A stretch of 64,000 nucleotides of DNA, taken from Candidatus Latescibacterota bacterium. GTDB lineage: Bacteria > Latescibacterota > UBA2968 > UBA8231. The notes under the pieces were generated by a model, which was not told where the DNA came from, ran no database searches, and saw only the letters and a program-made list of their open reading frames with translations. Shown here one piece after another: positions 1 to 64,000 of the stretch. Position numbers and translations under genes: made by a program. Location of the stretch: assembly GCA_036336855.1 (NCBI GenBank), contig JAYZFI010000014.1, positions 44,734-108,733 of the forward strand, in the 5' to 3' direction. Every line of letters starts with the position of its first letter. The stretch's first letter is position 1.

Positions 1-2
1 TT

Positions 3-227
3 AGTCGCGCAGACAGCCTCAGCTACGGCCTTGGAGATGACCTCGACCTGCAGGCTTTCCGCGGTTACGTGTCGCTGGCGAATCTCTATTTGGGCATGAG
101 CCTCGACGAGCTGGGCAGACGCGCGGAAGCAATGCGTCGGTATGATCGGGTTCTACGCCTGCCAGCGAAAGGTAGCAGCCACAAGCGGGCCGAGGGTTAT
201 AAGCGCGAACCCTTCACGCGCGAGTGA
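3..227 (+). CDS. C-terminal fragment of a TPR-like repeat protein (5' end outside window)
   Basis: Open frame 3 from the window edge to TGA at 225-227 (...AFRGYVSLANLYLGMSLDELGRRAEAMRRYDRVLRL...), which reads as helical TPR-like repeats. It is absent from the ORF track because there is no in-window start. Overlaps the convergent trmH-like gene by 14 nt. Confidence 0.3.
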   Translation, partial: SRADSLSYGLGDDLDLQAFRGYVSLANLYLGMSLDELGRRAEAMRRYDRVLRLPAKGSSHKRAEGYKREPFTRE

Positions 228-801
228 GTCCTGGCTCGAAGCCCCACTGGCGTAGTGCTTCGAAAACCACGACTGCGGCGACACAGGCGACGTTGAGGGA
301 GTTCTTGTAGCCGAAGACGGGTACTTCGACGATGCCGTCGCAGGTCCCCAGTACCTCTCTCTCTACCCCCAGGGCCTCATTTCCCAAGACGAGAGCCAAT
401 GGCTGTGGATACGACACCTCATGGTAGGGACGGCTCTGTGACGTCGTCTCCATGGCCCACACCGCGATTCCTCGAGCGGTGAGGCTCGCTATCGCCTCGA
501 CGGTCTTGTCGAAGTGCTCATGGGGGACGTAGTCGAGAGCGCCGAGGGCGGTCTTTTCCAGGCGGGGATGGGGTGGGTGGGCGGTGTATCCGCAGGTTAT
601 GACGCCAGCGAGCCGGGCGGTGTCAGCGGAGCGGAAAATGGAACCCACATTGAAGGCGCTCCGCAGGTTGTCGAGCACCAGGTACAGAGGAAATTTCTCA
701 AGGGCGGCAAAGCGCTCCTGCGGCATGTCGAGATCCCGACTGCGGACGTCGAGTCGGGTCTCCTCGCCCGTGGTCGGGTCCCCACATCGGGGCGAGATCA
801 C
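214..801 (-). CDS. SpoU/TrmH-family RNA 2'-O-methyltransferase
   Basis: 195 aa. SpoU motifs LVLDNLRSAFNVGSIFRSADT, GNEALGV and VPVFGYKNSLNVACVAAVVVFE. Confidence 0.85.
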   Translation of the reverse strand: MISPRCGDPTTGEETRLDVRSRDLDMPQERFAALEKFPLYLVLDNLRSAFNVGSIFRSADTARLAGVITCGYTAHPPHPRLEKTALGALDYVPHEHFDKTVEAIASLTARGIAVWAMETTSQSRPYHEVSYPQPLALVLGNEALGVEREVLGTCDGIVEVPVFGYKNSLNVACVAAVVVFEALRQWGFEPGLTRA

Positions 802-1865
802 GCCGCGATGAATCCGTCGAGAGTGACTGATTCTCCAGTCCGAGCAGAGCGCTTGGCGGCGTCGAGAACGTCCATGACGCGACAGGCGCTCTCTGAAGTG
901 ACGGTGAGCTCAGCCTCACCGCGAATCGCCGCGGCGACGTTCTCGTAGTAGGAGCGCCAACGTCCGGATATCGGCTCCAGCACCTCCTGCCGCGTACCGT
1001 CGTCACCGGTGACGAACAGCCGGGGCCAGTTGTCACGTTTTTCCTGTGCCGAATCGATGTCGCCGGCGACCATGGCCGCCTCCTGAGGATCAAGACCCTC
1101 CTTCACTAGCGCCGCCTCGGTTCCAAGGAGGTACCAGCGTGGCATCTGCGCTCGTGCCATGGAAGAGGTGATGACGTGGATGTCCAGCCCGCCTGGGAAG
1201 GAGAGAGTGCAGTGGGCGTGGTCTTCCACATCATTCTCCCAGCCGCCGTCGTAGAACCGCGCGAAGACCCGCTCAGGAAGTCCGTCGGCCAGCTGCAGTG
1301 CCTGGTCGATCATGTGGGCGCCGAGGTCGACGAACTTACCGCCACCGCGGTCACACTCACCGCGCCAGGAGCGCGGAGGTCCGTATTGGCCCCAGGCCAG
1401 CTGTACGTAGGCGAGATCGCCGAGAAGGCCGTCGTCCAGAGCCTTGAGGACGGTAAGGTAGTCACCGTCCCAGCGACGGTTCTGGAAGACGCTCAGCCGT
1501 CGGCCGCTGGCGCGTTCCGCCGCCATCATGGCTCGCGCTTGGGCGCCATCCAAGCACATGGGCTTGTCCGTCACAACATGACGCCCCGACTCCAGTGCGG
1601 CGATCGCTTGGGATGCGTGCACGTCGTTGGGGGTGGCGAGAACGACGAGCTCTACCGCCTCGTCATCGAGGACTTGCTCGAAGCGCTCGTAAGCGCGCAC
1701 GCCGAGGTCATTTTCGATGGCAGTGCGGGCTTCGGTGCGACTGGACACGACGCCTATCAAGCGCAGACTGGGCTCGGCGAGACCTACGAGATAGGAGTGG
1801 AAGCAGCGGCCGGCATAGCCATAGCCGACCACAGCTGTGCCGATGGGCTCAGGGCTCGATGCCAT
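798..1865 (-). CDS. Gfo/Idh/MocA-family NAD(P)-dependent oxidoreductase
   Basis: 355 aa. N-terminal Rossmann segment GTAVVGYGYAGR followed by the typical Gfo/Idh/MocA C-terminal dimerisation region. 4-nt overlap with the upstream trmH-like gene. Confidence 0.85.
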   Translation of the reverse strand: MASSPEPIGTAVVGYGYAGRCFHSYLVGLAEPSLRLIGVVSSRTEARTAIENDLGVRAYERFEQVLDDEAVELVVLATPNDVHASQAIAALESGRHVVTDKPMCLDGAQARAMMAAERASGRRLSVFQNRRWDGDYLTVLKALDDGLLGDLAYVQLAWGQYGPPRSWRGECDRGGGKFVDLGAHMIDQALQLADGLPERVFARFYDGGWENDVEDHAHCTLSFPGGLDIHVITSSMARAQMPRWYLLGTEAALVKEGLDPQEAAMVAGDIDSAQEKRDNWPRLFVTGDDGTRQEVLEPISGRWRSYYENVAAAIRGEAELTVTSESACRVMDVLDAAKRSARTGESVTLDGFIAA

Positions 1866-1963
1866 TGATCAGACGTGTCCCGTAAAGGTTTCAACGCAGT
1901 GGTTGGAATTGTAGCCGAGGGTGTATTTTCCAGCAACCGAGACTCGGAGGAGGAAGGCGCGCG

Positions 1964-2335
1964 ATGACGAGAATCCATTTGAGATGGCCCGACGGCGAGG
2001 TCTACGCCGAGCTTCACGACACCCTCACGACCCGGGCCCTGATGCAGGCACTGCCGTTGTGCGCCCGGGCTAACATCTGGGGCGACGAGGTCTACTTCGA
2101 TACCGGCATCGCCGTGGAGTTGGAAGAGGACGCGCGCCAGGTCGTGGATCCGGGAACGGTGTGTTTTTGGGTGGAAGGCAAGTCGCTGGCACTGCCCTAC
2201 GGACCCACGCCGATGTCGCAGGGAAACGAGTGCCGATTGGTCTCCGACGTCAATATCCTAGGTCAACTGGAGGAAGATGCCCGGATACTGGCCTCCATCT
2301 GTGCCGGAGACGAAGTAAGGGTCCAGTCCGCCTGA
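1964..2335 (+). CDS. small cyclophilin-like-fold protein (DUF3830-like), function unknown
   Basis: 123 aa, single clean ORF. Family assignment is from memory of DUF3830-type sequences (WPDGEV..., CFWVEGKSLALPYGPTP); weak. Confidence 0.45.
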   Translation: MTRIHLRWPDGEVYAELHDTLTTRALMQALPLCARANIWGDEVYFDTGIAVELEEDARQVVDPGTVCFWVEGKSLALPYGPTPMSQGNECRLVSDVNILGQLEEDARILASICAGDEVRVQSA

Positions 2336-2424
2336 GCGCTCGATCAGGGAACGACTCGGTTTCGAGATCAGTCTGCATCAATGGCATGCACCGCTCGATC
2401 TGAGCACAACACACACCGTTAAGC

Positions 2425-3801
2425 ATGACTGATCCCCCCCGAAGATCATGGGGCCTGTACGGGCTTCTGCTGTTGGTGCTGAGCGTCGAGTTCGGATGCG
2501 CCGCCGCTTACACTCGGCTCATAAGCAGCACCCTGCGCCGTCTCGAGTACAGGGACTACGAGGGAGCCCTCGCTAAACTGGAGAAGAAGTCGGAAGAGAC
2601 TGATCGGCTACTCTACCGCCTAGAAAAGGGGCTCATTCTCCACTACGCCGGTGGGTGGAGCGCCTCGAACGGGCAGTTCGAACGTGCCGAACGTCTCATC
2701 GACAAGCGTTACACGCGCTCCGCCAGTCGGGAGATAGCCGCCTTACTGACCAACGACGCGATTCGCCCATACCGTGGGGAAGAGTTCGAGCGCACGCTCA
2801 TTCACTACTACCGAGCGATGAATTATTACAAACTGGGACTGAACACGGACGCCCTCGTAGAGTGCCGCAAGGCAAACCTGCGGCTGGCTGATTTCGCCGC
2901 GAAGGCGGAGTACGAACTCAGTTACAACAACGACGCTTTTCTGCAATATCTCACGGGGGCGTTCTACGAAGCGGAGGGCGAATGGAACGACGCTTACATT
3001 TCCTATCGTGACGCCATCAAGGGCTTTGCTGCGTACCGGATCAGCCTCGGAATGGAGTTCCCCGAGGCCGCCGCCGCCGATTTGCAGCGCTCGGCGGTGC
3101 GCCTGGGCTTTGACGAAGAATGGGACCAGCTGGCGGACCGCTTCGATCTGCCCTCGGCTAATCCTCCCGCTGAGCGGGCGAGCGTAATCGTCATTGCAGA
3201 GAGCGGCTTTATAGGTCGCAAGGTGAAGAGGGAAATCAGCGTTCCGATCCTCGAGGATGACGACATCCGCCACGTTTGGATGGTTTCCGACCGACTCGTG
3301 CATCGTTACCACTACGGGTATCACAGCGGCGAGGTGGACTACTGGCTGCGCATTGCCCTGCCGGAGTACCGCCCTCGACCCCGCCGTGTGCACGGCGTGC
3401 AGTTGCGCGCACGCGGCCGGAAAAGTCGCGGCTGGATGGTGGAGGATCTCGACGCCATCGCGCAGCGCAGTTTCGCAGAAAAGGAGAATGCCGTGCTCAC
3501 TCGCACCGCCGTCCGGGCACTGGCCAAGTACGTCGCAACCGAGCTCGCCGAAGAGAAAAGCGACATCCTCGGATTTCTGGTGAACCTCTTCGGGGCAGGT
3601 ACCGAAGCGGCGGACACACGCAGCTGGCAGTCCTTGCCGGCGACGATCTGGATGGCGAGAATGCAGATTCCGCCGGGAACGACCGACGTGGTTCTGGAGT
3701 TTCTAGATGCAGGCGGATTTGTCGTGGCCGAGCACTTGTTCCCTGCCGTCGAGGTAAGTGCCACCCGGCCTCTTTTCCTCAGCCACCGTAGCTTCCGTTA
3801 G
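2425..3801 (+). CDS. secreted/envelope hypothetical protein with a helical-repeat N-terminal half
   Basis: 458 aa. N-terminal hydrophobic signal-like segment (LYGLLLLVLSVEFGCAAA). Repeat-like helical region (YRLEKGLILHYAGGW..., YYRAMNYYKLGLNTDALVECRKANL). First gene of a four-gene co-directional secreted module. Confidence 0.55.
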   Translation: MTDPPRRSWGLYGLLLLVLSVEFGCAAAYTRLISSTLRRLEYRDYEGALAKLEKKSEETDRLLYRLEKGLILHYAGGWSASNGQFERAERLIDKRYTRSASREIAALLTNDAIRPYRGEEFERTLIHYYRAMNYYKLGLNTDALVECRKANLRLADFAAKAEYELSYNNDAFLQYLTGAFYEAEGEWNDAYISYRDAIKGFAAYRISLGMEFPEAAAADLQRSAVRLGFDEEWDQLADRFDLPSANPPAERASVIVIAESGFIGRKVKREISVPILEDDDIRHVWMVSDRLVHRYHYGYHSGEVDYWLRIALPEYRPRPRRVHGVQLRARGRKSRGWMVEDLDAIAQRSFAEKENAVLTRTAVRALAKYVATELAEEKSDILGFLVNLFGAGTEAADTRSWQSLPATIWMARMQIPPGTTDVVLEFLDAGGFVVAEHLFPAVEVSATRPLFLSHRSFR

Positions 3802-3846
3802 CTACGACAGGGGAAATCAGGGAGAGGACACGAAAATAAGGGAAAT

Positions 3847-4680
3847 ATGAAGCGACTTCCGATTCATCTGGCGTTGGCTGCGCTGCTCACAAGTGCCGTA
3901 GCCGGGGGTCAGGAGGTGAGCGATCCTCCCCAACCCCTGGAAGACAGACTCGTCTTCAACATCGTCGATTGGGAGGGCGGGGAACTGCCTCCGATCTACG
4001 AGCGATCCGTCCAGCTTCCTCTCGCCCTGGAAGAAGTACTCGAGCTCAGTAAGGCAGAGTTTAGTGACGAGGCGATTGTCGAGATGCTGGAACAACGGCG
4101 CTGCGCCTGCGATGCCTCCGTATCGTCTATTGTCCGCCTTAAGAAAGCGGGGGTCTCCGAGCCGGTGATTCAAGCCACTTCCCTGCACTCCATACGTCCC
4201 AATCGCCACGTGAATCTCGCCGTCCACCTAGATTTCGAGGGACGCGGACAGGCGACAGAGGTGTCGCGGCGATCGCGTCGGTCCTACCTCTACCTGATCA
4301 TCCCCGACGGCGATCGCGAGCGCGTGTTCTTCGGCAATCTCCAGGCCATCCTCGCGGGCCGCTGGCACCAGGACGCTCTGCTGGACCATACCGATCTGCT
4401 GTTGCCAAAGAAGACACGTCGCGTCTCCTTCACCGCCCGGGTACCGCTGAAGACGCACGGGATCCGCAAGGCCTTGGTGTTCACCTCGACCCGCCCCAAC
4501 ATTTACACTTCCGCCGACATTCCCGGCGCGGATCGCAGTGCCGCGCAGGAGTTCTCCTTCGATTATCCGGTTGCCTCCCTGCGACAGGACTGCTCTCTGC
4601 AAATTCTGCAGCGCCAGGATGCGCTGCTCGATGATCGCTGGCATCTCGAACGGTCCCACTTCGAGTGCGAATGGGACTGA
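3847..4680 (+). CDS. secreted hypothetical protein
   Basis: 277 aa. Clear Sec signal peptide (MKRLPIHLALAALLTSAVAGG). Purine-rich GGAAAT about 6 nt upstream of the start. No recognisable domain. Confidence 0.55.
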   Translation: MKRLPIHLALAALLTSAVAGGQEVSDPPQPLEDRLVFNIVDWEGGELPPIYERSVQLPLALEEVLELSKAEFSDEAIVEMLEQRRCACDASVSSIVRLKKAGVSEPVIQATSLHSIRPNRHVNLAVHLDFEGRGQATEVSRRSRRSYLYLIIPDGDRERVFFGNLQAILAGRWHQDALLDHTDLLLPKKTRRVSFTARVPLKTHGIRKALVFTSTRPNIYTSADIPGADRSAAQEFSFDYPVASLRQDCSLQILQRQDALLDDRWHLERSHFECEWD

Positions 4681-4695
4681 AGGATAGAGTTCAAC

Positions 4696-5343
4696 ATGAC
4701 CACAGAGGACAGTAACATGGCACGCAAACCCGCTGGCCGCCGTAGTGTAGGGCGTGTGGCCATGCTCTTCGGGTTGGTGGCGATGACGACGGTCGCTTGC
4801 GCCGGCAATAGAGCCTTCACCCGGGGCACCTACGAGGATCCGCAAGAGATCGCCATGCTGGACGACGACTGGAACCAGAACGACATGCAACTGGTGGCCA
4901 AGAAGATTGTCTCTTCACTGCAGCAGTGGATCGTCCGCGACGAGTTGGGGAGCAAGCCTGTGATTGTCGTGGAGACGCCGCGGAATCGTACGACCGAGCA
5001 CCTTGATCTCGACGCGTTATACGATCACGTGAAGACAGCGCTGATCCGCAGCGGTCAGTTCGCCTTTCTCGACAAGGCCGCGCGGCAGGAGATCGCCCAA
5101 GAATACGAATACCAGGGCTCGGGCTACGTGGATCCCAACCACGCTATTGGTCCGGGCAATCAGCGCGCTGCGGAATTCCTCCTCGGGTTGGAGATCACTT
5201 CCGAGGTGCAACAGGTAGGCAGCCGAAAGGTCATTTACTACAAGGCCACCTTCGAGCTCACCGACATCGAGACCACTGAGATTGTGTGGACGGACCAAAA
5301 GGAGATCCGCAAGGACTTCCGCAAGCGCAGCATCGGATTCTGA
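4696..5343 (+). CDS. LpoB-like outer-membrane lipoprotein (COG3417 / penicillin-binding-protein activator LpoB family)
   Basis: 215 aa. Signal plus probable lipobox (LVAMTTVAC|AGN). C-terminal domain aligns by eye with E. coli LpoB: VIVVETPRNRTTEHLDLDALYDHVKTALIRSGQFAFLD versus LLVDSVNNRTNGSLNAAEATETLRNALANNGKFTLVS, and YKATFELTDIETTEIVWTDQKEI versus LQMQLMLVQTGEIIWSGKG. Confidence 0.6.
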   Translation: MTTEDSNMARKPAGRRSVGRVAMLFGLVAMTTVACAGNRAFTRGTYEDPQEIAMLDDDWNQNDMQLVAKKIVSSLQQWIVRDELGSKPVIVVETPRNRTTEHLDLDALYDHVKTALIRSGQFAFLDKAARQEIAQEYEYQGSGYVDPNHAIGPGNQRAAEFLLGLEITSEVQQVGSRKVIYYKATFELTDIETTEIVWTDQKEIRKDFRKRSIGF

Positions 5344-5355
5344 GGGGAGAGGAAT

Positions 5356-5916
5356 ATGACACGTTGGACTGTAGCGTTGGTGTTGACCCTCCTCATCGCT
5401 TCCTCGGAGCAGGCAGAGCCCACCGCGGGGCGAACCGACGGACCGGAGGGCAGCGAGATCGGCACGGGGGGATACGCGAACTGGCGCACGCCGGGCTCGT
5501 CCTACGTGGAAGGATACTTCGGAGCAGCGGGGGTGGATGTCGAGGTCGACAATGGACCTAACAATTCCGAGACCGAGCTGCTATCGGGGGTCAATGGCGG
5601 CTACCTGATCGAAGATTGGCTCGCCTTCCAACTGGGATTCGGCCACATCGGTGGAGACCTCAATGTTAATCTGTTCACCGCAGGCATGCGCAATTCGGTG
5701 GAACTGGAACCCTTCAACTACTTCTTCAGCTTCGATGCCGAGCTTTACTCACCGGACGTTGGAGACAGTCACTTCGGAATCGTGCCAGGCGTGGGAGCGG
5801 AGATGGTGCTCAACAAGCACTTGCGCGTAGGTCTGCGCTTCCAGCACGACTTCATTTTCGCCGACAACACCATCGGTATCAACCGGTTCACGGCTCGCGT
5901 ACAGTTCAAATTTTAA
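5356..5916 (+). CDS. small outer-membrane beta-barrel protein (OmpW/OmpA-like)
   Basis: 186 aa. Signal peptide (ALVLTLLIASSEQA). Alternating hydrophobic beta-strand pattern, aromatic-rich. Terminal ...RVQFKF-COOH, with C-terminal Phe as in OMP sorting signals. Confidence 0.55.
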   Translation: MTRWTVALVLTLLIASSEQAEPTAGRTDGPEGSEIGTGGYANWRTPGSSYVEGYFGAAGVDVEVDNGPNNSETELLSGVNGGYLIEDWLAFQLGFGHIGGDLNVNLFTAGMRNSVELEPFNYFFSFDAELYSPDVGDSHFGIVPGVGAEMVLNKHLRVGLRFQHDFIFADNTIGINRFTARVQFKF

Positions 5917-6503
5917 CCGGCGCATGTCCGTACCATCTTCAGGAAGTAGTCGTGCACCTGGGTGTCATCACTGGATAGTTCCGGGTGGAAGGTAGCGACG
6001 AGGACGTTGTCCTGCCGTGCTATGACCGTGTCGCCCTCGCACTCGCCCAGGGCGAGCACATTCGCCCCTGTACGGACGATTCGCGGCGCCCGGATGAAGA
6101 CCATGGGAATGCGGGTGCCCTCTGCGCTGAACACGCCTTCACCTTCGAAGCTCTCGCGTTGCCGACCGTAACCGTTGCGTTCGACGGCGACGTCGATGAC
6201 GCTGAGACTGCGCTGTCGTGGGTTCAGAACCTCCGAAGCTAGAATAATGAGCCCAGCGCAGGTGCCGAACACGGCGGCACCTGATCGGACGAACTCACGC
6301 AGGGGATCCCAGAACTCGAAGACATCCATTAACTTAATCAGCGTGGTCGACTCGCCGCCCGGTATCACCAACCCGTTCAAGCCTGTCAGCTGCTTAGGCT
6401 GACGAACGACGCGCACCTCGACGCCACGTCGCCTCAGCACCTGACCGTGAGCGGCAAAGTCCCCCTGTAGTCCGAGGACGCCAACGATAGGGGTGTTGTG
6501 CAT
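5913..6503 (-). CDS. pdxT: pyridoxal 5'-phosphate synthase glutaminase subunit PdxT
   Basis: Start trimmed to MHNTPIVGVLGLQGDF. Motifs GLVIPGGESTT, GTCAGLI (catalytic Cys) and FHPE. Its stop codon overlaps the stop of the convergent OMP gene. Confidence 0.9.
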   Translation of the reverse strand: MHNTPIVGVLGLQGDFAAHGQVLRRRGVEVRVVRQPKQLTGLNGLVIPGGESTTLIKLMDVFEFWDPLREFVRSGAAVFGTCAGLIILASEVLNPRQRSLSVIDVAVERNGYGRQRESFEGEGVFSAEGTRIPMVFIRAPRIVRTGANVLALGECEGDTVIARQDNVLVATFHPELSSDDTQVHDYFLKMVRTCAG

Positions 6504-6522
6504 AGTGAGAAGCCCCAGGCGC

Positions 6523-6556
6523 AAAAAAGAAGGCGTCCCGCTACGGAGACGCCTTC
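6523..6556 (-). terminator. Rho-independent terminator on the minus strand between pdxS and pdxT
   Basis: Perfect 9-bp stem gaaggcgtc / gacgccttc (6529-6537 and 6548-6556) with a 10-nt loop, followed on the minus strand by a TTTTTT run (plus-strand AAAAAA at 6523-6528). Sits 36 nt downstream of the pdxS stop and about 20 nt upstream of the pdxT start. Confidence 0.5.
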
Positions 6557-6592
6557 TGGATTTGAGCTGGGTCGGCTGATGCCGCCGAAAAC

Positions 6593-7501
6593 CTACCAGC
6601 CGCGCGTCTGCAGTAGCTGACCCTCGTCCAAGGTCCCCATCTCAATGCCCGGCATGGCCTCGCCGAGTTGCTCAGAGACCTGCACTAGGATCTCGGGATC
6701 ATCGTAGTTCGTCGTCGCTTTGACGATAGCTTCAGCGCGGTTCTTGGGATCGCTGGACTTGAAGATCCCGGAGCCCACGAAGACTGCCTCGGCGCCCAGC
6801 TGCATCATGAGCGACGCGTCAGCGGGAGTGGCGATGCCGCCGGCAGCGAAGTTTGGCACGGGCAGATTGCCGCTCTCGGCGGCCATGCAGATGAGCTCAT
6901 AAGGAGCGCCTAGATCCTTGGCAGCAGTCATCAACTGATCGGATCGGAGCGTCGTAAGGCGCCGCATCTCGTCGGTGACCGCGCGCATGTGACGCACCGC
7001 CTCGACGATGTTGCCGGAACCCGCCTCGCCCTTGGTTCGAATCATGCAGGCGCCTTCACCGATGCGGCGCAGTGCCTCGCCGAGGTTGCGAGCTCCGCAG
7101 ACGAAGGGAACCTCGAAGGCGAACTTGTCGACGTGGAAGTGCTCGTCGGCGGGGGTGAGAACCTCGCTCTCGTCGATGTAGTCGACGCCGAGGGCCTGCA
7201 GCACCTGCGCCTCGGCGAAGTGGCCAATGCGGACCTTGGCCATTACCGGAATCGACACCGCTTCCATGATTTCGCGGATCTTGGTGATGCTGGCCATACG
7301 AGCGACACCGCCCTCTTTACGAATGTCGGCGGGGACACGCTCTAAGGCCATGACCGCGGTTGCACCCGCATCCTCGGCGATCTTGGACTGAGTGGCGTCG
7401 GTGACGTCCATGATGACGCCGCCCTTCAACATCTCCGCCAGGCCGGTCTTGAGACGAATGGTGCCGCTGATGTGCTTGCCGTTGCCCTCTTGGGGATCCA
7501 T
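6593..7501 (-). CDS. pdxS: pyridoxal 5'-phosphate synthase lyase subunit PdxS
   Basis: 302 aa, highly conserved PdxS sequence (GGVIMDV..., [13 protein letters not shown]..., [12 protein letters not shown]..., [15 protein letters not shown]...). Confidence 0.95.
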
Positions 7502-7607
7502 CGCTGCTACTCCTGAGAATACTTCCGCAGACCGTATTTTTGACCTTTATACCCTCAAGGTACGCGTCACCTTGCTCACCGCAAACCAGGACTTTCTGCG
7601 CCTCAGT

Positions 7608-9053
7608 CTAGCCGCGCGCATTGTGCCAAAGTGCGAGACAGGCCTGCCAGGCGAACAGCCGCAGGGCGAGGGCGACCGCGACGGTGGTGGTTACGACGGC
7701 GGTCAGTAAAGCGCCGACAGGTGCCGAAGGGGCCCAAGGGTGCAGGAGCCAGAGAGTGCCCAGAACGAAGGCGGTGACGAGCGCCGGACGCAGCAGAGCG
7801 CCTAGGTAGTCGCCGAAGGAAAGGCCGATGAGGCGGTTGGTCAGATGCTGCGAGAGAGCGAGGAAGACCACCGCCGTCACCGCCACTGTTGCACTCACAC
7901 TGGTCACACCGAAGGCGACCGCGAAATAAAGGCTTGGAAGCAGCACGACCAAGGTGAACATCGACCAGTAGAGGGCCCAGTTCGAGCGCCCCTTGGCGAG
8001 AAAGACGGATCCCACGGTCATACCTACCGCTTTGATCAAGGTCGCGACGGCCAACAAGCGAAGCGGCCACAGGGCCGGAACCATCTCTTCGCCGGACAAG
8101 GCGACCACATCGGGGGCGAAAATGAAAAGTGCTGCCAGAGCCGGCCAGTACACCAGTGCCACTGCTTGTACGGTGCGCAGATAGGCGCGCCGCAGCAGCG
8201 GGTCGTCCTCCTGGACTACCGAAAAGGTCGGGAAGAACACGCGAGTGATGACGGTGGAGGCCCGCACTAGAGGTTGCAGCGTCAAGCGATACGCGAAGTT
8301 GTAGTGGCCGTTGGCGGCATCACCGAGGACGGGGAAGATCAACAGACGCGCCAGGTTGCTACCCATGAAGTTCAAGCACCGTGCGCCGGTGAGCTCGAGC
8401 CCGAAGCGGAGGATGCGCCGCAACGCGTCAAGGTCTAGTTGCAGGCGCGGCAGCCAGCGGGTGGCGACGACCAGGCCCAGCAGCAGACCCGCTTCGCGCG
8501 CCACCGCGCTCCACACCGGGCTCATCAGGGAATAGCCCGTGATCAGCAGCGCCCCCGCAGAGGCGAAATGCAGAAGGCCGGAGGCGATCTCGGCCAGCGA
8601 AATGCGCCGAAAATCAAGCTCTCGCTGAAGGCGGGCGCGGAAGATGCCCGACACGGAGGCAAAGGGTACCATCCAGATCAGCGAGGACAGCACCCGGTGG
8701 AAGGTCTCCGGATCCTTGCTCGCCAGCAGCTGGGAGAGCTGATTGGCACTGATCAAGACCACCGCGGTGACGGCGCCCCCGGTCAGCAGACTGGCGCAGA
8801 ACGCTGCGGAGAAGTGACGCTCCTCCGCTTCGTGAAACTGGACGAGGGCGCTGCCCAACCCGAGGTCGGTGAGCAGCGACAGCAGCATGACGAGGATCAG
8901 AGCGAACTCGAAGTTGCCCATCTGTCCCACAGGGATGAACCGGTAGAACAGCAGGGTCGCCAAGAGTTGTAGGACGAAGGGGCTGCCGGTCCAGAACACG
9001 CCTCGAACAGCGAGGGTGGCCAGAGAATGGGACGACCGGGACGACTCGCTCAA
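7608..9053 (-). CDS. polysaccharide biosynthesis protein / Wzx-like oligosaccharide flippase (MOP superfamily)
   Basis: 481 aa, about 12-14 predicted TM helices, typical PST-family composition. 4-nt overlap with the upstream isomerase gene. Confidence 0.7.
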   Translation of the reverse strand: MSESSRSSHSLATLAVRGVFWTGSPFVLQLLATLLFYRFIPVGQMGNFEFALILVMLLSLLTDLGLGSALVQFHEAEERHFSAAFCASLLTGGAVTAVVLISANQLSQLLASKDPETFHRVLSSLIWMVPFASVSGIFRARLQRELDFRRISLAEIASGLLHFASAGALLITGYSLMSPVWSAVAREAGLLLGLVVATRWLPRLQLDLDALRRILRFGLELTGARCLNFMGSNLARLLIFPVLGDAANGHYNFAYRLTLQPLVRASTVITRVFFPTFSVVQEDDPLLRRAYLRTVQAVALVYWPALAALFIFAPDVVALSGEEMVPALWPLRLLAVATLIKAVGMTVGSVFLAKGRSNWALYWSMFTLVVLLPSLYFAVAFGVTSVSATVAVTAVVFLALSQHLTNRLIGLSFGDYLGALLRPALVTAFVLGTLWLLHPWAPSAPVGALLTAVVTTTVAVALALRLFAWQACLALWHNARG

Positions 9054-9991
9054 GAGGGCGACGACGCCAGCAGCTGACGCAAACCATGGAGGTTGTGCAG
9101 CGAGTTCGCCTCCAGCGTGCTCAGCCCATCTCCAGCATCCACGTTGGGGAAGGGTGCATTTGTGTGGGTTTCGATGACGAGGAAGCCGGAGTAACTGTCA
9201 GCGGCCAGCAACCCAAGCTGTTGCTTCCAGGAAACGACGCCTCGGTCGATCAAAGACCAAGAGTTCGATGCGGAATCGAAGTTCTTCACGTGTACATGCT
9301 CGGTGACATCACACAGCCCAGAGTACTCGGTGACGAGATCCTCAGCGCCGGCGCGGGCGGCGTTACCGGGATCCCAACAGAGCCGAAGTCCCTCGACCTG
9401 ACGGACCAGCCGGGTGGCCTCCGTACCGGTGTTGCCCCAGCAGCCGGCCTCATTCTCCAACACTAGTCGGCATCCCGCCGCGAAGGCGACCCGTGTCATA
9501 TCGCCGAGACAGTCCACAACCCGGGCTGGCAGCTCGGTGGTGTTGCGCAAGAAGGCGAAACAGGAGACAAGATCACACCCCCACTTCAGAGCCCACTCGC
9601 ATGACCGCGGCAGCAGCTCGGAGAGCGCCTCATCGACCTCACTTGCTCTGATGTCGCACTTGAACAGGCCCGGCGAGACTCCCGAGACCTCGAGACCATG
9701 GTCGCGAATGCGCCTGCCGAGCTCGTCGAGCTCGGCATCGGATTGGCGAGGAAAGCGGGTGCCAAAAGCGGAGCGAATCTCGACGTGACCGATACCCCAG
9801 TCCACGAGCAGGGACAACGCCCGGGGTAGATCCTGGCGATTGACCTCGTCGGTAAAAGCAGCGATTCGCAACGAAAGCAGACCTGGAAAGCGTTGAGGGT
9901 GTGGTTCCGCTTCCCCTAATATAGACCCGAGTGGTTCTCCCTCGACGTTTTCTGTCATGAAGCGCGATCTGGTTCTCCACAACGACCGCAT
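9050..9991 (-). CDS. sugar phosphate isomerase/epimerase (xylose-isomerase-like TIM barrel)
   Basis: 313 aa (start possibly at internal MTENVEGE). TIM-barrel isomerase pattern with conserved acidic and His metal ligands (VLENE..., HVKNFD). Confidence 0.7.
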   Translation of the reverse strand: MRSLWRTRSRFMTENVEGEPLGSILGEAEPHPQRFPGLLSLRIAAFTDEVNRQDLPRALSLLVDWGIGHVEIRSAFGTRFPRQSDAELDELGRRIRDHGLEVSGVSPGLFKCDIRASEVDEALSELLPRSCEWALKWGCDLVSCFAFLRNTTELPARVVDCLGDMTRVAFAAGCRLVLENEAGCWGNTGTEATRLVRQVEGLRLCWDPGNAARAGAEDLVTEYSGLCDVTEHVHVKNFDSASNSWSLIDRGVVSWKQQLGLLAADSYSGFLVIETHTNAPFPNVDAGDGLSTLEANSLHNLHGLRQLLASSPS

Positions 9992-10132
9992 TTACACGAT
10001 GGATCCGGAATGCCCGTCAGCACCGGCCGCGCTCGTCACGCCTACGCCTTCCGCAGCCTGGCGCAGGAGGGAGCGACCTTGGCCGTCGGATCCGACAACC
10101 ATCGATGGGGACCGTCGGATCTGAGTCGGAGC

Positions 10133-10894
10133 CTACTGCGCGGCCGGCTGGTCCGCTCCGACATCGGCGAAGATGGCGGAAACGCCAGTGCCACATGCCG
10201 ATTCCGCGACGATGACGCCATCAAACCCGGCGAGCAGAGCCTTCACCGCATCCAACGGGAGCGCCCCGGTTCCTAGCGCAACACCATCTCCGACGTCGTT
10301 CACGTCGCCCACGCGAACGACGTGAGCACGATCTATTTCGGCTTCGAGAACCGCTGCAACATCTTCACCGGCCCCCAGCAAGCTCGCCGTATCCAGCGCC
10401 CAACGCACGCTGTCCGGCAGTTCTGCTCTAAGTTCTGTGAAGTCGTTGGCGACTTCTAGGGGAGTGTCGACCTCGGGCGCTAGACAGAACACAACATCGG
10501 GAATCCGCTCGACGAGCTCACCAAGCCCAGCTATCAAGTCCTCCCGTGCCTCGCCGTTGCGCGCGCCGCCGCGCACCACCACGTGGCGGATTCCGAGGGC
10601 GCGCCCCAGGTGTACATCCCACTCCAACTGCCTAAGGTTGTAGGCGCGATTACGCTCATCAGAGTCCCCCTTGCGTCCGGTGAGGGGCCGAATCTCGTAG
10701 TTGCCGAGGGTGATGCCCGCAGTGGCTAAGGCTTTGCGGATTCCGGTTACCGACCAGTCAGACTGATCGACGCTGCTGGTGGTACGGTGGCGGAAGAGTT
10801 CCACCGAGCCGCATCCGGACGCTACTGCTGCGGCGATAAGTTCGGGCAGGGCAGCACCTGGGTCGCAGGCGGCGCTGTAGACGATGCCCGTCAT
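10133..10894 (-). CDS. sugar phosphate isomerase/epimerase (xylose-isomerase-like TIM barrel)
   Basis: Start trimmed to MTGIVYSAA (beta-1 directly after Met), abutting the stop of the upstream PhyH gene. TIM-barrel pattern. Confidence 0.65.
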   Translation of the reverse strand: MTGIVYSAACDPGAALPELIAAAVASGCGSVELFRHRTTSSVDQSDWSVTGIRKALATAGITLGNYEIRPLTGRKGDSDERNRAYNLRQLEWDVHLGRALGIRHVVVRGGARNGEAREDLIAGLGELVERIPDVVFCLAPEVDTPLEVANDFTELRAELPDSVRWALDTASLLGAGEDVAAVLEAEIDRAHVVRVGDVNDVGDGVALGTGALPLDAVKALLAGFDGVIVAESACGTGVSAIFADVGADQPAAQ

Positions 10895-11637
10895 GAGGGG
10901 ATGCCATCCCAGTATTGCCACATGTCGTCCGGGGTCTCGAAGCGAATGTCATTGAGATCGCGACGTGATTGCCGAGCGATGAGGGCCATGCGGATGTTAC
11001 GCGCGCAGTTCTTACTGCCCGAATGCATGAGTTGGCCGTGCCAGAGGCATACCGTGCCCGCCAGTCCGGTGACTTCGAGTGCCTCGGGGAGCTCGAAAAG
11101 GTCTTTGGAGCTGCCGCCGGGGACGCTGAGCAAGGAGTGGGTGCGGAAGTATTCCGCCGCCTGCTGGTGGGTACCCGGCCACAGAGTGAAGCCACCGCCA
11201 CGGGGCTCGATGTCCTCCACATAGATGGTAGTACCGACGTGGAAAATCCCGACAGTGCCCTCGGGAACGCCGTTGGTCGGCGTGTAGTAGCCGTCCAAGT
11301 GACCGTGAACCGGCATCGTCCACTCGTCGTCCCCAGAAGGAAAGACGAGGTGCGGCCCTGGTGCGCCCGGGGTCAGCTGGCCCTTGCCCACTAGCTCCTC
11401 GGTGACTTCAAACACGGCGGATTCCATCACCGTCGACCGGATCGCCGGATGACTGCTTGGCACCGGCACTCGCGGTCCGGCTCCGACCCAGCTGTTGGGA
11501 TCGTCGCGGTCAGCCTCGATGCCCTCCCACAAGGCGTCACGGGCGGTGTCGATCTGTTCCTGGGAAAGCAGGTCGGTACGAGTGAGGTAGCCGTTTTCCT
11601 TGAAGAATGCGCGGTCGTCGTCGGTCAAGAAAGCCAT
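10891..11637 (-). CDS. phytanoyl-CoA dioxygenase (PhyH) family Fe(II)/2-oxoglutarate-dependent oxygenase
   Basis: Start trimmed to MAFLTDDDRAFFKENGYL (typical PhyH N-terminus). HxD...H facial-triad context (PVHGHLDGYY, LWHGQLMHSGS). Confidence 0.8.
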   Translation of the reverse strand: MAFLTDDDRAFFKENGYLTRTDLLSQEQIDTARDALWEGIEADRDDPNSWVGAGPRVPVPSSHPAIRSTVMESAVFEVTEELVGKGQLTPGAPGPHLVFPSGDDEWTMPVHGHLDGYYTPTNGVPEGTVGIFHVGTTIYVEDIEPRGGGFTLWPGTHQQAAEYFRTHSLLSVPGGSSKDLFELPEALEVTGLAGTVCLWHGQLMHSGSKNCARNIRMALIARQSRRDLNDIRFETPDDMWQYWDGIPS

Positions 11638-11825
11638 GGAAGCTCCAAGTGCAGCAATAGAGGCTATCATTGCTGATGTAGTAGGCGTATTAGACTATTG
11701 AATTAGCTCAACGACGCGTCCGCCGCCACTACGGAGTTCCGTCTACGCGTTTACACGCCCCCTGATCAGAAAGGCGATCCACTCATGCCCGAATCGGACG
11801 ACCCTCTCTTAGCCCGGAGTGAGCC

Positions 11826-12869
11826 ATGACGGAACTGATCATCGCAGTGAGTGCCGCCGTGGGGATCTCGGCGATGTGCTCGCTATTCGAGGCGGTTCTC
11901 TACTCCACTCCCATCGGTCATCTCGAATCCCTGGCCGAATCCGGCAGCCCCACGGGACGGATCATGCGCTCCCTGCGTTCGAACGTGGATCGACCGATCG
12001 CTGCGATCCTGTCGCTGAACACGATCGCGAACACAGCGGGGGCGGCCGTTGCGGGTGCGGCGGCGGCGCAAGTCTTCGGCGATGCCAACGTGGGCTACTT
12101 CTCTGCGTTCTTCACGCTGGCGATCCTCATGTTCTCTGAGGTGATTCCCAAAACGACGGGCGTCGTCTACAACCGGGTCCTGGTGAAGCCGGTGGCACGG
12201 CCGCTACAGCTAATGGTGTGGGTGTTCTCGCCGTTGATCTGGTTCACCGGTGCGGTGACCCGACTCATTGCTCGAGGTCGCACCCAAGAGGACGTGTCTC
12301 AGGACGAGTTATTGACGATGGCGCGCCTAAGCCGAGAATCGGGCGTCATTGAGTCGTCCGAGGCGATGGTCATCGAGAACATCCTCTCCCTCGAGGGCAA
12401 GGCTGTCAACGAGATCATGACGCCGCGGACTGTCGTTTTCTCCATGGCGGCCTCGATGAAGGTGGAGGAAGTGCGCGACCGCATTCACGTGCTCAACCAT
12501 AGCCGCATCCCGATATACGACAAAGACGCCGACGATGTGGTGGGCATGGTGCTACGCCATGAGCTGCTCACCGCGCTTGCCGAGGGCAAAGGCGAGCAGC
12601 GCCTGGACCAGATCATGCGTCCTGTGGATTTCGTCGCCGCCACGTTGAGCGCCGATCGGTTGCTGCGGCGGCTGCTAGAGCGCCGCGAGCACATGGTCCT
12701 GGTGGTGGATGAATTCGGCGGATTGTCCGGTCTGGTCACCCTCGAAGACGTGCTCGAGGAGATTCTGGGTACAGAAATCGTCGACGAGTTCGACACCGCC
12801 ACCGACATGCGCGAGCTCGCTCATCGTCGTCGATTGACCCTGGGCGACGAAGGCGCGCGATCCTCGTGA
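11826..12869 (+). CDS. CNNM/DUF21 transmembrane domain plus CBS-pair protein (CorC/TlyC hemolysin-family; putative Mg2+/Co2+ efflux)
   Basis: 347 aa. N-terminal four-TM DUF21 region, then a CBS pair (IMTPRTVVFSM..., IPIYDKDADDVVGMV..., MVLVVDEFGGLSGLVTLEDVLEEILG). Confidence 0.85.
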   Translation: MTELIIAVSAAVGISAMCSLFEAVLYSTPIGHLESLAESGSPTGRIMRSLRSNVDRPIAAILSLNTIANTAGAAVAGAAAAQVFGDANVGYFSAFFTLAILMFSEVIPKTTGVVYNRVLVKPVARPLQLMVWVFSPLIWFTGAVTRLIARGRTQEDVSQDELLTMARLSRESGVIESSEAMVIENILSLEGKAVNEIMTPRTVVFSMAASMKVEEVRDRIHVLNHSRIPIYDKDADDVVGMVLRHELLTALAEGKGEQRLDQIMRPVDFVAATLSADRLLRRLLERREHMVLVVDEFGGLSGLVTLEDVLEEILGTEIVDEFDTATDMRELAHRRRLTLGDEGARSS

Positions 12870-12888
12870 GCTCGAGCCCCCTTAGCCC

Positions 12889-14109
12889 TTGAAGACCTCC
12901 CTCACCCGGCCGGTAGCGGCGGCCCTCACCATGGCCGTCGCCGGGCTGTTCTTACTGTTCAGCTACGAATTTAGTCGGAGCGCTTCGGTGTCGCTGTTTC
13001 TCGACGCCTACGGCGCGGAGCAATTGCCGGTGGTACTCGCCTTGGGGCCGGTGGGGACCTTCGTGCTGATTTACCTGTATGGAACTGCCTTATCACGGTT
13101 TGGCGGACGACGGACGTACGCTCTGACGACCCTGCTCAGCGGCGGTGCTTTTGTTGTCGGCCACGAGTGGCTGGCCACGGGATCAGCGCTGGCGACGGGT
13201 GCCATCTACGTGTTCCGCGAGGCCTACATCGTGTTGCTCATTGAGCAGCTATGGGCCTTCATAGATTCCTTGCTGAAGCAGCGGCAGGCGCGCAGCCTCA
13301 ACGGCCTGGTGTGCGGCATTGCCGGTCTCGGCGGCGTCGTCGGTGGGATGGCGGTTCGCTCCCTCGCGACCACAGTAGGTACCGGTAATCTTCTACTGGT
13401 CGCCGCCGCGACGCTAATTCCCGCGGCCGCCTGTGGCTTGATCGCGTACCAAATCGGCGGGGAGCCGCAACGGGAGGAGGGCAGCGAAAGCAAGAGCGCT
13501 CTGGGCATAGAGCTATTTCGCCGGCATTCGGCGTTGCCGCGCCTGGCGATCATCATCGTCTGCACCCAGGTGATCGCCGCCGTGCTCGAGCTGCGATTCG
13601 CCGGTCTGCTGGCGGCGGAGTATCCGGAGACCGATCTCCGGACCGCCTACCTAGGCGGCTTTTGGTCCGGGGTGAACATCGCCGCCATGACCATGCAGTT
13701 TGTCTGCGTTCCTTTGATTCTTCGTTATGCCAGCCTGCGCGCTGTGCACTTGGCCATTCCCGTCTTCCACATCGCCACCGCTGTCGTTCTGTTCGTCTAT
13801 CCGTCGCTGACCACGGCGACCATCGCATTCTTCGCCTTCAAATCGGTAGACTACTCCATCTTCCGTGCGGCGAAGGAGATCCTCTATATCCCCTTGCCCT
13901 TCGATGCCCGTTATCGGGCGAAAGAGGTGATCGACGCCCTTGGCTATCGCGTGGCCAAGGGTAGCATCGCTGGAGCGTTGGCGGTGGCCGGTGGTCTCAT
14001 GGGCCGCCTGCCCGGCGGGCTCTTCCCGGTACTGGCCATGGCGGCTGGCTTAAGCTGGTGGGGCTCTGCTCGGGGTCTCGTCAGCCCCCAAGAACTTGAG
14101 GAGGGGTAA
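12889..14109 (+). CDS. TLC/Npt1-Npt2-family transporter (ATP/ADP-translocase-like MFS-type permease)
   Basis: 406 aa, TTG start, about 10-12 TM helices. Signature KSVDYSIFRAAKEILYIPLP resembles the TLC motif K..LFD.TK.MAYIPLD of Rickettsia Tlc. Shorter than classical Tlc (about 500 aa). Confidence 0.55.
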   Translation: MKTSLTRPVAAALTMAVAGLFLLFSYEFSRSASVSLFLDAYGAEQLPVVLALGPVGTFVLIYLYGTALSRFGGRRTYALTTLLSGGAFVVGHEWLATGSALATGAIYVFREAYIVLLIEQLWAFIDSLLKQRQARSLNGLVCGIAGLGGVVGGMAVRSLATTVGTGNLLLVAAATLIPAAACGLIAYQIGGEPQREEGSESKSALGIELFRRHSALPRLAIIIVCTQVIAAVLELRFAGLLAAEYPETDLRTAYLGGFWSGVNIAAMTMQFVCVPLILRYASLRAVHLAIPVFHIATAVVLFVYPSLTTATIAFFAFKSVDYSIFRAAKEILYIPLPFDARYRAKEVIDALGYRVAKGSIAGALAVAGGLMGRLPGGLFPVLAMAAGLSWWGSARGLVSPQELEEG

Positions 14110-14310
14110 ATTGCTGCCGCATTGGCAGTATCGGTTGGCGAAACGACCCCCCGTGCCGATGTGAACTGCTGTTTAGGCAGCAAAACGGGCTTTCTCAGCG
14201 AAAGTCTCAGAGACAAACGATGTGGTACGGTCATTGCGATGTCCGGCTCAACTAACGAAACGAATACTGACTCCGACCCGAAGCTCAACCATTCACAGGA
14301 GGCATGAGCA

Positions 14311-14751
14311 ATGACACTCATCAATCAGCCTAAAAATCTCTTCCACCTGCGGCGCGACTTTAGCCGTCTTTTCGATAGCTTCCGGGGGCACATTATTAGT
14401 GAGAACGAGACGCCGGTTGCCAATTGGCGGCCGGTGGTCGACATCGATGAGAAGTCGGAGGAGTACATCATCGCCGCCGAGCTCCCCGGTATGGAGAAGG
14501 ACAGCATCGACGTCACCGTCGCCGACGGTCGACTTACCATCAAGGGGGTGAAGAAGCAGGGGACCCAGTCGGAGTACGAAAATGTCCACCGCGTGGAACG
14601 ACGCTACGGCAGCTTCGTCCGCTCCTTCGATCTCCCCAATGCGGTCGACGCCGAGAGCATCTCCGCCGAGTATCGCGACGGCGTCCTCAAGGTGATGGTG
14701 CCGAAGGCGGAAGAGGCCAAGGCACAGCAGATTGAGGTTTCTATGGCGTAA
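14311..14751 (+). CDS. hsp20: Hsp20/alpha-crystallin-family small heat-shock protein
   Basis: 146 aa. Alpha-crystallin domain (WRPVVDIDEKSEEYIIAAELPGMEKDSIDVTV..., GVLKVMVPK). AGGAGG SD 8 nt upstream of the ATG. Confidence 0.9.
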   Translation: MTLINQPKNLFHLRRDFSRLFDSFRGHIISENETPVANWRPVVDIDEKSEEYIIAAELPGMEKDSIDVTVADGRLTIKGVKKQGTQSEYENVHRVERRYGSFVRSFDLPNAVDAESISAEYRDGVLKVMVPKAEEAKAQQIEVSMA

Positions 14752-14863
14752 CCGCGTCGCGCGTAGGCGGCAGGTAGATTGCTACTGAGCCTGACAAGTG
14801 GCTTGACCAACTGTCAGCATGGGAGCACGCCAACGATTGACCGAATCTCGCCCCAACGCACTC

Positions 14864-14895
14864 AAAAACGAAAAGAGGCCCTCTAAGAGGGCCTC
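14864..14895 (-). terminator. Rho-independent terminator downstream of tRNA-Glu (minus strand)
   Basis: Perfect 9-bp stem gaggccctc / gagggcctc with a 3-nt loop (14875-14895), followed on the minus strand by a TTTTCGTTTTT tract (complement of 14864-14874). Begins 8 nt after the tRNA 3' CCA. Confidence 0.5.
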
Positions 14896-14902
14896 CTCCA
14901 GC

Positions 14903-14977
14903 TGGTACTCCCACGGAGAATCGAACTCCGATTGCCAGGTTGAAAACCTGGAGTCCTAACCGTTAGACGATGGGAGC
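14903..14977 (-). tRNA. tRNA-Glu: tRNA-Glu (anticodon UUC)
   Basis: Reverse complement folds as a cloverleaf: acceptor GCTCCCA/TGGGAGT (G1-U72 wobble), D arm GTCT-AACGGTTA-GGAC, anticodon stem CCAGG/CCTGG with loop TTTTCAA (anticodon TTC), 4-nt variable loop, T arm CGGAG-TTCGATT-CTCCG, discriminator A, encoded CCA. Confidence 0.85.
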
Positions 14978-15029
14978 ATGCAACTCGCACAACGCCTTCG
15001 AAAAAGGCGCTAAGTCCATCGACGAGACG

Positions 15030-15058
15030 AAGATATCAGAGACTCGGAATTTTCGCAA
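15030..15058 (-). promoter_or_regulatory. candidate sigma70-type promoter for tRNA-Glu
   Basis: On the minus strand TTGCGA-N17-TATCTT, about 45 nt upstream of the mature tRNA 5' end. Manual pattern match only. Confidence 0.25.
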
Positions 15059-15081
15059 TATGTTGGTGGTGTTACATGCGT

Positions 15082-16548
15082 TCATTCGAAATCGCCCAAA
15101 TCCGGGTGCCACTGGTGCCACTCAGTAGCCGACTCGAAAGCCTGAGCCAGACGCAGAAGCCGATGCTCCTCGAAAGGTCGCCCGATGAGTTGCAGCCCTA
15201 TGGGCAGGCCGTTGTCGGTGAAGCCGCAAGGTAGAGAGATGGCGCAGAGCCCCAGCAGATTGGCAGCGCTGGTATTGCGCAGACAAAGCCCGTTGACGCG
15301 GAAGTACTCTGAGCCGGAGTCGTCAATCTCAGCCACCGGAGCTGGAGGGATCGGTGTCGTCGGGGTCAGCAGGGCATCGACATCCTCCATGGCCCGCCAG
15401 GTGTCGCGACAGAGCTCTTGCCACAAACGCAATAGTCGGAGGTAGTCCGCGGCGGAGATCTCCCGTCCGTCGAGCATGCGCCGCGATACGATGGGATCGA
15501 AGTCGTCGATCCTTTCGGTGAGTTCACGCTCGAAGTGGGCGTAGGCCTCGGCGGCCGTGAGGCTTTTCTCCTCCCGCAGCTCCGCGAGTCGGTTCAGCTC
15601 GTCCATGGAGATCTCGTCCACGTACACGCCGAGGTCGGCGAAAACCTGCGCGGTGGCGCGCACCGAGGCTTCCACCTCGGGATCTACCTCGTCCCAGAAG
15701 TACTCTCTGGGAATGCACACGCGACAGCCTGCGATCTCGGCGTGGAGATCGTCTACCGGGCCCTGGATGGGCTGTTTCAGAGTCTTGGCATCGTCGGCGT
15801 CCGGGCCGGAAATGATGTTGTAGAGCAGCATCGCGTCGGCGACACTACGGCACATGGGTCCCACGGAATCTAGGCGTGGATCCAGGGGCATGACGCCGGC
15901 ATTGCTCACGCGGCCGTAGGTCGGCTTGAGCCCGACGAAACCGCCGAATGCGGCAGGGATGCGCACCGATCCACCGGTGTCGCTGCCCAACGCCGCCGGC
16001 GCAAGATCGGCGGCGACGGCGACGCCTGAGCCGCTGCTGGAGCCCCCTGGCAGTCGTGGCGTCGACGCATCCCAGGGATTCCAGGGTGTTCCGTGGTGGT
16101 GGTTGATGCCGGCTCCACCATAGGCGAACTCCACCATGTGAGTCTTGCCGAGCAGGACGGTTCCCGCGTCGAACAGTCTTCGGGCCACCGTGGCATCGCG
16201 AACTGCGCCGGGCGCGTTCTGAAAGATGCGCGAGCCTCCTGACGTCGTCAGCCCTTGCACATCGATCAGATCCTTCAATGCCAGCGGCACCCCGTGTAGG
16301 GGGCTACGTATGTCGCCAGCGGCCAGCGAGGCCTCCGCCGCATGGGCGGTAGCGCGCGCCCGCTCGGCGGTGACCTCGATGTAGGCGTTGAGCGTCGGGT
16401 TGTACTGCCCGATGCGATCAAGGTAGTGCTCGGTAAGCTCTACCGGACTGAGCTCTCCACGCCGCAGAAGCGCGGAGAGCTCGATGAGGGTGGGGAACTC
16501 GAGGCGGGCCACAGGGCTAAATAGAGGGGGGGGCGTCGAAGTGGGCAA
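15082..16548 (-). CDS. amidase (amidase-signature family, GatA-like fold)
   Basis: 488 aa. AS signature GGSSSGSGVAVAADLAPAALGSDTGGSVRIPAAFGGFVGLKPTYGRVS with Ser-cisSer-Lys triad context. No gatB/gatC nearby, so not called GatA. Confidence 0.85.
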   Translation of the reverse strand: MPTSTPPPLFSPVARLEFPTLIELSALLRRGELSPVELTEHYLDRIGQYNPTLNAYIEVTAERARATAHAAEASLAAGDIRSPLHGVPLALKDLIDVQGLTTSGGSRIFQNAPGAVRDATVARRLFDAGTVLLGKTHMVEFAYGGAGINHHHGTPWNPWDASTPRLPGGSSSGSGVAVAADLAPAALGSDTGGSVRIPAAFGGFVGLKPTYGRVSNAGVMPLDPRLDSVGPMCRSVADAMLLYNIISGPDADDAKTLKQPIQGPVDDLHAEIAGCRVCIPREYFWDEVDPEVEASVRATAQVFADLGVYVDEISMDELNRLAELREEKSLTAAEAYAHFERELTERIDDFDPIVSRRMLDGREISAADYLRLLRLWQELCRDTWRAMEDVDALLTPTTPIPPAPVAEIDDSGSEYFRVNGLCLRNTSAANLLGLCAISLPCGFTDNGLPIGLQLIGRPFEEHRLLRLAQAFESATEWHQWHPDLGDFE

Positions 16549-17362
16549 TGGACCGCAGGTAGGCGGCAGAGCGTCGTGCCGCCTCTTCGGCGCCGCTCAA
16601 TCCCGCCGAGGCCTGATGGATGGTTACGAAGCCATCGTAGCCGATCTCATCAAGGGCGGCGAAGATGGCAGGGAAGTTCACGCCGCTACTTTCCCAGACG
16701 GGAATCTGATCGAAGGGTACCCGTCCGCGACACCAGGTTTCGAGAGAGTCGGCACCGTCGGCGGTCAGTTTTTGGTTCTGCAGATAGACGTTGAACATCC
16801 ACGGGGCGAATTGGCGGATGGTGGTGGCCCCGTAGTCCTGGCCACAGAGCTCCAGGTTGGCGGGCTCATAGATAAGTCCGAATCCCGGCCGTCCGATGGC
16901 ACGCAATACCTCAAGAGTTTCGTTCATGGTCTCGAACAGCGATTGCGTATGGCTCTGGTGGGCCAGCCGCAGGCCGCGCTCGCCAGCCTCGTCGCAGGCC
17001 TGTTGCGCCCAGACGATGTCATCAGCGCTTTTTATGGCGACGCGTAGCAGATCGCATCCGAAAGCTTCCGCCAAGTCCAGGTACGGGGTGATGTCGCGCA
17101 GGGCCAGGGGTCCCTCTTCGTTGTTCTCGGGTATGGTGAAGTCGCCGGTGACCATGGATACCGAAAGGGACATCTCCCGCAAAGTGGCAATCGCCTTGTT
17201 GCGTTTGCTCTCCGGGGTATGTACACCGATCTGCGACGCACGCATGCACAGGGCGTGATAGCCGTTGAGCTGCGCCAGATCGGCGAGATCCTCGAGCTCC
17301 ATAGTGGCTCGGCGCTTGTCGAGAAAGCTCTCGGCGACACGCACTGAGAGAGAGAGTTTCAC
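16517..17362 (-). CDS. sugar phosphate isomerase/epimerase (xylose-isomerase-like TIM barrel)
   Basis: Start trimmed to a GTG (VKLSLSVRV...) that overlaps the upstream gene stop as GTGA. TIM-barrel isomerase pattern. Confidence 0.7.
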   Translation of the reverse strand: MKLSLSVRVAESFLDKRRATMELEDLADLAQLNGYHALCMRASQIGVHTPESKRNKAIATLREMSLSVSMVTGDFTIPENNEEGPLALRDITPYLDLAEAFGCDLLRVAIKSADDIVWAQQACDEAGERGLRLAHQSHTQSLFETMNETLEVLRAIGRPGFGLIYEPANLELCGQDYGATTIRQFAPWMFNVYLQNQKLTADGADSLETWCRGRVPFDQIPVWESSGVNFPAIFAALDEIGYDGFVTIHQASAGLSGAEEAARRSAAYLRSIAHFDAPPSI

Positions 17363-18363
17363 GCCAACGCTCCTTTGTGACCAGCGCAAATCGCCTCGCA
17401 TAGGCACATGGTGTGCACGGCGTCATCGAGGGGCGACCAGGGGGGCCGATCTTCCAGGATGCAATCGACGAAGTGGCAGACCTCATTGAAGAAACCCCCA
17501 CCCACCGACTTCAAATCGAGCGCGTCTTCGTGCTCTCCCGAGGTCGTATTGTCGCCGTTGTCACGGGCGCGGTAGATCTCCACCTCAGGAGGGGATTCAG
17601 TAAGCTCAAGGTACGCGGAGAGATCTTCCGCGTGAGCCTCGGCGCGCTGAATGCGATACCCCACTCCGTATTGACTCATGAGCACCCCTATGGCGCCGGT
17701 GTCAAAGCGAACGATGGCATTGCGTCGATACGCTCCTGACCGGTCGCCTTGGGCAGACTCGGCATGGACTTCCACGGGGACGGCGGCGCATTCTGCCTCC
17801 CCAGCGAGCCAGCGAAGGAGATCGACGTGATGAATGGCGTCGCAGATCAGTGGATCGGGAGTCGTCGGCATGGCCGGTGTGCCAATGAGGCTCAGGGGCT
17901 TGTTGTATGTGGCAGCGACGTGGACGGCTCCACCCTGAGCCTGAAGGAGTTGCCGGAGGGCCAGTACCTGAGGGAAATAGCGACGGTTGAAGGAAACCAT
18001 GGCCTTGCCAGAGCTGGCGGCAGCGATCTCTGCCATGCGCTTGGTCTCCTGCGAGCTCATGCCCGGTGACTTCTCTACCGACACGTGCAATTCTCGGTTC
18101 AGACACTCCTCGACGATGGGAAGCAGGTGGCCCGGCATGGTGATGACGTGGACGATGTCGAGATCATCCACGACGTCGAGCATGCGACTGTAGTCTTCGA
18201 ACGCCGCCTCCGGGCTATGCTTCGCAATGGCTCGCTGGCGACGCTCGTCATCGAGCTCGGCAATGGCAGCCAACTGCAGGCGCGGCTCGTCAGCGATCAT
18301 GCGGAAGTGTGACTGCGCGTGAGCGCCACAGCCGATGACGGCGATTCGCAGGGGATTTGTCAT
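17359..18363 (-). CDS. Gfo/Idh/MocA-family oxidoreductase
   Basis: 334 aa. Rossmann segment LRIAVIGCGAHAQSH and the family C-terminal domain. Confidence 0.85.
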   Translation of the reverse strand: MTNPLRIAVIGCGAHAQSHFRMIADEPRLQLAAIAELDDERRQRAIAKHSPEAAFEDYSRMLDVVDDLDIVHVITMPGHLLPIVEECLNRELHVSVEKSPGMSSQETKRMAEIAAASSGKAMVSFNRRYFPQVLALRQLLQAQGGAVHVAATYNKPLSLIGTPAMPTTPDPLICDAIHHVDLLRWLAGEAECAAVPVEVHAESAQGDRSGAYRRNAIVRFDTGAIGVLMSQYGVGYRIQRAEAHAEDLSAYLELTESPPEVEIYRARDNGDNTTSGEHEDALDLKSVGGGFFNEVCHFVDCILEDRPPWSPLDDAVHTMCLCEAICAGHKGALA

Positions 18364-18383
18364 GGCACGCTCGGCTCCTCAGT

Positions 18384-20216
18384 TCATGCGATCGAAGACG
18401 GAGTGGCCCAAGGGGTCTCTTCGCCCTCGACGTTTCCGTCGGGGAAGTACTCCGGCCAACGTCGAGTCACTCGAGCCACGGTGTCGTCGTCGGCGATGAG
18501 CTCCTTCGGGAAACCAGGCTTGAGGCGGCAGTCGAAGACCACGGGCTCTGTGAGCATTTCGTGATGGCGGTGCAGTCGACTGCTGGCGGCGTGAATATCG
18601 GCGGCGGGCTCGAAGCGGGTGAAGGCGGCCCACAAAAAAGAGACGTTGCGCTCGAGCAGTTCCAGGTCATCGAGCAGGAAGATCAGCCGCCACTCGGCGA
18701 CGACGGGATCCGTGGCGATCGTTCGGGCGTATTCAGGGTCGTCCGCGTACGTCGGTGATTCCACCACCAGCGCGCCGGGACAATAGGTGCCGGCGGCTCG
18801 GGCCCCGGCGGGTAAGGCACCACGAAACTCGCTTGGTAGTGAATGGCGGGCTTCCCCGATGCCGAGCAGAATGCCCTTGCTACCCTCATTAATTGCCGGT
18901 CCGGAGTAGTCGAGGGTGTCCATGGCGAGATTGGCGAGCACGAACAGGTCGGTCTCGAAGCGGCAGCGAGCCAATACGTAGGCCAGGACCTGGCGGAAGT
19001 CCCGCTGGTCGAGAGCGGGATCGTCGACGACGACGAGGAACTTGGTTAGCGCCAGCTGCCCACCGTCCTCGCCCAGGATGCGGAAGGCGAACTTCATTGC
19101 CTCTCGCGGGTAACGCTCCTCGACGACGATGGAGGAGAGACAGTGGTAGCCTGTCTCACCGTAGCTCCAGATCGAACGGATCGCCGGCATCACGAGCCGG
19201 CTCAGGGGGGCCATGAGGTCCTGGATGTAGTTGCCGAGCCGAAGGTCCTCCTGGGGCGGCTTGCCTACCACGGTGGCCGGCCATATCGCGTCGCGGCGGT
19301 GGTACACGCGCTCGACCTGCAGCACGGGATAGTCGTGCTGCAAGGAGTAGTAGCCGTAATGATCGCCGAAGGGTCCTTCCGGACGTCGCTCCTTGGGGGC
19401 AACACGACCCTGGATGGCGAATTCGGCCTCGGCGATGAGAGCATGTGGGTGGGAACCCGGGTTGCGAACCCGACGTAGCTTCTCGCCCTGTAACAACGAA
19501 GCGAGGATGAGCTCGGGCATGTTCTCCGGGAGAGGTCCAATCGCCGAAAGAATGAGAGCCGGCGGACCGCCGACGAACACAGTGAGAGGCAGCGCTTCAT
19601 CACGCTGTTCGGCGACGTGGTAGTGGAAGCCTCCGCCCTTCTGAATCTGCCAGTGCACGCCGGCATGGGTGCCGTCGTAGCGCTGGATGCGGTACATGCC
19701 CAGGTTGTGATGACCGGTCTCTGGATGCTCGGTGTAGACCAGCGGCAGGGTGGCGAAGGCGCCGCCATCCTCCGGCCAGGTCTTGAGCAGCGGAAGGGAT
19801 TTCAGATCGGGAGGATCCTGGATTCGATCCACCACGGGTCCCGATTCCACCGTCTTCATCCCCAAGCGCAATCCTTCTCGAGCCAGGCCGCGATGGCCCC
19901 ACAGCTTACTGGGTGACAGGTAGGGGAGATCCTGCGCGACCTCGACGAGCTCGCGGATGACGCGCTCGGGGCGCGGGCCGAATGCCATGTCGACGCGGCG
20001 CGAAGTGCCAAAGAGGTTGGTGACACAGGGGAAGCGAGTGCCCTCCACATTGCGGAACAGCAGCGCGGGCCCCGCGGCGGCGATGACGCGACGGTGGATC
20101 TCGGCGATTTCGAGATCAGCGGAGACCGGTGTGTCGACTTCCACGAGCTCTCCCTCGCGCCGCAGCGCTTCGAGGAAGGGACCGAGAGCAGTATATGTGG
20201 GGTTCGCGTCAGCCAA
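18384..20216 (-). CDS. UbiD-family (prenylated-FMN-dependent) decarboxylase with a C-terminal extension
   Basis: 610 aa. N-terminus aligns with UbiD (LRDFLEALRREGELVEVDTPVSADLEIAEIHRRV...GPALLFRNVEG). About 110 residues longer than E. coli UbiD. Confidence 0.8.
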   Translation of the reverse strand: MADANPTYTALGPFLEALRREGELVEVDTPVSADLEIAEIHRRVIAAAGPALLFRNVEGTRFPCVTNLFGTSRRVDMAFGPRPERVIRELVEVAQDLPYLSPSKLWGHRGLAREGLRLGMKTVESGPVVDRIQDPPDLKSLPLLKTWPEDGGAFATLPLVYTEHPETGHHNLGMYRIQRYDGTHAGVHWQIQKGGGFHYHVAEQRDEALPLTVFVGGPPALILSAIGPLPENMPELILASLLQGEKLRRVRNPGSHPHALIAEAEFAIQGRVAPKERRPEGPFGDHYGYYSLQHDYPVLQVERVYHRRDAIWPATVVGKPPQEDLRLGNYIQDLMAPLSRLVMPAIRSIWSYGETGYHCLSSIVVEERYPREAMKFAFRILGEDGGQLALTKFLVVVDDPALDQRDFRQVLAYVLARCRFETDLFVLANLAMDTLDYSGPAINEGSKGILLGIGEARHSLPSEFRGALPAGARAAGTYCPGALVVESPTYADDPEYARTIATDPVVAEWRLIFLLDDLELLERNVSFLWAAFTRFEPAADIHAASSRLHRHHEMLTEPVVFDCRLKPGFPKELIADDDTVARVTRRWPEYFPDGNVEGEETPWATPSSIA

Positions 20217-20293
20217 GGCGGCGAGGATTGTACGGTGGATGACACAGAGCGTAAAGGTTTGGAGTGCCGCCGATTCGGGGGTAGCTTGTCGGT

Positions 20294-21178
20294 ATGCGAC
20301 TGATGCTACTGGGCACCGGAACCCCGTCGCCGCTGGTACACCGCGCCGGTTCCAGCTACCTCGTCAACATCGCCGGTCAGAATCTGCTCTTCGACTGCGG
20401 CCCGGCGAGTGTAAGGCGATTATTGGAAGCCGGCCTCTCCCCGGTCGATGTGGACCGGCTGTTTCTGACCCATCTGCACTACGACCACTTCGTCGACTAC
20501 GGCTATCTCACCCTGACCCGCTGGGATCAGGGCGTCGGCAAGATCCCTGAGCTTCAGGTCTGCGGTCCGGCACCAATTACTGCCATGACGCGACGACTGT
20601 TCGGCGAGGACGGGGTGTACGGGCCCGATCTGGCAGCTCGTACTCAACATCCTGGAAGCCACTTCATATACGAGAAGCGCGGCGGCACGCTACCTCGAAA
20701 GCCGCCCCTTCCGGAAACAAGCGAAGTTGGAGACGGAGACCTCATCGAAGGTGACGGTTGGTCGGTGCAGGTCGCCGAGGTCATGCACTGTCAGCCCCAG
20801 ATCATCTGCTTGGCCTACCGGCTCAACGCCGGCAAAAGCAGCATCGTCTTTGGCGGTGACACCGCGCCTGTCGAGACGCTGACGAATCTGGCCCGGGGTG
20901 CGGATGTGCTGCTCCACATGTGCCATTTCATCAACGGCGTTGTCAACGACGAGCGTCTTACCACTTGTTGCTCTGGCCACCAGGATGCGGCGCGCACCGC
21001 ACGTGATGCCTGCGTGCGGACGCTGGTACTGGTCCATCTCACCGAGCAGCTGGAGACCGTCGGTGTGCGCGAACGTGTCGTACGAGAAGTCGGGGAGATT
21101 TTCGACGGTCAGGTGATTCTGGCAAACGATCTGCTTGAGGTTCCCGTGGGCGCTATTGAGACAGAGGCGATTCGATGA
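20294..21178 (+). CDS. MBL-fold metallo-hydrolase
   Basis: 294 aa. HxHxDH motif (LTHLHYDHF) plus downstream His/Asp ligands. ATGA overlap with the next gene. Confidence 0.8.
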   Translation: MRLMLLGTGTPSPLVHRAGSSYLVNIAGQNLLFDCGPASVRRLLEAGLSPVDVDRLFLTHLHYDHFVDYGYLTLTRWDQGVGKIPELQVCGPAPITAMTRRLFGEDGVYGPDLAARTQHPGSHFIYEKRGGTLPRKPPLPETSEVGDGDLIEGDGWSVQVAEVMHCQPQIICLAYRLNAGKSSIVFGGDTAPVETLTNLARGADVLLHMCHFINGVVNDERLTTCCSGHQDAARTARDACVRTLVLVHLTEQLETVGVRERVVREVGEIFDGQVILANDLLEVPVGAIETEAIR

Positions 21179-22896
21179 CGAGGAAGGCTTCGCGAGGAGC
21201 TCTCGGCATCGTCACCGATCGCGACGTGGCCGTGCCCATGCGCGATGACGTCGTGCTCCGGGCCACCGTCTTCCGCCCGGAAGCAGAAGGGCAGTTCCCC
21301 GGTATTTTGCTACGCACGCCTTACTGCAAACCGGAATCGGGATACGAACGCTACGTGCGTGCCGGATACGCGGTGGTCACCCAGGACAGTCGTGGCCGCT
21401 ACGCCTCCAACGGAGAGTGGATTCCCTTCACTGTGGAGAATACGGGCGACGCAGAAGACGGCTACGACTCGGTGGAGTGGCTCGCTGCACAACCCTGGTG
21501 TGACGGCCGCGTGGGCACTTTGGGCGCATCCTACAACGCCTGGATGCAGTGGCAGCTGGCGAAGCTGCGTCCTCCGCATTTGGTGGCCATGTGCGCCTAC
21601 ACCATTCCCCTCGAGATCACCGCCGTCGACTGGACCGGAGGATTCCGGCCGGGACGGCGCATCAAATGGTGGCTGACTTCAATGGCGCCCGACTTGCGAC
21701 GTCGCCACGGTCTCCCCGAGCCGCACACCCCCGAGCAGGCGCGCCAACAGTGGGATGAGGTGGCCGGTGAGGGTCACTGGATCGGCTACCTGCCCTGGCA
21801 CGACTTCCCGCGTCACCTTCCGCCCGGATTGGCGGAGTACGCTGTGGACTGGCTCGAGAACCCGAGTCGTCGAGCCTGGCGTTTCGATGAGGTGCACAAG
21901 GAGGTCGAGGTACCCAACCTCGATGTCAGCGGCTGGTTTGATCACTGCAACGACTCCATGCGGCATCTGACACTCATGCAACGCAACGCTGCCACGGAGA
22001 CGGCGAGGACGCAGACCAAGCTCGTTGCCGGGCCATGGAACCACCCTGGTCTAGGCAAGCGCAACATCGCGGGAATCGACTTCGGCCCGGAGGCTGAGGT
22101 TGACCTCACCGATCTTATCGTGCGCTGGTTCGATCACTGGTTGAAAGGGATCGACAACGGCGTCGACAAGGATTCGCCAGTGCGCTATTTCGTCATGGGC
22201 AGCGGGCAATGGCGCCACAGCGAGGCTTGGCCTCCGGCGGCGAAGGATCTGGTTTGGTACCTGTCGAGCGGCGGTTCTGCAGGGCGGGCCTGCGGTGACG
22301 GGCAGCTGTGCGAGACCCCGACTGAAAGCGGAGGAACCGACACCTTCACCTACGATCCCCGTAATCCGGTACCCACGCTGTGGACGAAGGAGTGGTTCAC
22401 CGGTCCCGGCGATCGCCGTCGACTCGAGGGGCGGACGGACATTCTCTACTACCGCTCCGAGCCGTTGAACCAGCCCGTGGAGCTTGCCGGCTATCCGCAG
22501 GTTGTCATGCACGTGTCCACCACGGCGGCGGACACCGACTTCTTTGCTCGCCTTGTCGATGAAGAACCCGATGGCGAGGAGGGACGGGCGCTGGAGGTGA
22601 GTTACGGCATGGTGCGACTGCGCCACCGAAACGGACTGGATCGAGACGATCCTGTGCCCGCTGGGGAGTGGGTGGAAGTGAGAATCGAAATGAGCCCTAC
22701 AGCCTGTTGCTTCCAGCCTGGTCATCGCATCCGGTTGGAGATCACGAGTAGCGACTTTCCCAACCACGATCGCAATCACAACACCGGCGGTGATGACCTG
22801 CGCGAAGTTGAGTTGGTGACGGCGCAGCAGAGTGTGCATTGGGGAGACGCCTCGGATTCATGTCTCATTCTGCCAGTTCCCGACAATCGCGGCTGA
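21175..22896 (+). CDS. CocE/NonD-family alpha/beta hydrolase (S15 X-Pro dipeptidyl-peptidase-like)
   Basis: 573 aa. N-terminal hydrolase region (PGILLRTPY..., DSRGRYASNGEW) and C-terminal beta-sandwich domain. Confidence 0.85.
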   Translation: MTRKASRGALGIVTDRDVAVPMRDDVVLRATVFRPEAEGQFPGILLRTPYCKPESGYERYVRAGYAVVTQDSRGRYASNGEWIPFTVENTGDAEDGYDSVEWLAAQPWCDGRVGTLGASYNAWMQWQLAKLRPPHLVAMCAYTIPLEITAVDWTGGFRPGRRIKWWLTSMAPDLRRRHGLPEPHTPEQARQQWDEVAGEGHWIGYLPWHDFPRHLPPGLAEYAVDWLENPSRRAWRFDEVHKEVEVPNLDVSGWFDHCNDSMRHLTLMQRNAATETARTQTKLVAGPWNHPGLGKRNIAGIDFGPEAEVDLTDLIVRWFDHWLKGIDNGVDKDSPVRYFVMGSGQWRHSEAWPPAAKDLVWYLSSGGSAGRACGDGQLCETPTESGGTDTFTYDPRNPVPTLWTKEWFTGPGDRRRLEGRTDILYYRSEPLNQPVELAGYPQVVMHVSTTAADTDFFARLVDEEPDGEEGRALEVSYGMVRLRHRNGLDRDDPVPAGEWVEVRIEMSPTACCFQPGHRIRLEITSSDFPNHDRNHNTGGDDLREVELVTAQQSVHWGDASDSCLILPVPDNRG

Positions 22897-22913
22897 CGAT
22901 GGAGAGCAAGGTC

Positions 22914-23447
22914 ATGAAACCCACCTTCAAGGAGATCACCGAATTCTTCGACCGCGAGGGCGCGTCGCGAGTGAGTCATACAGAAAAGACCTATCTCGCA
23001 CACGCAATCGGTGTGTACAACGACCTCAAGAGGTGGGGCTTCGACGAAGAGATCGCGCAGGTCGGGCTGTTCCATTCGATATACGGCACGCAGATCTTCC
23101 AAGGTTTCACTTTGCCGCTGGAGCGTCGCGACGACGTTCGGGCCCTTATCGGTGAGCGTGCCGAGCGACTCGCTTATCTCAACTGCGCCCTGGATCGGCC
23201 GAGTTTCGACAACCAAGTAACATGCTGCGAGGCAACGTATTTCATAATCGACCGCTTTACTGAAGAGACGGTAGAAGTCGACGAGGAGACCTTCACCGAC
23301 CTCGTCAACGTCCACCTGTGCGACTGGCTCGAGCAGGTGGGCCGGTCAAGAAAATGGGACTATCGCCGTCAGGCCTACGGGGACATGGCCCGGCGGCTCG
23401 GAGGGATCGCACTGGAGTCCTTCGAGCGGGCGTACGCGGGACATTGA
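22914..23447 (+). CDS. hypothetical protein
   Basis: 177 aa from MKPTFKEITEFF, with a GGAGAG SD upstream. No domain recognised. Confidence 0.45.
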   Translation: MKPTFKEITEFFDREGASRVSHTEKTYLAHAIGVYNDLKRWGFDEEIAQVGLFHSIYGTQIFQGFTLPLERRDDVRALIGERAERLAYLNCALDRPSFDNQVTCCEATYFIIDRFTEETVEVDEETFTDLVNVHLCDWLEQVGRSRKWDYRRQAYGDMARRLGGIALESFERAYAGH

Positions 23448-23480
23448 TACCAGATATCGCCGGTTTGGGAGGTCGTCGCG

Positions 23481-24302
23481 CTATAGAGCGCGGTTGTCCT
23501 CCGCGTAATTCACGTTGTTACCACCAATCTGCCAGGTGCCGCGGAACAGGGTACGTCTCAGCGGCGGCATGGACTCAATCTGCTCGTGACTGAGCCCGGT
23601 GCGGTGCCACTGCGCCCACAGAGAGTTGTAGCAATTGAACACGGCGCAGCGCGGATTATGAGAACCGGTCCAGCTGTTGGCAGCGTGCAATAGGCTCTCC
23701 GTGAAGATCACTGCGGAGCCGGCGGGACAGCTGTAATCCTCCATGGCGTTGTCAAGACTCTGCTGCCAGAGTGACCCCCCGATATTCGGCGTGTAGGGGT
23801 CAGGGCCACCGTAGTTGAAGTGCGCCTTGTGGGAGCCGGACAGAAACGATGTGCCTCCATGTCCCGACTTCACCTCTTCCAGCTCCCAAACCACTCGGGT
23901 CAGACCAGAGTATATCTTGCCGCCCGCGACTTGGTAGCGCATGGCGTTGGCCTGTTGCGGCGGTCTCACCACGTGTGCTAGTCCGGTGCCTGCGTCGGCA
24001 CTCCATCCCGCTGGGCGCACGGTGGTGAAGGAAGATTCGCAGCGGAAGCCGTAGCAGTCCTCATGTAGGAATGGGGGCTCGCTCAGAAGCGCGGACAGGA
24101 TATCGACGATGGTGGGATGATCGAGTAGTGTCTGCAGGTGTCCCCTGTAGCTGTTCTTGGCGCCGTCGTAGACCTCGGCTTTCATCTCCGCGATCTCCGA
24201 ATCCGAAAGAACGGCCGGCAGCAGAATCCAACCGCGCAGGTCGAAGAAGAACATCTGCTCGTCCGTTATGGGGTAGGCGCCGGTTGGGCCGGAGGCAGTC
24301 AT
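23481..24302 (-). CDS. phytanoyl-CoA dioxygenase (PhyH)-like Fe(II)/2OG oxygenase
   Basis: 273 aa. N-terminal (TDEQMFFFDLRGWILLPAVLSDSEI) and C-terminal regions with a PhyH-like pattern. Confidence 0.65.
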   Translation of the reverse strand: MTASGPTGAYPITDEQMFFFDLRGWILLPAVLSDSEIAEMKAEVYDGAKNSYRGHLQTLLDHPTIVDILSALLSEPPFLHEDCYGFRCESSFTTVRPAGWSADAGTGLAHVVRPPQQANAMRYQVAGGKIYSGLTRVVWELEEVKSGHGGTSFLSGSHKAHFNYGGPDPYTPNIGGSLWQQSLDNAMEDYSCPAGSAVIFTESLLHAANSWTGSHNPRCAVFNCYNSLWAQWHRTGLSHEQIESMPPLRRTLFRGTWQIGGNNVNYAEDNRAL

Positions 24303-24399
24303 GACGATCTCGCTGGCGAAGTAGGTGGGTTATCCAAGGCTCAAACGATAGCAAAGAGCACGACCGGATCGAGGTAGGCAAGGCATTTGAAGCAAACGT

Positions 24400-25767
24400 T
24401 TGCTGAAACAGTCTCCGTCCAGGCAGGAGACGAGGAGCGAAAGCAGGGCCGAATTCCTCATGCCACTTGGTAGAGCAAGGTCCGTGCTCACAGCTCTCCA
24501 GCAAGCGCACTTCACCAAGTCCACACAAGTTTCAATCTGCCGCACACCGCCGTACTTTGTTTCCCCCTCGAAGGTCAGGAGCCACGCCTTGCAGACCCCG
24601 AGCTTCGATGCCCTCGTCATCGGTGGGGGCATCAATGGGCTTTCTTCCCTCTATCACCTGACTCGCCGCGGTCTGAACCGCGTCGGTTTGGTAGAGCGCT
24701 TTCGCCTGTCCCACGGCCGCGGCAGCTCGCACGGACACTCGCGCATCACGCGTAGTGCTTATGTCGATGCAAGATACGTGCGGCTGATGCAGCGATTGCA
24801 AAAAGTCGACTGGCCGGAGTTGGAGGCGGTGGCCGGGCAAAGGTTGATCCATCCCACGCCGGGCTGCTTCTTCGGTTCGCCCGGGGGCAAGTGGGAGAGC
24901 TATGCCCGTGCAGTGACCGAAATCGGCGCCGACTGCGAGGTGATCGACCTCGCTGAGGCGAGGCGCCGTTTCCGCATGTTCCGTTTCGTTTCCGCTGTGG
25001 GTGCCGTCGACGACCGCACGGCGGCAGTCGTCGCTGCGGCGCGGACAATTCAGGCGCTTCTGCGGTTGTCTCTATCTAGAGGCGCAGAGGTGCTCGAAGA
25101 GACCAAGGTCGCCGCTATCGACGCCACCCGATCTCCCATCCACGTGGATCTGGAGGACGGTCGACAGCTCATCACAGAGCGGCTCATCGTCACCGCGGGC
25201 GCCTGGGCGGGCGACCTGCTCCCCCCGGTGCGTCCTCAATTGCAAGTGGCTCGCCAGACTGTGGGTTACTTCCGACTTGCTGGCGACCCCCGACAGTTCG
25301 AGGTGGGTCAGTTTCCTGTGTGGGGGAATTTGGGCGGCACCCCGGGCCAGGAGTTCTACGGCTTGCCCAGTTTCGGCCAGCCCGGAATCAAAGTCGCCCG
25401 TCACATCGTCGCCGGGGCGGATGACGATCCGGACGAGGTGCCCGAGGAGGTGCCCGAGCAGGAGCTGACTCGACTCGAGCAGTATGTGACAGAGGAGTTC
25501 ACGGCACCCGTTGAGGGAATGATTAGCTATGAGCACTGCCTCTACACCAACACGGCGACAGAGGACTTCGTTATCGACCTCCACCCGGACAGCGACGCCA
25601 TCGCCATCGGTGCCGGGTTTTCTGGCCATGGCTTCAAGTTCGGACCCTTAATCGGCCGGGTACTAGTCGAGCTCGTCTGCGACGGTGCCTCGAGCATTGA
25701 GGAGTTCAACATCATGCGAAAGACGTTCTCGGGGTGTACGGACCGAAACACACACCGTCCCAGTTAA
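24400..25767 (+). CDS. FAD-dependent oxidoreductase (monomeric sarcosine oxidase / N-methyltryptophan oxidase-like DAO family)
   Basis: GxGxxG dinucleotide fold DALVIGGGINGLSSLYHL about 70 residues into the ORF, so the true start is probably downstream of 24400. The remainder has a DAO-family pattern. Confidence 0.75.
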   Translation: MLKQSPSRQETRSESRAEFLMPLGRARSVLTALQQAHFTKSTQVSICRTPPYFVSPSKVRSHALQTPSFDALVIGGGINGLSSLYHLTRRGLNRVGLVERFRLSHGRGSSHGHSRITRSAYVDARYVRLMQRLQKVDWPELEAVAGQRLIHPTPGCFFGSPGGKWESYARAVTEIGADCEVIDLAEARRRFRMFRFVSAVGAVDDRTAAVVAAARTIQALLRLSLSRGAEVLEETKVAAIDATRSPIHVDLEDGRQLITERLIVTAGAWAGDLLPPVRPQLQVARQTVGYFRLAGDPRQFEVGQFPVWGNLGGTPGQEFYGLPSFGQPGIKVARHIVAGADDDPDEVPEEVPEQELTRLEQYVTEEFTAPVEGMISYEHCLYTNTATEDFVIDLHPDSDAIAIGAGFSGHGFKFGPLIGRVLVELVCDGASSIEEFNIMRKTFSGCTDRNTHRPS

Positions 25768-26206
25768 TGCACCGTTCCCTTCTGCGCTCTTCGCTGATGG
25801 CATGACAGCCAACCAAAGGGGCTATACGACCCGTAGCGCTGGATGAAGTGTCGAGCTGGATGACTGTTACGAGACGGTGTGAAAGGGCCAACTGGCGTTG
25901 TTGACCCGGTATCTCAAAGCGGACGCGGAGACGGAATGGGTAGAGGCAATGACGGGGCGAGAGCGGAAGCTGTCGCTGCGTCATTCTGCGTCCGCCTGAC
26001 CCCAAATCGGTTCGTGGCGAAGGTGGCTTTTGCTTGCCCCACAGTGACTTGCGAGCCTGTTCAAGTAGCCGATTACGTTGACAGGGAAGCCGTCCCCAAC
26101 GAGCTTTTTCAGGTTTGACAGTACCGCCTACCCATAGCTGTCAGACCACTCGTATGCCAGCTACAAACCCCGCAACACGGGCTCGAAAACCGCAAGGGAT
26201 GTCTCG

Positions 26207-28888
26207 ATGAGCAAGGACATGTTTGGCGCCCGCACCGCCCTATACGCGGGTGGCGCCCAGGGTTCGTTCTACCGCATTCAGAAGCTGGAAGAAGATGGGA
26301 TCGCCGAGATCTCTCGCCTGCCCTACTCCATCAAAATCTTGCTGGAGGCGGCGTTGCGGCAGTGCGACAACTTTGAGATCACCAAGGCCGACGTCGAACG
26401 CATCGCGCGGTGGAGCCCGGAAACCGCGGGCAAAGAAGAAATTCCCTTCAAGCCGGCGCGAGTCGTGATGCAGGATTTCACCGGCGTTCCAGCCGTCGTC
26501 GATCTCGCCGCAATGCGGGAAGCGATGATCGAGCTCGGCGGTGCCCCCAATAAGGTGAACCCGTTGATCCCCGTTGACCTCGTCATCGACCATTCCGTGC
26601 AGGTCGATTACTACGGGCTGAAGCAGGCCCTCGATCTCAACGCCGAACGCGAGTTCGAGCGCAATCGCGAACGCTATGAATTTCTGCGCTGGGGCCAGGA
26701 GGCCTTTGACAACTTCAGCGTTGTTCCTCCCGCAACCGGGATCGTGCACCAAGTCAATCTCGAGTACCTCGCATCTGTCGTGCAGGCCAAATCCGGAGAT
26801 GACGAGGACGTCTTCCTCCCTGACAGCCTGGTGGGCACCGACAGCCACACCACCATGATCAATGGTCTTGGCGTGGTCGGATGGGGGGTGGGGGGCATCG
26901 AAGCGGAAGCGGTCATGCTCGGCCAGCCCATCTACATGCTTTTGCCCCACGTGGTTGGCTTCAAGCTTGAAGGTGAGCTACCCACGGGGACCACGGCGAC
27001 CGACCTCGTACTCACCATCACCCAGATGCTGCGCCAGCACGGAGTGGTGGGCAAGTTCGTTGAGTTCTACGGGCCTGGGCTGAGTAAGATGGGTCTCGCC
27101 GACCGCGCCACCATTGCCAACATGGCGCCAGAGTACGGCGCAACCGTGGGTTTGTTTCCCGTGGACGAAGAGACCTTGGCCTACCTGCGGCAGACCGGCC
27201 GCAAGCCCGGTGTCGTCGAGCGGGTACGCACCTTCATGGAGGCGCAGGGCACGTTCTACACCCCGGATTTGCCGGACCCAGTGTTCTCTGAGACCTTGTC
27301 CCTCAACATGTCGACGGTGGTGCCGTCGCTGGCGGGTCCGACCCGACCCCAAGATCGGGTGGCTCTGAGCGACATGAAGAGTTCCTTCAAGACCACACTG
27401 ATCGAAACCCTGGACCGGGACGCCGCGGGCAGGACCGTGTCCGTCGACCTCGGCGACCGCGGTACCACCGACCTTCCGGAAGGCGCAGTGGTGCTGGCGG
27501 CAATCACTTCGTGCACGAACACGAGCAACCCGTCGGTGATGCTGGGAGCGGGTCTGCTGGCGCGCAAAGCTGTGGCCAAGGGGCTGACCGTTCCCGCGTA
27601 CGTGAAAACGAGCTTGGCGCCCGGATCCAAGGTGGTTACCCGCTACTTGGAAGCAGCCAACATGATGGAAGACCTGGAAACCCTCGGCTTTCACACCGTG
27701 GGTTACGGCTGCACCACCTGCATCGGTAACTCCGGACCCCTGCACCAGAATATTGAGAACGCGATTGCCGACGAGGATCTTGTGGTCTGCTCTGTACTGT
27801 CAGGCAACCGCAACTTTGAAGGTCGCGTGCACCCGCAGACGCGGGCGAACTATCTGGCATCGCCGCCGCTGGTGGTCGCCTTCGCATTAGTGGGTCGTGT
27901 TGACATCGACTTTGATAACGAGCCCATCGGGACCGGAAACGACGGAGACGTCTATCTGCGCGACATCTGGCCCACCCCGGACGAAATTCGCGAAGAGATC
28001 GCTCGCTCGGTGCAGCCCAAGATGTTCGAGGAGGAATACGGCAACGTGTTCTCCAGCAACGAGACTTGGAATCTGATCCCGGTACCGGAGGGCGAGCGCT
28101 ATGCTTGGGACGAGGCGAGTACGTATATCCGCCTGCCCTCATTTTTCCAGGAACTCAGTAAGGAGGCCGACAACATTGAGCCCATCACTGGCGCCCGAGT
28201 GCTGGCGCGTCTCGCCGACAGCGTCACCACCGACCACATCTCGCCGGCGGGTTTCATCGCCCCAGGGTCACCCGCCGCGCAGTATTTGGAGAGCAACGGC
28301 GTCGAAAGCGAAGACTGGAACAGTTACGGATCTCGCCGGGGGAACCACGAGGTGATGATGCGCGGAACCTTCGCCAATATCCGCATTCGCAACGAATTGG
28401 TGCCGGGCGTGGAAGGCGGCTACACCCGTCACCTGCCGTCCAATGAGCAGATGACGATCTATGACGCCGCCATGAAGTACGTGGAAGAGGGCGTTCCTAC
28501 CATTGTTCTCGCCGGTGCGGAGTACGGCACGGGCTCGAGTCGCGACTGGGCGGCGAAAGGTCCATACCTGCAAGGTGTGAGGGCGGCGATCGCCGAGAGT
28601 TTCGAGCGGATCCATCGATCCAACCTCATTGGCATGGGGATCCTTCCTCTGCAGTTCGAGAGCGGAGAGACTCGAGACAGCCTCGGTTTGACCGGCGAGG
28701 AACTGTACGATATCGCCATCGTTGAGGATCTCGCTCCGGGGCAGAAGGTGGAAATTGTAGCACGGGGCGGCGACGGCGGCGAAGAGAAGTGCTTCACAGC
28801 GGTATGCCGCATCGACACTCCGGTGGAGCTGGAGTACTACCGCAACGGCGGCATTCTGCAGACCGTGCTGCGACGAATGGCGTCGTAA
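26207..28888 (+). CDS. acnA: aconitate hydratase A
   Basis: 893 aa. Conserved aconitase/IRP family sequence throughout, including Fe-S cluster cysteines ([18 protein letters not shown]) and the swivel domain. Confidence 0.95.
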
Positions 28889-29069
28889 GTCAGGCCACAG
28901 CTGTCCCACGATCGTCTCTGCACATTGGCGCAGCACGGTCTGCGACTGGGAAACTGCACGGCGGCAGCGGCTTCTCTGCGGGCAGCTGTCAGACTCGATT
29001 CCACCAATCGGGTCTTCCGGCAGTCCCACCGTCGAAGGATGTGACGACTCTCACCCACAGGCGAAAACC

Positions 29070-30317
29070 ATGAGCTTGAATCACGCGCCTTTCTTGATTC
29101 GGGAAATCCGGAGTCAACGGCTCAACGTGCCCTTCCACCCGCGCAGCGCTCACACCGTGGATGTGCGCGTGCCCACTTGGTCGGTTGTCGATCTCTATCG
29201 TGTGACGCTGAGCTCAGGAGCGGTGGGGATCGGCGAGACCATCGACAACTACACCTTCGGCACGATCAGCTGTGAGCGTGCCCAGGCCCTGGTCGGTCGC
29301 AACGCCATGGAGCTGTTGTGGGACGACAGCTTGGGTGCAGGCGTACAGATGGCGCTGTTCGACGCCGTGGGCAAGACGGCAGGAGTGCCCTGTCATCGTC
29401 TCATGGGAGTGCAGCACCGGGAAACATGCCCGGTTTCGTGGTGGGCTCAGGATATGCCGCCGGAGTTGTGGGCGGCGGAGGCGCGTAGCGCCGTGGAGCA
29501 CGGCTTCACCACTATGAAGGTGAAGGCGCGTCCCTGGTTTGACATTGACGCCCAGCTGGCCGCGGTGTCCGACGCCGTTCCCGACTATTTCCGCCTCGAC
29601 GCTGACTTCAATGGACTGCTGCTCGGAGTCGACCACGCCGCCCACATCATCGGATCCCTGGAAGAGAAGTATCCCGTACTGGCGATTGTGGAATCGCCGA
29701 TTCCGCAGGAAGACGTTGCCGGCAACGCCCTGCTGCGGAGCAAGGTTCGCAGTCCAATCGCCATGCACTTCGGCAATCCGCCCGCGATGACAGCGATTCG
29801 CGGGGGTGTGTGCGACGGCTTCGTAATCAGCGGTGGCGCGGGTCGGGTGATGAGTCAGGGGACGCTGGCCGAACACGCGAGCATGCCCTTCTGGCTGCAA
29901 TTGGTGGGTACGGGGCTCACGACAATCTGGAGTTGCCACCTGGGCTCGGTGCTGAAGCAAGCGCGCTGGCCAGCCATTCCCGGTGTCAACATCTACGAGC
30001 ACACTCTGGTTTCTCTCGAGTTCTCGGGAGGGCATCTACGTGTACCCAAAGGCCCTGGGCTGGGCGTGGAACTCGACGAGGAGGCTATCGCTCGCTTCGA
30101 GGTAGCGGCAGATTTCCAGAAGCAACTGCCAAGAGAGATCCACACGATTCATTGGCCCGACGGCCGCCAGGATCATTACCCGGACGGCAGCTATCGTCAG
30201 GACTTTCTCGAGGGTAAACTACATCCTGGGTTCCTCCCCGGCATCCACACTGATCGAGTCCTCGACAACGGCAGTGCCGAGTTCGACAAGCACTGGCGAG
30301 AGCTGTTCGCTAGGTGA
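29070..30317 (+). CDS. enolase-superfamily enzyme (mandelate racemase / muconate lactonizing enzyme subgroup)
   Basis: 415 aa. KxK (TTMKVK), metal ligands (LDADFNG, ESPIPQED) and capping domain. Stop overlaps the GT-C start. Confidence 0.75.
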   Translation: MSLNHAPFLIREIRSQRLNVPFHPRSAHTVDVRVPTWSVVDLYRVTLSSGAVGIGETIDNYTFGTISCERAQALVGRNAMELLWDDSLGAGVQMALFDAVGKTAGVPCHRLMGVQHRETCPVSWWAQDMPPELWAAEARSAVEHGFTTMKVKARPWFDIDAQLAAVSDAVPDYFRLDADFNGLLLGVDHAAHIIGSLEEKYPVLAIVESPIPQEDVAGNALLRSKVRSPIAMHFGNPPAMTAIRGGVCDGFVISGGAGRVMSQGTLAEHASMPFWLQLVGTGLTTIWSCHLGSVLKQARWPAIPGVNIYEHTLVSLEFSGGHLRVPKGPGLGVELDEEAIARFEVAADFQKQLPREIHTIHWPDGRQDHYPDGSYRQDFLEGKLHPGFLPGIHTDRVLDNGSAEFDKHWRELFAR

Positions 30318-32728
30318 ACCGCATGGCCGTCGGCGGCGTGCTGCTGCTCGCCTTTCTATTGCGAGTCTGGGGCCTGCTGTCGGGGAATCTTGTCCCCCAC
30401 CCCGACGAGATCTTTATGGTCATCTACCCGCTGGGCCTATTCAGCGGCGACCTCAATCCCCACCACTTCCACTACCCCAACTTCCACTTCTACGAGCTCG
30501 GCCTCGTCTACGGTCTGCACTTCATCGTGCAGTACTTATTCGGAGAGGGGCGCTCCCTGATCGATTGGGCGGCACATCACTTCTTCTGGGGTGCCGAGTC
30601 CATGATGGATGTGGCTCGCCTGATCGGAGTTGCTTACTCGATGGGAACGGTGGCATTAGCGGGATTGCTGGCGCGGGAGCTGGCAACCTGGCGGGGCCAT
30701 TCGGGCAGCGCTGAAAGGTGCGACATTGGCCAGACAGCGGTAGCCACCTTCCTGGCGATGCTACTGATGGCAGTGAATGTTCTGCACGTTCGGCAGTCGC
30801 CGATCGCCTCAGTGGACGTGCCTCTTGCGTTCTGGTTCGGCATGGCTACTTGGGGAGGCTTGCGGCTGCTCACCAGGCACGAGGTGCGTGACTATCTGAT
30901 CGCCGGAACACTGGTGGGACTCTCCGCGGCTTGCAAGTACCCCGGCGTGATGTCATGTGCTGCGGTGATGACTGCCCACCTGATTGCAAGGCGACGTGTC
31001 CTGGACAGCCGTCTCTGGCTGGCAGGCCTGGCATCGATCGTCACTTTCTTAGCGCTCTCTCCCTATATCGCTCTCGACTTCGAGACCTTCAGGGCTCATT
31101 TCCTGCATCAGATCGTGCATGTGGAGGAGGGGCGCGACTTCATCCCAGCGCCCTTCTATCACCACCTGTGGATCAGCCTGCGCTTGGGATCAGGCCACCT
31201 GGTCTGGGTGGTTTCCCTTGCCGCATTCGGAGTCGCGCTCTGGGAACGAAGATCGGCTCACCTGGCCGTGGTGGCACCGATCGTCTGCGGCTATGCTATG
31301 GTCAGTTGGGGAGAGCTTGTCTTTTTGCGCTACGCGTTGCCCCTCCTGGCTCTGCAGGCCGCGCTTTCCGCGGATCTGGTGGCTCGTTTTCTCTCGTGGG
31401 TTCCCGTCCGTACCCCGCAGCTGAAGTGGGCCCCTTACGTTTGTGCCCTCTTGCTCACGGCGGAACCGCTGCACGAATCCCTGCACACGGTACGCTTGCA
31501 GTCTATGGCTGACACTCGCCGACAGGCGCGGGCGGATCTGACCGAGATAATTCCCGATGGCAGCGTCTGCTGCAACTTCGGCGGATGGGCGGGCGATGTA
31601 CCGCTCTGGACGTACGAGGAGCTGTGGTGGCGCTCCGCGCGGTTCGTGTCGCGCTTCGGCATGCAACAGCTCGCTGACGCGATTCCGGATTTGACGGCGA
31701 ACCGGCCGGACGAACCCTTCGTAAGCTACGCCCTGCAGGGGCGCAATCGCCATCTCAGCGAAGGATCGATGGAGCTGTTGCACGGTCGCGAATGTCGCTA
31801 CGTGCTGATGCATCGACATTCGCTGGTATATTCCGCCGTCGATTCCGGCTTCGTGCCCCAACTCGAGCGCATCGCCGAACGTTTTGCCGTCTGGGGACCG
31901 CCGATCGCTGAAGATTCTGCCCACTACGATCCAATGGACGGCTACTATTTGCCTTTCGACGGGGGCAGAAGTGTGGCGCGGACGGGGCCGACGATTGAGG
32001 CGTGGAGGGTTCGTGGTTACGAACGACGCTCGAATCGGCCCGACAATCCGTTTTCGCAGGCCTTCGCGGTGTGGGCGGCTGTGCTCATGCGCGAGGGCAG
32101 ACCCAAGGATGCGCGCGTCGCCCTGGAGGCCGCGCGAGTTTTGGAGCCCAAGAGCCCGTACGTTGCCATGTTTCTTTCCGCCTGGGAAGGCGAGAACGGC
32201 GATCTCGCACAAGCGTTGGAGATGGCCCAGTACGTTGCAGAGGGTGCGCCCTGGCTGACTGGGGCTAAGACCCACTACGGGCGCCTGCTCCGTCAAGCCG
32301 GACGGCTCGCCGAGGCGGAACGTCAGTTACTCCAGGCGAGAGGTCACAATCCCATGCAGGGCGAAGTTTGGCACGAGCTGGCAATGTGCTATTTCGAGAG
32401 TGGCGCCTATGCGGAAGCGGCGGAGGCTTGGACGCGAGCCATTGAATTGAGACCGACGCGGGCAGACTACTCCTTCAACCTTGCCTACACCTACCTGGAG
32501 TATCTCGACGCGCCCGAGCGGGCGGTGGCACCGCTTCGCACCGCGATGGCGAAAGGTCACGATGTCACTGACGCGCAGATCAAGCTCGCACAGGCTTATC
32601 TGAAGACAGGAAATCGAGCCGAGGCGATGCGGTGGTACGAGGAAGCCCTCCTGGGCAATCCGGACGAGGAGCAGAAGTCAGACCTTGCAACGGTCCTTTT
32701 GCAGCTAAATAGGGAAAGCTCGTTGTAG
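30314..32728 (+). CDS. ArnT/PMT-like GT-C family membrane glycosyltransferase fused to a C-terminal TPR domain (paralog 1)
   Basis: 804 aa. About 11-13 TM helices. First-loop HPDE motif (LVPHPDEIFMVIYP) as in the ArnT LPDETRY and PMT DE motif. C-terminal third shows TPR repeats (WHELAMCYFESGAYAEAAEAWTRAIEL...). Confidence 0.75.
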   Translation: MNRMAVGGVLLLAFLLRVWGLLSGNLVPHPDEIFMVIYPLGLFSGDLNPHHFHYPNFHFYELGLVYGLHFIVQYLFGEGRSLIDWAAHHFFWGAESMMDVARLIGVAYSMGTVALAGLLARELATWRGHSGSAERCDIGQTAVATFLAMLLMAVNVLHVRQSPIASVDVPLAFWFGMATWGGLRLLTRHEVRDYLIAGTLVGLSAACKYPGVMSCAAVMTAHLIARRRVLDSRLWLAGLASIVTFLALSPYIALDFETFRAHFLHQIVHVEEGRDFIPAPFYHHLWISLRLGSGHLVWVVSLAAFGVALWERRSAHLAVVAPIVCGYAMVSWGELVFLRYALPLLALQAALSADLVARFLSWVPVRTPQLKWAPYVCALLLTAEPLHESLHTVRLQSMADTRRQARADLTEIIPDGSVCCNFGGWAGDVPLWTYEELWWRSARFVSRFGMQQLADAIPDLTANRPDEPFVSYALQGRNRHLSEGSMELLHGRECRYVLMHRHSLVYSAVDSGFVPQLERIAERFAVWGPPIAEDSAHYDPMDGYYLPFDGGRSVARTGPTIEAWRVRGYERRSNRPDNPFSQAFAVWAAVLMREGRPKDARVALEAARVLEPKSPYVAMFLSAWEGENGDLAQALEMAQYVAEGAPWLTGAKTHYGRLLRQAGRLAEAERQLLQARGHNPMQGEVWHELAMCYFESGAYAEAAEAWTRAIELRPTRADYSFNLAYTYLEYLDAPERAVAPLRTAMAKGHDVTDAQIKLAQAYLKTGNRAEAMRWYEEALLGNPDEEQKSDLATVLLQLNRESSL

Positions 32729-32738
32729 AGGCTTCCGT

Positions 32739-33275
32739 TCAGCGGACGAGACGAGCAACTTCTTTGAAGGCCGGATCTTTCGCGTCCCGCAGTAATTCGA
32801 AGAGAGCCATTTCCACCGAAGTAATGCTCGTCCCCACTTCCGCCATACGCCGAAGCCCCAACCGGCAGTTGCTCTCCGTTCGCGAAGAGACCGCGTCCGA
32901 GACCACCTCAACGGCAAAACCGGCGGCGAGAAGGTCGCGCGCTGTCTGATACACGCAAACGTGGGATTCGATGCCCACGATGAAGACAGTTTCGGCTTCC
33001 GTCTTTCGCAAGTCTACGAGGAATTGCTCCGCTCCACAGGCACTGAAGCTCGTCTTGGCGATTGGTTGAAGACCTGCCAACAGCTCAGCGATCTCGGGAG
33101 CCGTCGGCCCGAGACCCTGGGGGTATTGCTCCAGCCATAGGGTGGGAATCTCCAAAGCTCGCACCCCGCGCAGGAAGATCTGCAGCTGCCGGTACAGGTT
33201 GTCACGCTCATACATCAGGTCGGCGAGCTTACCCTGCACGTCGATAACGACGACGGTCGACCGGTCCCGTTTCAC
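32739..33275 (-). CDS. isochorismatase-family cysteine hydrolase
   Basis: 178 aa. D-K-C triad context (VVIDVQ, AKTSFSAC, GIESHVCV). Confidence 0.85.
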   Translation of the reverse strand: MKRDRSTVVVIDVQGKLADLMYERDNLYRQLQIFLRGVRALEIPTLWLEQYPQGLGPTAPEIAELLAGLQPIAKTSFSACGAEQFLVDLRKTEAETVFIVGIESHVCVYQTARDLLAAGFAVEVVSDAVSSRTESNCRLGLRRMAEVGTSITSVEMALFELLRDAKDPAFKEVARLVR

Positions 33276-34054
33276 ACGCTCTGCTCACGATGATATCTTC
33301 GCACAGCGCCCGCGCCGCGCAGGCGGATCCGAATCATGTCGATGGGGTCCTGCGCCAGGCAGCGCAGGGGGTTGATCGTCGAACCCGGCGCGTTCTTCCA
33401 GGCAACCAGGACGAAAGCGATGCGCAGGTTCAGGCGGTGGGCGAAGTAGAAAATCTCCACGTCAATGGTACCCCCGTTGATTTCTGACAGAGAGAAGATC
33501 TTGCGGGCCGCATCTCGCGTGAAGACCTTGAACCCGCACTGGCTGTCGACGACCGCTTGGCGGAACACGATGAGGTGGGCGAGCCAGAGAAAGCCCAGGC
33601 CCATGACCCGTCGCGCCCAGCTTTCACGGGTCTCCACGGTTCGCACACCTGCGGCGACGTCGTAGCCCTCGTCAATGCGGGCCAGGAAATTCTCGAGGTT
33701 CTCGATGCGCGTGGAGTGGTCGGCATCCATGAAGATGATGCGCTCGCCGCAGGCTTCGAGGCAGCCCCGGCGCACGGCAGCCCCTTTGCCCTGGTTCTGC
33801 CCCTGTGCCAGCACCCGTAGCGCGGGCCAGTCCGCGGCAATCCGGGAGACTTTTTCTACGGTGTCGTCGCGGCTGCCATCATCGACGACGATGACCTCAC
33901 AGGTGTAGTCCTGACGGTTCAGATACTCCTTGCATTCACATAGGGTGCCCTCAATGCGGTGTGACTCGTTGTACGCCGGGATGACGATGGACAGGTCGAC
34001 GCTGTCGCTCAAGACTCGAACTCCACCGTCATCACCACATTCGAGCACTGCCAA
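33272..34054 (-). CDS. GT2 polyprenyl-phosphate sugar synthase (DPM1/ALG5/ArnC-like)
   Basis: GT-A fold motifs LSIVIPAYNE, VVDDGSRD, QGKGAAV and DADHS (DxD-type). No C-terminal TM helices, so DPM1-like. True start probably at an internal GTG, since the ORF 5' end overlaps the upstream methyltransferase by 46 nt. Confidence 0.85.
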   Translation of the reverse strand: MAVLECGDDGGVRVLSDSVDLSIVIPAYNESHRIEGTLCECKEYLNRQDYTCEVIVVDDGSRDDTVEKVSRIAADWPALRVLAQGQNQGKGAAVRRGCLEACGERIIFMDADHSTRIENLENFLARIDEGYDVAAGVRTVETRESWARRVMGLGFLWLAHLIVFRQAVVDSQCGFKVFTRDAARKIFSLSEINGGTIDVEIFYFAHRLNLRIAFVLVAWKNAPGSTINPLRCLAQDPIDMIRIRLRGAGAVRRYHREQSV

Positions 34055-34764
34055 CGAAAGAACGGCACCCGCTCAATGATGTGATTGAATAGAATGAGAG
34101 GCTGTAGAAGAGGTTTGGGGGTGCCTCCGGGCAAGGGAAAGAGGAAAGGCCGAATCCGGAAGTCGCGCAGGGGGCCGGCTTTGGCAAAGAAGCGCCGGTA
34201 CTGGCGGGGAGTGTAAGAGCGTTCCCCTGTGGCACGATGCCCCTCGGTCTGCTCCATGAGCTTGCGACCGACGCTCAACCCGTTGGATTCGGTCAGGAAC
34301 AGTCGACCCCGAGAGACGCGGGCCATTTCTCGCGCCATAAGAAAGGGATCGGACACGTGGTGGAGGACATCGTAGGAGATGACGGCATCGAAACTGCGGT
34401 CACGAAACGGAAGGTGCAGGGCATCGGAGGAAAGGCTTGGCAGCCCCACGGATCGTAACCATCGAGCCCCTTCCGGAAAGATCTCCGATGTGGTATACCG
34501 AGAGACGCACTCCGGATCACGATCGAGGACGCGTCGCGGAACCTCGCCGTTCCCCGCACCTACCTCGAGAAAAGTGAGGGCACGGTCTTCACCGAAAGTC
34601 TCGAAGAACAGATCGACGTAGCGGGGAATGGCAAAGGCTGTGGAGAGGTCACCCAACAGCCGCGTCCGCCAGCTTTCGTCTTGGGAGTGAAAGCGGGTCC
34701 AATCTACCTCTGCGTCGGACTGGGGCCTGTTATCGCTCACAACCAACCCTGCTGACGGGCCCAC
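34009..34764 (-). CDS. class I SAM-dependent methyltransferase
   Basis: 251 aa. Motif I LEVGAGNG and post-I/II acidic residues (AVISYDVLHHV). Confidence 0.8.
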   Translation of the reverse strand: MGPSAGLVVSDNRPQSDAEVDWTRFHSQDESWRTRLLGDLSTAFAIPRYVDLFFETFGEDRALTFLEVGAGNGEVPRRVLDRDPECVSRYTTSEIFPEGARWLRSVGLPSLSSDALHLPFRDRSFDAVISYDVLHHVSDPFLMAREMARVSRGRLFLTESNGLSVGRKLMEQTEGHRATGERSYTPRQYRRFFAKAGPLRDFRIRPFLFPLPGGTPKPLLQPLILFNHIIERVPFFRWQCSNVVMTVEFES

Positions 34765-35753
34765 TGCACGGCAGTGCGCATTCCCGCAGAGATGCCCGTC
34801 TGTGGGTCAAACCCCAATTCCCGGCGGGCTCGATCGTTACGGCACCCCATATGCCGAGTGCCCTCACCGGCGACATGGATCATCATGGAGTACAGGCCGA
34901 ACGCGGAGAGGCCCCGATCGAGCCAGTGACAGAGCTGTGCACCAAAACCCGGCAGGTAACGGGGCCGTACGTGAGCACCTTGGGCCTCACCCATTTCCCG
35001 GAGCACTTGAGCCCAGTCATAGATCTCGTTGTCAGCGATGAAGTAGGTGCCGCCGGCGGCAACGGGAAGCACCAAGGCACGACCCACGGCGTCGATGAGA
35101 TCGTCGATATAGATCATGCTCACCCGATTGTGTCCATCGCCTAGAATGGGAGGCCGCCCTCCGCCGGCAAGTTGGTAGGCCCGTAGTTGGCGGCGCGGGA
35201 AGAACGGACCATAGAAGGTCGTCGGCCGCAGCACTACTCCCTCTGTGGAGGAGCCCTCCAGACGCTCCCATAGAGCTCGCTCACCCCGCAGCTTGCTGCG
35301 ACCGTAGTGGCTCCTGGGCTTGGGTGGGTCTGTCTCTCGCATATCCAAGGTGGCGGAACCAAAGCCGGCGGCAGCATTGCTGCTGATGAAGACCAGTCGC
35401 TGAACGCCTGCCTGCACCGCAAGGTCGGAGAGATTGCGACAGGCATCACCATTGATCTCGTAGAGCTTCCGAATTCGTCGGGGATGAATGATGCCGCCGG
35501 CGTGGAGGACAAGCTGAGCACCCGACACAGCCTTTTCGATCACCGCTACATCGCGGAGGTCACCCTCGACAATCTCATCTACAATCGGCAGACGAGAATG
35601 CTTGGAGTAACCCGGAGCAACGAGTGCGCGCCAGCGATAGCGCGATAGCTCCTTCGACCAGTTGCCGGCTGTGCTTCCTGCTTGGAGCAGGCGCAGCAGG
35701 TGTTCGGTTAACCAACCCGGATAGCCGGTCATCAGCGCCAAGGGCGCCGTCAC
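34737..35753 (-). CDS. NAD-dependent epimerase/dehydratase (extended SDR)
   Basis: 338 aa. N-terminal Rossmann and a YxxxK-type region. Typical nucleotide-sugar epimerase/dehydratase length. Confidence 0.8.
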   Translation of the reverse strand: MTAPLALMTGYPGWLTEHLLRLLQAGSTAGNWSKELSRYRWRALVAPGYSKHSRLPIVDEIVEGDLRDVAVIEKAVSGAQLVLHAGGIIHPRRIRKLYEINGDACRNLSDLAVQAGVQRLVFISSNAAAGFGSATLDMRETDPPKPRSHYGRSKLRGERALWERLEGSSTEGVVLRPTTFYGPFFPRRQLRAYQLAGGGRPPILGDGHNRVSMIYIDDLIDAVGRALVLPVAAGGTYFIADNEIYDWAQVLREMGEAQGAHVRPRYLPGFGAQLCHWLDRGLSAFGLYSMMIHVAGEGTRHMGCRNDRARRELGFDPQTGISAGMRTAVQWARQQGWL

Positions 35754-35786
35754 TGGCCATCTCCCACTAAACTCATTCGCGACAAG

Positions 35787-36932
35787 CTATATATAACCGG
35801 TAGAGCCATCCGGGCGAACCGGACAGGTGCGTTGCCAATGAATGTACTCGTTGTCGGTGATCGCATCCTCGTTGATTTCGATGCCGAGACCTGGTCGATC
35901 GACTCGGAGCTCTAGGTAGCCGTCTTTGGGCATATAGGGCTCATCAACCCAGTTGTTCCATTCGGTGTCGGTCGGTAGGAGGTATTCGAGGATCTTGAAA
36001 TTGCAGGTCGATGCGGCGAAGTGGACGTTCACTGCAGTCGCAAGGGGACCCATGGGGTTATGAGGAGCGACACTGACGTAATGGGCTTCCGCGATGTGGG
36101 CGATCTTCTTCATCTCCAGCAGACCGCCGCAGATACAGACGTCAGGTTGTACAATGTCGGCTCCATTGCTAGCGATGAGATTGAGAAACTCGAAGCGGCC
36201 ATACAGACTCTCGCCCGTGGCCAGGGGGACGCGCATCTGCTCACGCAGTCGCGACCACTGCGGAATGTGCTCAGGTCGTAGCGGCTCCTCGTAAAACAAT
36301 GGATCGTAGGGCGCCAAGGCATCAGACAGCTGGAGGGCGCGAATGGGTTCAAAGATCTTGGCGTGGGGGTCGAAGGCAAATTCCCACTCTCCTGGAGTGT
36401 TGAGACGCAGCTCTTCGAAGTATTTCGCCGCCGCGGAGCAAACACGACCCCAGCGATCGGAGTCCGGATCGAGCTGGTATGGGCTTGTCTTGAAAGCGGT
36501 GAAGCCCCAATCCTCGTGGAGCCGACGCGCCTGATCTGCTGCCTCTTTGCCGTCGCGCCCCCCGATGCCGCGGTAAACGCGAATGCGATCCCGGGCATTC
36601 CCGCCCAGCAACATGTACACCGGGAGTCCCGCCGCTTTGCCGGTGATGTCCCACAGGGCGTGATCGAGAGCGGATATGGCGGGCAGCCCCACGCCTCCAG
36701 GCGGGAAGCGAAACTGCTGATGCAGCTTCATCATGATGTATTCGATGCGCCGAGGATCCTCACCTTGAATCATCTCGAAGAGGTAGTCGGCGATGGGCTC
36801 CACTGAAAGGTCAGGACCAGTGGAGTAGGCCTCGCCCCAACCATGGATGCCCTCATCAGTCTCAACCTTCAGAAGGGCCCGGGGGCGATTGCCGAAGCGA
36901 GCGACGAACGTTTTAATCGCGGTAATCTTCAT
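35787..36932 (-). CDS. enolase-superfamily sugar-acid dehydratase (D-galactonate/D-mannonate dehydratase-like)
   Basis: Start trimmed to MKITAIKTFVARFG, 5 nt after the GH88 stop. Barrel metal ligands and conserved His (...WGEAYS..., ...LLEMKKIAHIAEAHY...). Confidence 0.8.
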   Translation of the reverse strand: MKITAIKTFVARFGNRPRALLKVETDEGIHGWGEAYSTGPDLSVEPIADYLFEMIQGEDPRRIEYIMMKLHQQFRFPPGGVGLPAISALDHALWDITGKAAGLPVYMLLGGNARDRIRVYRGIGGRDGKEAADQARRLHEDWGFTAFKTSPYQLDPDSDRWGRVCSAAAKYFEELRLNTPGEWEFAFDPHAKIFEPIRALQLSDALAPYDPLFYEEPLRPEHIPQWSRLREQMRVPLATGESLYGRFEFLNLIASNGADIVQPDVCICGGLLEMKKIAHIAEAHYVSVAPHNPMGPLATAVNVHFAASTCNFKILEYLLPTDTEWNNWVDEPYMPKDGYLELRVDRPGLGIEINEDAITDNEYIHWQRTCPVRPDGSTGYI

Positions 36933-36937
36933 GATCG

Positions 36938-38311
36938 TTAACCAAAGAATGTCGGATACGGTTCGCCCAAGGCCTCGCGGCGGATCAGCAGAACCAGCTC
37001 CATGGTGTGATAGTCGCCCCACATGGCGGACTCTCCGCAAGGGATCTTGCGGCCGCGGGGGGTGTGATCCCAACCGTTGGGACGGTGGTAGATGGCATGC
37101 AGGGTGAGCCCCTGATGGCGCGCTGTCGTAGAAAGGTAGGGCTCTGTGAGCAGCGCGGCGGCAATGGTGAAGGCTGCGGCGCGGTAGCGACGACCCCGGG
37201 TGAGGTCACCTTTATCAACAAAGTAGTTGCCCAGTCTCAAGTAACCTTGGGCGCAGATAGCGGCGGCCGACGAGTCTAGGGGTTCGACGTCATTGTAGGG
37301 ATCAGACGTAGACCGCGAATAATCGCCAAAAGACGCGACGCTCGGTGCGCCCGTGTCCCAAAAGGGGACGCCGTCGGCAAAGCTGTGATGAATGTGGAAG
37401 TCGGCGGTGGCAACGGCGGCTTTCTCCATCATGGCCAGGAGTGGGAGGCGCTTTGCGTGGGGTTCGAGATCGGAGCTCTTCAGTTTTCGGATGAATTCCA
37501 GCTGCTCGGCGTAGCCGCATAGAATCCAGCTCAACCCCCTTGTCCAAGTGGAGAACGGCGAGTAGCCCTGTTGGGTGCTGGGGCAGCGATAGTTGCCGTC
37601 GTTGGCATTGAAGATGGATTCATGGACGACGCGGCCGGGCCGGTCGTAAGCATCGCGACCTTCTCCGTAGTAGACGTTGAAATTCGCTGTCGTCGTGGTG
37701 TGCTCGATGGCGCGACCGAGCAACGAGATCGGTTGATCTCCTTCGCCCATGAGCACGTGGCCGAGCTGGTGGGCAAGGTACAGGATGCGCAGAGTGCGAA
37801 TGGTATCGGAAAACAGGGAATGGGACCCGTTGAAGGAGTGGATGAAACCGCCTCCAGAGGCGATCTGTGTCCAGCGCGCAGCCTGAATCGCACCCGACAG
37901 TTTGATTGCCAGCTCGTAGAAGTCAAGCTCGGTTCGGTCCCCTGTGATACGCCCCTCGCGTATGAGACGGCGGAGGTTGCCGTACGTGGAAAGGTTATTG
38001 AAGCCGTGGTCGTGAACTCCGACGTGGGAAACATGTGGAGCCATGTTCCGAATGGTGTGACGGCGTCCGAGCTCGAGAAAGCTATCGTCGTCCGTCATGT
38101 CGTACTGGAGAATTGCGCATCCGTACTGAAACCCCTGAGTCCACTCCGTCCAGCCCCGGGTAGTGTAACGACCGTTGGTGGTGAAGACCGGAGTGCCGTA
38201 CTGCGGATTCCAAGTCGATTCCAGTGAACGGATCTTCTTGCCCGAGAGCTTGAGAAACCGATCGGTGGCGGGCAGGAGTTTCTTCGCAGTCTGGCGTTTG
38301 TCGATTTTCAC
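36938..38311 (-). CDS. glycoside hydrolase family 88 unsaturated glucuronyl/uronyl hydrolase
   Basis: 457 aa. Matches remembered Bacillus UGL signatures: HDHGF (UGL HDIGF catalytic Asp), STWTRGLSWILCGYA (UGL STWTRGQAWGIYGFA) and WGDYHTMELV (UGL WGDYYYLEAL). Confidence 0.65.
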   Translation of the reverse strand: MKIDKRQTAKKLLPATDRFLKLSGKKIRSLESTWNPQYGTPVFTTNGRYTTRGWTEWTQGFQYGCAILQYDMTDDDSFLELGRRHTIRNMAPHVSHVGVHDHGFNNLSTYGNLRRLIREGRITGDRTELDFYELAIKLSGAIQAARWTQIASGGGFIHSFNGSHSLFSDTIRTLRILYLAHQLGHVLMGEGDQPISLLGRAIEHTTTTANFNVYYGEGRDAYDRPGRVVHESIFNANDGNYRCPSTQQGYSPFSTWTRGLSWILCGYAEQLEFIRKLKSSDLEPHAKRLPLLAMMEKAAVATADFHIHHSFADGVPFWDTGAPSVASFGDYSRSTSDPYNDVEPLDSSAAAICAQGYLRLGNYFVDKGDLTRGRRYRAAAFTIAAALLTEPYLSTTARHQGLTLHAIYHRPNGWDHTPRGRKIPCGESAMWGDYHTMELVLLIRREALGEPYPTFFG

Positions 38312-38324
38312 TGTGCTCTCTTTG

Positions 38325-39650
38325 CTATTGATAGGACACGTTATAGATGGGCTTAATCCCTTCTGTCAACCACTGCGAGTGGGATTCCCTCATTCGGCGT
38401 AGCTGATCTGGGTAGACCTTTGCGACGTTGCGCTGTTCGCCGGAATCTTCGAAGAGATCGCTCAGGTGAACACCTTCTGGTGTAGCGGAAAGTTTCCACC
38501 TGCCCTGACGCACCGCCCAGTAAGAGCCCAGCATCCAGTGAAGAGCTTGGTGCGGACTGGGCGCGTCATCGATCAGCACGCCAGTGAGGTTTTTGCCGTC
38601 CACTGTTCCGGCCTGAATTCCGCAGAGTTGGCAGAGAGTAGGAAACCAGTCGAGGCCACTGGAGATCTGTTGGCGAATCTTGCCCGCTGGGAATCGCGCC
38701 GGCCACGAGGCGATGCAAGGCACGCGAATACCCCCCTCCCAAAGTGTGCCCTTGTGGCCGCGATGAGGACCTGACCACCCTCCTCCACTCCCAGCTGCTT
38801 CCTCCTCTGAATGGCCGTGATCGCTGAGGAAGATGACGATAGTCTTTTCGGTAAGAGACGCTTGGTCCACTGCATCCAGAATTTGGCCAATCTTGTCGTC
38901 CATGGACTGCACTGTAGCTGCGTAGGCGCGTCGATTCGCGGATGACAGGGACAGATTCTCATCCACAAAACGTTTCTCGGGCTGAAGGGGGTAGTGAGGC
39001 ATGTTGAAAGAGGCACAGAGAAAGAAGGGACGAGATCTGTTTCTCTCAACGAACTGACCGCACTCCCGCGCCAGGATGTCGGGGAAGAACACCCCGTCCT
39101 CACGATAAGGCTGCCGTTTCTTCCACAGCGCGTGCCTCGGAGCCCCTCCCCAGTAGTTGTAGTGCGAATAGTTGTCGATGGCCCCGACCAGGTGTCCGAG
39201 GAATTCATCGAAGCCCTGCGACAACGGATCCCAGTCGTCAAATCCACCGAGATGCCACTTGCCGAAAAACCCAGTGCGGTAGCCCCCAGCGCGAAAGGTT
39301 TCCGCGATGGTGGTCTCGTCAGGGGCAATTCCCTTGCCGGGAACGAGGCAGCGCTGGAAGTGGCGGCCCGTCATCAGGCCCGCCCTCGAGGCTGTGCACA
39401 GAGGGGCGGGCGCGTAGAAGCTGGTTAAGCGTACTCCGCGGCGCGCCAAATCGTCCAAATGCGGTGTCTTGAGATCGTCGGCCCCGAAGCAGCCGACGTC
39501 TCTACTTCCCAGATCATCTGCCACAATCAGCACGACGTTGGGCCGGACCGGGGCCTGCGCCCGTACGGCCGGAACCGCGAGGGCTGTCGCCCCCCAAGCC
39601 AATCTCTGAAGAGCTTGGCGCCTCGAGAGCACACGTGTGGATCCCGCCAT
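38325..39650 (-). CDS. formylglycine-dependent sulfatase, Tat-exported
   Basis: 441 aa. Twin-arginine signal (SRRQALQRLAWGATALAVPAVRAQA). Sulfatase N-terminus VVLIVADDLGSRD, FGly motif CTASRAGLMTGR (a C-x-A-x-R variant), GKWHLG. Confidence 0.9.
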   Translation of the reverse strand: MAGSTRVLSRRQALQRLAWGATALAVPAVRAQAPVRPNVVLIVADDLGSRDVGCFGADDLKTPHLDDLARRGVRLTSFYAPAPLCTASRAGLMTGRHFQRCLVPGKGIAPDETTIAETFRAGGYRTGFFGKWHLGGFDDWDPLSQGFDEFLGHLVGAIDNYSHYNYWGGAPRHALWKKRQPYREDGVFFPDILARECGQFVERNRSRPFFLCASFNMPHYPLQPEKRFVDENLSLSSANRRAYAATVQSMDDKIGQILDAVDQASLTEKTIVIFLSDHGHSEEEAAGSGGGWSGPHRGHKGTLWEGGIRVPCIASWPARFPAGKIRQQISSGLDWFPTLCQLCGIQAGTVDGKNLTGVLIDDAPSPHQALHWMLGSYWAVRQGRWKLSATPEGVHLSDLFEDSGEQRNVAKVYPDQLRRMRESHSQWLTEGIKPIYNVSYQ

Positions 39651-39653
39651 AGC

Positions 39654-40985
39654 CTACTGGTAGTCGACGGTATACACCGGCGTCATTCCCTTTGCAAGCC
39701 AACGCTGGTGGAGAGACTCGAGTCGCTCCACGACGTCGGGTCGACTGTTGAGCTGGTTGGTGCCTTCGCCCGGATCGGCTTGCAGGTCGCTGAGTATCTG
39801 TCCCGCGGGTTCGGTTATGAGCTTCCATCGTCCTTGGAGGACAGCCCAATGCGAGCCCACCATCCAATGCATGCTGGCGTGGGGACTGTCGGCATTAGCG
39901 GCAATGACGTCGGCAAGGTCACGGCCGTCGAAGGAAAACGAGGAAAGGGAGATGCCACAGTAGCCTGCCAGGGTCGGCAGGAGGTCCATACTTGATGCTA
40001 TCTGTTGGCGTACCTCACCACGCGGAAAGGTTCCCGGCCAGGAGATGAGGGCGGGAACCCGCAGGCCTCCCTCGAACAAAGTTTTCTTGTGGCCGCGAAA
40101 CACACCTGTCCACCCCCCGCCACTCTCGGCTGCCTGCTCTACGGAGTGGCCGTTGTCGCTTAGCAGAACAACGATAGTGTCACGCTCTATGCTTAGCTCT
40201 TGAACACGGTTGACGATCTGCCCCACTTTTTCGTCCAGGGAAGCGAGGACAGCTGCATAGCGTCTGCGGGCCGGATCCTGGATGTGATCGAAGGCTCCTG
40301 AGAACTCGGACTCCACCTGCAAGGGGTAGTGGGGCATGTTGAAAGAGGCACAGACAAAAAACGGCCGACCGACAGATTCGCCAATGAAGCGTATGGTCTC
40401 CTGGGTGACGATGTCCGGGAAGAACTTACCGGGGCGGTGCAGAGGTTGCTCGTTGTACCAGAGGTCGTGCTCCGGTGTTCCCGACCAATAGTGGTAGTGG
40501 GAGTAGTTGTCGATGGCACCTGTCTTGTGACCAATGAACTCGTCGAAGCCACGGTCGGTGGGAATCATCCCGGGCCTGCCTCCCAGGTGCCACTTGCCGA
40601 ACATCCCGGTTCGGTAGCCGGCGTCTCGAAAGACCTCCGCCATGGTCACGAATCTAGGATCGATTCCGTGCTCGGTGAGCACGCGCTGGAAGTAATGACC
40701 AGTAAATAGCGACGCCCTCGATGCCGAGCACAGGGGAGCGGCTACGTAGAACTGAGTGAAGCGCACCCCCGCACTCGCGAGTGCATCCATGTTGGGAGTA
40801 CGCAGGTCAGCGGCTCCGTAGCAACCCATGTCTAGCGTTCCCTGATCATCCGTAATGATCAGCAGCACGTTTGGGGACGGAGTTGCCATCGCTCCGGGCG
40901 CGATTCCACTGAAAGCAGCAGCAGCGCCTCCGCCGACTAGCGTGCGGAGGGCCTGACGGCGCGTGATCTCGGCTGAACCCGGCAA
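39654..40985 (-). CDS. formylglycine-dependent sulfatase, Tat-exported (tandem paralog)
   Basis: 443 aa, TTG start. Tat signal (TRRQALRTL...AMA). CSASRASLFTGH and GKWHLGG. C-terminus collinear with the neighbouring sulfatase. Confidence 0.9.
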   Translation of the reverse strand: MPGSAEITRRQALRTLVGGGAAAAFSGIAPGAMATPSPNVLLIITDDQGTLDMGCYGAADLRTPNMDALASAGVRFTQFYVAAPLCSASRASLFTGHYFQRVLTEHGIDPRFVTMAEVFRDAGYRTGMFGKWHLGGRPGMIPTDRGFDEFIGHKTGAIDNYSHYHYWSGTPEHDLWYNEQPLHRPGKFFPDIVTQETIRFIGESVGRPFFVCASFNMPHYPLQVESEFSGAFDHIQDPARRRYAAVLASLDEKVGQIVNRVQELSIERDTIVVLLSDNGHSVEQAAESGGGWTGVFRGHKKTLFEGGLRVPALISWPGTFPRGEVRQQIASSMDLLPTLAGYCGISLSSFSFDGRDLADVIAANADSPHASMHWMVGSHWAVLQGRWKLITEPAGQILSDLQADPGEGTNQLNSRPDVVERLESLHQRWLAKGMTPVYTVDYQ

Positions 40986-41115
40986 TTGACTTCGTTAGGA
41001 GGGAATTAGAAGGGCGGCAAAGATACGCGACCCTGCTCTCGGGTCAATCAGCCTGGGTACAACAACAGTGACGCCCTAGGTTCTTCCACTTCACCGAGCC
41101 CGTACGGAGAGGAAC
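40986..41115. promoter_or_regulatory. divergent intergenic control region between the two operon arms of the sulfatase/GT-C locus
   Basis: 130-bp gap between divergently oriented sulfatase genes. Contains direct repeat TAGGAGGG-aat-TAGAAGGG and the palindrome CAATTG. GGAGAGG SD sits before the plus-strand ATG at 41116. Confidence 0.3.
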
Positions 41116-42618
41116 ATGACGACGGCCAATAGGCCCAACCTCATTTTTATCATCACCGACCAACAGCGTGCAGATACGATCCGCGCCTGGGGCCATTCCC
41201 ACATGGTGACACCGGCCATGGACAAGTTGTGCAAGGATGGGCGCTCTTTCCGGCAGGCGTTTTGCCCGGGAGCGACCTGCGTCGCCTCCCGCGCTGCTAT
41301 CTTCACCGGCATGTACCCGCACACGACGGGAGTGTACAGCTTCGATGCCTGGGCGGGGCATCGAAGCTGGGTGGAAGATCTCGCCGACGCCGGCTATCGC
41401 TGCATTAACATTGGCAAGATGCACATCACTCCACAGAGCGAGAACGGAGGATTCCATGAGCGGATCATCGTCGAAAATCCGACCAATAAGGAATTGATCA
41501 ACGGTGGCGCCGACGACGATTGGGGGCGTTACCTGACTCATCACGGTGAGTCCAGACCCAACGACCGCCACGAAACTGATTCCGACTGGATCGACAAGGT
41601 GCAAGGCGTGCCGTGGCATCTGGAGGAGCGTTTCCACAGCGATGTGTTCATTGGCGACGCGGCAGTTTCGTGGATCCGTAGTCATCGGGGCGACGACCCG
41701 CTGTTTCTCCAGATCGGGTTCGCCGGACCCCACGAGCCCTGGGACCCACTACCGCGACATCTCGAGCTCTACCACGGAGTGCAGCTACCTGATCCGGTCT
41801 TTCGGGAGAGCGAGCTCGACAGCAAGCCGCCGCAGCACCAAGCGCATCACCGCACTCATGCCGAGGCCGATCACGAATCCCGGATCGACGTCCAGAATAC
41901 GTCCCCGGAGCAGATCGATCACATGCGTCGCCACTATTATGCGAAGATCACCACCGTCGATGAGCAGATCGGCCGAGTGTTGGAAGCACTGGACGAGCGC
42001 GGCTGGAGGGACAACAGCCTCCTCGTGTTCTGCTCTGATCACGGCGAGCTGCTGGGAGATCACAACCTCGCGTACAAATGGCTGATGTACGATGCCATCA
42101 CTCGAGTTCCCCTCGTCGTTTGTGATCGTCGCGAGGGTGCGGATTCGCAAGGCGGCGGCGTCTGCGACGAACTGGTCTCCCTGATCGATCTGGGACCGAC
42201 CTTTCTCGAAGCAGCGGGGATCGACCGGCCGGATTATCTGGAGGGGTGTTCTCTGCTGCCCTGCTCGAACAGCGGTAGATACTCCCGAGATCGCGTGTAT
42301 GCGGAAGACAACTACCAAATCATGATGCGCACCCACGATCTCAAGATCGTGTATTACATCGGCCAGGAGCTTGGCGAGCTCTACAACCTGAGTGAGGATC
42401 CAGACGAGCTTTGGAATCTTTGGGAAGACCCGGCGCATCGAGAGACGCGCGATCGCCTGCTACGGGAGTTGCTCGACTGGTTGGCATCGAGCACATACTG
42501 GAACGCAGGTTATCGCCGCGACCGCAGCGCGAACTACCGGATGCGCTGGCCCGCCCCGGATGACCCCTACCTCCATGGGCGCTACTCGCGACCACGGAAG
42601 AGGCAGGCTGATCTGTGA
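41116..42618 (+). CDS. formylglycine-dependent sulfatase, no signal peptide (predicted cytoplasmic)
   Basis: 500 aa. Starts directly with the sulfatase fold (NLIFIITDQQRAD). FGly motif CVASRAAIFTGM, GKMHI. No N-terminal hydrophobic segment. Stop overlaps the start of the next gene. Confidence 0.9.
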   Translation: MTTANRPNLIFIITDQQRADTIRAWGHSHMVTPAMDKLCKDGRSFRQAFCPGATCVASRAAIFTGMYPHTTGVYSFDAWAGHRSWVEDLADAGYRCINIGKMHITPQSENGGFHERIIVENPTNKELINGGADDDWGRYLTHHGESRPNDRHETDSDWIDKVQGVPWHLEERFHSDVFIGDAAVSWIRSHRGDDPLFLQIGFAGPHEPWDPLPRHLELYHGVQLPDPVFRESELDSKPPQHQAHHRTHAEADHESRIDVQNTSPEQIDHMRRHYYAKITTVDEQIGRVLEALDERGWRDNSLLVFCSDHGELLGDHNLAYKWLMYDAITRVPLVVCDRREGADSQGGGVCDELVSLIDLGPTFLEAAGIDRPDYLEGCSLLPCSNSGRYSRDRVYAEDNYQIMMRTHDLKIVYYIGQELGELYNLSEDPDELWNLWEDPAHRETRDRLLRELLDWLASSTYWNAGYRRDRSANYRMRWPAPDDPYLHGRYSRPRKRQADL

Positions 42619-45056
42619 AAGCCACCCGGATCCTGCTGCTCGTCATCATAGTGGCAGGGTTCTCACTGCGTGCAGCAGGCTTCACTCGCGGCGACACGGA
42701 TTTCGTACTGCCAGAGGATCGCGCGAAGGGATACGAATCGTCGTTCCACAGCTTTCATCCCGATGAGCTAACGCTGATCGAGTCGGCGTTGCGACCAATC
42801 GACCTCCTTAATCCTCCGTTCACGGTCTACGGAGCGCTCCCGGTGTACATGCTACGTGGCGTGCTGCTCACGGTCAGCGCCATCGGCGGATGGAACAAGT
42901 TAGAGTTGGAGACACCGGATTCAAGGCGTCGGATCTACTTTACAACACGCGCCGTCGCTCTGCTGTTCAGTCTAGGCGTATTGGCGCTGACGGCGATGAT
43001 CGCGCGTCGGTTGGCCGGTGAGTGGGGGGCATTGGTTGCTGTGTTCGCCGTCGCTTTTGCCCCCGGGGCGATTCAGCAAGCCCACTATTACATCGTTGAC
43101 GGGTTGTTCAGTCTTACATCGCTGGCGACTGTCTGGGCCATCTCTACTGTTCGCCGGGATGATCGTTGGGGGCGCTTCTGTGTTATCGGCGTCATGATCG
43201 CCATCACCATGGCGATCCGACAGAACGGCGGTCTTCTCGGTCTGTTACTCTTTGTCCAACTTGCGATTCAGGAATCATCGCCCGTGTGGCGGCAAACGAT
43301 AGCCACGATACGCTTTCGAGGCTTGTGGATAGCGGCCGGGGTCTCAGCCCTGCTATTTCTCTGTATGCATCCGTTCGTGCTTATTCGGCCGGAGATCCAA
43401 ATCGCGAAAACCGGCTATGGCAGCTTCGGCAGCGCCCTCGACACGGCCAGCCTGGCGCTGCTGCAGCCCTGGACCTTGGCGGATGTGCACACGAGCGCAT
43501 TCATCGACCACTGGTTTGGGATGATGCCCGATGTTACCGGTTGGCCCTTGACAATCGTGTTCCCTGCCACACTGGTCTGGGCCTTGTGGAAGGGGGGACC
43601 CACGGCCCGAATCATCGCCGTTTGGTGTGTTCTTTACTTCTTACCTATCGGTTTTCTCAAGGCGCGTGCAGTGCGGCACACAATCCCGCTGCTGGCACCG
43701 CTAGCGATCCTGCTGGCACTCGCTGCCCGCCATCTGTGGCCCACCATGTCCAAGAAGATCAGCATCGCGGCCATCGGTGCGGCAGCTCATTTGGTGGTAT
43801 TCGGTTGTGCTTTTACTCGGATTTATACAATTGAGGACAGCAGGCTGCAGGCGGCCAGATGGCTACAGGCGAACGCGCCGCCTGGCTCTCGAATCGGTGT
43901 CGAGGGCGGAGCGTACACGATGTCACGCTTAGTCAGCAATCGCGAGCACCAAACGCGGGGTCTGGAAACGCCGTGGGTGTTTTACTCTGGGCCTTTCATG
44001 CTGTGCGAAGATCGCGCACGTTTACTCCTTCGTCGCCTGTTGCCAACAGATTATGTTGCCGTAGTAGATGCCAATCGGCACCTCCAATACCACAAAGTTC
44101 CCGAGATCTATCCGGTAGTTGCTGATTTCTACAACCGTCTTCTCGCAGGACAATTAGGTTACGATGTAGTAGCGATCTACAAAGTGGAACCGAGGTTAGC
44201 GGGGGTACACTTTGACGAGACGTCGGCGGAGCCTTCCTACCTGGGCTACGATCACCCCACCGTATACTTGTTGCAACGGAGGTCACAGCCACTGCTTGCC
44301 GCCAATCTGTGGGCGAATGAGGTATCTATCGGGCCGCACTGTCCCGACGAGTCTTTGAGACGACTCAGTCGTAGGCTGGTAGCGGGCGATTTCGAAGCGG
44401 TGATCTCGGAGATGCCAGAGCATCAAGCAGCATATCCCTGGAACCTGCTCGGCGATCGTCTCGAGGCTGAGGCGGGGTGGCGACAAAGCCCAAAGGGAGA
44501 CCGCCCGCCCTTCACCCCCGGTGAAACCGGCGGACGACTACAGCACGTGCGCAACCCGGCGATGGTCCATCTTTCCTATGCCTCCGCTGCAACCTCGGTT
44601 GCACGACTTGGCCTGCCGGGGTTGGCCGTTGCCACTCTCAAGGACGGCGTTGGGACCCGGACCTTGCGCTCTCGTGACTTGGTCACACAGGCGGAATCTT
44701 ATATGGAGACCGCCATCATTCTTGGCGAACTGGGTCATGATGAGGAAGAGGTGCAAGCCGCGCGACTTTCTCTGGAAGTCACGCCCACTACTGCTGTGGT
44801 AAACGCACTGGCGGGTATCGCTGCCAGGCGTGACGACAGCGAGGCGGTTCGTCGGCATCTGGAGCACTCGCTTTTACTTGACGCGAAGCAAGCGGACGTT
44901 CACGTCGGTTTGGCCGAGGTCTACCTGAAATCGATGAACAACCCGGAAACCGCGCTGCGGCATGTCGAGATCGCCCTTGGCATCGATTCCGGGCTCGCGG
45001 AAGAGGCGGAGCCGCTGCGAGCCCGAGCCCTGCAGGAGTTGGGTAGCGGTCCTTGA
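42615..45056 (+). CDS. ArnT/PMT-like GT-C membrane glycosyltransferase with C-terminal TPR domain (paralog 2)
   Basis: 813 aa. TM-rich N-terminal two-thirds with FHSFHPDE loop motif. C-terminal TPR-like helices (VHVGLAEVYLKSMNNPETALRHVEIAL). GTGA/ATGA overlaps on both sides. Confidence 0.7.
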   Translation: MKATRILLLVIIVAGFSLRAAGFTRGDTDFVLPEDRAKGYESSFHSFHPDELTLIESALRPIDLLNPPFTVYGALPVYMLRGVLLTVSAIGGWNKLELETPDSRRRIYFTTRAVALLFSLGVLALTAMIARRLAGEWGALVAVFAVAFAPGAIQQAHYYIVDGLFSLTSLATVWAISTVRRDDRWGRFCVIGVMIAITMAIRQNGGLLGLLLFVQLAIQESSPVWRQTIATIRFRGLWIAAGVSALLFLCMHPFVLIRPEIQIAKTGYGSFGSALDTASLALLQPWTLADVHTSAFIDHWFGMMPDVTGWPLTIVFPATLVWALWKGGPTARIIAVWCVLYFLPIGFLKARAVRHTIPLLAPLAILLALAARHLWPTMSKKISIAAIGAAAHLVVFGCAFTRIYTIEDSRLQAARWLQANAPPGSRIGVEGGAYTMSRLVSNREHQTRGLETPWVFYSGPFMLCEDRARLLLRRLLPTDYVAVVDANRHLQYHKVPEIYPVVADFYNRLLAGQLGYDVVAIYKVEPRLAGVHFDETSAEPSYLGYDHPTVYLLQRRSQPLLAANLWANEVSIGPHCPDESLRRLSRRLVAGDFEAVISEMPEHQAAYPWNLLGDRLEAEAGWRQSPKGDRPPFTPGETGGRLQHVRNPAMVHLSYASAATSVARLGLPGLAVATLKDGVGTRTLRSRDLVTQAESYMETAIILGELGHDEEEVQAARLSLEVTPTTAVVNALAGIAARRDDSEAVRRHLEHSLLLDAKQADVHVGLAEVYLKSMNNPETALRHVEIALGIDSGLAEEAEPLRARALQELGSGP

Positions 45057-47545
45057 GTTCACACTGGCGCCTGGCTCTGCTCAGTGTCCTGCTCCTTGCC
45101 ACGGGTCTTCGCCTGGTCGGCTGGCAGCGAGGCGATACGGATTTTCTCAAGCCCGAGCAGGCGAGAAGCGGTCTGCAGCGCGCTTTCCACTCTTTCCATC
45201 CTGACGAGAACACTCTAATCAGAGCGGGGGCGCAGATGAGCTCCCCTCTCGATCCTCCACTCACCGCGTACGGCCTTCTGCCAATCTACCTCTCGCGCAT
45301 GGCGACCGATCTTGGCGGCTGGCTCACCGGCGTGTCCAGCTACACAGGCAGTCTTGAAAGCCATCGTCAGGATGTGTTTTCCGTCAGGCTGCTGTCGGTC
45401 GCTGTCTCCATCGCGGCGCTACTCGCGCTCTATACCATTGGCCGACGACACTTTGGTGCACCGTCGGGTGTTCTGGCAACTGCACTCGCCGCAGCGCCCC
45501 CCCTCTTCCTACAGACCGCCCACTTTTACACAGTCGATGGGGTTTTTGCGTTACTCTGCCTGGCAACGATCGGATCCGTCCTGCGAGTCGATGAGCGCTC
45601 TGGGCCCCTCTGCTACACACTAACAGGTGTTCTCGTGGGTCTGACAGCGGCTGTTCGGCTCAACGGCCTGTCTCTGGGAATCCTTCTCGTGGCGACGCAC
45701 CTATGCCGGCGCACCCCTAACTCGCGGGCATTCGGCCGCGCCTTGTTGCAGCCGTCGCTTTGGCTTGCCGGAGCTGCCACCGTTGTGACCTTGCTTGCGT
45801 TGATGCCGTATGTCGCCGTCAGCCCCGAGCTGTTGTGGCAAGAGAACAACACCAACGACTTCAGTTATTCCGTAGGCGTGGCGGATGGACGGATCTTGCG
45901 GCCATGGTCCCTGGCAGACACACACACACCGCCATATCTGCACTACCTGACCAATCTTCTTCCGCTCAGCGTTGGATGGCCGCTGGCTATTGCTTTCATC
46001 GTGGCTCTGCCATCAGCTGTGGCGACAGGAGGTCGGAGTCGCTGGTTGCTGCTGGCGGCAACGGCGTTACTGTTCGTGCCTGTCGGGGCGTTACACACAA
46101 AGCACGTCCGTTATCTGCTGCCGGTATTGGCTCCTCTCACACTCTTGACTGCCGATATGTTTGTACGTCTGCAGACGGGACAGGTAGCTATCCGGCGTCT
46201 GACAGCCAGAGTGTTGCTGATCGGCGTTCTCTCTGCAACCCTCGTGGAGGGAATCGCCTTCGCGCACATCTACACCGTTGAGGATGCCCGTCTACAAGCG
46301 GCCCGCTGGATTCAGGGGGAAGTGCCGTGGGGGACTCCCATCGGTGTCGAAACGGGCGGCTTTTCCATGAGGGGACAGGTGAGCGAGGAGGTCTACCCCG
46401 TACGGACACTGAACACGAGCTCGATCTTCTCCACACGCGGACATCTAACCTGTCAATCCGTGGCATCCTACATGGGAGCACGATTGCAGTCTGCACAGTA
46501 CGTTGCTCTCCTTGACGTCAATCGCTATCAGCAGTACGTGGGAGCGCCGGTGATCTATCCTGGACTGGCACGGTTTTATCGGGACTTTATCGCCGGAGAG
46601 CTGGGGTTTTCACTGGTGCGCACATACAAGCGCAATCCTCAGTTGCTTGGTCTCAAGATGAGCGACGATGGTGCCGAAGCTTCCTTCCTCGGCTACGATC
46701 ATCCCAGAGTGCGGATCATGGCTAAGGATCCAGGCTTCGAAGCTCGGTTTGTGGCCTGGGAGGGCGCCCTTCCCTCGCACGAACATTGTGGAGACGAAGT
46801 CGTCTTCGATCTCGTTCACCACATCAAGAGCGGATCCTATGAAGAAGGTTTGCGGCTGGCCCTGCAAAATTCAGCGCGTCACCCGCAGAGCCTCATCACA
46901 TTCATAACCGCCCATCTGTACGGTCTGCTCGGTGAGACGGAGCTGCAACAGCAATTCCTAGATCGATGGGCTGACACCTACACGGACAAATCCCTGAGCG
47001 CGTTCCTGCTACCCTGGGCGAATTCCAGTTCTCTTGTCTTGGCCGGTCTACCAGAACTCGGCGTACAGGCATTGAGATTCGGGTGGCGAAAAAGGGGCGC
47101 GTTCTCGGACGACAAGGCGAACATGGCTGCCTCGTACAGGCATGTTAGTGAGCTCTTGCTGAGTGTGGAAGAGGGTACCCTCGCTGAAGAGGCGACTCTG
47201 ATGGCGCTCGATATCAATCCTAGCGTCGAAGGTTATAACCGAGCTGCGGAAATGCTACTGTCTCGGGGAGAATACGGGCACGCGGTGGCTCTCTGGGAAA
47301 GATCTCTTCAGGATCAGGAGCAGATCGGAGTCCGGTGGCAGCTGGGCAGAACTGCGGAGGAGCGGGGCGACTGGGAGCGCGCTGTTCGTCACTTGCTCCA
47401 TGCCGTATTCCTAGACGATCAGATATCGTCAGACCGTCGAACTCTTGAGCTCGATAGGCTCACGCGTATCGCTGAGCACAATGGCCTAGCCGATCTGGCG
47501 CGAAAAGTCCGAGCGCAGCACGAGTCCAGGCAGGCACCCCTGTAA
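45053..47545 (+). CDS. ArnT/PMT-like GT-C membrane glycosyltransferase with C-terminal TPR domain (paralog 3)
   Basis: 830 aa, TTG start overlapping the preceding stop. Collinear with paralog 2 (GWQRGDTDF, FHSFHPDE, YTVDG, IYTVEDARLQAARW). TPR tail. Confidence 0.7.
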   Translation: MSSHWRLALLSVLLLATGLRLVGWQRGDTDFLKPEQARSGLQRAFHSFHPDENTLIRAGAQMSSPLDPPLTAYGLLPIYLSRMATDLGGWLTGVSSYTGSLESHRQDVFSVRLLSVAVSIAALLALYTIGRRHFGAPSGVLATALAAAPPLFLQTAHFYTVDGVFALLCLATIGSVLRVDERSGPLCYTLTGVLVGLTAAVRLNGLSLGILLVATHLCRRTPNSRAFGRALLQPSLWLAGAATVVTLLALMPYVAVSPELLWQENNTNDFSYSVGVADGRILRPWSLADTHTPPYLHYLTNLLPLSVGWPLAIAFIVALPSAVATGGRSRWLLLAATALLFVPVGALHTKHVRYLLPVLAPLTLLTADMFVRLQTGQVAIRRLTARVLLIGVLSATLVEGIAFAHIYTVEDARLQAARWIQGEVPWGTPIGVETGGFSMRGQVSEEVYPVRTLNTSSIFSTRGHLTCQSVASYMGARLQSAQYVALLDVNRYQQYVGAPVIYPGLARFYRDFIAGELGFSLVRTYKRNPQLLGLKMSDDGAEASFLGYDHPRVRIMAKDPGFEARFVAWEGALPSHEHCGDEVVFDLVHHIKSGSYEEGLRLALQNSARHPQSLITFITAHLYGLLGETELQQQFLDRWADTYTDKSLSAFLLPWANSSSLVLAGLPELGVQALRFGWRKRGAFSDDKANMAASYRHVSELLLSVEEGTLAEEATLMALDINPSVEGYNRAAEMLLSRGEYGHAVALWERSLQDQEQIGVRWQLGRTAEERGDWERAVRHLLHAVFLDDQISSDRRTLELDRLTRIAEHNGLADLARKVRAQHESRQAPL

Positions 47546-47607
47546 CGGTTCTTGACGCTCAACAAACACCCAGTATTTCGTACAGGCACTGTACAACGGA
47601 GACCCCG

Positions 47608-49254
47608 ATGAATGGAGCCGACACCTTCACTGCCGCCCTGCGTGCCCACGATGTCGAGTGGGTCAGCACGTTGTGCGGCCATGGGCTCAACGAAGTGTAC
47701 GCCGCTTGCGAGCGCACCGGATTGCGCATAGTCGATACGCGCAATGAACAGACGGCCTCGTATATGGCAGAGTGCTGGGGCCGGCTCAGCGGCAAAGTCG
47801 GCGTCTGCGCAGTGAGCAGTGGCGTCGCTCATGCCAACGCACTGAGTGGCATCGCCAACGCCTACTTCGATGGCGCTCCCATGTTGCTGGTGACCGGCAG
47901 TGGTCCGCTCTCCACGGCGGGCAAGGGTCACTTCCAAGATTTCGACCAAGTGGCACTGGTGCAGTCGGTCTGCAAGTACGCCCGCACCATCGACGTGGCC
48001 GAGCGTATTCCGGAGATCGTACACGAGGCCATGGCGACGGCGGTGAGTGGTCGCCCCGGGCCCGTGCACTTAACCTTCCCCACGGATATGCAGGAACAGA
48101 TGGTGGCGGACTCCACGCCTCCCTCACCGCAGCCCGATAAGGCTCGGCCGATCCTGCCGTCGGATGATGCCGTTCGGCAGGCGGCGCGCTTGTTGGCGCG
48201 CAGTGAACGTCCCCTAATGATCACCGGGAGCGGCGTGTTCTACGCCTCGGCGGGAAAGGCCGTCGCGGACTTTGCGGCTGCGTACGCCGTGCCGTTTGCC
48301 ATTCCCATCTGGGATCGGGGTTGTGTGGCTCAGCCCCTGCCGGAATACCTCGGCGTCGTGGGCGCCGCAAGTGGCGGACCGCGTCTGCTGGAGGACGCAG
48401 ATTTAATCTTGCTGCTGGGAGCCGCTGCGGACTACCGAGTAAGCTACATGCAGGCGCCAGCCATCGACGTGCAGACCCAAGTCATTCGTGTCGATGTCGA
48501 TCCCGATCGCCTACACCATATGGGTCGGGCCACTCTCTCCGTGCTGGCTGATCCCGCCATGTTCCTGCAGCGTCTCATCGACGTGTGCGCGAAGGAACAG
48601 ATCGAAGGTTTCGAAGACTGGCTGCACGAAACGCAAAGGCGCAAGGAGGAGTTCAGTGCGGCGATCCGAACCAGCGGCCATGGCGGGTTGGATGCGCTCC
48701 AGCTGTGCGCGGCTTTGGACGAAGCACTGCCCGAGGACGCCGTCGTCGTAATCGACGGCGGTAACATTGGCCAGTGGGTGCATCAGACGTTGGGCCGGGC
48801 CCGATATCCGGAATCCTGGCTCACCTGTGGCGCCAGTGGCGTCGTCGGCTACGGGATCGCAGGGGCCATGGCTGCACGGGCTGGCTTCCCCCAGCGTCCT
48901 GTGGTTGTCATCTCCGGGGACGGCTCGGCGACTTTCAACCTCACCGACCTCGAACGCGCTGTTCGGCAGCAGCTGCCCTTCGTGATGATTGTGGCCGACG
49001 ACGAGGCCTGGGGGATCACAGTCTCCGGCCATCGCCAACACTACGGCAAGGCGATGAGCAGCGAACTCGGCCCCGTGGACTTCGCCGCCGCCGCTGAGGC
49101 TTTCGGTGCCATCGGCGCCCGCGTGGAGAGCTGCGAGGAGCTGATCCCGGCTGTTCGCCGTGGAGTCGCTGAGAGTCGTCCCGTTGTCATCCATGTGCGA
49201 ATTCCCGGCGGCATGCCGGGTGAGCAGGGCGCACACTCGGAGGCGTTGACATGA
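47608..49254 (+). CDS. thiamine-diphosphate-dependent enzyme (acetolactate-synthase / 2-ketoacid decarboxylase-like)
   Basis: 548 aa. N-terminal Pyr domain (VSTLCGHGLNEVY..., TRNEQTASYMA), central domain, C-terminal PP domain with the ThDP motif GDGS...N (ISGDGSATFNLTDLERAV). Confidence 0.85.
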   Translation: MNGADTFTAALRAHDVEWVSTLCGHGLNEVYAACERTGLRIVDTRNEQTASYMAECWGRLSGKVGVCAVSSGVAHANALSGIANAYFDGAPMLLVTGSGPLSTAGKGHFQDFDQVALVQSVCKYARTIDVAERIPEIVHEAMATAVSGRPGPVHLTFPTDMQEQMVADSTPPSPQPDKARPILPSDDAVRQAARLLARSERPLMITGSGVFYASAGKAVADFAAAYAVPFAIPIWDRGCVAQPLPEYLGVVGAASGGPRLLEDADLILLLGAAADYRVSYMQAPAIDVQTQVIRVDVDPDRLHHMGRATLSVLADPAMFLQRLIDVCAKEQIEGFEDWLHETQRRKEEFSAAIRTSGHGGLDALQLCAALDEALPEDAVVVIDGGNIGQWVHQTLGRARYPESWLTCGASGVVGYGIAGAMAARAGFPQRPVVVISGDGSATFNLTDLERAVRQQLPFVMIVADDEAWGITVSGHRQHYGKAMSSELGPVDFAAAAEAFGAIGARVESCEELIPAVRRGVAESRPVVIHVRIPGGMPGEQGAHSEALT

Positions 49255-50231
49255 ATCTCCCTTCTGAGGACTTCGAGTCTGTCCCCCATACTCGGCTGCA
49301 CGACTTCGTCGTGTCCGCCACTACTGAGGTGGGATTGCCGGAGGTACGTGCCCGGCTACTGGCGGACATGCTCATCGGCAACGATCTGCGCGGCGTGTTC
49401 AGCCACGGCACTGTGCAGGTGGCGACCTACGCCATCTTGATGCGGGATGGGACCTTGAATCCCCAGCCCGCTATCAGCGTGGTGCAGGAGACGGACGTGA
49501 GCGTGCTCATCGATGGCGATGGAGGCTTGGGTTACTTCCCCGCCCACGAGGGCACGCAACGCGCCATCCTAAAGGCTAAGGAGCGCGGCATGGCGGTCAT
49601 GATGACCCGTAATCACGGTCACTTCGGTGCCGCCGGACTGTACTCCAGGATGACCCCGGAACACAACTTGATTACCTATGTAACCTCCGGGGTGCAGTTG
49701 CACCTGAAGCCAGGAGACAAGATTTACTCTGCCGCCGGCGGGTCCCCCATGTCCTTTAGCACTCCCGCCGGCGAGGAAGCGCCACTGGTGCTCGACTTCG
49801 GGACTATGCATGACCTCTACGCCAGCAGTCCCCATCGGGACGAGATCGCACGCCTCGCTCCCGGTTTGGTGCTGCGCTGCATTGGCATGGGTGAAATCTG
49901 CCAGGCTTGGGGAGGCCTGTTGTCCGGCCTGACTTTGCACGCCGATCCCCCGCGGTGGGAGTGGCCGGGGGCGAACCAGGGCTCGATGGTCATAACCTTC
50001 CGCATCGACCTGTTCCACGACCCGACGCAGTTCCGGCAGCAGATGGACGAATACGTGCGCGCCGTAAGTGAGCTGGACCCCCTTGAGGGTTTTGAGCAAT
50101 CCTATGTGGCCGGCGGCGTCGAAGCCGATCGCGAGGTGCGATTCCGGGAGGAGGGCGTTCCCGTGGGCGTTGAGCACCGAAAGGCGCTGGAGGGATTGGC
50201 GAGCCAGCTCGGTATCGACGCACCTTTTTGA
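49251..50231 (+). CDS. Ldh_2-family (malate/L-sulfolactate/ureidoglycolate dehydrogenase-type) 2-hydroxyacid dehydrogenase
   Basis: 326 aa. ATGA overlap with the ThDP enzyme. Ldh_2 signatures (GNDLRGVFSHGTVQV, NHGHFGAAG). Confidence 0.8.
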   Translation: MNLPSEDFESVPHTRLHDFVVSATTEVGLPEVRARLLADMLIGNDLRGVFSHGTVQVATYAILMRDGTLNPQPAISVVQETDVSVLIDGDGGLGYFPAHEGTQRAILKAKERGMAVMMTRNHGHFGAAGLYSRMTPEHNLITYVTSGVQLHLKPGDKIYSAAGGSPMSFSTPAGEEAPLVLDFGTMHDLYASSPHRDEIARLAPGLVLRCIGMGEICQAWGGLLSGLTLHADPPRWEWPGANQGSMVITFRIDLFHDPTQFRQQMDEYVRAVSELDPLEGFEQSYVAGGVEADREVRFREEGVPVGVEHRKALEGLASQLGIDAPF

Positions 50232-50260
50232 TTCGATATCCGTCATTCAGAGGCGATCCA

Positions 50261-50422
50261 ATGTTGGTAGGTATCTCTCCGCTGTTGAGCCCGGATCTGC
50301 TGTCCATTCTCTGTCGAATGGGTCACGGTGATGCGACCGTGCTCGCCGGCGCCCATTTCCCCGGAGAGACAGCGAAGCACGGTAATATTAATCTGAAGAA
50401 GGGAGTGTCCCAGGTATCATGA
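50261..50422 (+). pseudogene. internally deleted remnant of L-fucose mutarotase (FucU/RbsD family)
   Basis: 53-aa ORF. N-terminal 35 aa (MLVGISPLLSPDLLSILCRMGHGDATVLAGAHFP) match FucU (E. coli [34 protein letters not shown]). C-terminal GETAKHGNINLKKGV matches the FucU C-terminus GERAKYGNILLKKGV. The roughly 85 central residues are missing in frame. Stop overlaps the start of the next gene (ATGA). Confidence 0.5.
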
Positions 50423-51441
50423 GCCAGATCTATGAGCCCGTGGCTGTACCGCGAGCGGACCGTTACCGAGTCTCGGTGGCGGACTATAAGAGCTATCAAG
50501 AGAACGGTTTCATAGTGGTAAAGGGCTTGGTGCCGGAGGCGGAGCACGCCGAGTTGCGGCAGCACGCCATTGACATCTTCGACGGCAAGACGCCGGTAGA
50601 AGGGGTGGAGTCGCCTGATCCGCAGGCGACGCCCCAGGAGCGGCAGGTGCGCATGACCCGAGTGCATATGCTGCACCGCGTTGACGCCCTGAGCGAGCGA
50701 TTCCTACTACACCCCCGGGTGCTCGACGTACTGGAAATCCTCATCGGTCCCGACGTGCTGGCGTTGCAGACCATGATGTTCTTCAACGCGCCCGGATCGG
50801 GAGGTCAGGGCTGGCACCAGGACGCTTACTACATCACCACTTACCCGGAAACCCTCATCGGCGCTTGGTTGGCCCTAGAACGGGCCGACGAGGGCAACGG
50901 CTGTTTGTGGGTGGCGCCGGGTTCGCACAAGGAGCCGATCCATCCCGATGCGGGCCGGGGTGCTCTGGTGCACACCAAAGGGGGATTCTCCGACGCCGAT
51001 CTCGTCACCGGGATTAGCGATCTTGACGATGAAGTGAACACTCTGTCTCGAGTCGCCCGCCAGCATGAGCCCAACATGCCGGTGGAGGTGCACGCCGGAG
51101 ATGTCATCTTCTTCCACTCTCACCTGTTGCACCGCTCGCATCCCAACCCATCTGACGCGCGATGGCGCCGAGCTTTCGTCTCCCACTACTGCAACGCCCG
51201 TTCGTGGGTGCCGTGGAACCACGGTGCCTCCTTCGAGGGGGACGCCGCCAACTACCTGCACATATTGGCGCGAGGCGCGACACAACTGCCTTTTGCCAAG
51301 CCGCGATTCGACACCCCCTGCGCCGCGCTCGAGGATTGGGAACCGACCGGACCCCAGCAGGTAGTTGCCAGCGGCGGCGACATGGAGATGCTGCCGGCGG
51401 GGACATCGGTATCGTTGGGTGAGGAGGGCCGGGTCGAGTGA
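50419..51441 (+). CDS. phytanoyl-CoA dioxygenase (PhyH) family Fe(II)/2OG oxygenase
   Basis: 340 aa. Strong SD AAGGGAG upstream. PhyH pattern (YQENGFIVVKGLV, WHQDAYY, HSHLLHRSHPN). Confidence 0.8.
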   Translation: MSQIYEPVAVPRADRYRVSVADYKSYQENGFIVVKGLVPEAEHAELRQHAIDIFDGKTPVEGVESPDPQATPQERQVRMTRVHMLHRVDALSERFLLHPRVLDVLEILIGPDVLALQTMMFFNAPGSGGQGWHQDAYYITTYPETLIGAWLALERADEGNGCLWVAPGSHKEPIHPDAGRGALVHTKGGFSDADLVTGISDLDDEVNTLSRVARQHEPNMPVEVHAGDVIFFHSHLLHRSHPNPSDARWRRAFVSHYCNARSWVPWNHGASFEGDAANYLHILARGATQLPFAKPRFDTPCAALEDWEPTGPQQVVASGGDMEMLPAGTSVSLGEEGRVE

Positions 51442-51906
51442 GGCAAGAGGCATCGAAGGCCTACGAAGAAGGATGGAGGGTTGAGACAGCACTAGAGAAT
51501 CGTTTTCTCGGCGTGTCCGATGCCAAGTCGGGAGCCGGGGAGAGATCAGCTTGCTGTGATGAACGGGAGCATCCTCGTCGACACCGAGAAGAACGAACGC
51601 GGTGGTAAGTCTGCAGGCCTGCGAGGTGAGCCCCACTGACGTCGATCTCGAGCCGCTGACCTACTGCCACCCGGACCGCACCCTCGGGCTGTCCGGGGCC
51701 GCTGTTCGGTAATCGCTAGCGCCGTTGTGACCGGCATGTCTCGGCGCGGTGGCGTCCCTGAGCACCCTCACCCTGATGCACTACGAGGCGAGTCGGTTGG
51801 CGGCGATCAAGGGGTGCTTCCTCAGCGCAGGGCTGGCCAATAAGGGAGTGCTGGGTCCGGAACAAAATGGTTGAGTGTAAAGGGAGCCGCCCAAGCGAGC
51901 GCGACT

Positions 51907-52803
51907 TCAGTAGAGCGTGCGGTAGAGCCTCTGAGGGTAGTCGCCTACCGCAGGATGCTGCCGTCCGAGGAGGTGGAAAACTGACACCATAGCATCCTTG
52001 GCTGCGCCGTTCCGGAAGTTGCGGTCCTTCTCGACGACTCCGAACCAGGCGACTAGTGCGGTGTCGTAGTCACCCTCCATGGCGGCGCAGCAACCGAGCA
52101 GGTACTGGGCCTCGGGATCATTCGGATTAACCTGGGCACGCTCGGCGCAGGCGGCGCGGCCCCCGGCGTCGTGGCACTGACGCACGAACTCGGTATGGGT
52201 CAGCAAGGCCTTGCCCTGCTCCCACTCCGTTGTCCCCTCCTCGATCTTTCCCACCCATTCCCTGACTTCCTCTTCGTCGCCACCTTGAAGTAGGCAGATG
52301 CGCGCGAGGCCAAGCAGGGCACCGCCATTTTCTTCGTCTTCCTCGAGGGCCTGATGAAAGAGCTGCCCGGCGCCGGCAAGGTCGCCGGAATCCATCCGTT
52401 GCCGGGCGGAATCGACGAGATTTGCCATCTCCTCAGCAGCGTTGGGCGGAGCCTCTGGCACGTGGCGGCGCAACATTTCCTCCACCTGCTCGCGGGGTAG
52501 GGCGCCGGTGAACTCGTCCACGAGTTGACCGTCCTTGATGATCTTGATCGCCGGGATGCTCTGCACCCGCAACGCCCTGGCGAGATCTTGGTTGGAGTCG
52601 ACATCGACCTTGGCCAGCAGCACGCCGGGTCCCAGTTCGGAGACAATCTCTTCGAGGACGGGACCCAAGGTCTTGCAGGGTTCGCACCATTCGGCCCAGA
52701 AGTCGACGACGACGACCTTGCCCTGCGACCCCTGAAGCACGACCTGCTCGAAATTGGAGGAGTCGACGTCGATGACGTTGCCCGGCGTGGTGTTCAGTTC
52801 CAT
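51907..52803 (-). CDS. thioredoxin-domain plus TPR co-chaperone (YbbN/CnoX-like)
   Basis: 298 aa. Thioredoxin fold with WCEPCK active site. C-terminal TPR-like helical region. Confidence 0.8.
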   Translation of the reverse strand: MELNTTPGNVIDVDSSNFEQVVLQGSQGKVVVVDFWAEWCEPCKTLGPVLEEIVSELGPGVLLAKVDVDSNQDLARALRVQSIPAIKIIKDGQLVDEFTGALPREQVEEMLRRHVPEAPPNAAEEMANLVDSARQRMDSGDLAGAGQLFHQALEEDEENGGALLGLARICLLQGGDEEEVREWVGKIEEGTTEWEQGKALLTHTEFVRQCHDAGGRAACAERAQVNPNDPEAQYLLGCCAAMEGDYDTALVAWFGVVEKDRNFRNGAAKDAMVSVFHLLGRQHPAVGDYPQRLYRTLY

Positions 52804-52830
52804 GCTCAGATCTTCTCCTGCTCACTCCTG

Positions 52831-53886
52831 TTACTGGGTCCTGCCTCTTCCGGCAATGGGCCAGTCGCCGATTACTTCTCCGGTACTGTCAAGGATGAAG
52901 AGGCGGTCGTAAAGATTCGTCGTCATCCCTCCGTGCAGGGGGATGAAGGAGAGGATCTCTCCCACCAAGAATCTATGTCCGGACTCGGTGGTGTCCACGT
53001 GTCCGTGCTCCACCGACATGCTCTTGATGAAAATTTCGGGGTGCTCGAGACAGTAACCGTAAGGCGTCGGAGGGTAGCTGGCGAATGCCTTCTGGCCGGC
53101 GTCCACGATGACCTGGTCCGGCACCGAAGTAGAGACCACAGTCACCACCAGACGCAGGGGACAGCGGTCCGGGTGCAGGTCGTCGCGCTTGCCGACCCGG
53201 GTCATGCCCTCCCAGGCGTAGGAGCCGATGCGTGTCTCGGTGCAGCCCAGAGACTTGGAGATTTGCTCCGAGCCGGTGCCGCCGCCGCTGATCATCTCCA
53301 ACTCAAGGCCGGCGCCCTCCATAAGGTTGCGCACCTCGTCAAGGAAGGGGCGCACCCGCTCGTTGCTGGGGTAGGTCATGACGCCGGCGAAGTGGGTGCC
53401 AGGGATGCGGTCGATGAGCTGTGCAAGCTCAAGAGCGGCGGCGGGCGACTGTACGCCGCAGCGATGGCTCCCGATGTCCATCTCGACGATGAGGGGCACT
53501 GTACAACCCGCAGCCTCGGCGGCGACGGAGATGCCCTTGACAGTGGTGGCGGAATCGGCAGCGACGGTGAGGGTGAGGGTCGGAAAACGGCTCAGTAAAT
53601 CGGTGAGGCGACGCAACTTGGGGGCACCGACGAGGTTGTACGGGATGAGGATGTTCTCTACACCTGCTTCGGCCATGGCCTCGGCCTCGCCGAGCTTCTG
53701 CGAGACGATGCCGATAGCGCCGGCCTCGATCTGTCGATGGGCGATGGCGGGAGTTTTGTGGGTCTTGGTGTGAACTCGCAGGTCGATGCCGAGTTCGTCA
53801 CAGGCGCTCTGCAAATTGCAGATGTTGCGGTCGAGGGTGGTCAGGTCAACACACAGGGCGGGCGTGTCGAGTTCAGTGAAGTGCAT
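52831..53886 (-). CDS. alanine-racemase-domain PLP enzyme (D-serine dehydratase-like / D-threonine aldolase family)
   Basis: 351 aa. N-terminal TIM-barrel PLP region with the Lys motif VHTKTHKTP. C-terminal beta-domain. Confidence 0.8.
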   Translation of the reverse strand: MHFTELDTPALCVDLTTLDRNICNLQSACDELGIDLRVHTKTHKTPAIAHRQIEAGAIGIVSQKLGEAEAMAEAGVENILIPYNLVGAPKLRRLTDLLSRFPTLTLTVAADSATTVKGISVAAEAAGCTVPLIVEMDIGSHRCGVQSPAAALELAQLIDRIPGTHFAGVMTYPSNERVRPFLDEVRNLMEGAGLELEMISGGGTGSEQISKSLGCTETRIGSYAWEGMTRVGKRDDLHPDRCPLRLVVTVVSTSVPDQVIVDAGQKAFASYPPTPYGYCLEHPEIFIKSMSVEHGHVDTTESGHRFLVGEILSFIPLHGGMTTNLYDRLFILDSTGEVIGDWPIAGRGRTQ

Positions 53887-53912
53887 GGAGGGAGTGCCTC
53901 CGATCCGGGCGG

Positions 53913-55064
53913 TCAGGTGTCGTTAAGGTGGACGGCGCGGAACAGCGCTTCGTAGCGCGACGCACTGGTGTCCCAGCCGTATTCACGGAGCACATAGGCA
54001 CGAGCGTCTTCGCCTTCCTGCAGGCGCCGTTCTTCCGGTTGATCGTAAAACCGCCGCACCGACTCGGCAAACCCCTCGTAATCCCCCGATTCGATGAGCC
54101 AGCCTCCTTCGCGGACGGCCTCGACGAGGGCGTCCACGGCAAAGGAGACCACGGGCGTACGGTTGTACATCGCCTCCAGAGGAGCGATACCGTAGCCCTC
54201 GACGTCGCCCGGAGTGGGGACGTTGGGCATGACGAAGAGGTCGCAGAGCGTGCGCAGAGCAGAGCAGGTGTCGTCGTCGACGGAGCCGAGGATGATCACC
54301 TGGTCGGGGTCGGGTAGGCGATCACGCGCTGCCAGGATTTCGGCAGCCATGGGACCGGTGCCGACGACGATGAGGCGCACGCCCTCGAGCCTGGCCACAC
54401 CGTGCTTGATGAAGTCGGCGATGCCTTTCCGCCGTACCTGGCGGCCTACGTTGACAATCAGACGGTCCCCACCGAAGCGGACGCTGAGTTCGCTCTCCAG
54501 AGAGCGCCGCATTTCGGTGAGTCGGTCGGCGGACAGCTCGACGGGTTCGACGCCCACATAAATTAGCCGGATGCGCTCGTCCGGCAGGCCACAGTCCACG
54601 GCGATGCGTCTGGAGTTGGCGCTAATCACGGCGATCCCCGCGCACTGCAGAGCTCCCTCCCGTATGAGACCTTGGGCCAATCGATTCCCAAGAGTCATCT
54701 CCAGGCCGAAGATGCTGCACACAAGTTGGGCGGGGCCGCGCACCAGCCCTAGGCCGGAGGCAACAGAGGCAGCGACGCCATCGGCGAAGTAGATGATATC
54801 CACGCGACGGAACAGCAACAGGAAGAATGCCCGCAGCCAAGCCCAGGGCAGGAACCAGGCCAGGTGCAGAATTGACTCGCGACGCAGGGCAATGAGGGTC
54901 AACGGCATGCGCTGACGGAGGTACTGGTAAAGTTTAAACGCGTGGGTCTGGGCACCGCCTCGACTGGGGGGAAAGCGGCGAGTTACGAACAGCACCCGAA
55001 GGGGCTTCTGGCGCGCCGTGGTGGGCTGGTTAGTGGGCGTTTCTTCGGCTGAGGTTCGTTGCAT
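53913..55064 (-). CDS. GT4-family (GT-B fold) glycosyltransferase
   Basis: 383 aa. RVLFVTRRFPPSRGGAQTH N-terminus and C-terminal E-x7-E context (GIAPLEAMYNRTPVV). Confidence 0.85.
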   Translation of the reverse strand: MQRTSAEETPTNQPTTARQKPLRVLFVTRRFPPSRGGAQTHAFKLYQYLRQRMPLTLIALRRESILHLAWFLPWAWLRAFFLLLFRRVDIIYFADGVAASVASGLGLVRGPAQLVCSIFGLEMTLGNRLAQGLIREGALQCAGIAVISANSRRIAVDCGLPDERIRLIYVGVEPVELSADRLTEMRRSLESELSVRFGGDRLIVNVGRQVRRKGIADFIKHGVARLEGVRLIVVGTGPMAAEILAARDRLPDPDQVIILGSVDDDTCSALRTLCDLFVMPNVPTPGDVEGYGIAPLEAMYNRTPVVSFAVDALVEAVREGGWLIESGDYEGFAESVRRFYDQPEERRLQEGEDARAYVLREYGWDTSASRYEALFRAVHLNDT

Positions 55065-55518
55065 CCGATCTGCCTGATCTGTTAATTCGTTGGTCCAAAC
55101 CGGACCATTAAAATCAACCCGAATGACCGTGCACGACGAAGGCGCGAGGGGAGAAAGAGATGATCCCGATCCGTAATGTCATTCACACATCGAACTGGAA
55201 GCATGCCACGAAGGCGGGTGACTTTCGCTGCGTGGTCCCTTCGTTACTGACCAAAAAGGGTGCCCAAGACCATCAAGATCTGCGACGACAGCAACAGCCG
55301 TCCCACCAAGGAACTGCCGCGCAAGCTGCGCGCCGCAAGATTCGTCGCCGAGCACGGTAACTGAGTCTGTCCGGCGAACTGGGAGCCGGGCGCCGGCCCA
55401 CTGAAGCCGGTTGGGCCTGGTCGGCAAGATATAGCCACCTTTTCGTACCATGCCAGTTCGCAGGGCGGTGAGGGTCCCTCTTCGCCGGCCCTGTCGTGTA
55501 TAGTCGAACATCTGGGTC

Positions 55519-56595
55519 ATGACGAACTCCGCCCAAGCGGTAGCCTGCACACCCTCGCCTAGACGCCTGAAATGGCTGGATCGGTTCCTGACGTTGTGGA
55601 TCTTCTTGGCCATGGCCCTCGGGGTGGGGTTGGGCTACGCGGTTCCCCGGGTGACCGATCTGCTCATGCAGTTCCAGGTGGGTACTACTTCGGTGCCAAT
55701 TGCCGCCGGGCTCATTCTGATGATGTATCCGCCGCTATCGCGGGTACGCTACGAGAAGCTCGGCGAGGTCTTCCGCGACAGGCGGATTCTTGGCTTGTCG
55801 CTGGTGCAGAATTGGATCGTAGGACCGATCCTCATGTTCGGCCTAGCCGTGGTCTTTCTACAGGACTATCCCGAGTACATGATAGGACTGATTATGATCG
55901 GCCTGGCGCGCTGCATCGCCATGGTGATTGTGTGGAACGAGCTGGCCGATGGCGACACCGATTATGCGGCGGGACTAGTGGCTTTCAACTCGCTGTTTCA
56001 GATCCTTTTCTATTCTTCGTACGCCTATGTTTTCGTAACAGTGCTTCCGCCCCTGCTGGGCGTGCAGGGCGCGATCGTCGCGGTCACCATAGGACAGATC
56101 ACCAAAAGCGTAATCATCTACCTGGGCATTCCGTTCCTTGGCGGGATGGCGACGCGTTTTGTGTTGCGCAACGCCAAGGGCGAGGAGTGGTACGACGAAG
56201 TGTTCGTGCCGTGCACGGGCCCCATCACCCTGTTGGCCCTGCTATTCACCATCGTCGCCATGTTCTCCCTGAAGGGGGAGTATATTGTCACGCTACCCGG
56301 CGACGTGATGCGCATCGCCATCCCGCTTCTCATCTACTTTGTGGTGATGTTCGTCATCTCCTTTTTCATGGGAAAACGGGTCGGGGCGGACTATTCGAAA
56401 TCGGTGACTCTGTCCTTCACTGCGGCGAGCAACAACTTCGAGCTAGCCATCGCTGTCGCCGTGGCCGTCTTTGGGCTCGATTCCGGAGCCGCTTTTGCTG
56501 CCGTAATCGGCCCCCTGGTCGAGGTCCCCGTGCTCATCGGACTTGTGAACGTGGCTCTGCGCTGGCAGAGGCGCTATTTTCCTGTCCCTGCCTGA
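55519..56595 (+). CDS. acr3: ACR3-family arsenite efflux permease
   Basis: 358 aa. ACR3 signatures ([20 protein letters not shown], conserved Cys in [11 protein letters not shown]). 10 TM helices. Confidence 0.9.
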
Positions 56596-56598
56596 GCG

Positions 56599-57018
56599 AT
56601 GACGACGACACGAGGGCTGTTTCTGTGCACGGGCAATTCCTGCCGTAGTCAGATGGCCGAGGGCCTGCTGGCTGCCGTGGGCGATGATTTCTTCACCTTA
56701 AGCGCCGGCGTCGATCCCCACGGCCTGAACCCGCTGGCCGTGAAAGCGATGGCGGAGATCGGCCTCGACATCTCTGGCCAGAGTTCCGATCACATCGATG
56801 ACTACGTGGACCAGAGCTTTGACTACGTGATCACTGTTTGCGACCACGTGCGCGAGGCCTGCCCCGTCTTCCCCATCGGCCAGCAGGTGTACTGGAGCTT
56901 CGACGATCCCGCGCAGGCGGGGGGCACCGAGGAGGAGCGCATGGCTGTGTTCCGGAGGATACGGGACGAGATTCAGCGTCAACTGCAGGAATTCGCATCG
57001 GGATTGCGAGACCCATGA
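56599..57018 (+). CDS. arsC: arsenate reductase ArsC (LMW-PTP, thioredoxin-coupled type)
   Basis: 139 aa. P-loop CTGNSCRS and downstream Cys residues (ITVCDHVREAC). Confidence 0.9.
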   Translation: MTTTRGLFLCTGNSCRSQMAEGLLAAVGDDFFTLSAGVDPHGLNPLAVKAMAEIGLDISGQSSDHIDDYVDQSFDYVITVCDHVREACPVFPIGQQVYWSFDDPAQAGGTEEERMAVFRRIRDEIQRQLQEFASGLRDP

Positions 57019-58487
57019 GAGTCGCCGTCGCCGGCTTCGCCCACGAATCGAACACCTTCGCTATCCACCCCACCGGGCTGAGTGATTTCGGCGTGATCGA
57101 GGGAGCCACCGTCCTCGAGCGCCACGCCGTGACTTACCATGAGATCGCCGGTTATGTTGCTGCTGCCGAGGAGCTCGACATCGAGTTGTTGCCCACGCTG
57201 TCGGCATCGGCTACTCCTGCGGGGCCGGTCACTTCCGAAGCGTACGAAGAGTTCACCGGACGTATTCTGTCCGGAATCGAAGCGCTCGGAGAGATCGACG
57301 GAGTGCTGTTGGCCCTGCACGGGGCCATGGTGGCTGAAGAGTTTCCCCATGGAGACGCGGAGACAACGCGGCGGGTGCGCGAGTTGGTGGGCGAGCGGAT
57401 CCCCATCGTCGTCACCCACGATTACCACGCCAATGTGGCACCCGAGCTTGTGGACGTCGCCGATGCCCTCATCATTTACAAGACCAACCCCCACATCGAT
57501 CAGAAAGAGTGCGGCATTCAAGCGACCCGGATTTTGCACCGTACAATCCGTGGAGAGATAACGCCGAAGATGGCGCTGGCCAAGCCGAGGCTGGTTTTCA
57601 ACATCTACTTTCACAATACCAGTGTGGCGCCCATGGCACCGCTCATGCAGCGGGCCATCGCGCTGGAGCAGGAGCAGGGCATTATAGGTTGCTCCATCGC
57701 TGCCGGCTACCAGTACGCCGACGTGGAGTGCATGGGCCCTTCAATTGTTGTTGTTACCGATAGCACTCAGGAGCGTGCTGATTCTGAGGCGCAGCTCCTG
57801 AGCGAGGAGATGTGGGCGATTCGCGATCAGCTGATTCCCGACGTGCCCGACCCTGCTGAGGCTGTGGCGCAGGCGCGAGCCAGCGGGGAGAACCCAGTGG
57901 CTCTGCTCGACTTCGGTGACAACATTGGTGGCGGCTCGGCGGGCGATTCAACCTTTGTGCTGCACGAGCTGGTGAATCAGCAGGCCGACGGTTGGGTGGT
58001 GACGATCTACGACCCGCAGTCGGTGACTCGCTGTGTTGATGGAGGGATCGGCGTCGAAGTTTCCCTGAAGGTAGGCGGCCACCTCGACAATCAACACGGC
58101 TCACCGGTGGCGATCGCGGGGACGGTTCGGTCGATCAACGACGGCCGCTACGAGGAGAGGGAACGACGCCACGGTGGTGGGCGCTTCCACAGCCAGGGCC
58201 TGACTGTGGTGGTGCGGGTGCCTTGTGGAGACGGTGAAGGCACGCTGATCCTGAACAGCGAGCGCTCGAGCCCGAATAGCATTCACCAGATTTTCAGCTG
58301 CGGCGTGGTGCCAGAGCAGCAGAAGATCCTCGTTGCAAAGGGGGCGGTGGCCCCCCGTGCGGCGTATGAGCCAGTGGCGGCACGTCTCATCGAAGTCGAC
58401 TCGGGTGGCGCCTGTTGGATCGGCCGCGGTCCCGAAGAATACCACAACGCGAATCGAGAACTGTACGAGTGGACGCAACAAAGGTGA
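57015..58487 (+). CDS. M81-family metallopeptidase (microcystinase MlrC-like; DUF1485/DUF1446)
   Basis: Start trimmed to MRVAVAGFAHESNTF (ATGA overlap with the arsC stop). M81/MlrC-like N- and C-terminal domains. Confidence 0.75.
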   Translation: MRVAVAGFAHESNTFAIHPTGLSDFGVIEGATVLERHAVTYHEIAGYVAAAEELDIELLPTLSASATPAGPVTSEAYEEFTGRILSGIEALGEIDGVLLALHGAMVAEEFPHGDAETTRRVRELVGERIPIVVTHDYHANVAPELVDVADALIIYKTNPHIDQKECGIQATRILHRTIRGEITPKMALAKPRLVFNIYFHNTSVAPMAPLMQRAIALEQEQGIIGCSIAAGYQYADVECMGPSIVVVTDSTQERADSEAQLLSEEMWAIRDQLIPDVPDPAEAVAQARASGENPVALLDFGDNIGGGSAGDSTFVLHELVNQQADGWVVTIYDPQSVTRCVDGGIGVEVSLKVGGHLDNQHGSPVAIAGTVRSINDGRYEERERRHGGGRFHSQGLTVVVRVPCGDGEGTLILNSERSSPNSIHQIFSCGVVPEQQKILVAKGAVAPRAAYEPVAARLIEVDSGGACWIGRGPEEYHNANRELYEWTQQR

Positions 58488-58500
58488 AGGAGATGAACCC

Positions 58501-59520
58501 ATGAGTTTGCGCATCGGCATCGTCGGCGCTGGGGCCAATACCAAGACGCGCCACATCCCCGGTTTCCAGGCAATCGATGGCGTCGAAGTAGTAGCGGTCT
58601 GCAATCGCAGCCGCGAGTCGGGACAGAAGGCGGCGGAGGAGTTCGGTATTGCTACGGTGTACGACCACTATAAAGAGCTGGTCAACGCCGATGACGTGGA
58701 TGCTGTCTGCGTGGGTACGTGGCCGTACATGCACTGCGAGATCAGCATCGCCACGCTGGAAGCGGGCAAGCACATCCTCACTGAGGCGCGCATGGCGATG
58801 AATCTGGAAGAGGCCCGCGAGATGCAGGCGGCGGTTAGGTCGGACAAGGTCGCCATGATCGTGCCGGCACCGTTTTACCTGGAGACCGAGCCGCGCCTGC
58901 TGCAGATGGTGAAGGCGGGATTCTTCGGCGACTGGCTGGAGGTGCACGTCAACGCCCTGGGCGGGGCCTACGCGCCGGATGCGTTGCTGCACTGGCGGCA
59001 GCGGCGCAATTTCTCCGGTCAGAACATTATGACCATGGGGATCCTCAACGAAACGGTGCGCCGCTACGCCGGACATGACCGCGCCGTTATCGCATCTGCC
59101 ACGACCTTCACGAAGGAGCGGGTGGAGGAGGAGTCGGGCAGCAAGCGCGCGGTGGACGTGCCGGAGAGCCTGGGCGTCGTCTCTGAGTTGGAGGGCGGGG
59201 GTACCTCTGTCTATCACTTCAGCAGTGTCGCCGAGCACGGCCGCGGCGGTGTCCTCGAGATGCACGGAACCAAGGCGACCTTCAAGCTAGAAGACGATTC
59301 GGCCTTCGTTGCTGAGAACGGTGGCAACTTCCAAAAGCTGGAGGTGCCCAAGAAGGAGCAGTGGGGCTGGACGGTGGAGAACGATTTCGTCGATGCCATT
59401 CGTGACGGCAAGCCGGTGACCCACACCAACTTCGACGATGGTGTGAAGTACATGGAGTTCACCGAAGCGGTGCAGGTTAGTCTCGCCGAGGGCCGCAAGG
59501 TGGAGCTGAGCAGCCTCTGA
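58501..59520 (+). CDS. Gfo/Idh/MocA-family oxidoreductase
   Basis: Start trimmed to MSLRIGIVGAGANTKTRH with AAGGAG SD upstream. Family C-terminal domain. Confidence 0.85.
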   Translation: MSLRIGIVGAGANTKTRHIPGFQAIDGVEVVAVCNRSRESGQKAAEEFGIATVYDHYKELVNADDVDAVCVGTWPYMHCEISIATLEAGKHILTEARMAMNLEEAREMQAAVRSDKVAMIVPAPFYLETEPRLLQMVKAGFFGDWLEVHVNALGGAYAPDALLHWRQRRNFSGQNIMTMGILNETVRRYAGHDRAVIASATTFTKERVEEESGSKRAVDVPESLGVVSELEGGGTSVYHFSSVAEHGRGGVLEMHGTKATFKLEDDSAFVAENGGNFQKLEVPKKEQWGWTVENDFVDAIRDGKPVTHTNFDDGVKYMEFTEAVQVSLAEGRKVELSSL

Positions 59521-59582
59521 GCAGGCAGGGCGAAGTAGCGCTCATCGTACTGGCCGGGCTCGCGCTGTTCTGCGGCGGTTTC

Positions 59583-61343
59583 TTGGTCCTTCACGGTCGC
59601 GAGGCGAAAATTTCCGGATCGTGGGACTACGTGCTGACCCACGATGACGAGTACGTAGCCTGGGTCATGGCCGACGGTGCCAGCGAGATCCCCTCTTCTG
59701 ACGCCAATCCCTTCTACCTGCAGTATCGGGGTGTGCAGAACCCGATCCTTTACTATCCAACCGTAGTCCTCTTCGGCCGCCTGGCGCGGCTCTTGGGCGA
59801 TCGGGCAATCGGGCTGCTTCCTCTTTGGAAGATCGGGATGCCGTTCGTGTGCTGGCTCACTCTGTGGTGGTGTCTAACGCACTTCTGGGGAGCGAATCAA
59901 CGCGCCGCTGCCTGTGCAAGCCTGGCGGTGCTGTCGGCCACACTGTTGTTGCACGGCGGTGCTCAGTTCGGCCTGTTGAGGTTCAGTCGGCCCGGGGATG
60001 CACTGTGGCTGGTCGCCGTGTGGGTTTCGGCGGTGTTCAACCCTCAAAGGATCCGCGCAGCCGTTGTCCCTATTGTGGGGTCAGTAGCCGTGGCCACCGT
60101 CATCCTTTCCCCCTATTACGCGGTCTTCGGCACTTGGGCGACGATTTATGCGGGCGTGGAGAGATCCGTGACGCAACGTGACCGGGTCGGGGCCGGGGTG
60201 CTGATCTTTGGCCTCGGGTGCGCGGTGTTCGGATTTGCCGTGATGGTGCTGACTCTGCAGGGGACCGACGAGAGCGGGTGGATGCAGTCGGCAGTCGGGG
60301 AGGCGACGGAGGGAAGGCAGGTAAGCCCCTGGCCCGCTGCTCTTTTCCTCATCGCCGTCGTCGCTGTCCTCGTGAAGCGGTTGCGAAGGGGAATGGAGCC
60401 GTGGGCTCTCGATGCTGTGTTGATAGGCACGCTCGCCATCGAGCCTCTGGCGGCGAGCGTCAACGTATTCCTCGGGAAGGGCTATGGATTCGACGCCCAC
60501 CGCTACTACTACCTCCCCTTCGAGCTGCTCGCCCTCGGCTCTTGGATCACTACTGTGATGCGCCCACGAGGGGTGAGCACGGGGAGACCGGTCTGGGAGT
60601 GGCTGGCCGCGGCTTCCGCCCTGGCGCTGGAAGTGGTCATCGTCCTCTCGCCAAGCTGGAACTTCCTGCGCGTATTGCCTCGGGACGATCCTAGCTCATG
60701 GACCTTTGACAATAGCCTATTGCTGTTGGAGCTGGTCCCGATCCTGGCGTTGGTATGCTGGATCGTGAGACGTCCCCCACGCTGGCTTCCATCGCCGGCC
60801 AAACTGCCGGTGGCGGTGGCCGCTGCCGTGGCGATGTGTCTCGCTGGTTATGCCACCAGGCCCTCACAACTGGAGAAATACAACCGGGAGATGCCCTTCG
60901 TCGGGGCGCACGGATGGCTCTCCGAACACGCCAGCGCCGACGATGTAGTCCTTACGCTCCCGCCTCAGCACAGTGTCGTCGACTATGTTCCCCTGTTGAC
61001 GAAGGCAAAGGTCTACTACAACGCCTTCGGACAGGACCACGTACCGCCGAAGCCTACAGAGCGATACCGGAAGGCGTTCTACTTCAATCTCTATTTGGAT
61101 CTGATCGCCTCCCCGGATGTGCCGATTGTCGCTACGATCGAAGAGAAGCTCGACGTGCTTGAGCTCGACTACATTCTGATATCGCGGGGCGAGATCAACG
61201 ATGGCTGGAGGCGGTTTGTGGCTCCGAACCGAACCCCGGTGACTGGTACACACGAAGCGTTGATTCGAAGACAGCTCGGAAGCGTGCTGACCACTGTGTA
61301 CGAGGATGAACGCAGCATTCTCTGGCTCGTAGAAAGGGGATAG
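59583..61343 (+). CDS. polytopic integral membrane protein, function unknown
   Basis: 586 aa (TTG start; an alternative ATG lies at 59657). About 12 or more hydrophobic helices. No recognisable catalytic motif. Confidence 0.5.
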   Translation: MVLHGREAKISGSWDYVLTHDDEYVAWVMADGASEIPSSDANPFYLQYRGVQNPILYYPTVVLFGRLARLLGDRAIGLLPLWKIGMPFVCWLTLWWCLTHFWGANQRAAACASLAVLSATLLLHGGAQFGLLRFSRPGDALWLVAVWVSAVFNPQRIRAAVVPIVGSVAVATVILSPYYAVFGTWATIYAGVERSVTQRDRVGAGVLIFGLGCAVFGFAVMVLTLQGTDESGWMQSAVGEATEGRQVSPWPAALFLIAVVAVLVKRLRRGMEPWALDAVLIGTLAIEPLAASVNVFLGKGYGFDAHRYYYLPFELLALGSWITTVMRPRGVSTGRPVWEWLAAASALALEVVIVLSPSWNFLRVLPRDDPSSWTFDNSLLLLELVPILALVCWIVRRPPRWLPSPAKLPVAVAAAVAMCLAGYATRPSQLEKYNREMPFVGAHGWLSEHASADDVVLTLPPQHSVVDYVPLLTKAKVYYNAFGQDHVPPKPTERYRKAFYFNLYLDLIASPDVPIVATIEEKLDVLELDYILISRGEINDGWRRFVAPNRTPVTGTHEALIRRQLGSVLTTVYEDERSILWLVERG

Positions 61344-61451
61344 GCGGCCGCGTGTTTGAACTCGGCGCCTGAAGTGCCGCAGGCGAGAAGGCTGTACACG
61401 CCGGCGTTCAGCAGCAGATAGTTGGGGAGCGAGGGTCGGGTCAGGCTGGAG

Positions 61452-62405
61452 CTACCGAGCGGATCTATTCGTGCGTCCCAGCGACCCGAAACCGCTGCCG
61501 ACCACGACGAGAAGGGCACCGATCAGGCTCATCGGGGGCAGGTACTCCGGCTCCAGTATGCCTGGGCGAAGCCACAGCAACAGCTCCATGGCCCCGAAGA
61601 CAATCAACGGCGTCAGAGCGATTAGCACGCCGATGCGGGAGGCCTCTACATGGTGCAAGGCCATGGCGAAGGTGAAGTACGAGACCATGGTCATCATCGC
61701 CGACGCGACTAGCAGCACCACACCGAGCAGCGGCAGATGAAGCAGATCGGTGATCTTGATCCAGGGCGACAGTAGCAACGACCCACCCAAGTAGATGCAG
61801 AGGAGGATCACCTCGGGACGCAGATCTTGGAGCAGCTGTTTCTGGGTCACCATGTATAGGCCCCAGAGCACAGCGGCGAGGACAATAAGGAGGACGCCAA
61901 CTCCCTCGGTGGAGAAGTCGTCGATGAGTTGCTCATAGCGTGGATGGAAGAACAGGGCGAAGCCAGCGAGCAGCACGGCCAGTCCCAGCCATTGCAGGCG
62001 GCTGAAGTGTTCGCCGAAGATGAACAGACCGGCGAGCAGCATGCACAACGGCGACAGCTGTACGACGACCTGAGCCGTGCCTGGCGAGATGAAGGTCAAG
62101 CCTCCCATGAAGGTCAGGTAGTTCCCAGTGAGCCCGAGAACGCTGAGGAAGAGCAGCAGCCGGGAGATCGCACCGAGCCCACGCCCTCTGAGCGCACCGA
62201 TGAACGCACCGAAGCTGCGTGAACGTAGCGCAATGGGCAGCGTGAGCAGACCAGCGAGGAGGAAGCGCGCAAAAGCAATGGTGTAAACGTCGAGCCACTC
62301 GACGACGAGCTTTAGGATCACCGGCAGGGTGCCCCACACCAGGGCCGTAAACAGGCCGAGGGCGAGCCCGGTTAGGGCACGGCCCGTAGGCCGATGCAGC
62401 TTCAA
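61452..62405 (-). CDS. DMT-superfamily transporter (two EamA domains)
   Basis: 317 aa, 10 TM helices, duplicated EamA pattern. Confidence 0.85.
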   Translation of the reverse strand: MKLHRPTGRALTGLALGLFTALVWGTLPVILKLVVEWLDVYTIAFARFLLAGLLTLPIALRSRSFGAFIGALRGRGLGAISRLLLFLSVLGLTGNYLTFMGGLTFISPGTAQVVVQLSPLCMLLAGLFIFGEHFSRLQWLGLAVLLAGFALFFHPRYEQLIDDFSTEGVGVLLIVLAAVLWGLYMVTQKQLLQDLRPEVILLCIYLGGSLLLSPWIKITDLLHLPLLGVVLLVASAMMTMVSYFTFAMALHHVEASRIGVLIALTPLIVFGAMELLLWLRPGILEPEYLPPMSLIGALLVVVGSGFGSLGRTNRSAR

Positions 62406-63562
62406 GCGCGCCTGCTGGCGCGCGCGCTCTGGAAGGCGTGAGTAGTGCGCTCAAGCACCCGGGGGTGGAAACCCTCCGGCGACGGAGAGTCGTTGATCAC
62501 GGAGCCCTCGGGACTGAGCACCCAGTCCTCGCGAGCGATCTGATAGCTACGAATGTGCGCCATGGGCGCATCGTCGTTGATGTACTGGACGGCGAAAATC
62601 TCCCCCGAAGGCAGCTGTACCCAGCTGGAGTAGGCGCCATCGGGATGGGGGCTGCGGTCATGATCGACAAAGAAGTAGCGATGGCCGTCGGTGTGGCGAG
62701 AAGAGAGATTGGCGACGCAGTCGGGATCAGCGGCGATGGCTTGACTCTCCACGTGCATGACCAGGTTGCGAGGCGGCGAGTTGCCCTGGAATCCGTAAAA
62801 GATGACGACCTCTCCGGAGGCGAGGATCCCCGCCTTGGGCCGGCCCACGCAACAAGTCATGTAGGTTGGGGTGGGGCTAGACCAGTTCTGGCCGCCATCT
62901 GTGGAGATCGTCTTGAAGGCACGCAGGCGTTCGCGATCCTCGCGGATGTAGCAGACCAGAGTGCCGTCGTCAAGCTCGACGAAGCTGCATTCGTTGAGCC
63001 AGCGGTCGGGATCGTGAGCGACGAGCACGGCCTTGTCGAAGGACTGCCCACCGTTGGTCGAGAAGAACGCATTTACATACCAGGCATCGTCGGGCTGGCT
63101 GCTGTCGCCTACGTCGTCGGTGCCGATGATGATGGTGCCGTCGCGTTTGCGGAAGAGGCAGGGGCAGATGTGACCGGTAATGCCGGTGTCCTCAGGGCCG
63201 TCCCATGTTTCTCCCCCGTCATGCGAGCGCCAGCTGACGATGTGTGAGTCCGGTATGTGCTCGGGCTCGTCGCCGGGGATGAGATCACAGATCATGTACA
63301 GGTCGAGACCGCCCAAGTGTAGGATCCGTGGATTGTTGAGACGGTCTTGAACGGTGTGGTCGGGATGGTCGTGGATGATCCGCTTGACCGACCAGTTGCG
63401 GCCGCCATCGCGACTGATGTGGCAGGCGATGCGACCGAAGGGCTTGGCGGAGTGGCGCAGGCTCTCGCGATAGATGCAGACGAGGCTACCGTCATCGCAC
63501 CGTGCCAGATCGGGAAAAGCCTTGTAGACGTTGTCCTCGCGGGACAGGGTACGCCGGATCAT
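62402..63562 (-). CDS. BNR/Asp-box repeat glycoside hydrolase (sialidase-like, GH33-type beta-propeller)
   Basis: 386 aa. Four Asp-box motifs (SRDGGRNW, SHDGGETW, STNGGQSF, STDGGQNW). No signal peptide. Confidence 0.75.
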   Translation of the reverse strand: MIRRTLSREDNVYKAFPDLARCDDGSLVCIYRESLRHSAKPFGRIACHISRDGGRNWSVKRIIHDHPDHTVQDRLNNPRILHLGGLDLYMICDLIPGDEPEHIPDSHIVSWRSHDGGETWDGPEDTGITGHICPCLFRKRDGTIIIGTDDVGDSSQPDDAWYVNAFFSTNGGQSFDKAVLVAHDPDRWLNECSFVELDDGTLVCYIREDRERLRAFKTISTDGGQNWSSPTPTYMTCCVGRPKAGILASGEVVIFYGFQGNSPPRNLVMHVESQAIAADPDCVANLSSRHTDGHRYFFVDHDRSPHPDGAYSSWVQLPSGEIFAVQYINDDAPMAHIRSYQIAREDWVLSPEGSVINDSPSPEGFHPRVLERTTHAFQSARASRRA

Positions 63563-63594
63563 GTGGGGCAGAGCTTTACGAGGTCGGGTGGAGT

Positions 63595-64000
63595 TCAGAG
63601 CACATGGCCGACGATCTCTTCAGCCAGACCAAAGGCGGTAGTCATGCCGGCACCACCGACGCCGTTGATGATTGTGACGCCATCCGACGGATGGGCGATA
63701 TAGTCGGCGCGCTCGGGGTGGCGTGGATAGACGCCGTGCCAACGTTCGGAGATGTGCAGATCGGGCAGATTCACGAAGCTCCGAAGGTAAGCGAGAATGA
63801 GCTCGTCCACCTCGCTATGGTCGAAGGGAGTGATAGCGTCGCCGTATTCGTGGGAATCACCGATGGTGACCTCGCCGACGCCGTTCTGCGACGCCATGAC
63901 ATGGATGCCCCAACGGTCGAAATCGGGATACTCTTCACGGACCCGGTCGCGCACCGCCTGCAGGCTGTCACAGATTCGAAAGGCGGCGTAGTGACGCAAG
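63595..64000 (-). CDS. FAD-dependent oxidoreductase (DAO / glycine-oxidase-like), C-terminal part; 5' end outside window
   Basis: Open to the window edge on the minus strand. C-terminal DAO-family motif GHGGAGMT-like (VTIINGVGGAGMTTAFGLAEEI). Confidence 0.65.
   Translation of the reverse strand, partial: LRHYAAFRICDSLQAVRDRVREEYPDFDRWGIHVMASQNGVGEVTIGDSHEYGDAITPFDHSEVDELILAYLRSFVNLPDLHISERWHGVYPRHPERADYIAHPSDGVTIINGVGGAGMTTAFGLAEEIVGHVL

Follow-up and report, generated by a model that had tools for sequence, protein, structure and literature searches.

TfpW of Pseudomonas aeruginosa is a pilin D-arabinofuranosyl transferase and is a studied bacterial case of a GT-C enzyme with 11 transmembrane (TM) helices and a periplasmic TPR domain. 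ArnT was its best modelling template, and its TPR domain was matched best by O-GlcNAc transferase (OGT); the gene is located directly downstream of pilA and its D-Araf donor pathway is DprE1/DprE2. Full-length prokaryotic homologues of the TMTC proteins, with both GT-C and TPR parts, were reported in 2021. D55/E56 of ArnT were equated with D77/E78 of Pmt1 and with the DD motif of TMTC (PMC7801869); the roles of the ArnT and OST residues compared here are taken from the same paper, which also cites the embCAB structure PDB 7bvf.

In this paper we looked at three genes, A, B and C, in a 64,000-nucleotide window of a Candidatus Latescibacterota bacterium (GCA_036336855.1 JAYZFI010000014.1:44734-108733; Table 1). 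Based on sequence and predicted structure, their products are ArnT/PMT-type membrane glycosyltransferases with an extracytoplasmic TPR tail. The initial annotation overrated the novelty of this design, which is already known in bacteria from TfpW and the prokaryotic TMTC-like proteins of 2021. The proteins were also already named by NCBI, B and C as 'glycosyltransferase family 39 protein', a label that reflects the generic PMT_2 model. The A/B/C family itself is uncharacterised, and no characterised protein lies within its sequence-similarity reach.

The coordinates, lengths and motif positions bear out the early description of three ORFs of about 800 codons with HPDE motifs. For gene A, the mechanical ORF starts from GTG 30314 (804 aa), overlapping with the stop (TGA) of the enolase-like gene that lies upstream, whereas NCBI starts it at ATG 30323 (801 aa); the NCBI starts of B and C are those used here. 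The products of genes C and A are identical to P0022 and P0032, respectively. B and C share 31% identity over their full length (E 1e-108). BLASTP of A against B was not significant and A against C gave 33% identity across 184 aa, while hhalign between the A and B/C families gave a probability of 100 and E 1e-52 over 697 columns with 16% identity. At the sequence level, B and C are true paralogues from one old duplication and A is a distant relative in a separate subfamily with the same three-part design. The initial annotation had described three paralogues and a triplication; the first term suits B and C, with A only as a distant paralogue, and the second is misleading.

Table 1. Features of the window, with positions counted from its first nucleotide
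Feature	Position	Strand	Remarks
Gene A	30323-32728	+	801 aa, NCBI MEE2657479.1; GT-C core, alpha/beta domain, strong TPR array
HPDE of A (H26-P27-D28-E29, counted from ATG 30323)	30398-30409	+	Context LVPHPDE
Isochorismatase-family cysteine hydrolase	32739-33275	-	Last gene of GT2 operon; Isochorismatase 94.9 bits
GT2 glycosyltransferase	33272-34015	-	Likely polyprenyl-phosphate sugar synthase; Glycos_transf_2 107 bits
SAM-dependent methyltransferase	34009-34764	-	GT2 operon; Methyltransf_11 match
SDR-type sugar epimerase/dehydratase (HpnA-like)	34737-35753	-	GT2 operon; Epimerase 90.9 bits
Signal-less (cytoplasmic) sulfatase	41116-42618	+	First gene of sulfatase-B-C run; Sulfatase 149.5 bits
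GTGA overlap	42615-42618	+	B start and sulfatase stop
Gene B	42615-45056	+	813-aa GT-C glycosyltransferase, NCBI MEE2657489.1
B membrane core (aa 1-405)	42615-43829	+	~11 TM helices
HPDE of B (H48-P49-D50-E51)	42756-42767	+	First extracytoplasmic loop, context FHSFHPDE; presumed catalytic Asp/Glu pair
B periplasmic alpha/beta domain (aa 406-558)	43830-44288	+	
B TPR-like helical repeat tail (aa 559-813)	44289-45053	+	
TTGA overlap	45053-45056	+	C start and B stop (translational coupling)
Gene C	45053-47545	+	830-aa paralogue of B, three-part architecture like B, NCBI MEE2657490.1
HPDE of C (H49-P50-D51-E52)	45197-45208	+	Context FHSFHPDE

Membrane core, active-site positions and TPR tail

The PMT_2 model (PF13231; ArnT-like) scores 33.8 bits in A, 32.5 in B and 41.0 in C, all above the Pfam gathering threshold of 26.1 bits and so far beyond chance. 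In structure comparison, the membrane part of the AlphaFold model of B (pLDDT 87.8) matches ALG12, ArnT, Pmt4, STT3/AglB and PglB, with ArnT as one of the two best matches, and the tail matches the TPR superhelix of OGT. The model thus has the GT-C(A) polytopic membrane fold that is common to ArnT, PMT, STT3/PglB/AglB and the ALG enzymes, in line with the initial annotation. Averaged over the family, hydropathy and Lys/Arg bias agree with 11 TM helices, an N-terminus inside, a C-terminus outside and every motif on an outside loop. From this bias and the B model, the HPDE loop and the C-terminal domains are both predicted to be extracytoplasmic, as had been expected.

HPDE sits right behind the first membrane helix in all three proteins. 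It is unchanged throughout the B/C family (27 of 27 sequences); in the A family its H, D and E reach at least 90% conservation, and D28 and E29 of A do not vary when A is aligned with ArnT-like relatives. A profile of A with these relatives matches Pmt1 (7e-12), Pmt4 (8e-8) and ArnT (7e-6) by sequence, and in its alignment HPDE falls on G-P-D55-E56-G-R-Y of ArnT, a segment that by itself scores low (7.5 bits). In the same alignment the D of 'SHFxxTD' falls on ArnT D158, K205 on ArnT K203 and RY on ArnT G-Y345. The conserved Arg-Tyr of loop 5 is equivalent to the phosphate-binding Arg of OST and to ArnT Y345; together with the DPMS/GtrB/ArnC-like GT2 encoded nearby, it hints indirectly at a sugar donor linked to polyprenyl phosphate. 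All these ArnT-equivalent positions (HPDE, the D of SHFxxTD, loop 3 and loop 5) are invariant in the 27 B/C-family sequences, and the family has 45 invariant columns, all of which C keeps. HPDE can thus be read, as was first proposed, as a catalytic-type motif of the acidic kind that GT-C(A) enzymes carry in the first extracytoplasmic loop after TM1, its catalytic role being assigned through the alignment with the ArnT pair. The active site would be built from the extracytoplasmic loops: HPDE in loop 1 with the Asp that starts TM4 (D162 in B), a basic residue in loop 3 (R202 in B, K205 in A) and an Arg-Tyr/His pair in loop 5 (R354-H355 in B).

Between the membrane core and the TPRs there is a GT-C-type alpha/beta globular domain of about 150 aa, which the initial annotation had missed. 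By Pfam sequence search, TPRs are found in A (TPR_2, 62 bits), only as sub-threshold matches in C and not in B. The tail of B and C becomes visible only with a family profile, whose tail matches the consensus TPR at ~1e-13 per repeat pair, and in the predicted structure. The claim that all three proteins end in a TPR array therefore holds for A by sequence and for B and C by profile and structure, but not at the Pfam threshold. By profile or structure the tails are made up of helical hairpins of 34 residues, of which 5-7 are predicted to lie in the periplasm, behind the alpha/beta domain and the last membrane helix. The weak NCBIfam matches of the A tail to BcsC and PgaA show only its TPR character. 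The tail is also the most divergent part of the protein: B and C are 22% identical there and 32-42% identical in the core and alpha/beta domain. Since relatives of ~550-600 aa have the core and the alpha/beta domain without TPRs, the tail is an add-on.

Donor supply and the nature of the acceptor

The GT2 gene probably starts at GTG 34015 or TTG 34012 and not at TTG 34054; its homologues are 238 aa long. Its best solved relatives are DPMS (5mlz, 4e-15), GtrB (5ekp, 1.6e-13) and ArnC, and it has near-full-length NCBIfam matches to PgfS, AglJ, Dol-P-hexose transferase and PpgS, far under every curated equivalog cut-off (for PgfS, 82 vs 500 bits). This closest resemblance to polyprenyl-phosphate sugar synthases agrees with the initial annotation of a lipid-linked-donor type enzyme, and from its sequence the short DPM1/GtrB/ArnC-like GT2 is the likely maker of such a donor. 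That one donor might supply several acceptor specificities is plausible. In the same operon, the SDR gene scores 73 bits with HpnA, under the cut-off, and the isochorismatase-family gene overlaps GT2 by 4 nt and is convergent with gene A.

The methyltransferase, SDR and isochorismatase genes adjoin GT2 at three loci (L001, L006 and L007), and the block A(A')-isochorismatase-GT2-MTase-SDR...B(-C) recurs at these and at L021. The genomes with full synteny are fairly close kin (aconitase 83% identical, enolase-like protein 88-90%), so that shared ancestry, and not function, may account for the synteny. A 241-aa GT2 lies directly upstream of a same-strand family member in two unrelated contexts (L013 and L043); the link from GT2 to the GT-C proteins draws on these two independent cases together with the synteny among close relatives. 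The tandem pair of L002 has no GT2, and about 40 of the 66 family loci are singletons without a nearby GT2. No flippase gene was identified near A, B or C.

The explanation that we favour, with a probability of about 0.6, takes A, B and C to be active, inverting, lipid-phosphate-sugar-dependent GT-C(A) transferases of the ArnT/PMT_2 superfamily with an extracytoplasmic active site and acceptors chosen by the TPRs; it is drawn from sequence, the structure model and analogy. In the cytoplasm, the operon of SDR, methyltransferase, GT2 and cysteine hydrolase would make a modified sugar and load it on polyprenyl phosphate, and the lipid-linked sugar would then be flipped across the membrane. The three enzymes, each predicted with ~11 membrane helices and a cytoplasmic N-terminus, would hand the sugar to acceptors at the periplasmic side. 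Their TPR tails, which diverge fast, may select the acceptor or partner; as with TfpW, TMTC and PMT, proteins are the most likely choice. B and C, anciently duplicated and coupled, may act side by side or as a heteromer. This explanation leaves unexplained the embedding of B-C among sulfated-polysaccharide catabolic genes.

Periplasmic TPRs also scaffold polysaccharide export, as in BcsC, PgaA, PelB and AlgK, so the tail is no proof of a protein acceptor. One alternative is that the same enzymes modify a glycan or lipid of the envelope (lipid A/LPS core, exopolysaccharide or glycolipid), as ArnT, Emb/Aft and Rv3779 do, with the TPR tail docking the enzyme to export or assembly machinery and not to a protein substrate. 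The place of ArnT among the two best structural matches, the ArnT-type Pfam family PMT_2 and the add-on character of the tail all fit this option, and the set of SDR, GT2 and hydrolase recalls the familiar logic of ArnA/ArnC/ArnD. However, the characterised TPR-tailed GT-Cs (TfpW and TMTC1-4) modify proteins, and none of A, B and C has an LPS, lipid A or export gene beside it; we regard an envelope acceptor as possible but on the unlikely side.

The B-C pair and its neighbourhood

Translational coupling of the paralogues at 45053, proposed in the initial annotation, is confirmed by the TTGA overlap. Relatives show the same type of junction: 7 of 12 tandem pairs outside this genome overlap by NTGA, and a gap of 1-27 nt separates most of the others. 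No alternative in-frame start besides TTG 45053 was found ahead of the first membrane helix of C. Such coupling would give equal amounts of two subunits, and B-C may be a GT-C complex that exists as an obligate heterodimer, as do Pmt1-Pmt2/POMT1-POMT2 or EmbA-EmbB. The B-then-C order from the old duplication is kept in at least 10 species-level genomes, most pairs are tightly joined, both copies retain all catalytic positions, and independent tandem duplications are found at L002 and L061 and, in the A family, at L006 and L007. Yet C-type genes also stand alone behind a sulfatase (L017, L025, L040, L058 and L067), most family members are singletons, and the NJ tree in which the first genes form one clade with the second genes outside it is crude. 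An obligate heterodimer thus seems unlikely to us.

In a wider proposal, A and the B-C pair, the latter as a Pmt1/Pmt2-like heteromer, would form a system dedicated to protein glycosylation in the periplasm of Latescibacterota and relatives, with its sugar from the GT2-MTase-SDR-hydrolase operon; as a whole we find this quite unlikely. If it were true, the fast-evolving TPR tails would pick different protein clients, perhaps exported sulfatases or enzymes of the adjoining sulfated-glycan locus, and the sugar installed would be unusual, methylated or otherwise modified.

The sulfatase that precedes B has the N-terminus MTTANRPNLIFIITDQQ, and its CVASR formylglycine motif is at residue 55; its Sulfatase domain already begins at residue 7, which confirms that it lacks a signal peptide, as first noted. 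Two neighbouring sulfatases bear Tat-type signals. At about 15 loci, B-C or C alone has a GH88-like hydrolase and a sulfatase upstream and an Ldh_2 or TPP enzyme downstream; among them are loci of MAGs that go under Latescibacterota, Gemmatimonadota and Handelsmanbacteria, labels that are unverified for taxa that may be related. The pair sits among sulfated-polysaccharide catabolic genes and is conserved together with them. It can be argued from these flanks, from the overlap of the B start with the sulfatase stop and from the Tat-type signals that B-C serves the utilisation of sulfated polysaccharides, for example by glycosylating and stabilising Tat-exported sulfatases or periplasmic/surface proteins. 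This evidence is purely positional, from possibly kindred taxa, many family members are located elsewhere and to our knowledge such a role is without precedent, which makes it improbable.

That one or more of the three is an inactive relic or a non-catalytic scaffold might be suspected from their fast evolution (36-45% identity between genomes whose neighbouring genes share 58-90%), but it is scarcely credible given the intact motif residues in all three, the invariant columns of the B/C family, the full-length ORFs and the confident structure model.

Comparison with known systems

TfpW is among the nearest in design: A, B and C have, like it, an N-terminus in the cytoplasm, 11 predicted TM helices, an acidic loop-1 motif and a periplasmic C-terminal TPR domain, and ArnT and OGT are the structures that match the B model as well. 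They differ from TfpW (646 aa, DDX motif) in their ~800 aa, the HPDE motif and the extra alpha/beta domain before the TPRs. TfpW lies beside pilA, whereas no pilin or DprE-like gene was found among the annotated neighbours here; upstream are the sulfatase (B) and the enolase-like gene (A).

TMTC1-4, the eukaryotic cadherin O-mannosyltransferases, likewise have a GT-C(A) core followed by extracytoplasmic TPRs, exist as several paralogues per genome and share equivalents of the loop 1 acidic pair, the loop 2 Asp, the loop 3 Lys and the loop 5 Arg/Tyr. Membership in the TMTC family was rejected: DUF1736, the TMTC signature, has no match at E <=0.1 in A, B or C, the motif is DE and not DD, and the predicted outside TPRs are separated from the core by the alpha/beta domain. 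Dol-P-Man, the TMTC donor, is an unlikely donor here.

ArnT (PDB 5ezm/5f15), the undecaprenyl-phosphate-L-Ara4N:lipid A transferase, has 13 TM helices, no TPR tail, a longer DEGRYAE motif and a lipid A acceptor. A, B and C are not ArnT proper, with ~11 TM helices, only P-D-E in common and a TPR tail, and the NCBIfam ArnT model gave no match to them at E <=0.1. ArnT is encoded in the arnBCADTEF operon; arnA/B/D/E/F are not found among the annotated neighbours of the three genes. Unlike PMT (Pmt1-Pmt2 and Pmt4; GT39), the proteins have no MIR or PMT_4TMC match in Pfam, and the Pfam PMT model (PF02366) matches only A, and that below its cut-off (21.1 vs 22.7 bits).

As in two-step modules for lipid-linked glycosylation with a GT2 synthase and a GT-C transferase (ArnC/ArnT, GtrB/GtrC, PpgS/Rv3779 and PgfS-PgfM1-PgfE-PgfM2 of Streptococcus mutans), one neighbourhood combines a short polyprenyl-phosphate-synthase-like GT2, an SDR epimerase and at least two GT-C membrane proteins; here the genes are in separate, convergent or divergent transcription units. 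The embCAB operon of mycobacteria contains GT-C paralogues in tandem, and the encoded proteins form an EmbA-EmbB heterodimer and an EmbC homodimer. They belong to the GT53 subfamily with carbohydrate-binding modules in place of TPRs, and share with B and C the tandem operon arrangement and, putatively, the pairing of the products.

Three-part architecture of the transferases

The three open reading frames claimed in the initial annotation for TPR-tailed GT-C proteins of ~800 amino acids (B and C, which are tandem paralogues, and their distant relative A) are all present as described. Their translations carry the motifs that were quoted, LVPHPDE in A and FHSFHPDE in B and C; each lies some 25-50 residues into the protein, directly behind the hydrophobic first helix. 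The claimed start-stop overlap was also found, with the TTG of C lying over the TGA of B (TTGA, 45053-45056), and there is no alternative in-frame start ahead of the first helix of C. The TGA of the upstream sulfatase overlaps the GTG start of B (GTGA, 42615-42618), and an enolase-superfamily gene likewise ends over the mechanical GTG start of A. In NCBI, B (MEE2657489.1) and C (MEE2657490.1) have the same starts as here and are both labelled 'glycosyltransferase family 39 protein', and A (MEE2657479.1) begins at ATG 30323 and is labelled 'tetratricopeptide repeat protein'.

Coordinates of the transferase genes and of other features of the window
Feature	Position	Strand	Remark
LpoB-like lipoprotein	4696-5343	+	
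Wzx-like MOP flippase	7608-9053	-	Polysacc_synt_3, 165 bits
A	30314-32728	+	mechanical start GTG 30314, first ATG 30323
GT2	33272-34015 (probable)	-	
Enolase-superfamily dehydratase	35787-37073		
GH88-like unsaturated glucuronyl hydrolase	36938-38311		PDB 1vd5 at 1e-10
Sulfatase, Tat-type RRQAL signal	38325-39650	-	
Sulfatase, Tat-type RRQAL signal	39654-40985	-	
Sulfatase, signal-less	41116-42618	+	stop overlaps B start
B	42615-45056	+	GTG start
C	45053-47545	+	TTG start
Thiamine-diphosphate (TPP) enzyme	47608-49254	+	downstream of C
Ldh_2-family dehydrogenase	49251-50231	+	ATGA overlap with TPP enzyme
Thioredoxin+TPR_20 protein	51907-52803	-	
Alanine-racemase-N/D-serine-dehydratase-like	52831-53886	-	
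GT4 glycosyltransferase	53913-55064	-	
458-aa protein	2425-3801	+	no Pfam match at E <= 1e-5
277-aa protein	3847-4680	+	no Pfam match at E <= 1e-5
586-aa protein	59583-61343	+	no Pfam match at E <= 1e-5

In Pfam, A, B and C all exceed the gathering score of PMT_2, and TPRs are detected by sequence strongly in A, below threshold in C and not at all in B. B and C share 31% identity from end to end, and A can scarcely be aligned pairwise with either of them; compared profile to profile, the A and B/C families align with a probability of 100 and an E-value of 1e-52 over 697 columns that run through the membrane core, middle domain and tail and have HPDE in register. The AlphaFold2 model of B, made with 27 homologues, is confident (pLDDT 87.8, pTM 0.83) and its Foldseek result is in agreement, and the last ~190 positions of the B/C family profile match consensus TPR proteins. 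Based on these results, the reading 'GT-C plus TPR' is right for all three proteins, and their membership in the GT-C enzyme class is near-certain. No fourth copy of such a gene was found within the window.

What the initial annotation overlooked is an alpha/beta domain of ~150 residues between the membrane core and the TPRs, located in B after the last membrane helix (end ~405) and before the helical repeats (from ~560). Its invariant residues in B are D408, R410, E430, G432, C464, N487-R488 and G544-x-D546-H547-P548. A second invariant cysteine, C576, lies just past the domain, where the repeat region begins, and the two cysteines would fit a periplasmic disulfide. In an exhaustive phmmer search, residues 1-575 of B matched 2138 cluster representatives at E <= 1e-3 (816 at <= 1e-10 and 94 at <= 1e-30), many of them proteins of 550-600 amino acids that span the core and the middle domain without TPRs. 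It follows that the conserved catalytic unit is the membrane core together with the alpha/beta domain, and that the TPR tail is an accessory.

The sequence link to ArnT and PMT surfaced only through the A family together with its ArnT-like relatives. PDB sequence searches with single B/C-family sequences gave no significant GT-C and only weak TPR matches, and the profile of the B/C transmembrane core gave no significant GT-C either, with ALG12 at E 0.01. The profile of A and its ArnT-like relatives matched Pmt1 (7e-12), Pmt4 (8e-8) and ArnT (7e-6), as well as STT3, AglB and DPY19. In the profile alignment with ArnT (SEQRES numbering, apparently offset by +3 from the published one), HPDE in loop 1 corresponds to G-P-D55-E56-G-R58-Y59, a segment that scores 7.5 bits alone but is in register with the remaining alignment. 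The conserved Asp before TM4 (D165 in A, D162 in B) corresponds to D158 in loop 2, K205 of A and R202 of B to K203 in loop 3, and the invariant R-Y of 'RYxLP' (R354-H355 in B, R-Y in C) to G-Y345 in loop 5. D55/E56 of ArnT, equivalent to D77/E78 of Pmt1 and to the DD motif of TMTC, is the active-site pair, D158 and K203 are sugar/acceptor ligands, and the lipid phosphate is bound in loop 5 by Arg in OSTs and by Y345 in ArnT (PMC7801869). All the mapped active-site positions are invariant in the B/C alignment of 27 sequences.

Kyte-Doolittle scans of single sequences gave a muddled count of membrane helices, which was settled by family-averaged hydropathy together with the Lys/Arg bias. The prediction that fits is one of 11 TM helices, with the N-terminus and the Lys/Arg-rich loops 130-137, 177-188, 217-238, 322-333 and 372-382 inside, and with loop 1 (residues 21-110, including its interfacial helices), the long loop 255-305, loop 349-356 and the entire C-terminal part outside. 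A reading with 12 TM helices was rejected because HPDE and the TPR tail would then face opposite sides of the membrane; the predicted helix 75-91 is therefore better read as an interfacial helix of loop 1 than as a TM helix.

The coupled pair and its genomic setting

The genes from 35787 to 42618 form a catabolic set for a sulfated uronate polysaccharide. B and C lie among such genes and are conserved together with them, and this block stands beside B-C in ~15 species-level MAGs. Downstream of C, the TPP enzyme starts after a gap of 63 nt with no terminator-like site, and a TPP enzyme or Ldh_2 is also found behind B-C, or behind C alone, in six other loci (L008, L010, L017, L033, L046 and L047). 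Both genes may be on the same transcript as C. A scan for promoters and terminators over 40800-50500 gave nothing above the shuffled expectation. The thioredoxin+TPR_20, racemase-like and GT4 trio further downstream also follows B-C in locus L001.

It can be speculated that B-C serves the adjoining catabolic genes, for example by glycosylating exported enzymes; its position is explained equally well by inherited gene order. A recurrent block (aconitase, enolase-like, A (A'), then isochorismatase-GT2-methyltransferase-SDR-enolase-GH88-like-sulfatase on the other strand, then (sulfatase)-B-C and Ldh_2) was found in L001, L006 and L007, and in a compacted form in L021. These genomes are fairly close relatives (aconitase 83%, enolase-like 88-90% and GT2 66-69% identical). 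For the GT-C-TPR proteins, identity between the window and the L001, L006 and L007 MAGs is only 36-45%, compared with 58-90% for neighbouring genes; the GT-C-TPR proteins thus evolve much faster. Between B and C, identity is 22% in the TPR tail, 32% in the core and 42% in the alpha/beta domain. Such rapid divergence, highest in the TPR tail, points to surface- or partner-facing proteins.

In a scan with one genome per species, 66 loci encode the B/C family, nearly all of them in Latescibacterota- or Gemmatimonadota-labelled MAGs, with one Handelsmanbacteria and one Planctomycetota MAG, and often with 2-5 loci per genome. In about 10 of these loci a C-type gene comes directly after a B-type gene, and ~40 loci are singletons in unrelated contexts. 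Of 12 tandem pairs, 7 are joined by the NTGA overlap and most others are separated by 1-27 nt. By neighbour joining, the first genes group in a single clade that excludes the second genes, so the B-C pair is the product of an old gene duplication. L002 and L061 represent younger events that occurred separately. B and C were also considered as an obligate heterodimer, which is not the main explanation because C-type genes stand alone in several genomes.

The A family also occurs in tandem, in L006 (5308-10541; 888 and 846 aa) and in L007 (8001-13203; 874 and 858 aa). It follows that at least three, and probably four, TPR-tailed GT-Cs surround one GT2 operon there. The methyltransferase beside GT2 is likewise duplicated in both loci.

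A candidate donor operon

The closest solved relatives of GT2 are polyprenyl-phosphate sugar synthases (DPMS 5mlz at 4e-15 and GtrB at 1.6e-13, also ArnC), and in NCBIfam it matches PgfS, AglJ, Dol-P-hexose transferase and PpgS over nearly the full length, in each case far under the cut-off. The mechanical start of GT2 at TTG 34054 (ORF 33272-34054) is probably ~14 codons too far upstream, as homologues have 238 amino acids and their start corresponds to GTG 34015 or TTG 34012; from there the apparent overlap with the methyltransferase is gone.

The best independent support for a partnership of synthase and transferase comes from two loci with otherwise unrelated surroundings (L013, 5219-8166, and L043, 2481-5764), where a 241-aa GT2 homologue that matches the GT2 of the window at 76-82 bits lies directly upstream of a GT-C gene on the same strand. 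These GT-Cs belong to a different, P0021-like clade of the B/C family. We put the odds that GT2 is the donor partner of the transferases at about even, and those of a protein acceptor somewhat lower. In analogy to the Arn pathway, the sugar could be tailored by the SDR, the methyltransferase and the cysteine hydrolase of the operon. The Wzx-like flippase, which lies over 20 kb away from the GT-C genes, and the LpoB-like lipoprotein are consistent with a diderm envelope that exports lipid-linked glycans.

Relation to known systems

If the proposed mechanism is true, the uncultured phylum Latescibacterota would have a defined lipid-linked periplasmic glycosylation pathway with 3-4 TPR-guided transferases. 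The B/C family would then be a tractable bacterial model of how a TPR tail steers a GT-C, a question shared with human TMTC1-4, whose mutations lead to brain malformation and hearing loss. That B-C is so steadily found beside sulfated-polysaccharide catabolic genes hints at glycan foraging tied to envelope or protein glycosylation.

The architecture itself is not new. TfpW of Pseudomonas aeruginosa glycosylates pilin, and models of it were built on ArnT and OGT. It is a GT-C of 646 aa whose N-terminus is cytoplasmic, with 11 TM helices, an acidic motif in loop 1 and a periplasmic TPR domain. Eisenhaber and colleagues noted full-length TMTC homologues of the GT-C+TPR type in many prokaryotes. 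Beyond these two, searches of the literature on characterised bacterial GT39/PMT_2+TPR proteins and on Latescibacterota glycosylation gave nothing relevant. The initial annotation, which read the sequence itself accurately, thus overestimated the novelty, and the result is a sound refinement of annotation and not a discovery. What is added here is an architecture of three parts, the mapping of four active-site positions, a coupled pair of paralogues of old origin and a candidate donor operon. A, B and C are members of the PMT_2/ArnT-like superfamily but fail the defining features of ArnT proper, of PMT/GT39 and of TMTC. The description that suits them best is that of an uncharacterised subfamily of TPR-tailed bacterial GT-C transferases centred on Latescibacterota, with the HPDE motif, the retained GT-C alpha/beta domain and the recurrent coupled paralogue pair as its hallmarks.

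Follow-up and report, generated by a model that had tools for sequence, protein, structure and literature searches.

A 53-codon fucU remnant, probably left by a repeat-mediated deletion, in a decaying operon of marine Candidatus Latescibacterota

The window, that is, the whole stretch of 64,000 nt analyzed here, contains a block of co-directional genes in which a very short open reading frame (ORF) lies between two intact genes. The first gene of the block encodes a thiamine-pyrophosphate (TPP) enzyme of 548 aa (47608–49254, + strand), recognized by the Pfam models TPP_enzyme_N, _M and _C, for which every NCBIfam match was under its cut-off. Its stop codon overlaps, as ATGA, the start codon of an intact gene for an Ldh_2 family oxidoreductase of 326 aa (49251–50231, +; Pfam Ldh_2, E = 6.1e-51). 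This protein shares 100% identity with NCBI MEE2657492.1, an entry from a metagenome-assembled genome of Candidatus Latescibacterota, and its gene served as the synteny anchor. The short ORF follows (50261–50422, +), and then an intact gene for a PhyH-family Fe(II)/2-oxoglutarate oxygenase of 340 aa (50419–51441, +), whose Pfam PhyH match (E = 2.1e-40; NCBI entry MEE2657494.1) spans positions 1–213 of the 213 profile positions. Farther downstream lies a pseudogene remnant of an MBL-fold hydrolase (51486–51874, +), and the block ends at a convergent thioredoxin-TPR gene (51907–52803, −), which is syntenic in the loci L068, L070, L071, L072 and L101. The window PhyH and Ldh_2 had no exact entry in the gene-position index, and both are present in the protein collection.

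The short ORF was identified as a derivative of fucU, the gene for the fucose mutarotase FucU. The mechanically called ORF extends over 50228–50422, with a TTG start and 64 aa, while the ATG at 50261 gives a product of 53 aa, MLVGISPLLSPDLLSILCRMGHGDATVLAGAHFPGETAKHGNINLKKGVSQVS. This start codon coincides with Met1 in all FucU orthologs aligned, and it is also the start used in the NCBI annotation, where the peptide is entered as a 53-aa RbsD/FucU domain-containing protein (MEE2657493.1). The alignment with the orthologs, together with the Pfam, NCBIfam and 2wcv matches, indicates that the 53 codons and the TGA consist of FucU codons 1–37 (50261–50371, +) fused in frame to codons 129–144 (50372–50419, +; AKHGNINLKKGVSQVS). 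The Pfam profile RbsD_FucU (PF05025) matched with E = 4.2e-10 and 40.6 bits (gathering score, 25), with remnant residues 4–36 lying on profile positions 2–34 of 138 only. The NCBIfam model for L-fucose mutarotase (NF011949) matched with E = 4.8e-13. In the comparison with the E. coli FucU structure (2wcv; E = 9e-13), two stretches were found: remnant residues 1–37 on FucU 1–37, and residues 32–50 on FucU 121–139. The C-terminal stretch alone matched E. coli FucU weakly (E = 1.6), and it matched the syntenic FucU of L073 at 15 of 19 residues (E = 4.6e-5). Residues 1–37 and 38–53 are thus homologous to FucU 1–37 and about 125–140, respectively, and both parts of the peptide match FucU, the C-terminal one significantly against the L073 protein. 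In this respect, the first-pass annotation, which had described an in-frame internally deleted FucU derivative from the letters alone, is borne out. Its sizes need adjustment: the missing middle is real and the frame is kept, but 91 codons are gone instead of about 85, and the retained N- and C-terminal ends comprise 37 and 16 residues instead of about 35 and 15.

What is left falls far short of the complete domain of about 140 residues, codons 38–128 of the 144-aa orthologs being absent. The remnant keeps the MGHGD and GN-LKKGV motifs and the syntenic position of the intact FucU genes. The changes E25A, I26T and D30G are found in the N-terminal part, and Y40H, I44N and P51Q in the C-terminal part. 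As regards the catalytic GH and D context noted at first pass, the GHGD motif and His22 are kept, but Asp30, which is invariant in 42 of 42 family members, is now Gly, and a conserved Tyr has become His40. The score of 49.3 bits against NF011949 is far below the equivalog cut-off of 141 bits, whereas the intact FucU of L132 scores 181.5 bits. Judged from its sequence, a product that lacks about two-thirds of the domain, the invariant Asp30 and the conserved Tyr is predicted to be no mutarotase.

The corresponding loci of relatives, whose Ldh_2 proteins are 65–77% identical to that of the window, clarify what the gene was before. Nine syntenic loci (L069–L074, L101, L131 and L132) carry an intact FucU directly after Ldh_2, and its length is 144–152 aa in every syntenic relative with a gene at that position. 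The short form is confined to near-identical (≥ 99.8%) copies of one population; the ORF does not represent an independent small-protein family. In L131 and L132, the order is Ldh_2–FucU–PhyH with orthologous PhyH genes (65% identity for L131), and L132 is the closest relative (Ldh_2, 77% identical). TPP enzyme orthologs lie upstream of Ldh_2 in L071, L072, L073 and L132. The FucU neighbors in relatives include a galactonate-dehydratase-family enolase and an MBL-fold hydrolase; PhyH (75% identity) is followed by the enolase in L130, and the order PhyH-like–enolase–MBL is seen in L072. The ancestral operon would thus have had the order TPP enzyme–Ldh_2–FucU–PhyH–(enolase)–MBL hydrolase. The proposed fucose link of the ancestral operon was upheld to the extent that the operon carried a genuine fucose-mutarotase-type gene, as the L132 score indicates. 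A search of the GTDB genome contigs with PhyH gave 63 loci at 47–70% identity, none with FucU or a shared neighbor.

In the window, the loss is not limited to fucU. When the MBL proteins of L070 and L072 were used in tblastn, four pieces in three frames were found (51489–51554, 51556–51594, 51596–51697 and 51752–51865). The start Met of this pseudogene is gone, two frameshifts are present, about 146 codons are deleted internally together with further small deletions, and the metal motif THCHxDH has decayed to TYCHPDR. The same structure was found in the independent assembly L139. As for the enolase-family gene of the relatives, no remnant was found in the locus, and the enolase-superfamily matches in the window are only distant paralogs elsewhere. 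It thus appears that the sugar-handling part of the operon is decaying, with fucU, the MBL gene and the enolase gene lost and the TPP enzyme, Ldh_2 and PhyH genes intact. This operon-wide decay was absent from the first-pass annotation, which treated the relic by itself. We also considered whether PhyH was inserted recently between FucU and MBL, leaving the deletions as scars. This was rejected, as an intact FucU precedes the orthologous PhyH in both L131 and L132; the G+C content of PhyH (0.62–0.65), which matches that of its neighbors, also speaks against a recent transfer.

The alignment to full-length FucU placed the deletion junction at a Gly-Glu-Thr codon repeat. The L132 FucU reads CCC GGC GAG ACG ATG at codons 34–38 and ACG GGA GAG ACG GCG AAG at codons 125–130. 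Each breakpoint thus falls in one copy of the in-phase repeat GGC GAG ACG / GGA GAG ACG (identical at 8 of 9 nt), with an offset of 91 codons (273 nt) between the two copies. In the relic, the corresponding stretch is CCC GGA GAG ACA GCG AAG, where GGA GAG ACA (50363–50371, +) is the sole surviving repeat copy. L069/L101 and L073 have one matching copy each. Deletions between short direct repeats are a classic source of spontaneous bacterial deletions, and the present case resembles them in that one copy of the repeat is left at the junction and two copies flank the segment in L132; it differs in that both repeat copies are read in one frame as the same tripeptide, which keeps the product open. 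As reconstructed from relatives at 65–77% protein identity, the two sites GGN GAG ACN would have lain, respectively, after the conserved HFP motif and within the MTGET-AKYGN motif, which is likewise conserved. The comparison shows that one copy plus the intervening DNA was removed, through slippage or illegitimate recombination at these repeats, giving a 273-bp deletion and leaving the frame intact automatically. Since both breakpoints lie in the in-phase repeat, such a deletion is necessarily in frame. The in-frame outcome thus follows from the mechanism, not necessarily from selection, and the kept frame, which had been taken as a sign of a retained coupling ORF, loses this meaning. Around the junction, a promoter and terminator scan gave no signal (0 promoter-like sites), nor did RNA folding (z-score, 0.15).

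Three kinds of data bear on the constraint acting on the remnant. One is that its T26, G30, H40, N44 and Q51 were seen in none of the 42 full-length family members. Another is that changes specific to the window lineage affect 5 of the 53 positions of the FucU part and 6 of the 319 positions of Ldh_2 (Fisher test, p = 0.012), corresponding to an approximately fivefold faster evolution of the remnant than of the adjacent Ldh_2, on small counts (5 versus 6 changes); for the other lineages pooled, the corresponding values are 2.2% and 1.6%. The last is that only three SNP sites exist among the 1512 nt compared, located in the relic, in its upstream spacer and in the MBL remnant (p about 0.05), with none in Ldh_2 or PhyH among the near-identical copies compared. 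The sole polymorphism inside the remnant ORF is the non-synonymous A25V. Taken at these small counts, the sequence comparison shows apparently relaxed constraint on the remnant. No frameshift or internal stop codon is present in the remnant, against at least two frameshifts in the MBL remnant. At the density of the latter, about 0.8 frameshifts are expected in 162 nt and the probability of none is about 0.4, and the intact frame is statistically unremarkable. As a separate observation, the contrast between the frameshift-free remnant and the frameshifted MBL remnant might mean that selection has acted to some extent to keep the frame open.

Based on these results, we consider it probable that the 53-codon ORF is a decaying fucU remnant, made by repeat-mediated deletion in a decaying operon of a marine Candidatus Latescibacterota lineage. 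The alternative that survives best is that selection keeps the remnant open as an exapted coupling ORF needed to start PhyH. The stop codon of the remnant does overlap the PhyH start, as had been reported: in the ATGA at 50419–50422, the TGA (50420–50422) and the ATG (50419–50421) share nucleotides. The remnant also retains the start region of FucU itself, with a well-spaced GAGG Shine-Dalgarno-like motif (50250–50253, +) 7 nt before the ATG; the intact FucU genes of relatives have purine-rich Shine-Dalgarno-like strings upstream (GGAAG, AGGAG and AGAAAG). The strong Shine-Dalgarno sequence AAGGGAG that the first-pass annotation assigned to PhyH inside the relic exists as a string (50399–50405, +), but its distance from the PhyH ATG is 13 nt and it is made up of the conserved Lys-Lys-Gly codons inherited from the FucU coding sequence: in this region, AAGAAGGGN is also found in L071, L072 and L131–L132, and AAAAAGGGC in L073. 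The spacings in the operon are 6 nt for the TPP enzyme, 7 nt for Ldh_2, 7 nt for the relic and 13 nt for PhyH. PhyH thus has no such motif at the usual 5–10 nt (the nearest GGAG is at 13 nt), whereas the orthologous PhyH genes have their own sites (GAGG, 9 nt upstream, in L132; GGAG, 8 nt upstream, in L131) and spacers after FucU (+28 nt and +5 nt, respectively, without overlap). A PhyH gene without a well-placed site would fit a real dependence on the upstream ORF, as would the absence of stops and frameshifts in the remnant despite its divergence, in comparison with the MBL remnant. In addition, strict coupling was reported for 13 of the 14 gene pairs with ATGA overlaps that were tested (Huber et al. 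2019, PMC6728339), and the present junction resembles such termination–reinitiation pairs in its co-directional genes, its 4-nt overlap and a downstream start that lacks a well-spaced Shine-Dalgarno sequence. The differences are that the upstream partner here is a remnant, that the coupling is predicted, and that the overlap is absent at the two orthologous FucU–PhyH junctions.

Against selection for coupling, the in-frame outcome was forced by the in-phase repeat, the absence of frameshifts is expected by chance at the above probability, the open frame is sampled in one population only, and 4-nt overlaps are routine in the window (at least nine gene pairs). The A25V polymorphism is compatible with it and adds no support. 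Moreover, the relatives give no support for an ancestral coupling preserved by the deletion, as first proposed: FucU and PhyH do not overlap in L131 and L132, so that the ATGA overlap is specific to the window lineage. A displaced PhyH start was also considered, as the ATG of L131 aligns without gaps to an ATC in the window; this reading was dropped, the L132 start ATG ACG CAG giving an equally good alignment with the window ATG AGC CAG. We searched the literature on pseudogene remnants kept for translational coupling and found no direct precedent. We therefore regard the selected coupling ORF as unlikely. The same low likelihood is given to an extended form, in which PhyH, once fucU had gone, would have been left with neither a spacer nor a ribosome-binding site of its own and would depend on the old FucU start, with the mini-FucU ORFs of loci L136–L138 as further coupling remnants. 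Under the preferred reading, that of a decaying remnant, coupling is plausible as a by-product: with GAGG, ATG and an open frame kept, the remnant is probably still translated, and, as it ends in ATGA on the start of a PhyH gene without a well-spaced Shine-Dalgarno sequence, ribosomes ending on it probably reinitiate on PhyH.

It is very unlikely that the remnant is a functional small protein that folds or binds a partner, for instance, another FucU-family oligomer. The peptide is annotated as a protein by NCBI, and other in-frame ORFs joining N- and C-terminal FucU parts (P0034, P0098, P0118 and P0144) were found in unrelated operons at loci L136–L138. However, their deletion ends differ (after about residue 28, 30, 35 or 37), which indicates independent accidents rather than a family, and each ORF seen stays within a single 50%-identity cluster. 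They were found with an N-plus-C query that returns in-frame cases only, so that ascertainment bias is involved. The remnant has lost invariant residues, the relatives at 65–77% identity are all full-length, and AlphaFold2 gave no confident fold (pLDDT, 59; pTM, 0.25), although this single-sequence run is weak evidence.

Within a marine population, the deletion has gone to fixation. Besides the window, five assemblies have a call for the exact 53-aa peptide, and one more (L064) has the A25V variant. For four of these six further assemblies (L064, L133, L134 and L135), the DNA identity and the junction were compared, and all were 99.8% identical to the window over 523–643 nt, with the same junction. 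They derive from the ZHAN22-1 metagenome, ERZ833000 and two Tara Oceans runs, and the identical peptide was also called in a Logan assembly. An assembly or binning artefact, in which a collapsed or chimeric contig gives a false deletion, is hardly credible when the same junction recurs in these four assemblies from different projects with flanks matching on both sides at ≥ 99.8%, even though the source is a metagenome-assembled genome and some short contigs with the locus have unrelated ends (bases 1–100 of L133 and 1–231 of L139).

The 53-codon remnant is thus a case of ordinary operon decay. A parallel is given by the trpC remnants of Chlamydia species, which are pseudogene remnants in partly decayed operons (PMC3937554). 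Both are catalytically dead leftovers beside retained genes of the same operon, but the window remnant arose by a clean, frame-preserving internal deletion and is still annotated as a protein. A lesson for annotation is that the public RbsD/FucU domain-containing protein is in fact a dead remnant, and no adjacent MBL-fold pseudogene appears in the public gene calls examined. A lesson for method is that a remnant may have an open frame without selection if the deletion joins in-phase repeats. If it is true that PhyH translation needs the remnant, this would be a tidy natural case in which a pseudogene has taken on a new role as a translational leader. As for the organism, a widespread marine population of Latescibacterota is shedding a mutarotase, a dehydratase and a hydrolase while keeping the TPP enzyme, Ldh_2 and PhyH.

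The FucU-derived ORF lies between the Ldh_2 gene (49251-50231) and the gene of a PhyH-family oxygenase (340 aa; ATG at 50419). Mechanical ORF calling gives 50228-50422 (+), with a TTG start and 64 aa. The biologically sensible start is, however, the ATG at 50261 (+), which opens an ORF of 53 codons: it lines up with Met1 in all the orthologous FucU proteins of the alignment, it is preceded by a GAGG at a spacing of 7 nt, and the NCBI annotation uses the same start. The stop codon (TGA, 50420-50422) shares bases with the PhyH ATG. Two separate blocks of FucU are matched by the peptide: relative to the E. coli FucU structure 2wcv (E 9e-13), residues 1-37 correspond to FucU 1-37 and residues 32-50 to FucU 121-139. 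The Pfam RbsD_FucU match (E 4.2e-10) covers profile positions 2-34 only, and the NCBIfam L-fucose mutarotase match (E 4.8e-13) reaches 49.3 bits, below the equivalog cut-off of 141 bits, which the FucU of the closest relative, L132, exceeds (181.5). This two-block match is far above chance and bears out the FucU origin proposed in the first-pass annotation. In a Candidatus Latescibacterota MAG, MEE2657492.1, MEE2657493.1 and MEE2657494.1 are exact matches to the Ldh_2, relic and PhyH proteins, respectively; NCBI calls the second an 'RbsD/FucU domain-containing protein'.

The Ldh_2 protein served as query in a metagenome scan for syntenic loci. In L069, L070, L101, L071, L072 and L073/L074, whose Ldh_2 proteins are 65-73% identical to that of the window, the gene directly after Ldh_2 encodes an intact FucU (144-152 aa). 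Protein searches with PhyH and Ldh_2 led to two further loci: L131, with the order Ldh_2 - FucU (144 aa) - PhyH (Ldh_2 68% and PhyH 65% identical; FucU-PhyH spacer, +5 nt), and L132, with the order TPP - Ldh_2 - FucU (144 aa) - PhyH (Ldh_2 77% identical; spacer, +28 nt), where TPP denotes a thiamine-pyrophosphate enzyme gene. Thus, the relatives have intact orthologues at the same position rather than the short ORF, an outcome that favors a deletion derivative and upholds the core interpretation of an internally deleted FucU. The identical relic peptide was called in five other assemblies, including a Logan run, ERZ833000, and Tara Oceans ERR598971 and ERR868512, and a variant with the single substitution A25V occurs in the ZHAN22-1 metagenome. 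Four readable contigs show 99.8% identity to the window over 523-643 nt, with an identical junction: the deletion is fixed in a natural population and is not an artefact. Two of the metagenome contigs carrying the locus, both short and of low coverage, have ends unlike the window (L133:1-100 and L139:1-231); these are probably chimeric contig ends, not real rearrangements.

The relic reads TTC CCC GGA GAG ACA GCG AAG at the junction. The intact L132 gene has CCC GGC GAG ACG ATG (P-G-E-T-M) at codons 34-38 and ACG GGA GAG ACG GCG AAG (T-G-E-T-A-K) at codons 125-130; a 9-nt GGN GAG ACG is present at both breakpoints, 91 codons apart, with 8 of the 9 nt identical. The N-site copy is kept in L069/L101 and the C-site copy in L073, while the window lacks one copy and the intervening 273 bp. 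Such a loss is characteristic of slippage or illegitimate recombination, and an event of this kind between the short direct repeats would have deleted the middle of fucU. A deletion between them was bound to be in frame, since the two copies encode Gly-Glu-Thr in an identical phase; therefore, the preservation of the frame says nothing about selection.

The remnant evolves without FucU constraint. Its residues T26, G30, H40, N44 and Q51 are found in none of the 42 full-length family members, in all of which Asp30 is invariant. When a lineage-specific change is defined as a position where a single sequence stands apart from the other six orthologues, the window lineage has 5 such sites among 53 in the FucU part versus 6 among 319 in Ldh_2 (Fisher p = 0.012); the corresponding values for the remaining lineages pooled are 2.2% and 1.6%. 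Among independent contigs, only three sites vary in the 1512 nt compared: 50244 in the spacer upstream of the relic, 50334 in the relic (A25V), and 51719 in the remnant of an MBL-fold hydrolase gene. None is located in Ldh_2 or PhyH, and the probability of all three avoiding these genes is about 0.05 by our own calculation.

The MBL remnant, at 51486-51874 (+) downstream of PhyH, is a second pseudogene of the same operon and is not among the public gene calls examined for the locus. Its start Met is gone, two frameshifts are present, the metal motif has degraded from THCHxDH to TYCHPDR, and an internal deletion has removed about 146 codons, in addition to further small deletions; the structure is identical in the independent assembly L139. 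The MBL gene is the last gene of the operon in L069/L101, L070 and L072. Relatives carry an enolase gene (galactonate-dehydratase family) between PhyH and MBL: L072 has the order PhyH-like - enolase (L072:8331-9518) - MBL, and in L130 a PhyH 75% identical to the window's precedes the enolase (L130:758-1429). The gap between PhyH and the MBL remnant in the window is 44 nt (51442-51485), and no enolase trace was found there. We infer that the ancestral order was TPP - Ldh_2 - FucU - PhyH - enolase - MBL, and that the window lineage lost the mutarotase, dehydratase and hydrolase and kept TPP, Ldh_2 and PhyH. In other lineages, the decay of the region takes a different course: in L068 (L068:392-1515), Ldh_2 is directly followed by a convergent thioredoxin gene, without FucU or MBL, and L070 (L070:77-1069) and L127 lack TPP, their upstream 830-aa glycosyltransferase-like gene being split into several frames.

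The gene after FucU in L071 and L072 (L071/L072:7482-8288) encodes a PhyH-family protein (268 aa; Pfam E 4.5e-10) that barely resembles the window PhyH (50419-51441); its nearest window relative is 23481-24302 (-), at 31.5% identity. This operon position may have received a non-orthologous replacement, or the gene there may have diverged extremely. Elsewhere in the window, two PhyH-like, one MBL-fold and one enolase-superfamily paralogues occur (10891-11670 (-), 20294-21178 (+), 23481-24302 (-) and 35787-37073 (-)).

The first-pass annotation also held that the relic was retained as a coupling ORF, with a strong SD (AAGGGAG) for PhyH. Several features count for coupling. The relic still has a well-spaced GAGG and ATG, and its end forms an ATGA on the PhyH start. 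The PhyH ATG has no GGAG closer than 13 nt, against spacings of 6, 7 and 7 nt for TPP, Ldh_2 and the relic, while PhyH in L132 and L131 has its own motifs about 8-9 nt upstream without FucU overlap. Of 14 ATGA pairs tested in a published study, 13 were strictly coupled (PMC6728339). Judged from the sequence, passive coupling of PhyH to the relic is likely. That selection keeps the relic as a leader is rather improbable; retention for coupling is unproven, and both the repeat mechanism and the lack of overlap at the orthologous junctions weaken it. The supposed SD consists of conserved Lys-Lys-Gly codons, also present in intact orthologues. Stop codons overlapping the next start are routine in this genome, at least nine co-directional pairs in the window overlapping by exactly 4 nt (e.g., 47608-49254/49251-50231, 42615-45056/45053-47545 and 20294-21178/21175-22896). 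The absence of frameshifts is unremarkable as well: taking the MBL remnant as a guide (about 2 in 390 nt), we calculated an expectation of about 0.8 for the 162-nt relic, with a probability of none of about 0.4. A scan and fold around the junction revealed neither a promoter or terminator nor an unusual RNA structure. The peptide is unlikely to function as a mini-protein: its single-sequence AlphaFold2 model has pLDDT 59 and pTM 0.25, invariant residues are lost, and this short form is limited to one population.

The public protein set contains further in-frame N-plus-C mini-FucU ORFs (P0034, P0098, P0118, P0144, P0012, P0052 and P0065). Three were placed in unrelated operons: L137:4001-4165 (54 aa), L136:360-530 (56 aa) and L138:585-761 (58 aa), the last overlapping the next gene by 4 nt. 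The L137 order (SDR, FAA hydrolase, MR/MLE dehydratase, mini-FucU, amidohydrolase_2, aldo-keto reductase) is a textbook fuconate-type, classic non-phosphorylative fucose cluster, and three contigs carry it, one of them exceeding 1 Mb. Because the breakpoints differ in every case, the N-plus-C query detects in-frame cases only, and aberrant forms are over-represented after clustering at 50% identity, we interpret these ORFs as independent accidents that befell a dispensable gene. A truncated FucU ORF of 91 aa was also seen in three NCBI assemblies (GCA_0412943x5; L065:2831-3202, L066 and L067); similarity to E. coli FucU runs beyond its stop codon to residue 115, suggesting another pseudogene with a frameshift or stop. 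P0007 (278 aa) has two complete FucU domains fused in tandem in one polypeptide.

As for the substrate, the hint of fucose or a 6-deoxy sugar is only partly supported. The combination of a mutarotase, an acid-sugar dehydratase and a hydrolase resembles the logic of non-phosphorylative fucose catabolism, a pathway outlined in PMC13406643, but the enolase and MBL proteins fall below every NCBIfam equivalog cut-off. The relic locus itself is a case of ordinary, well-resolved gene decay, and forms part of a wider decay of the operon.
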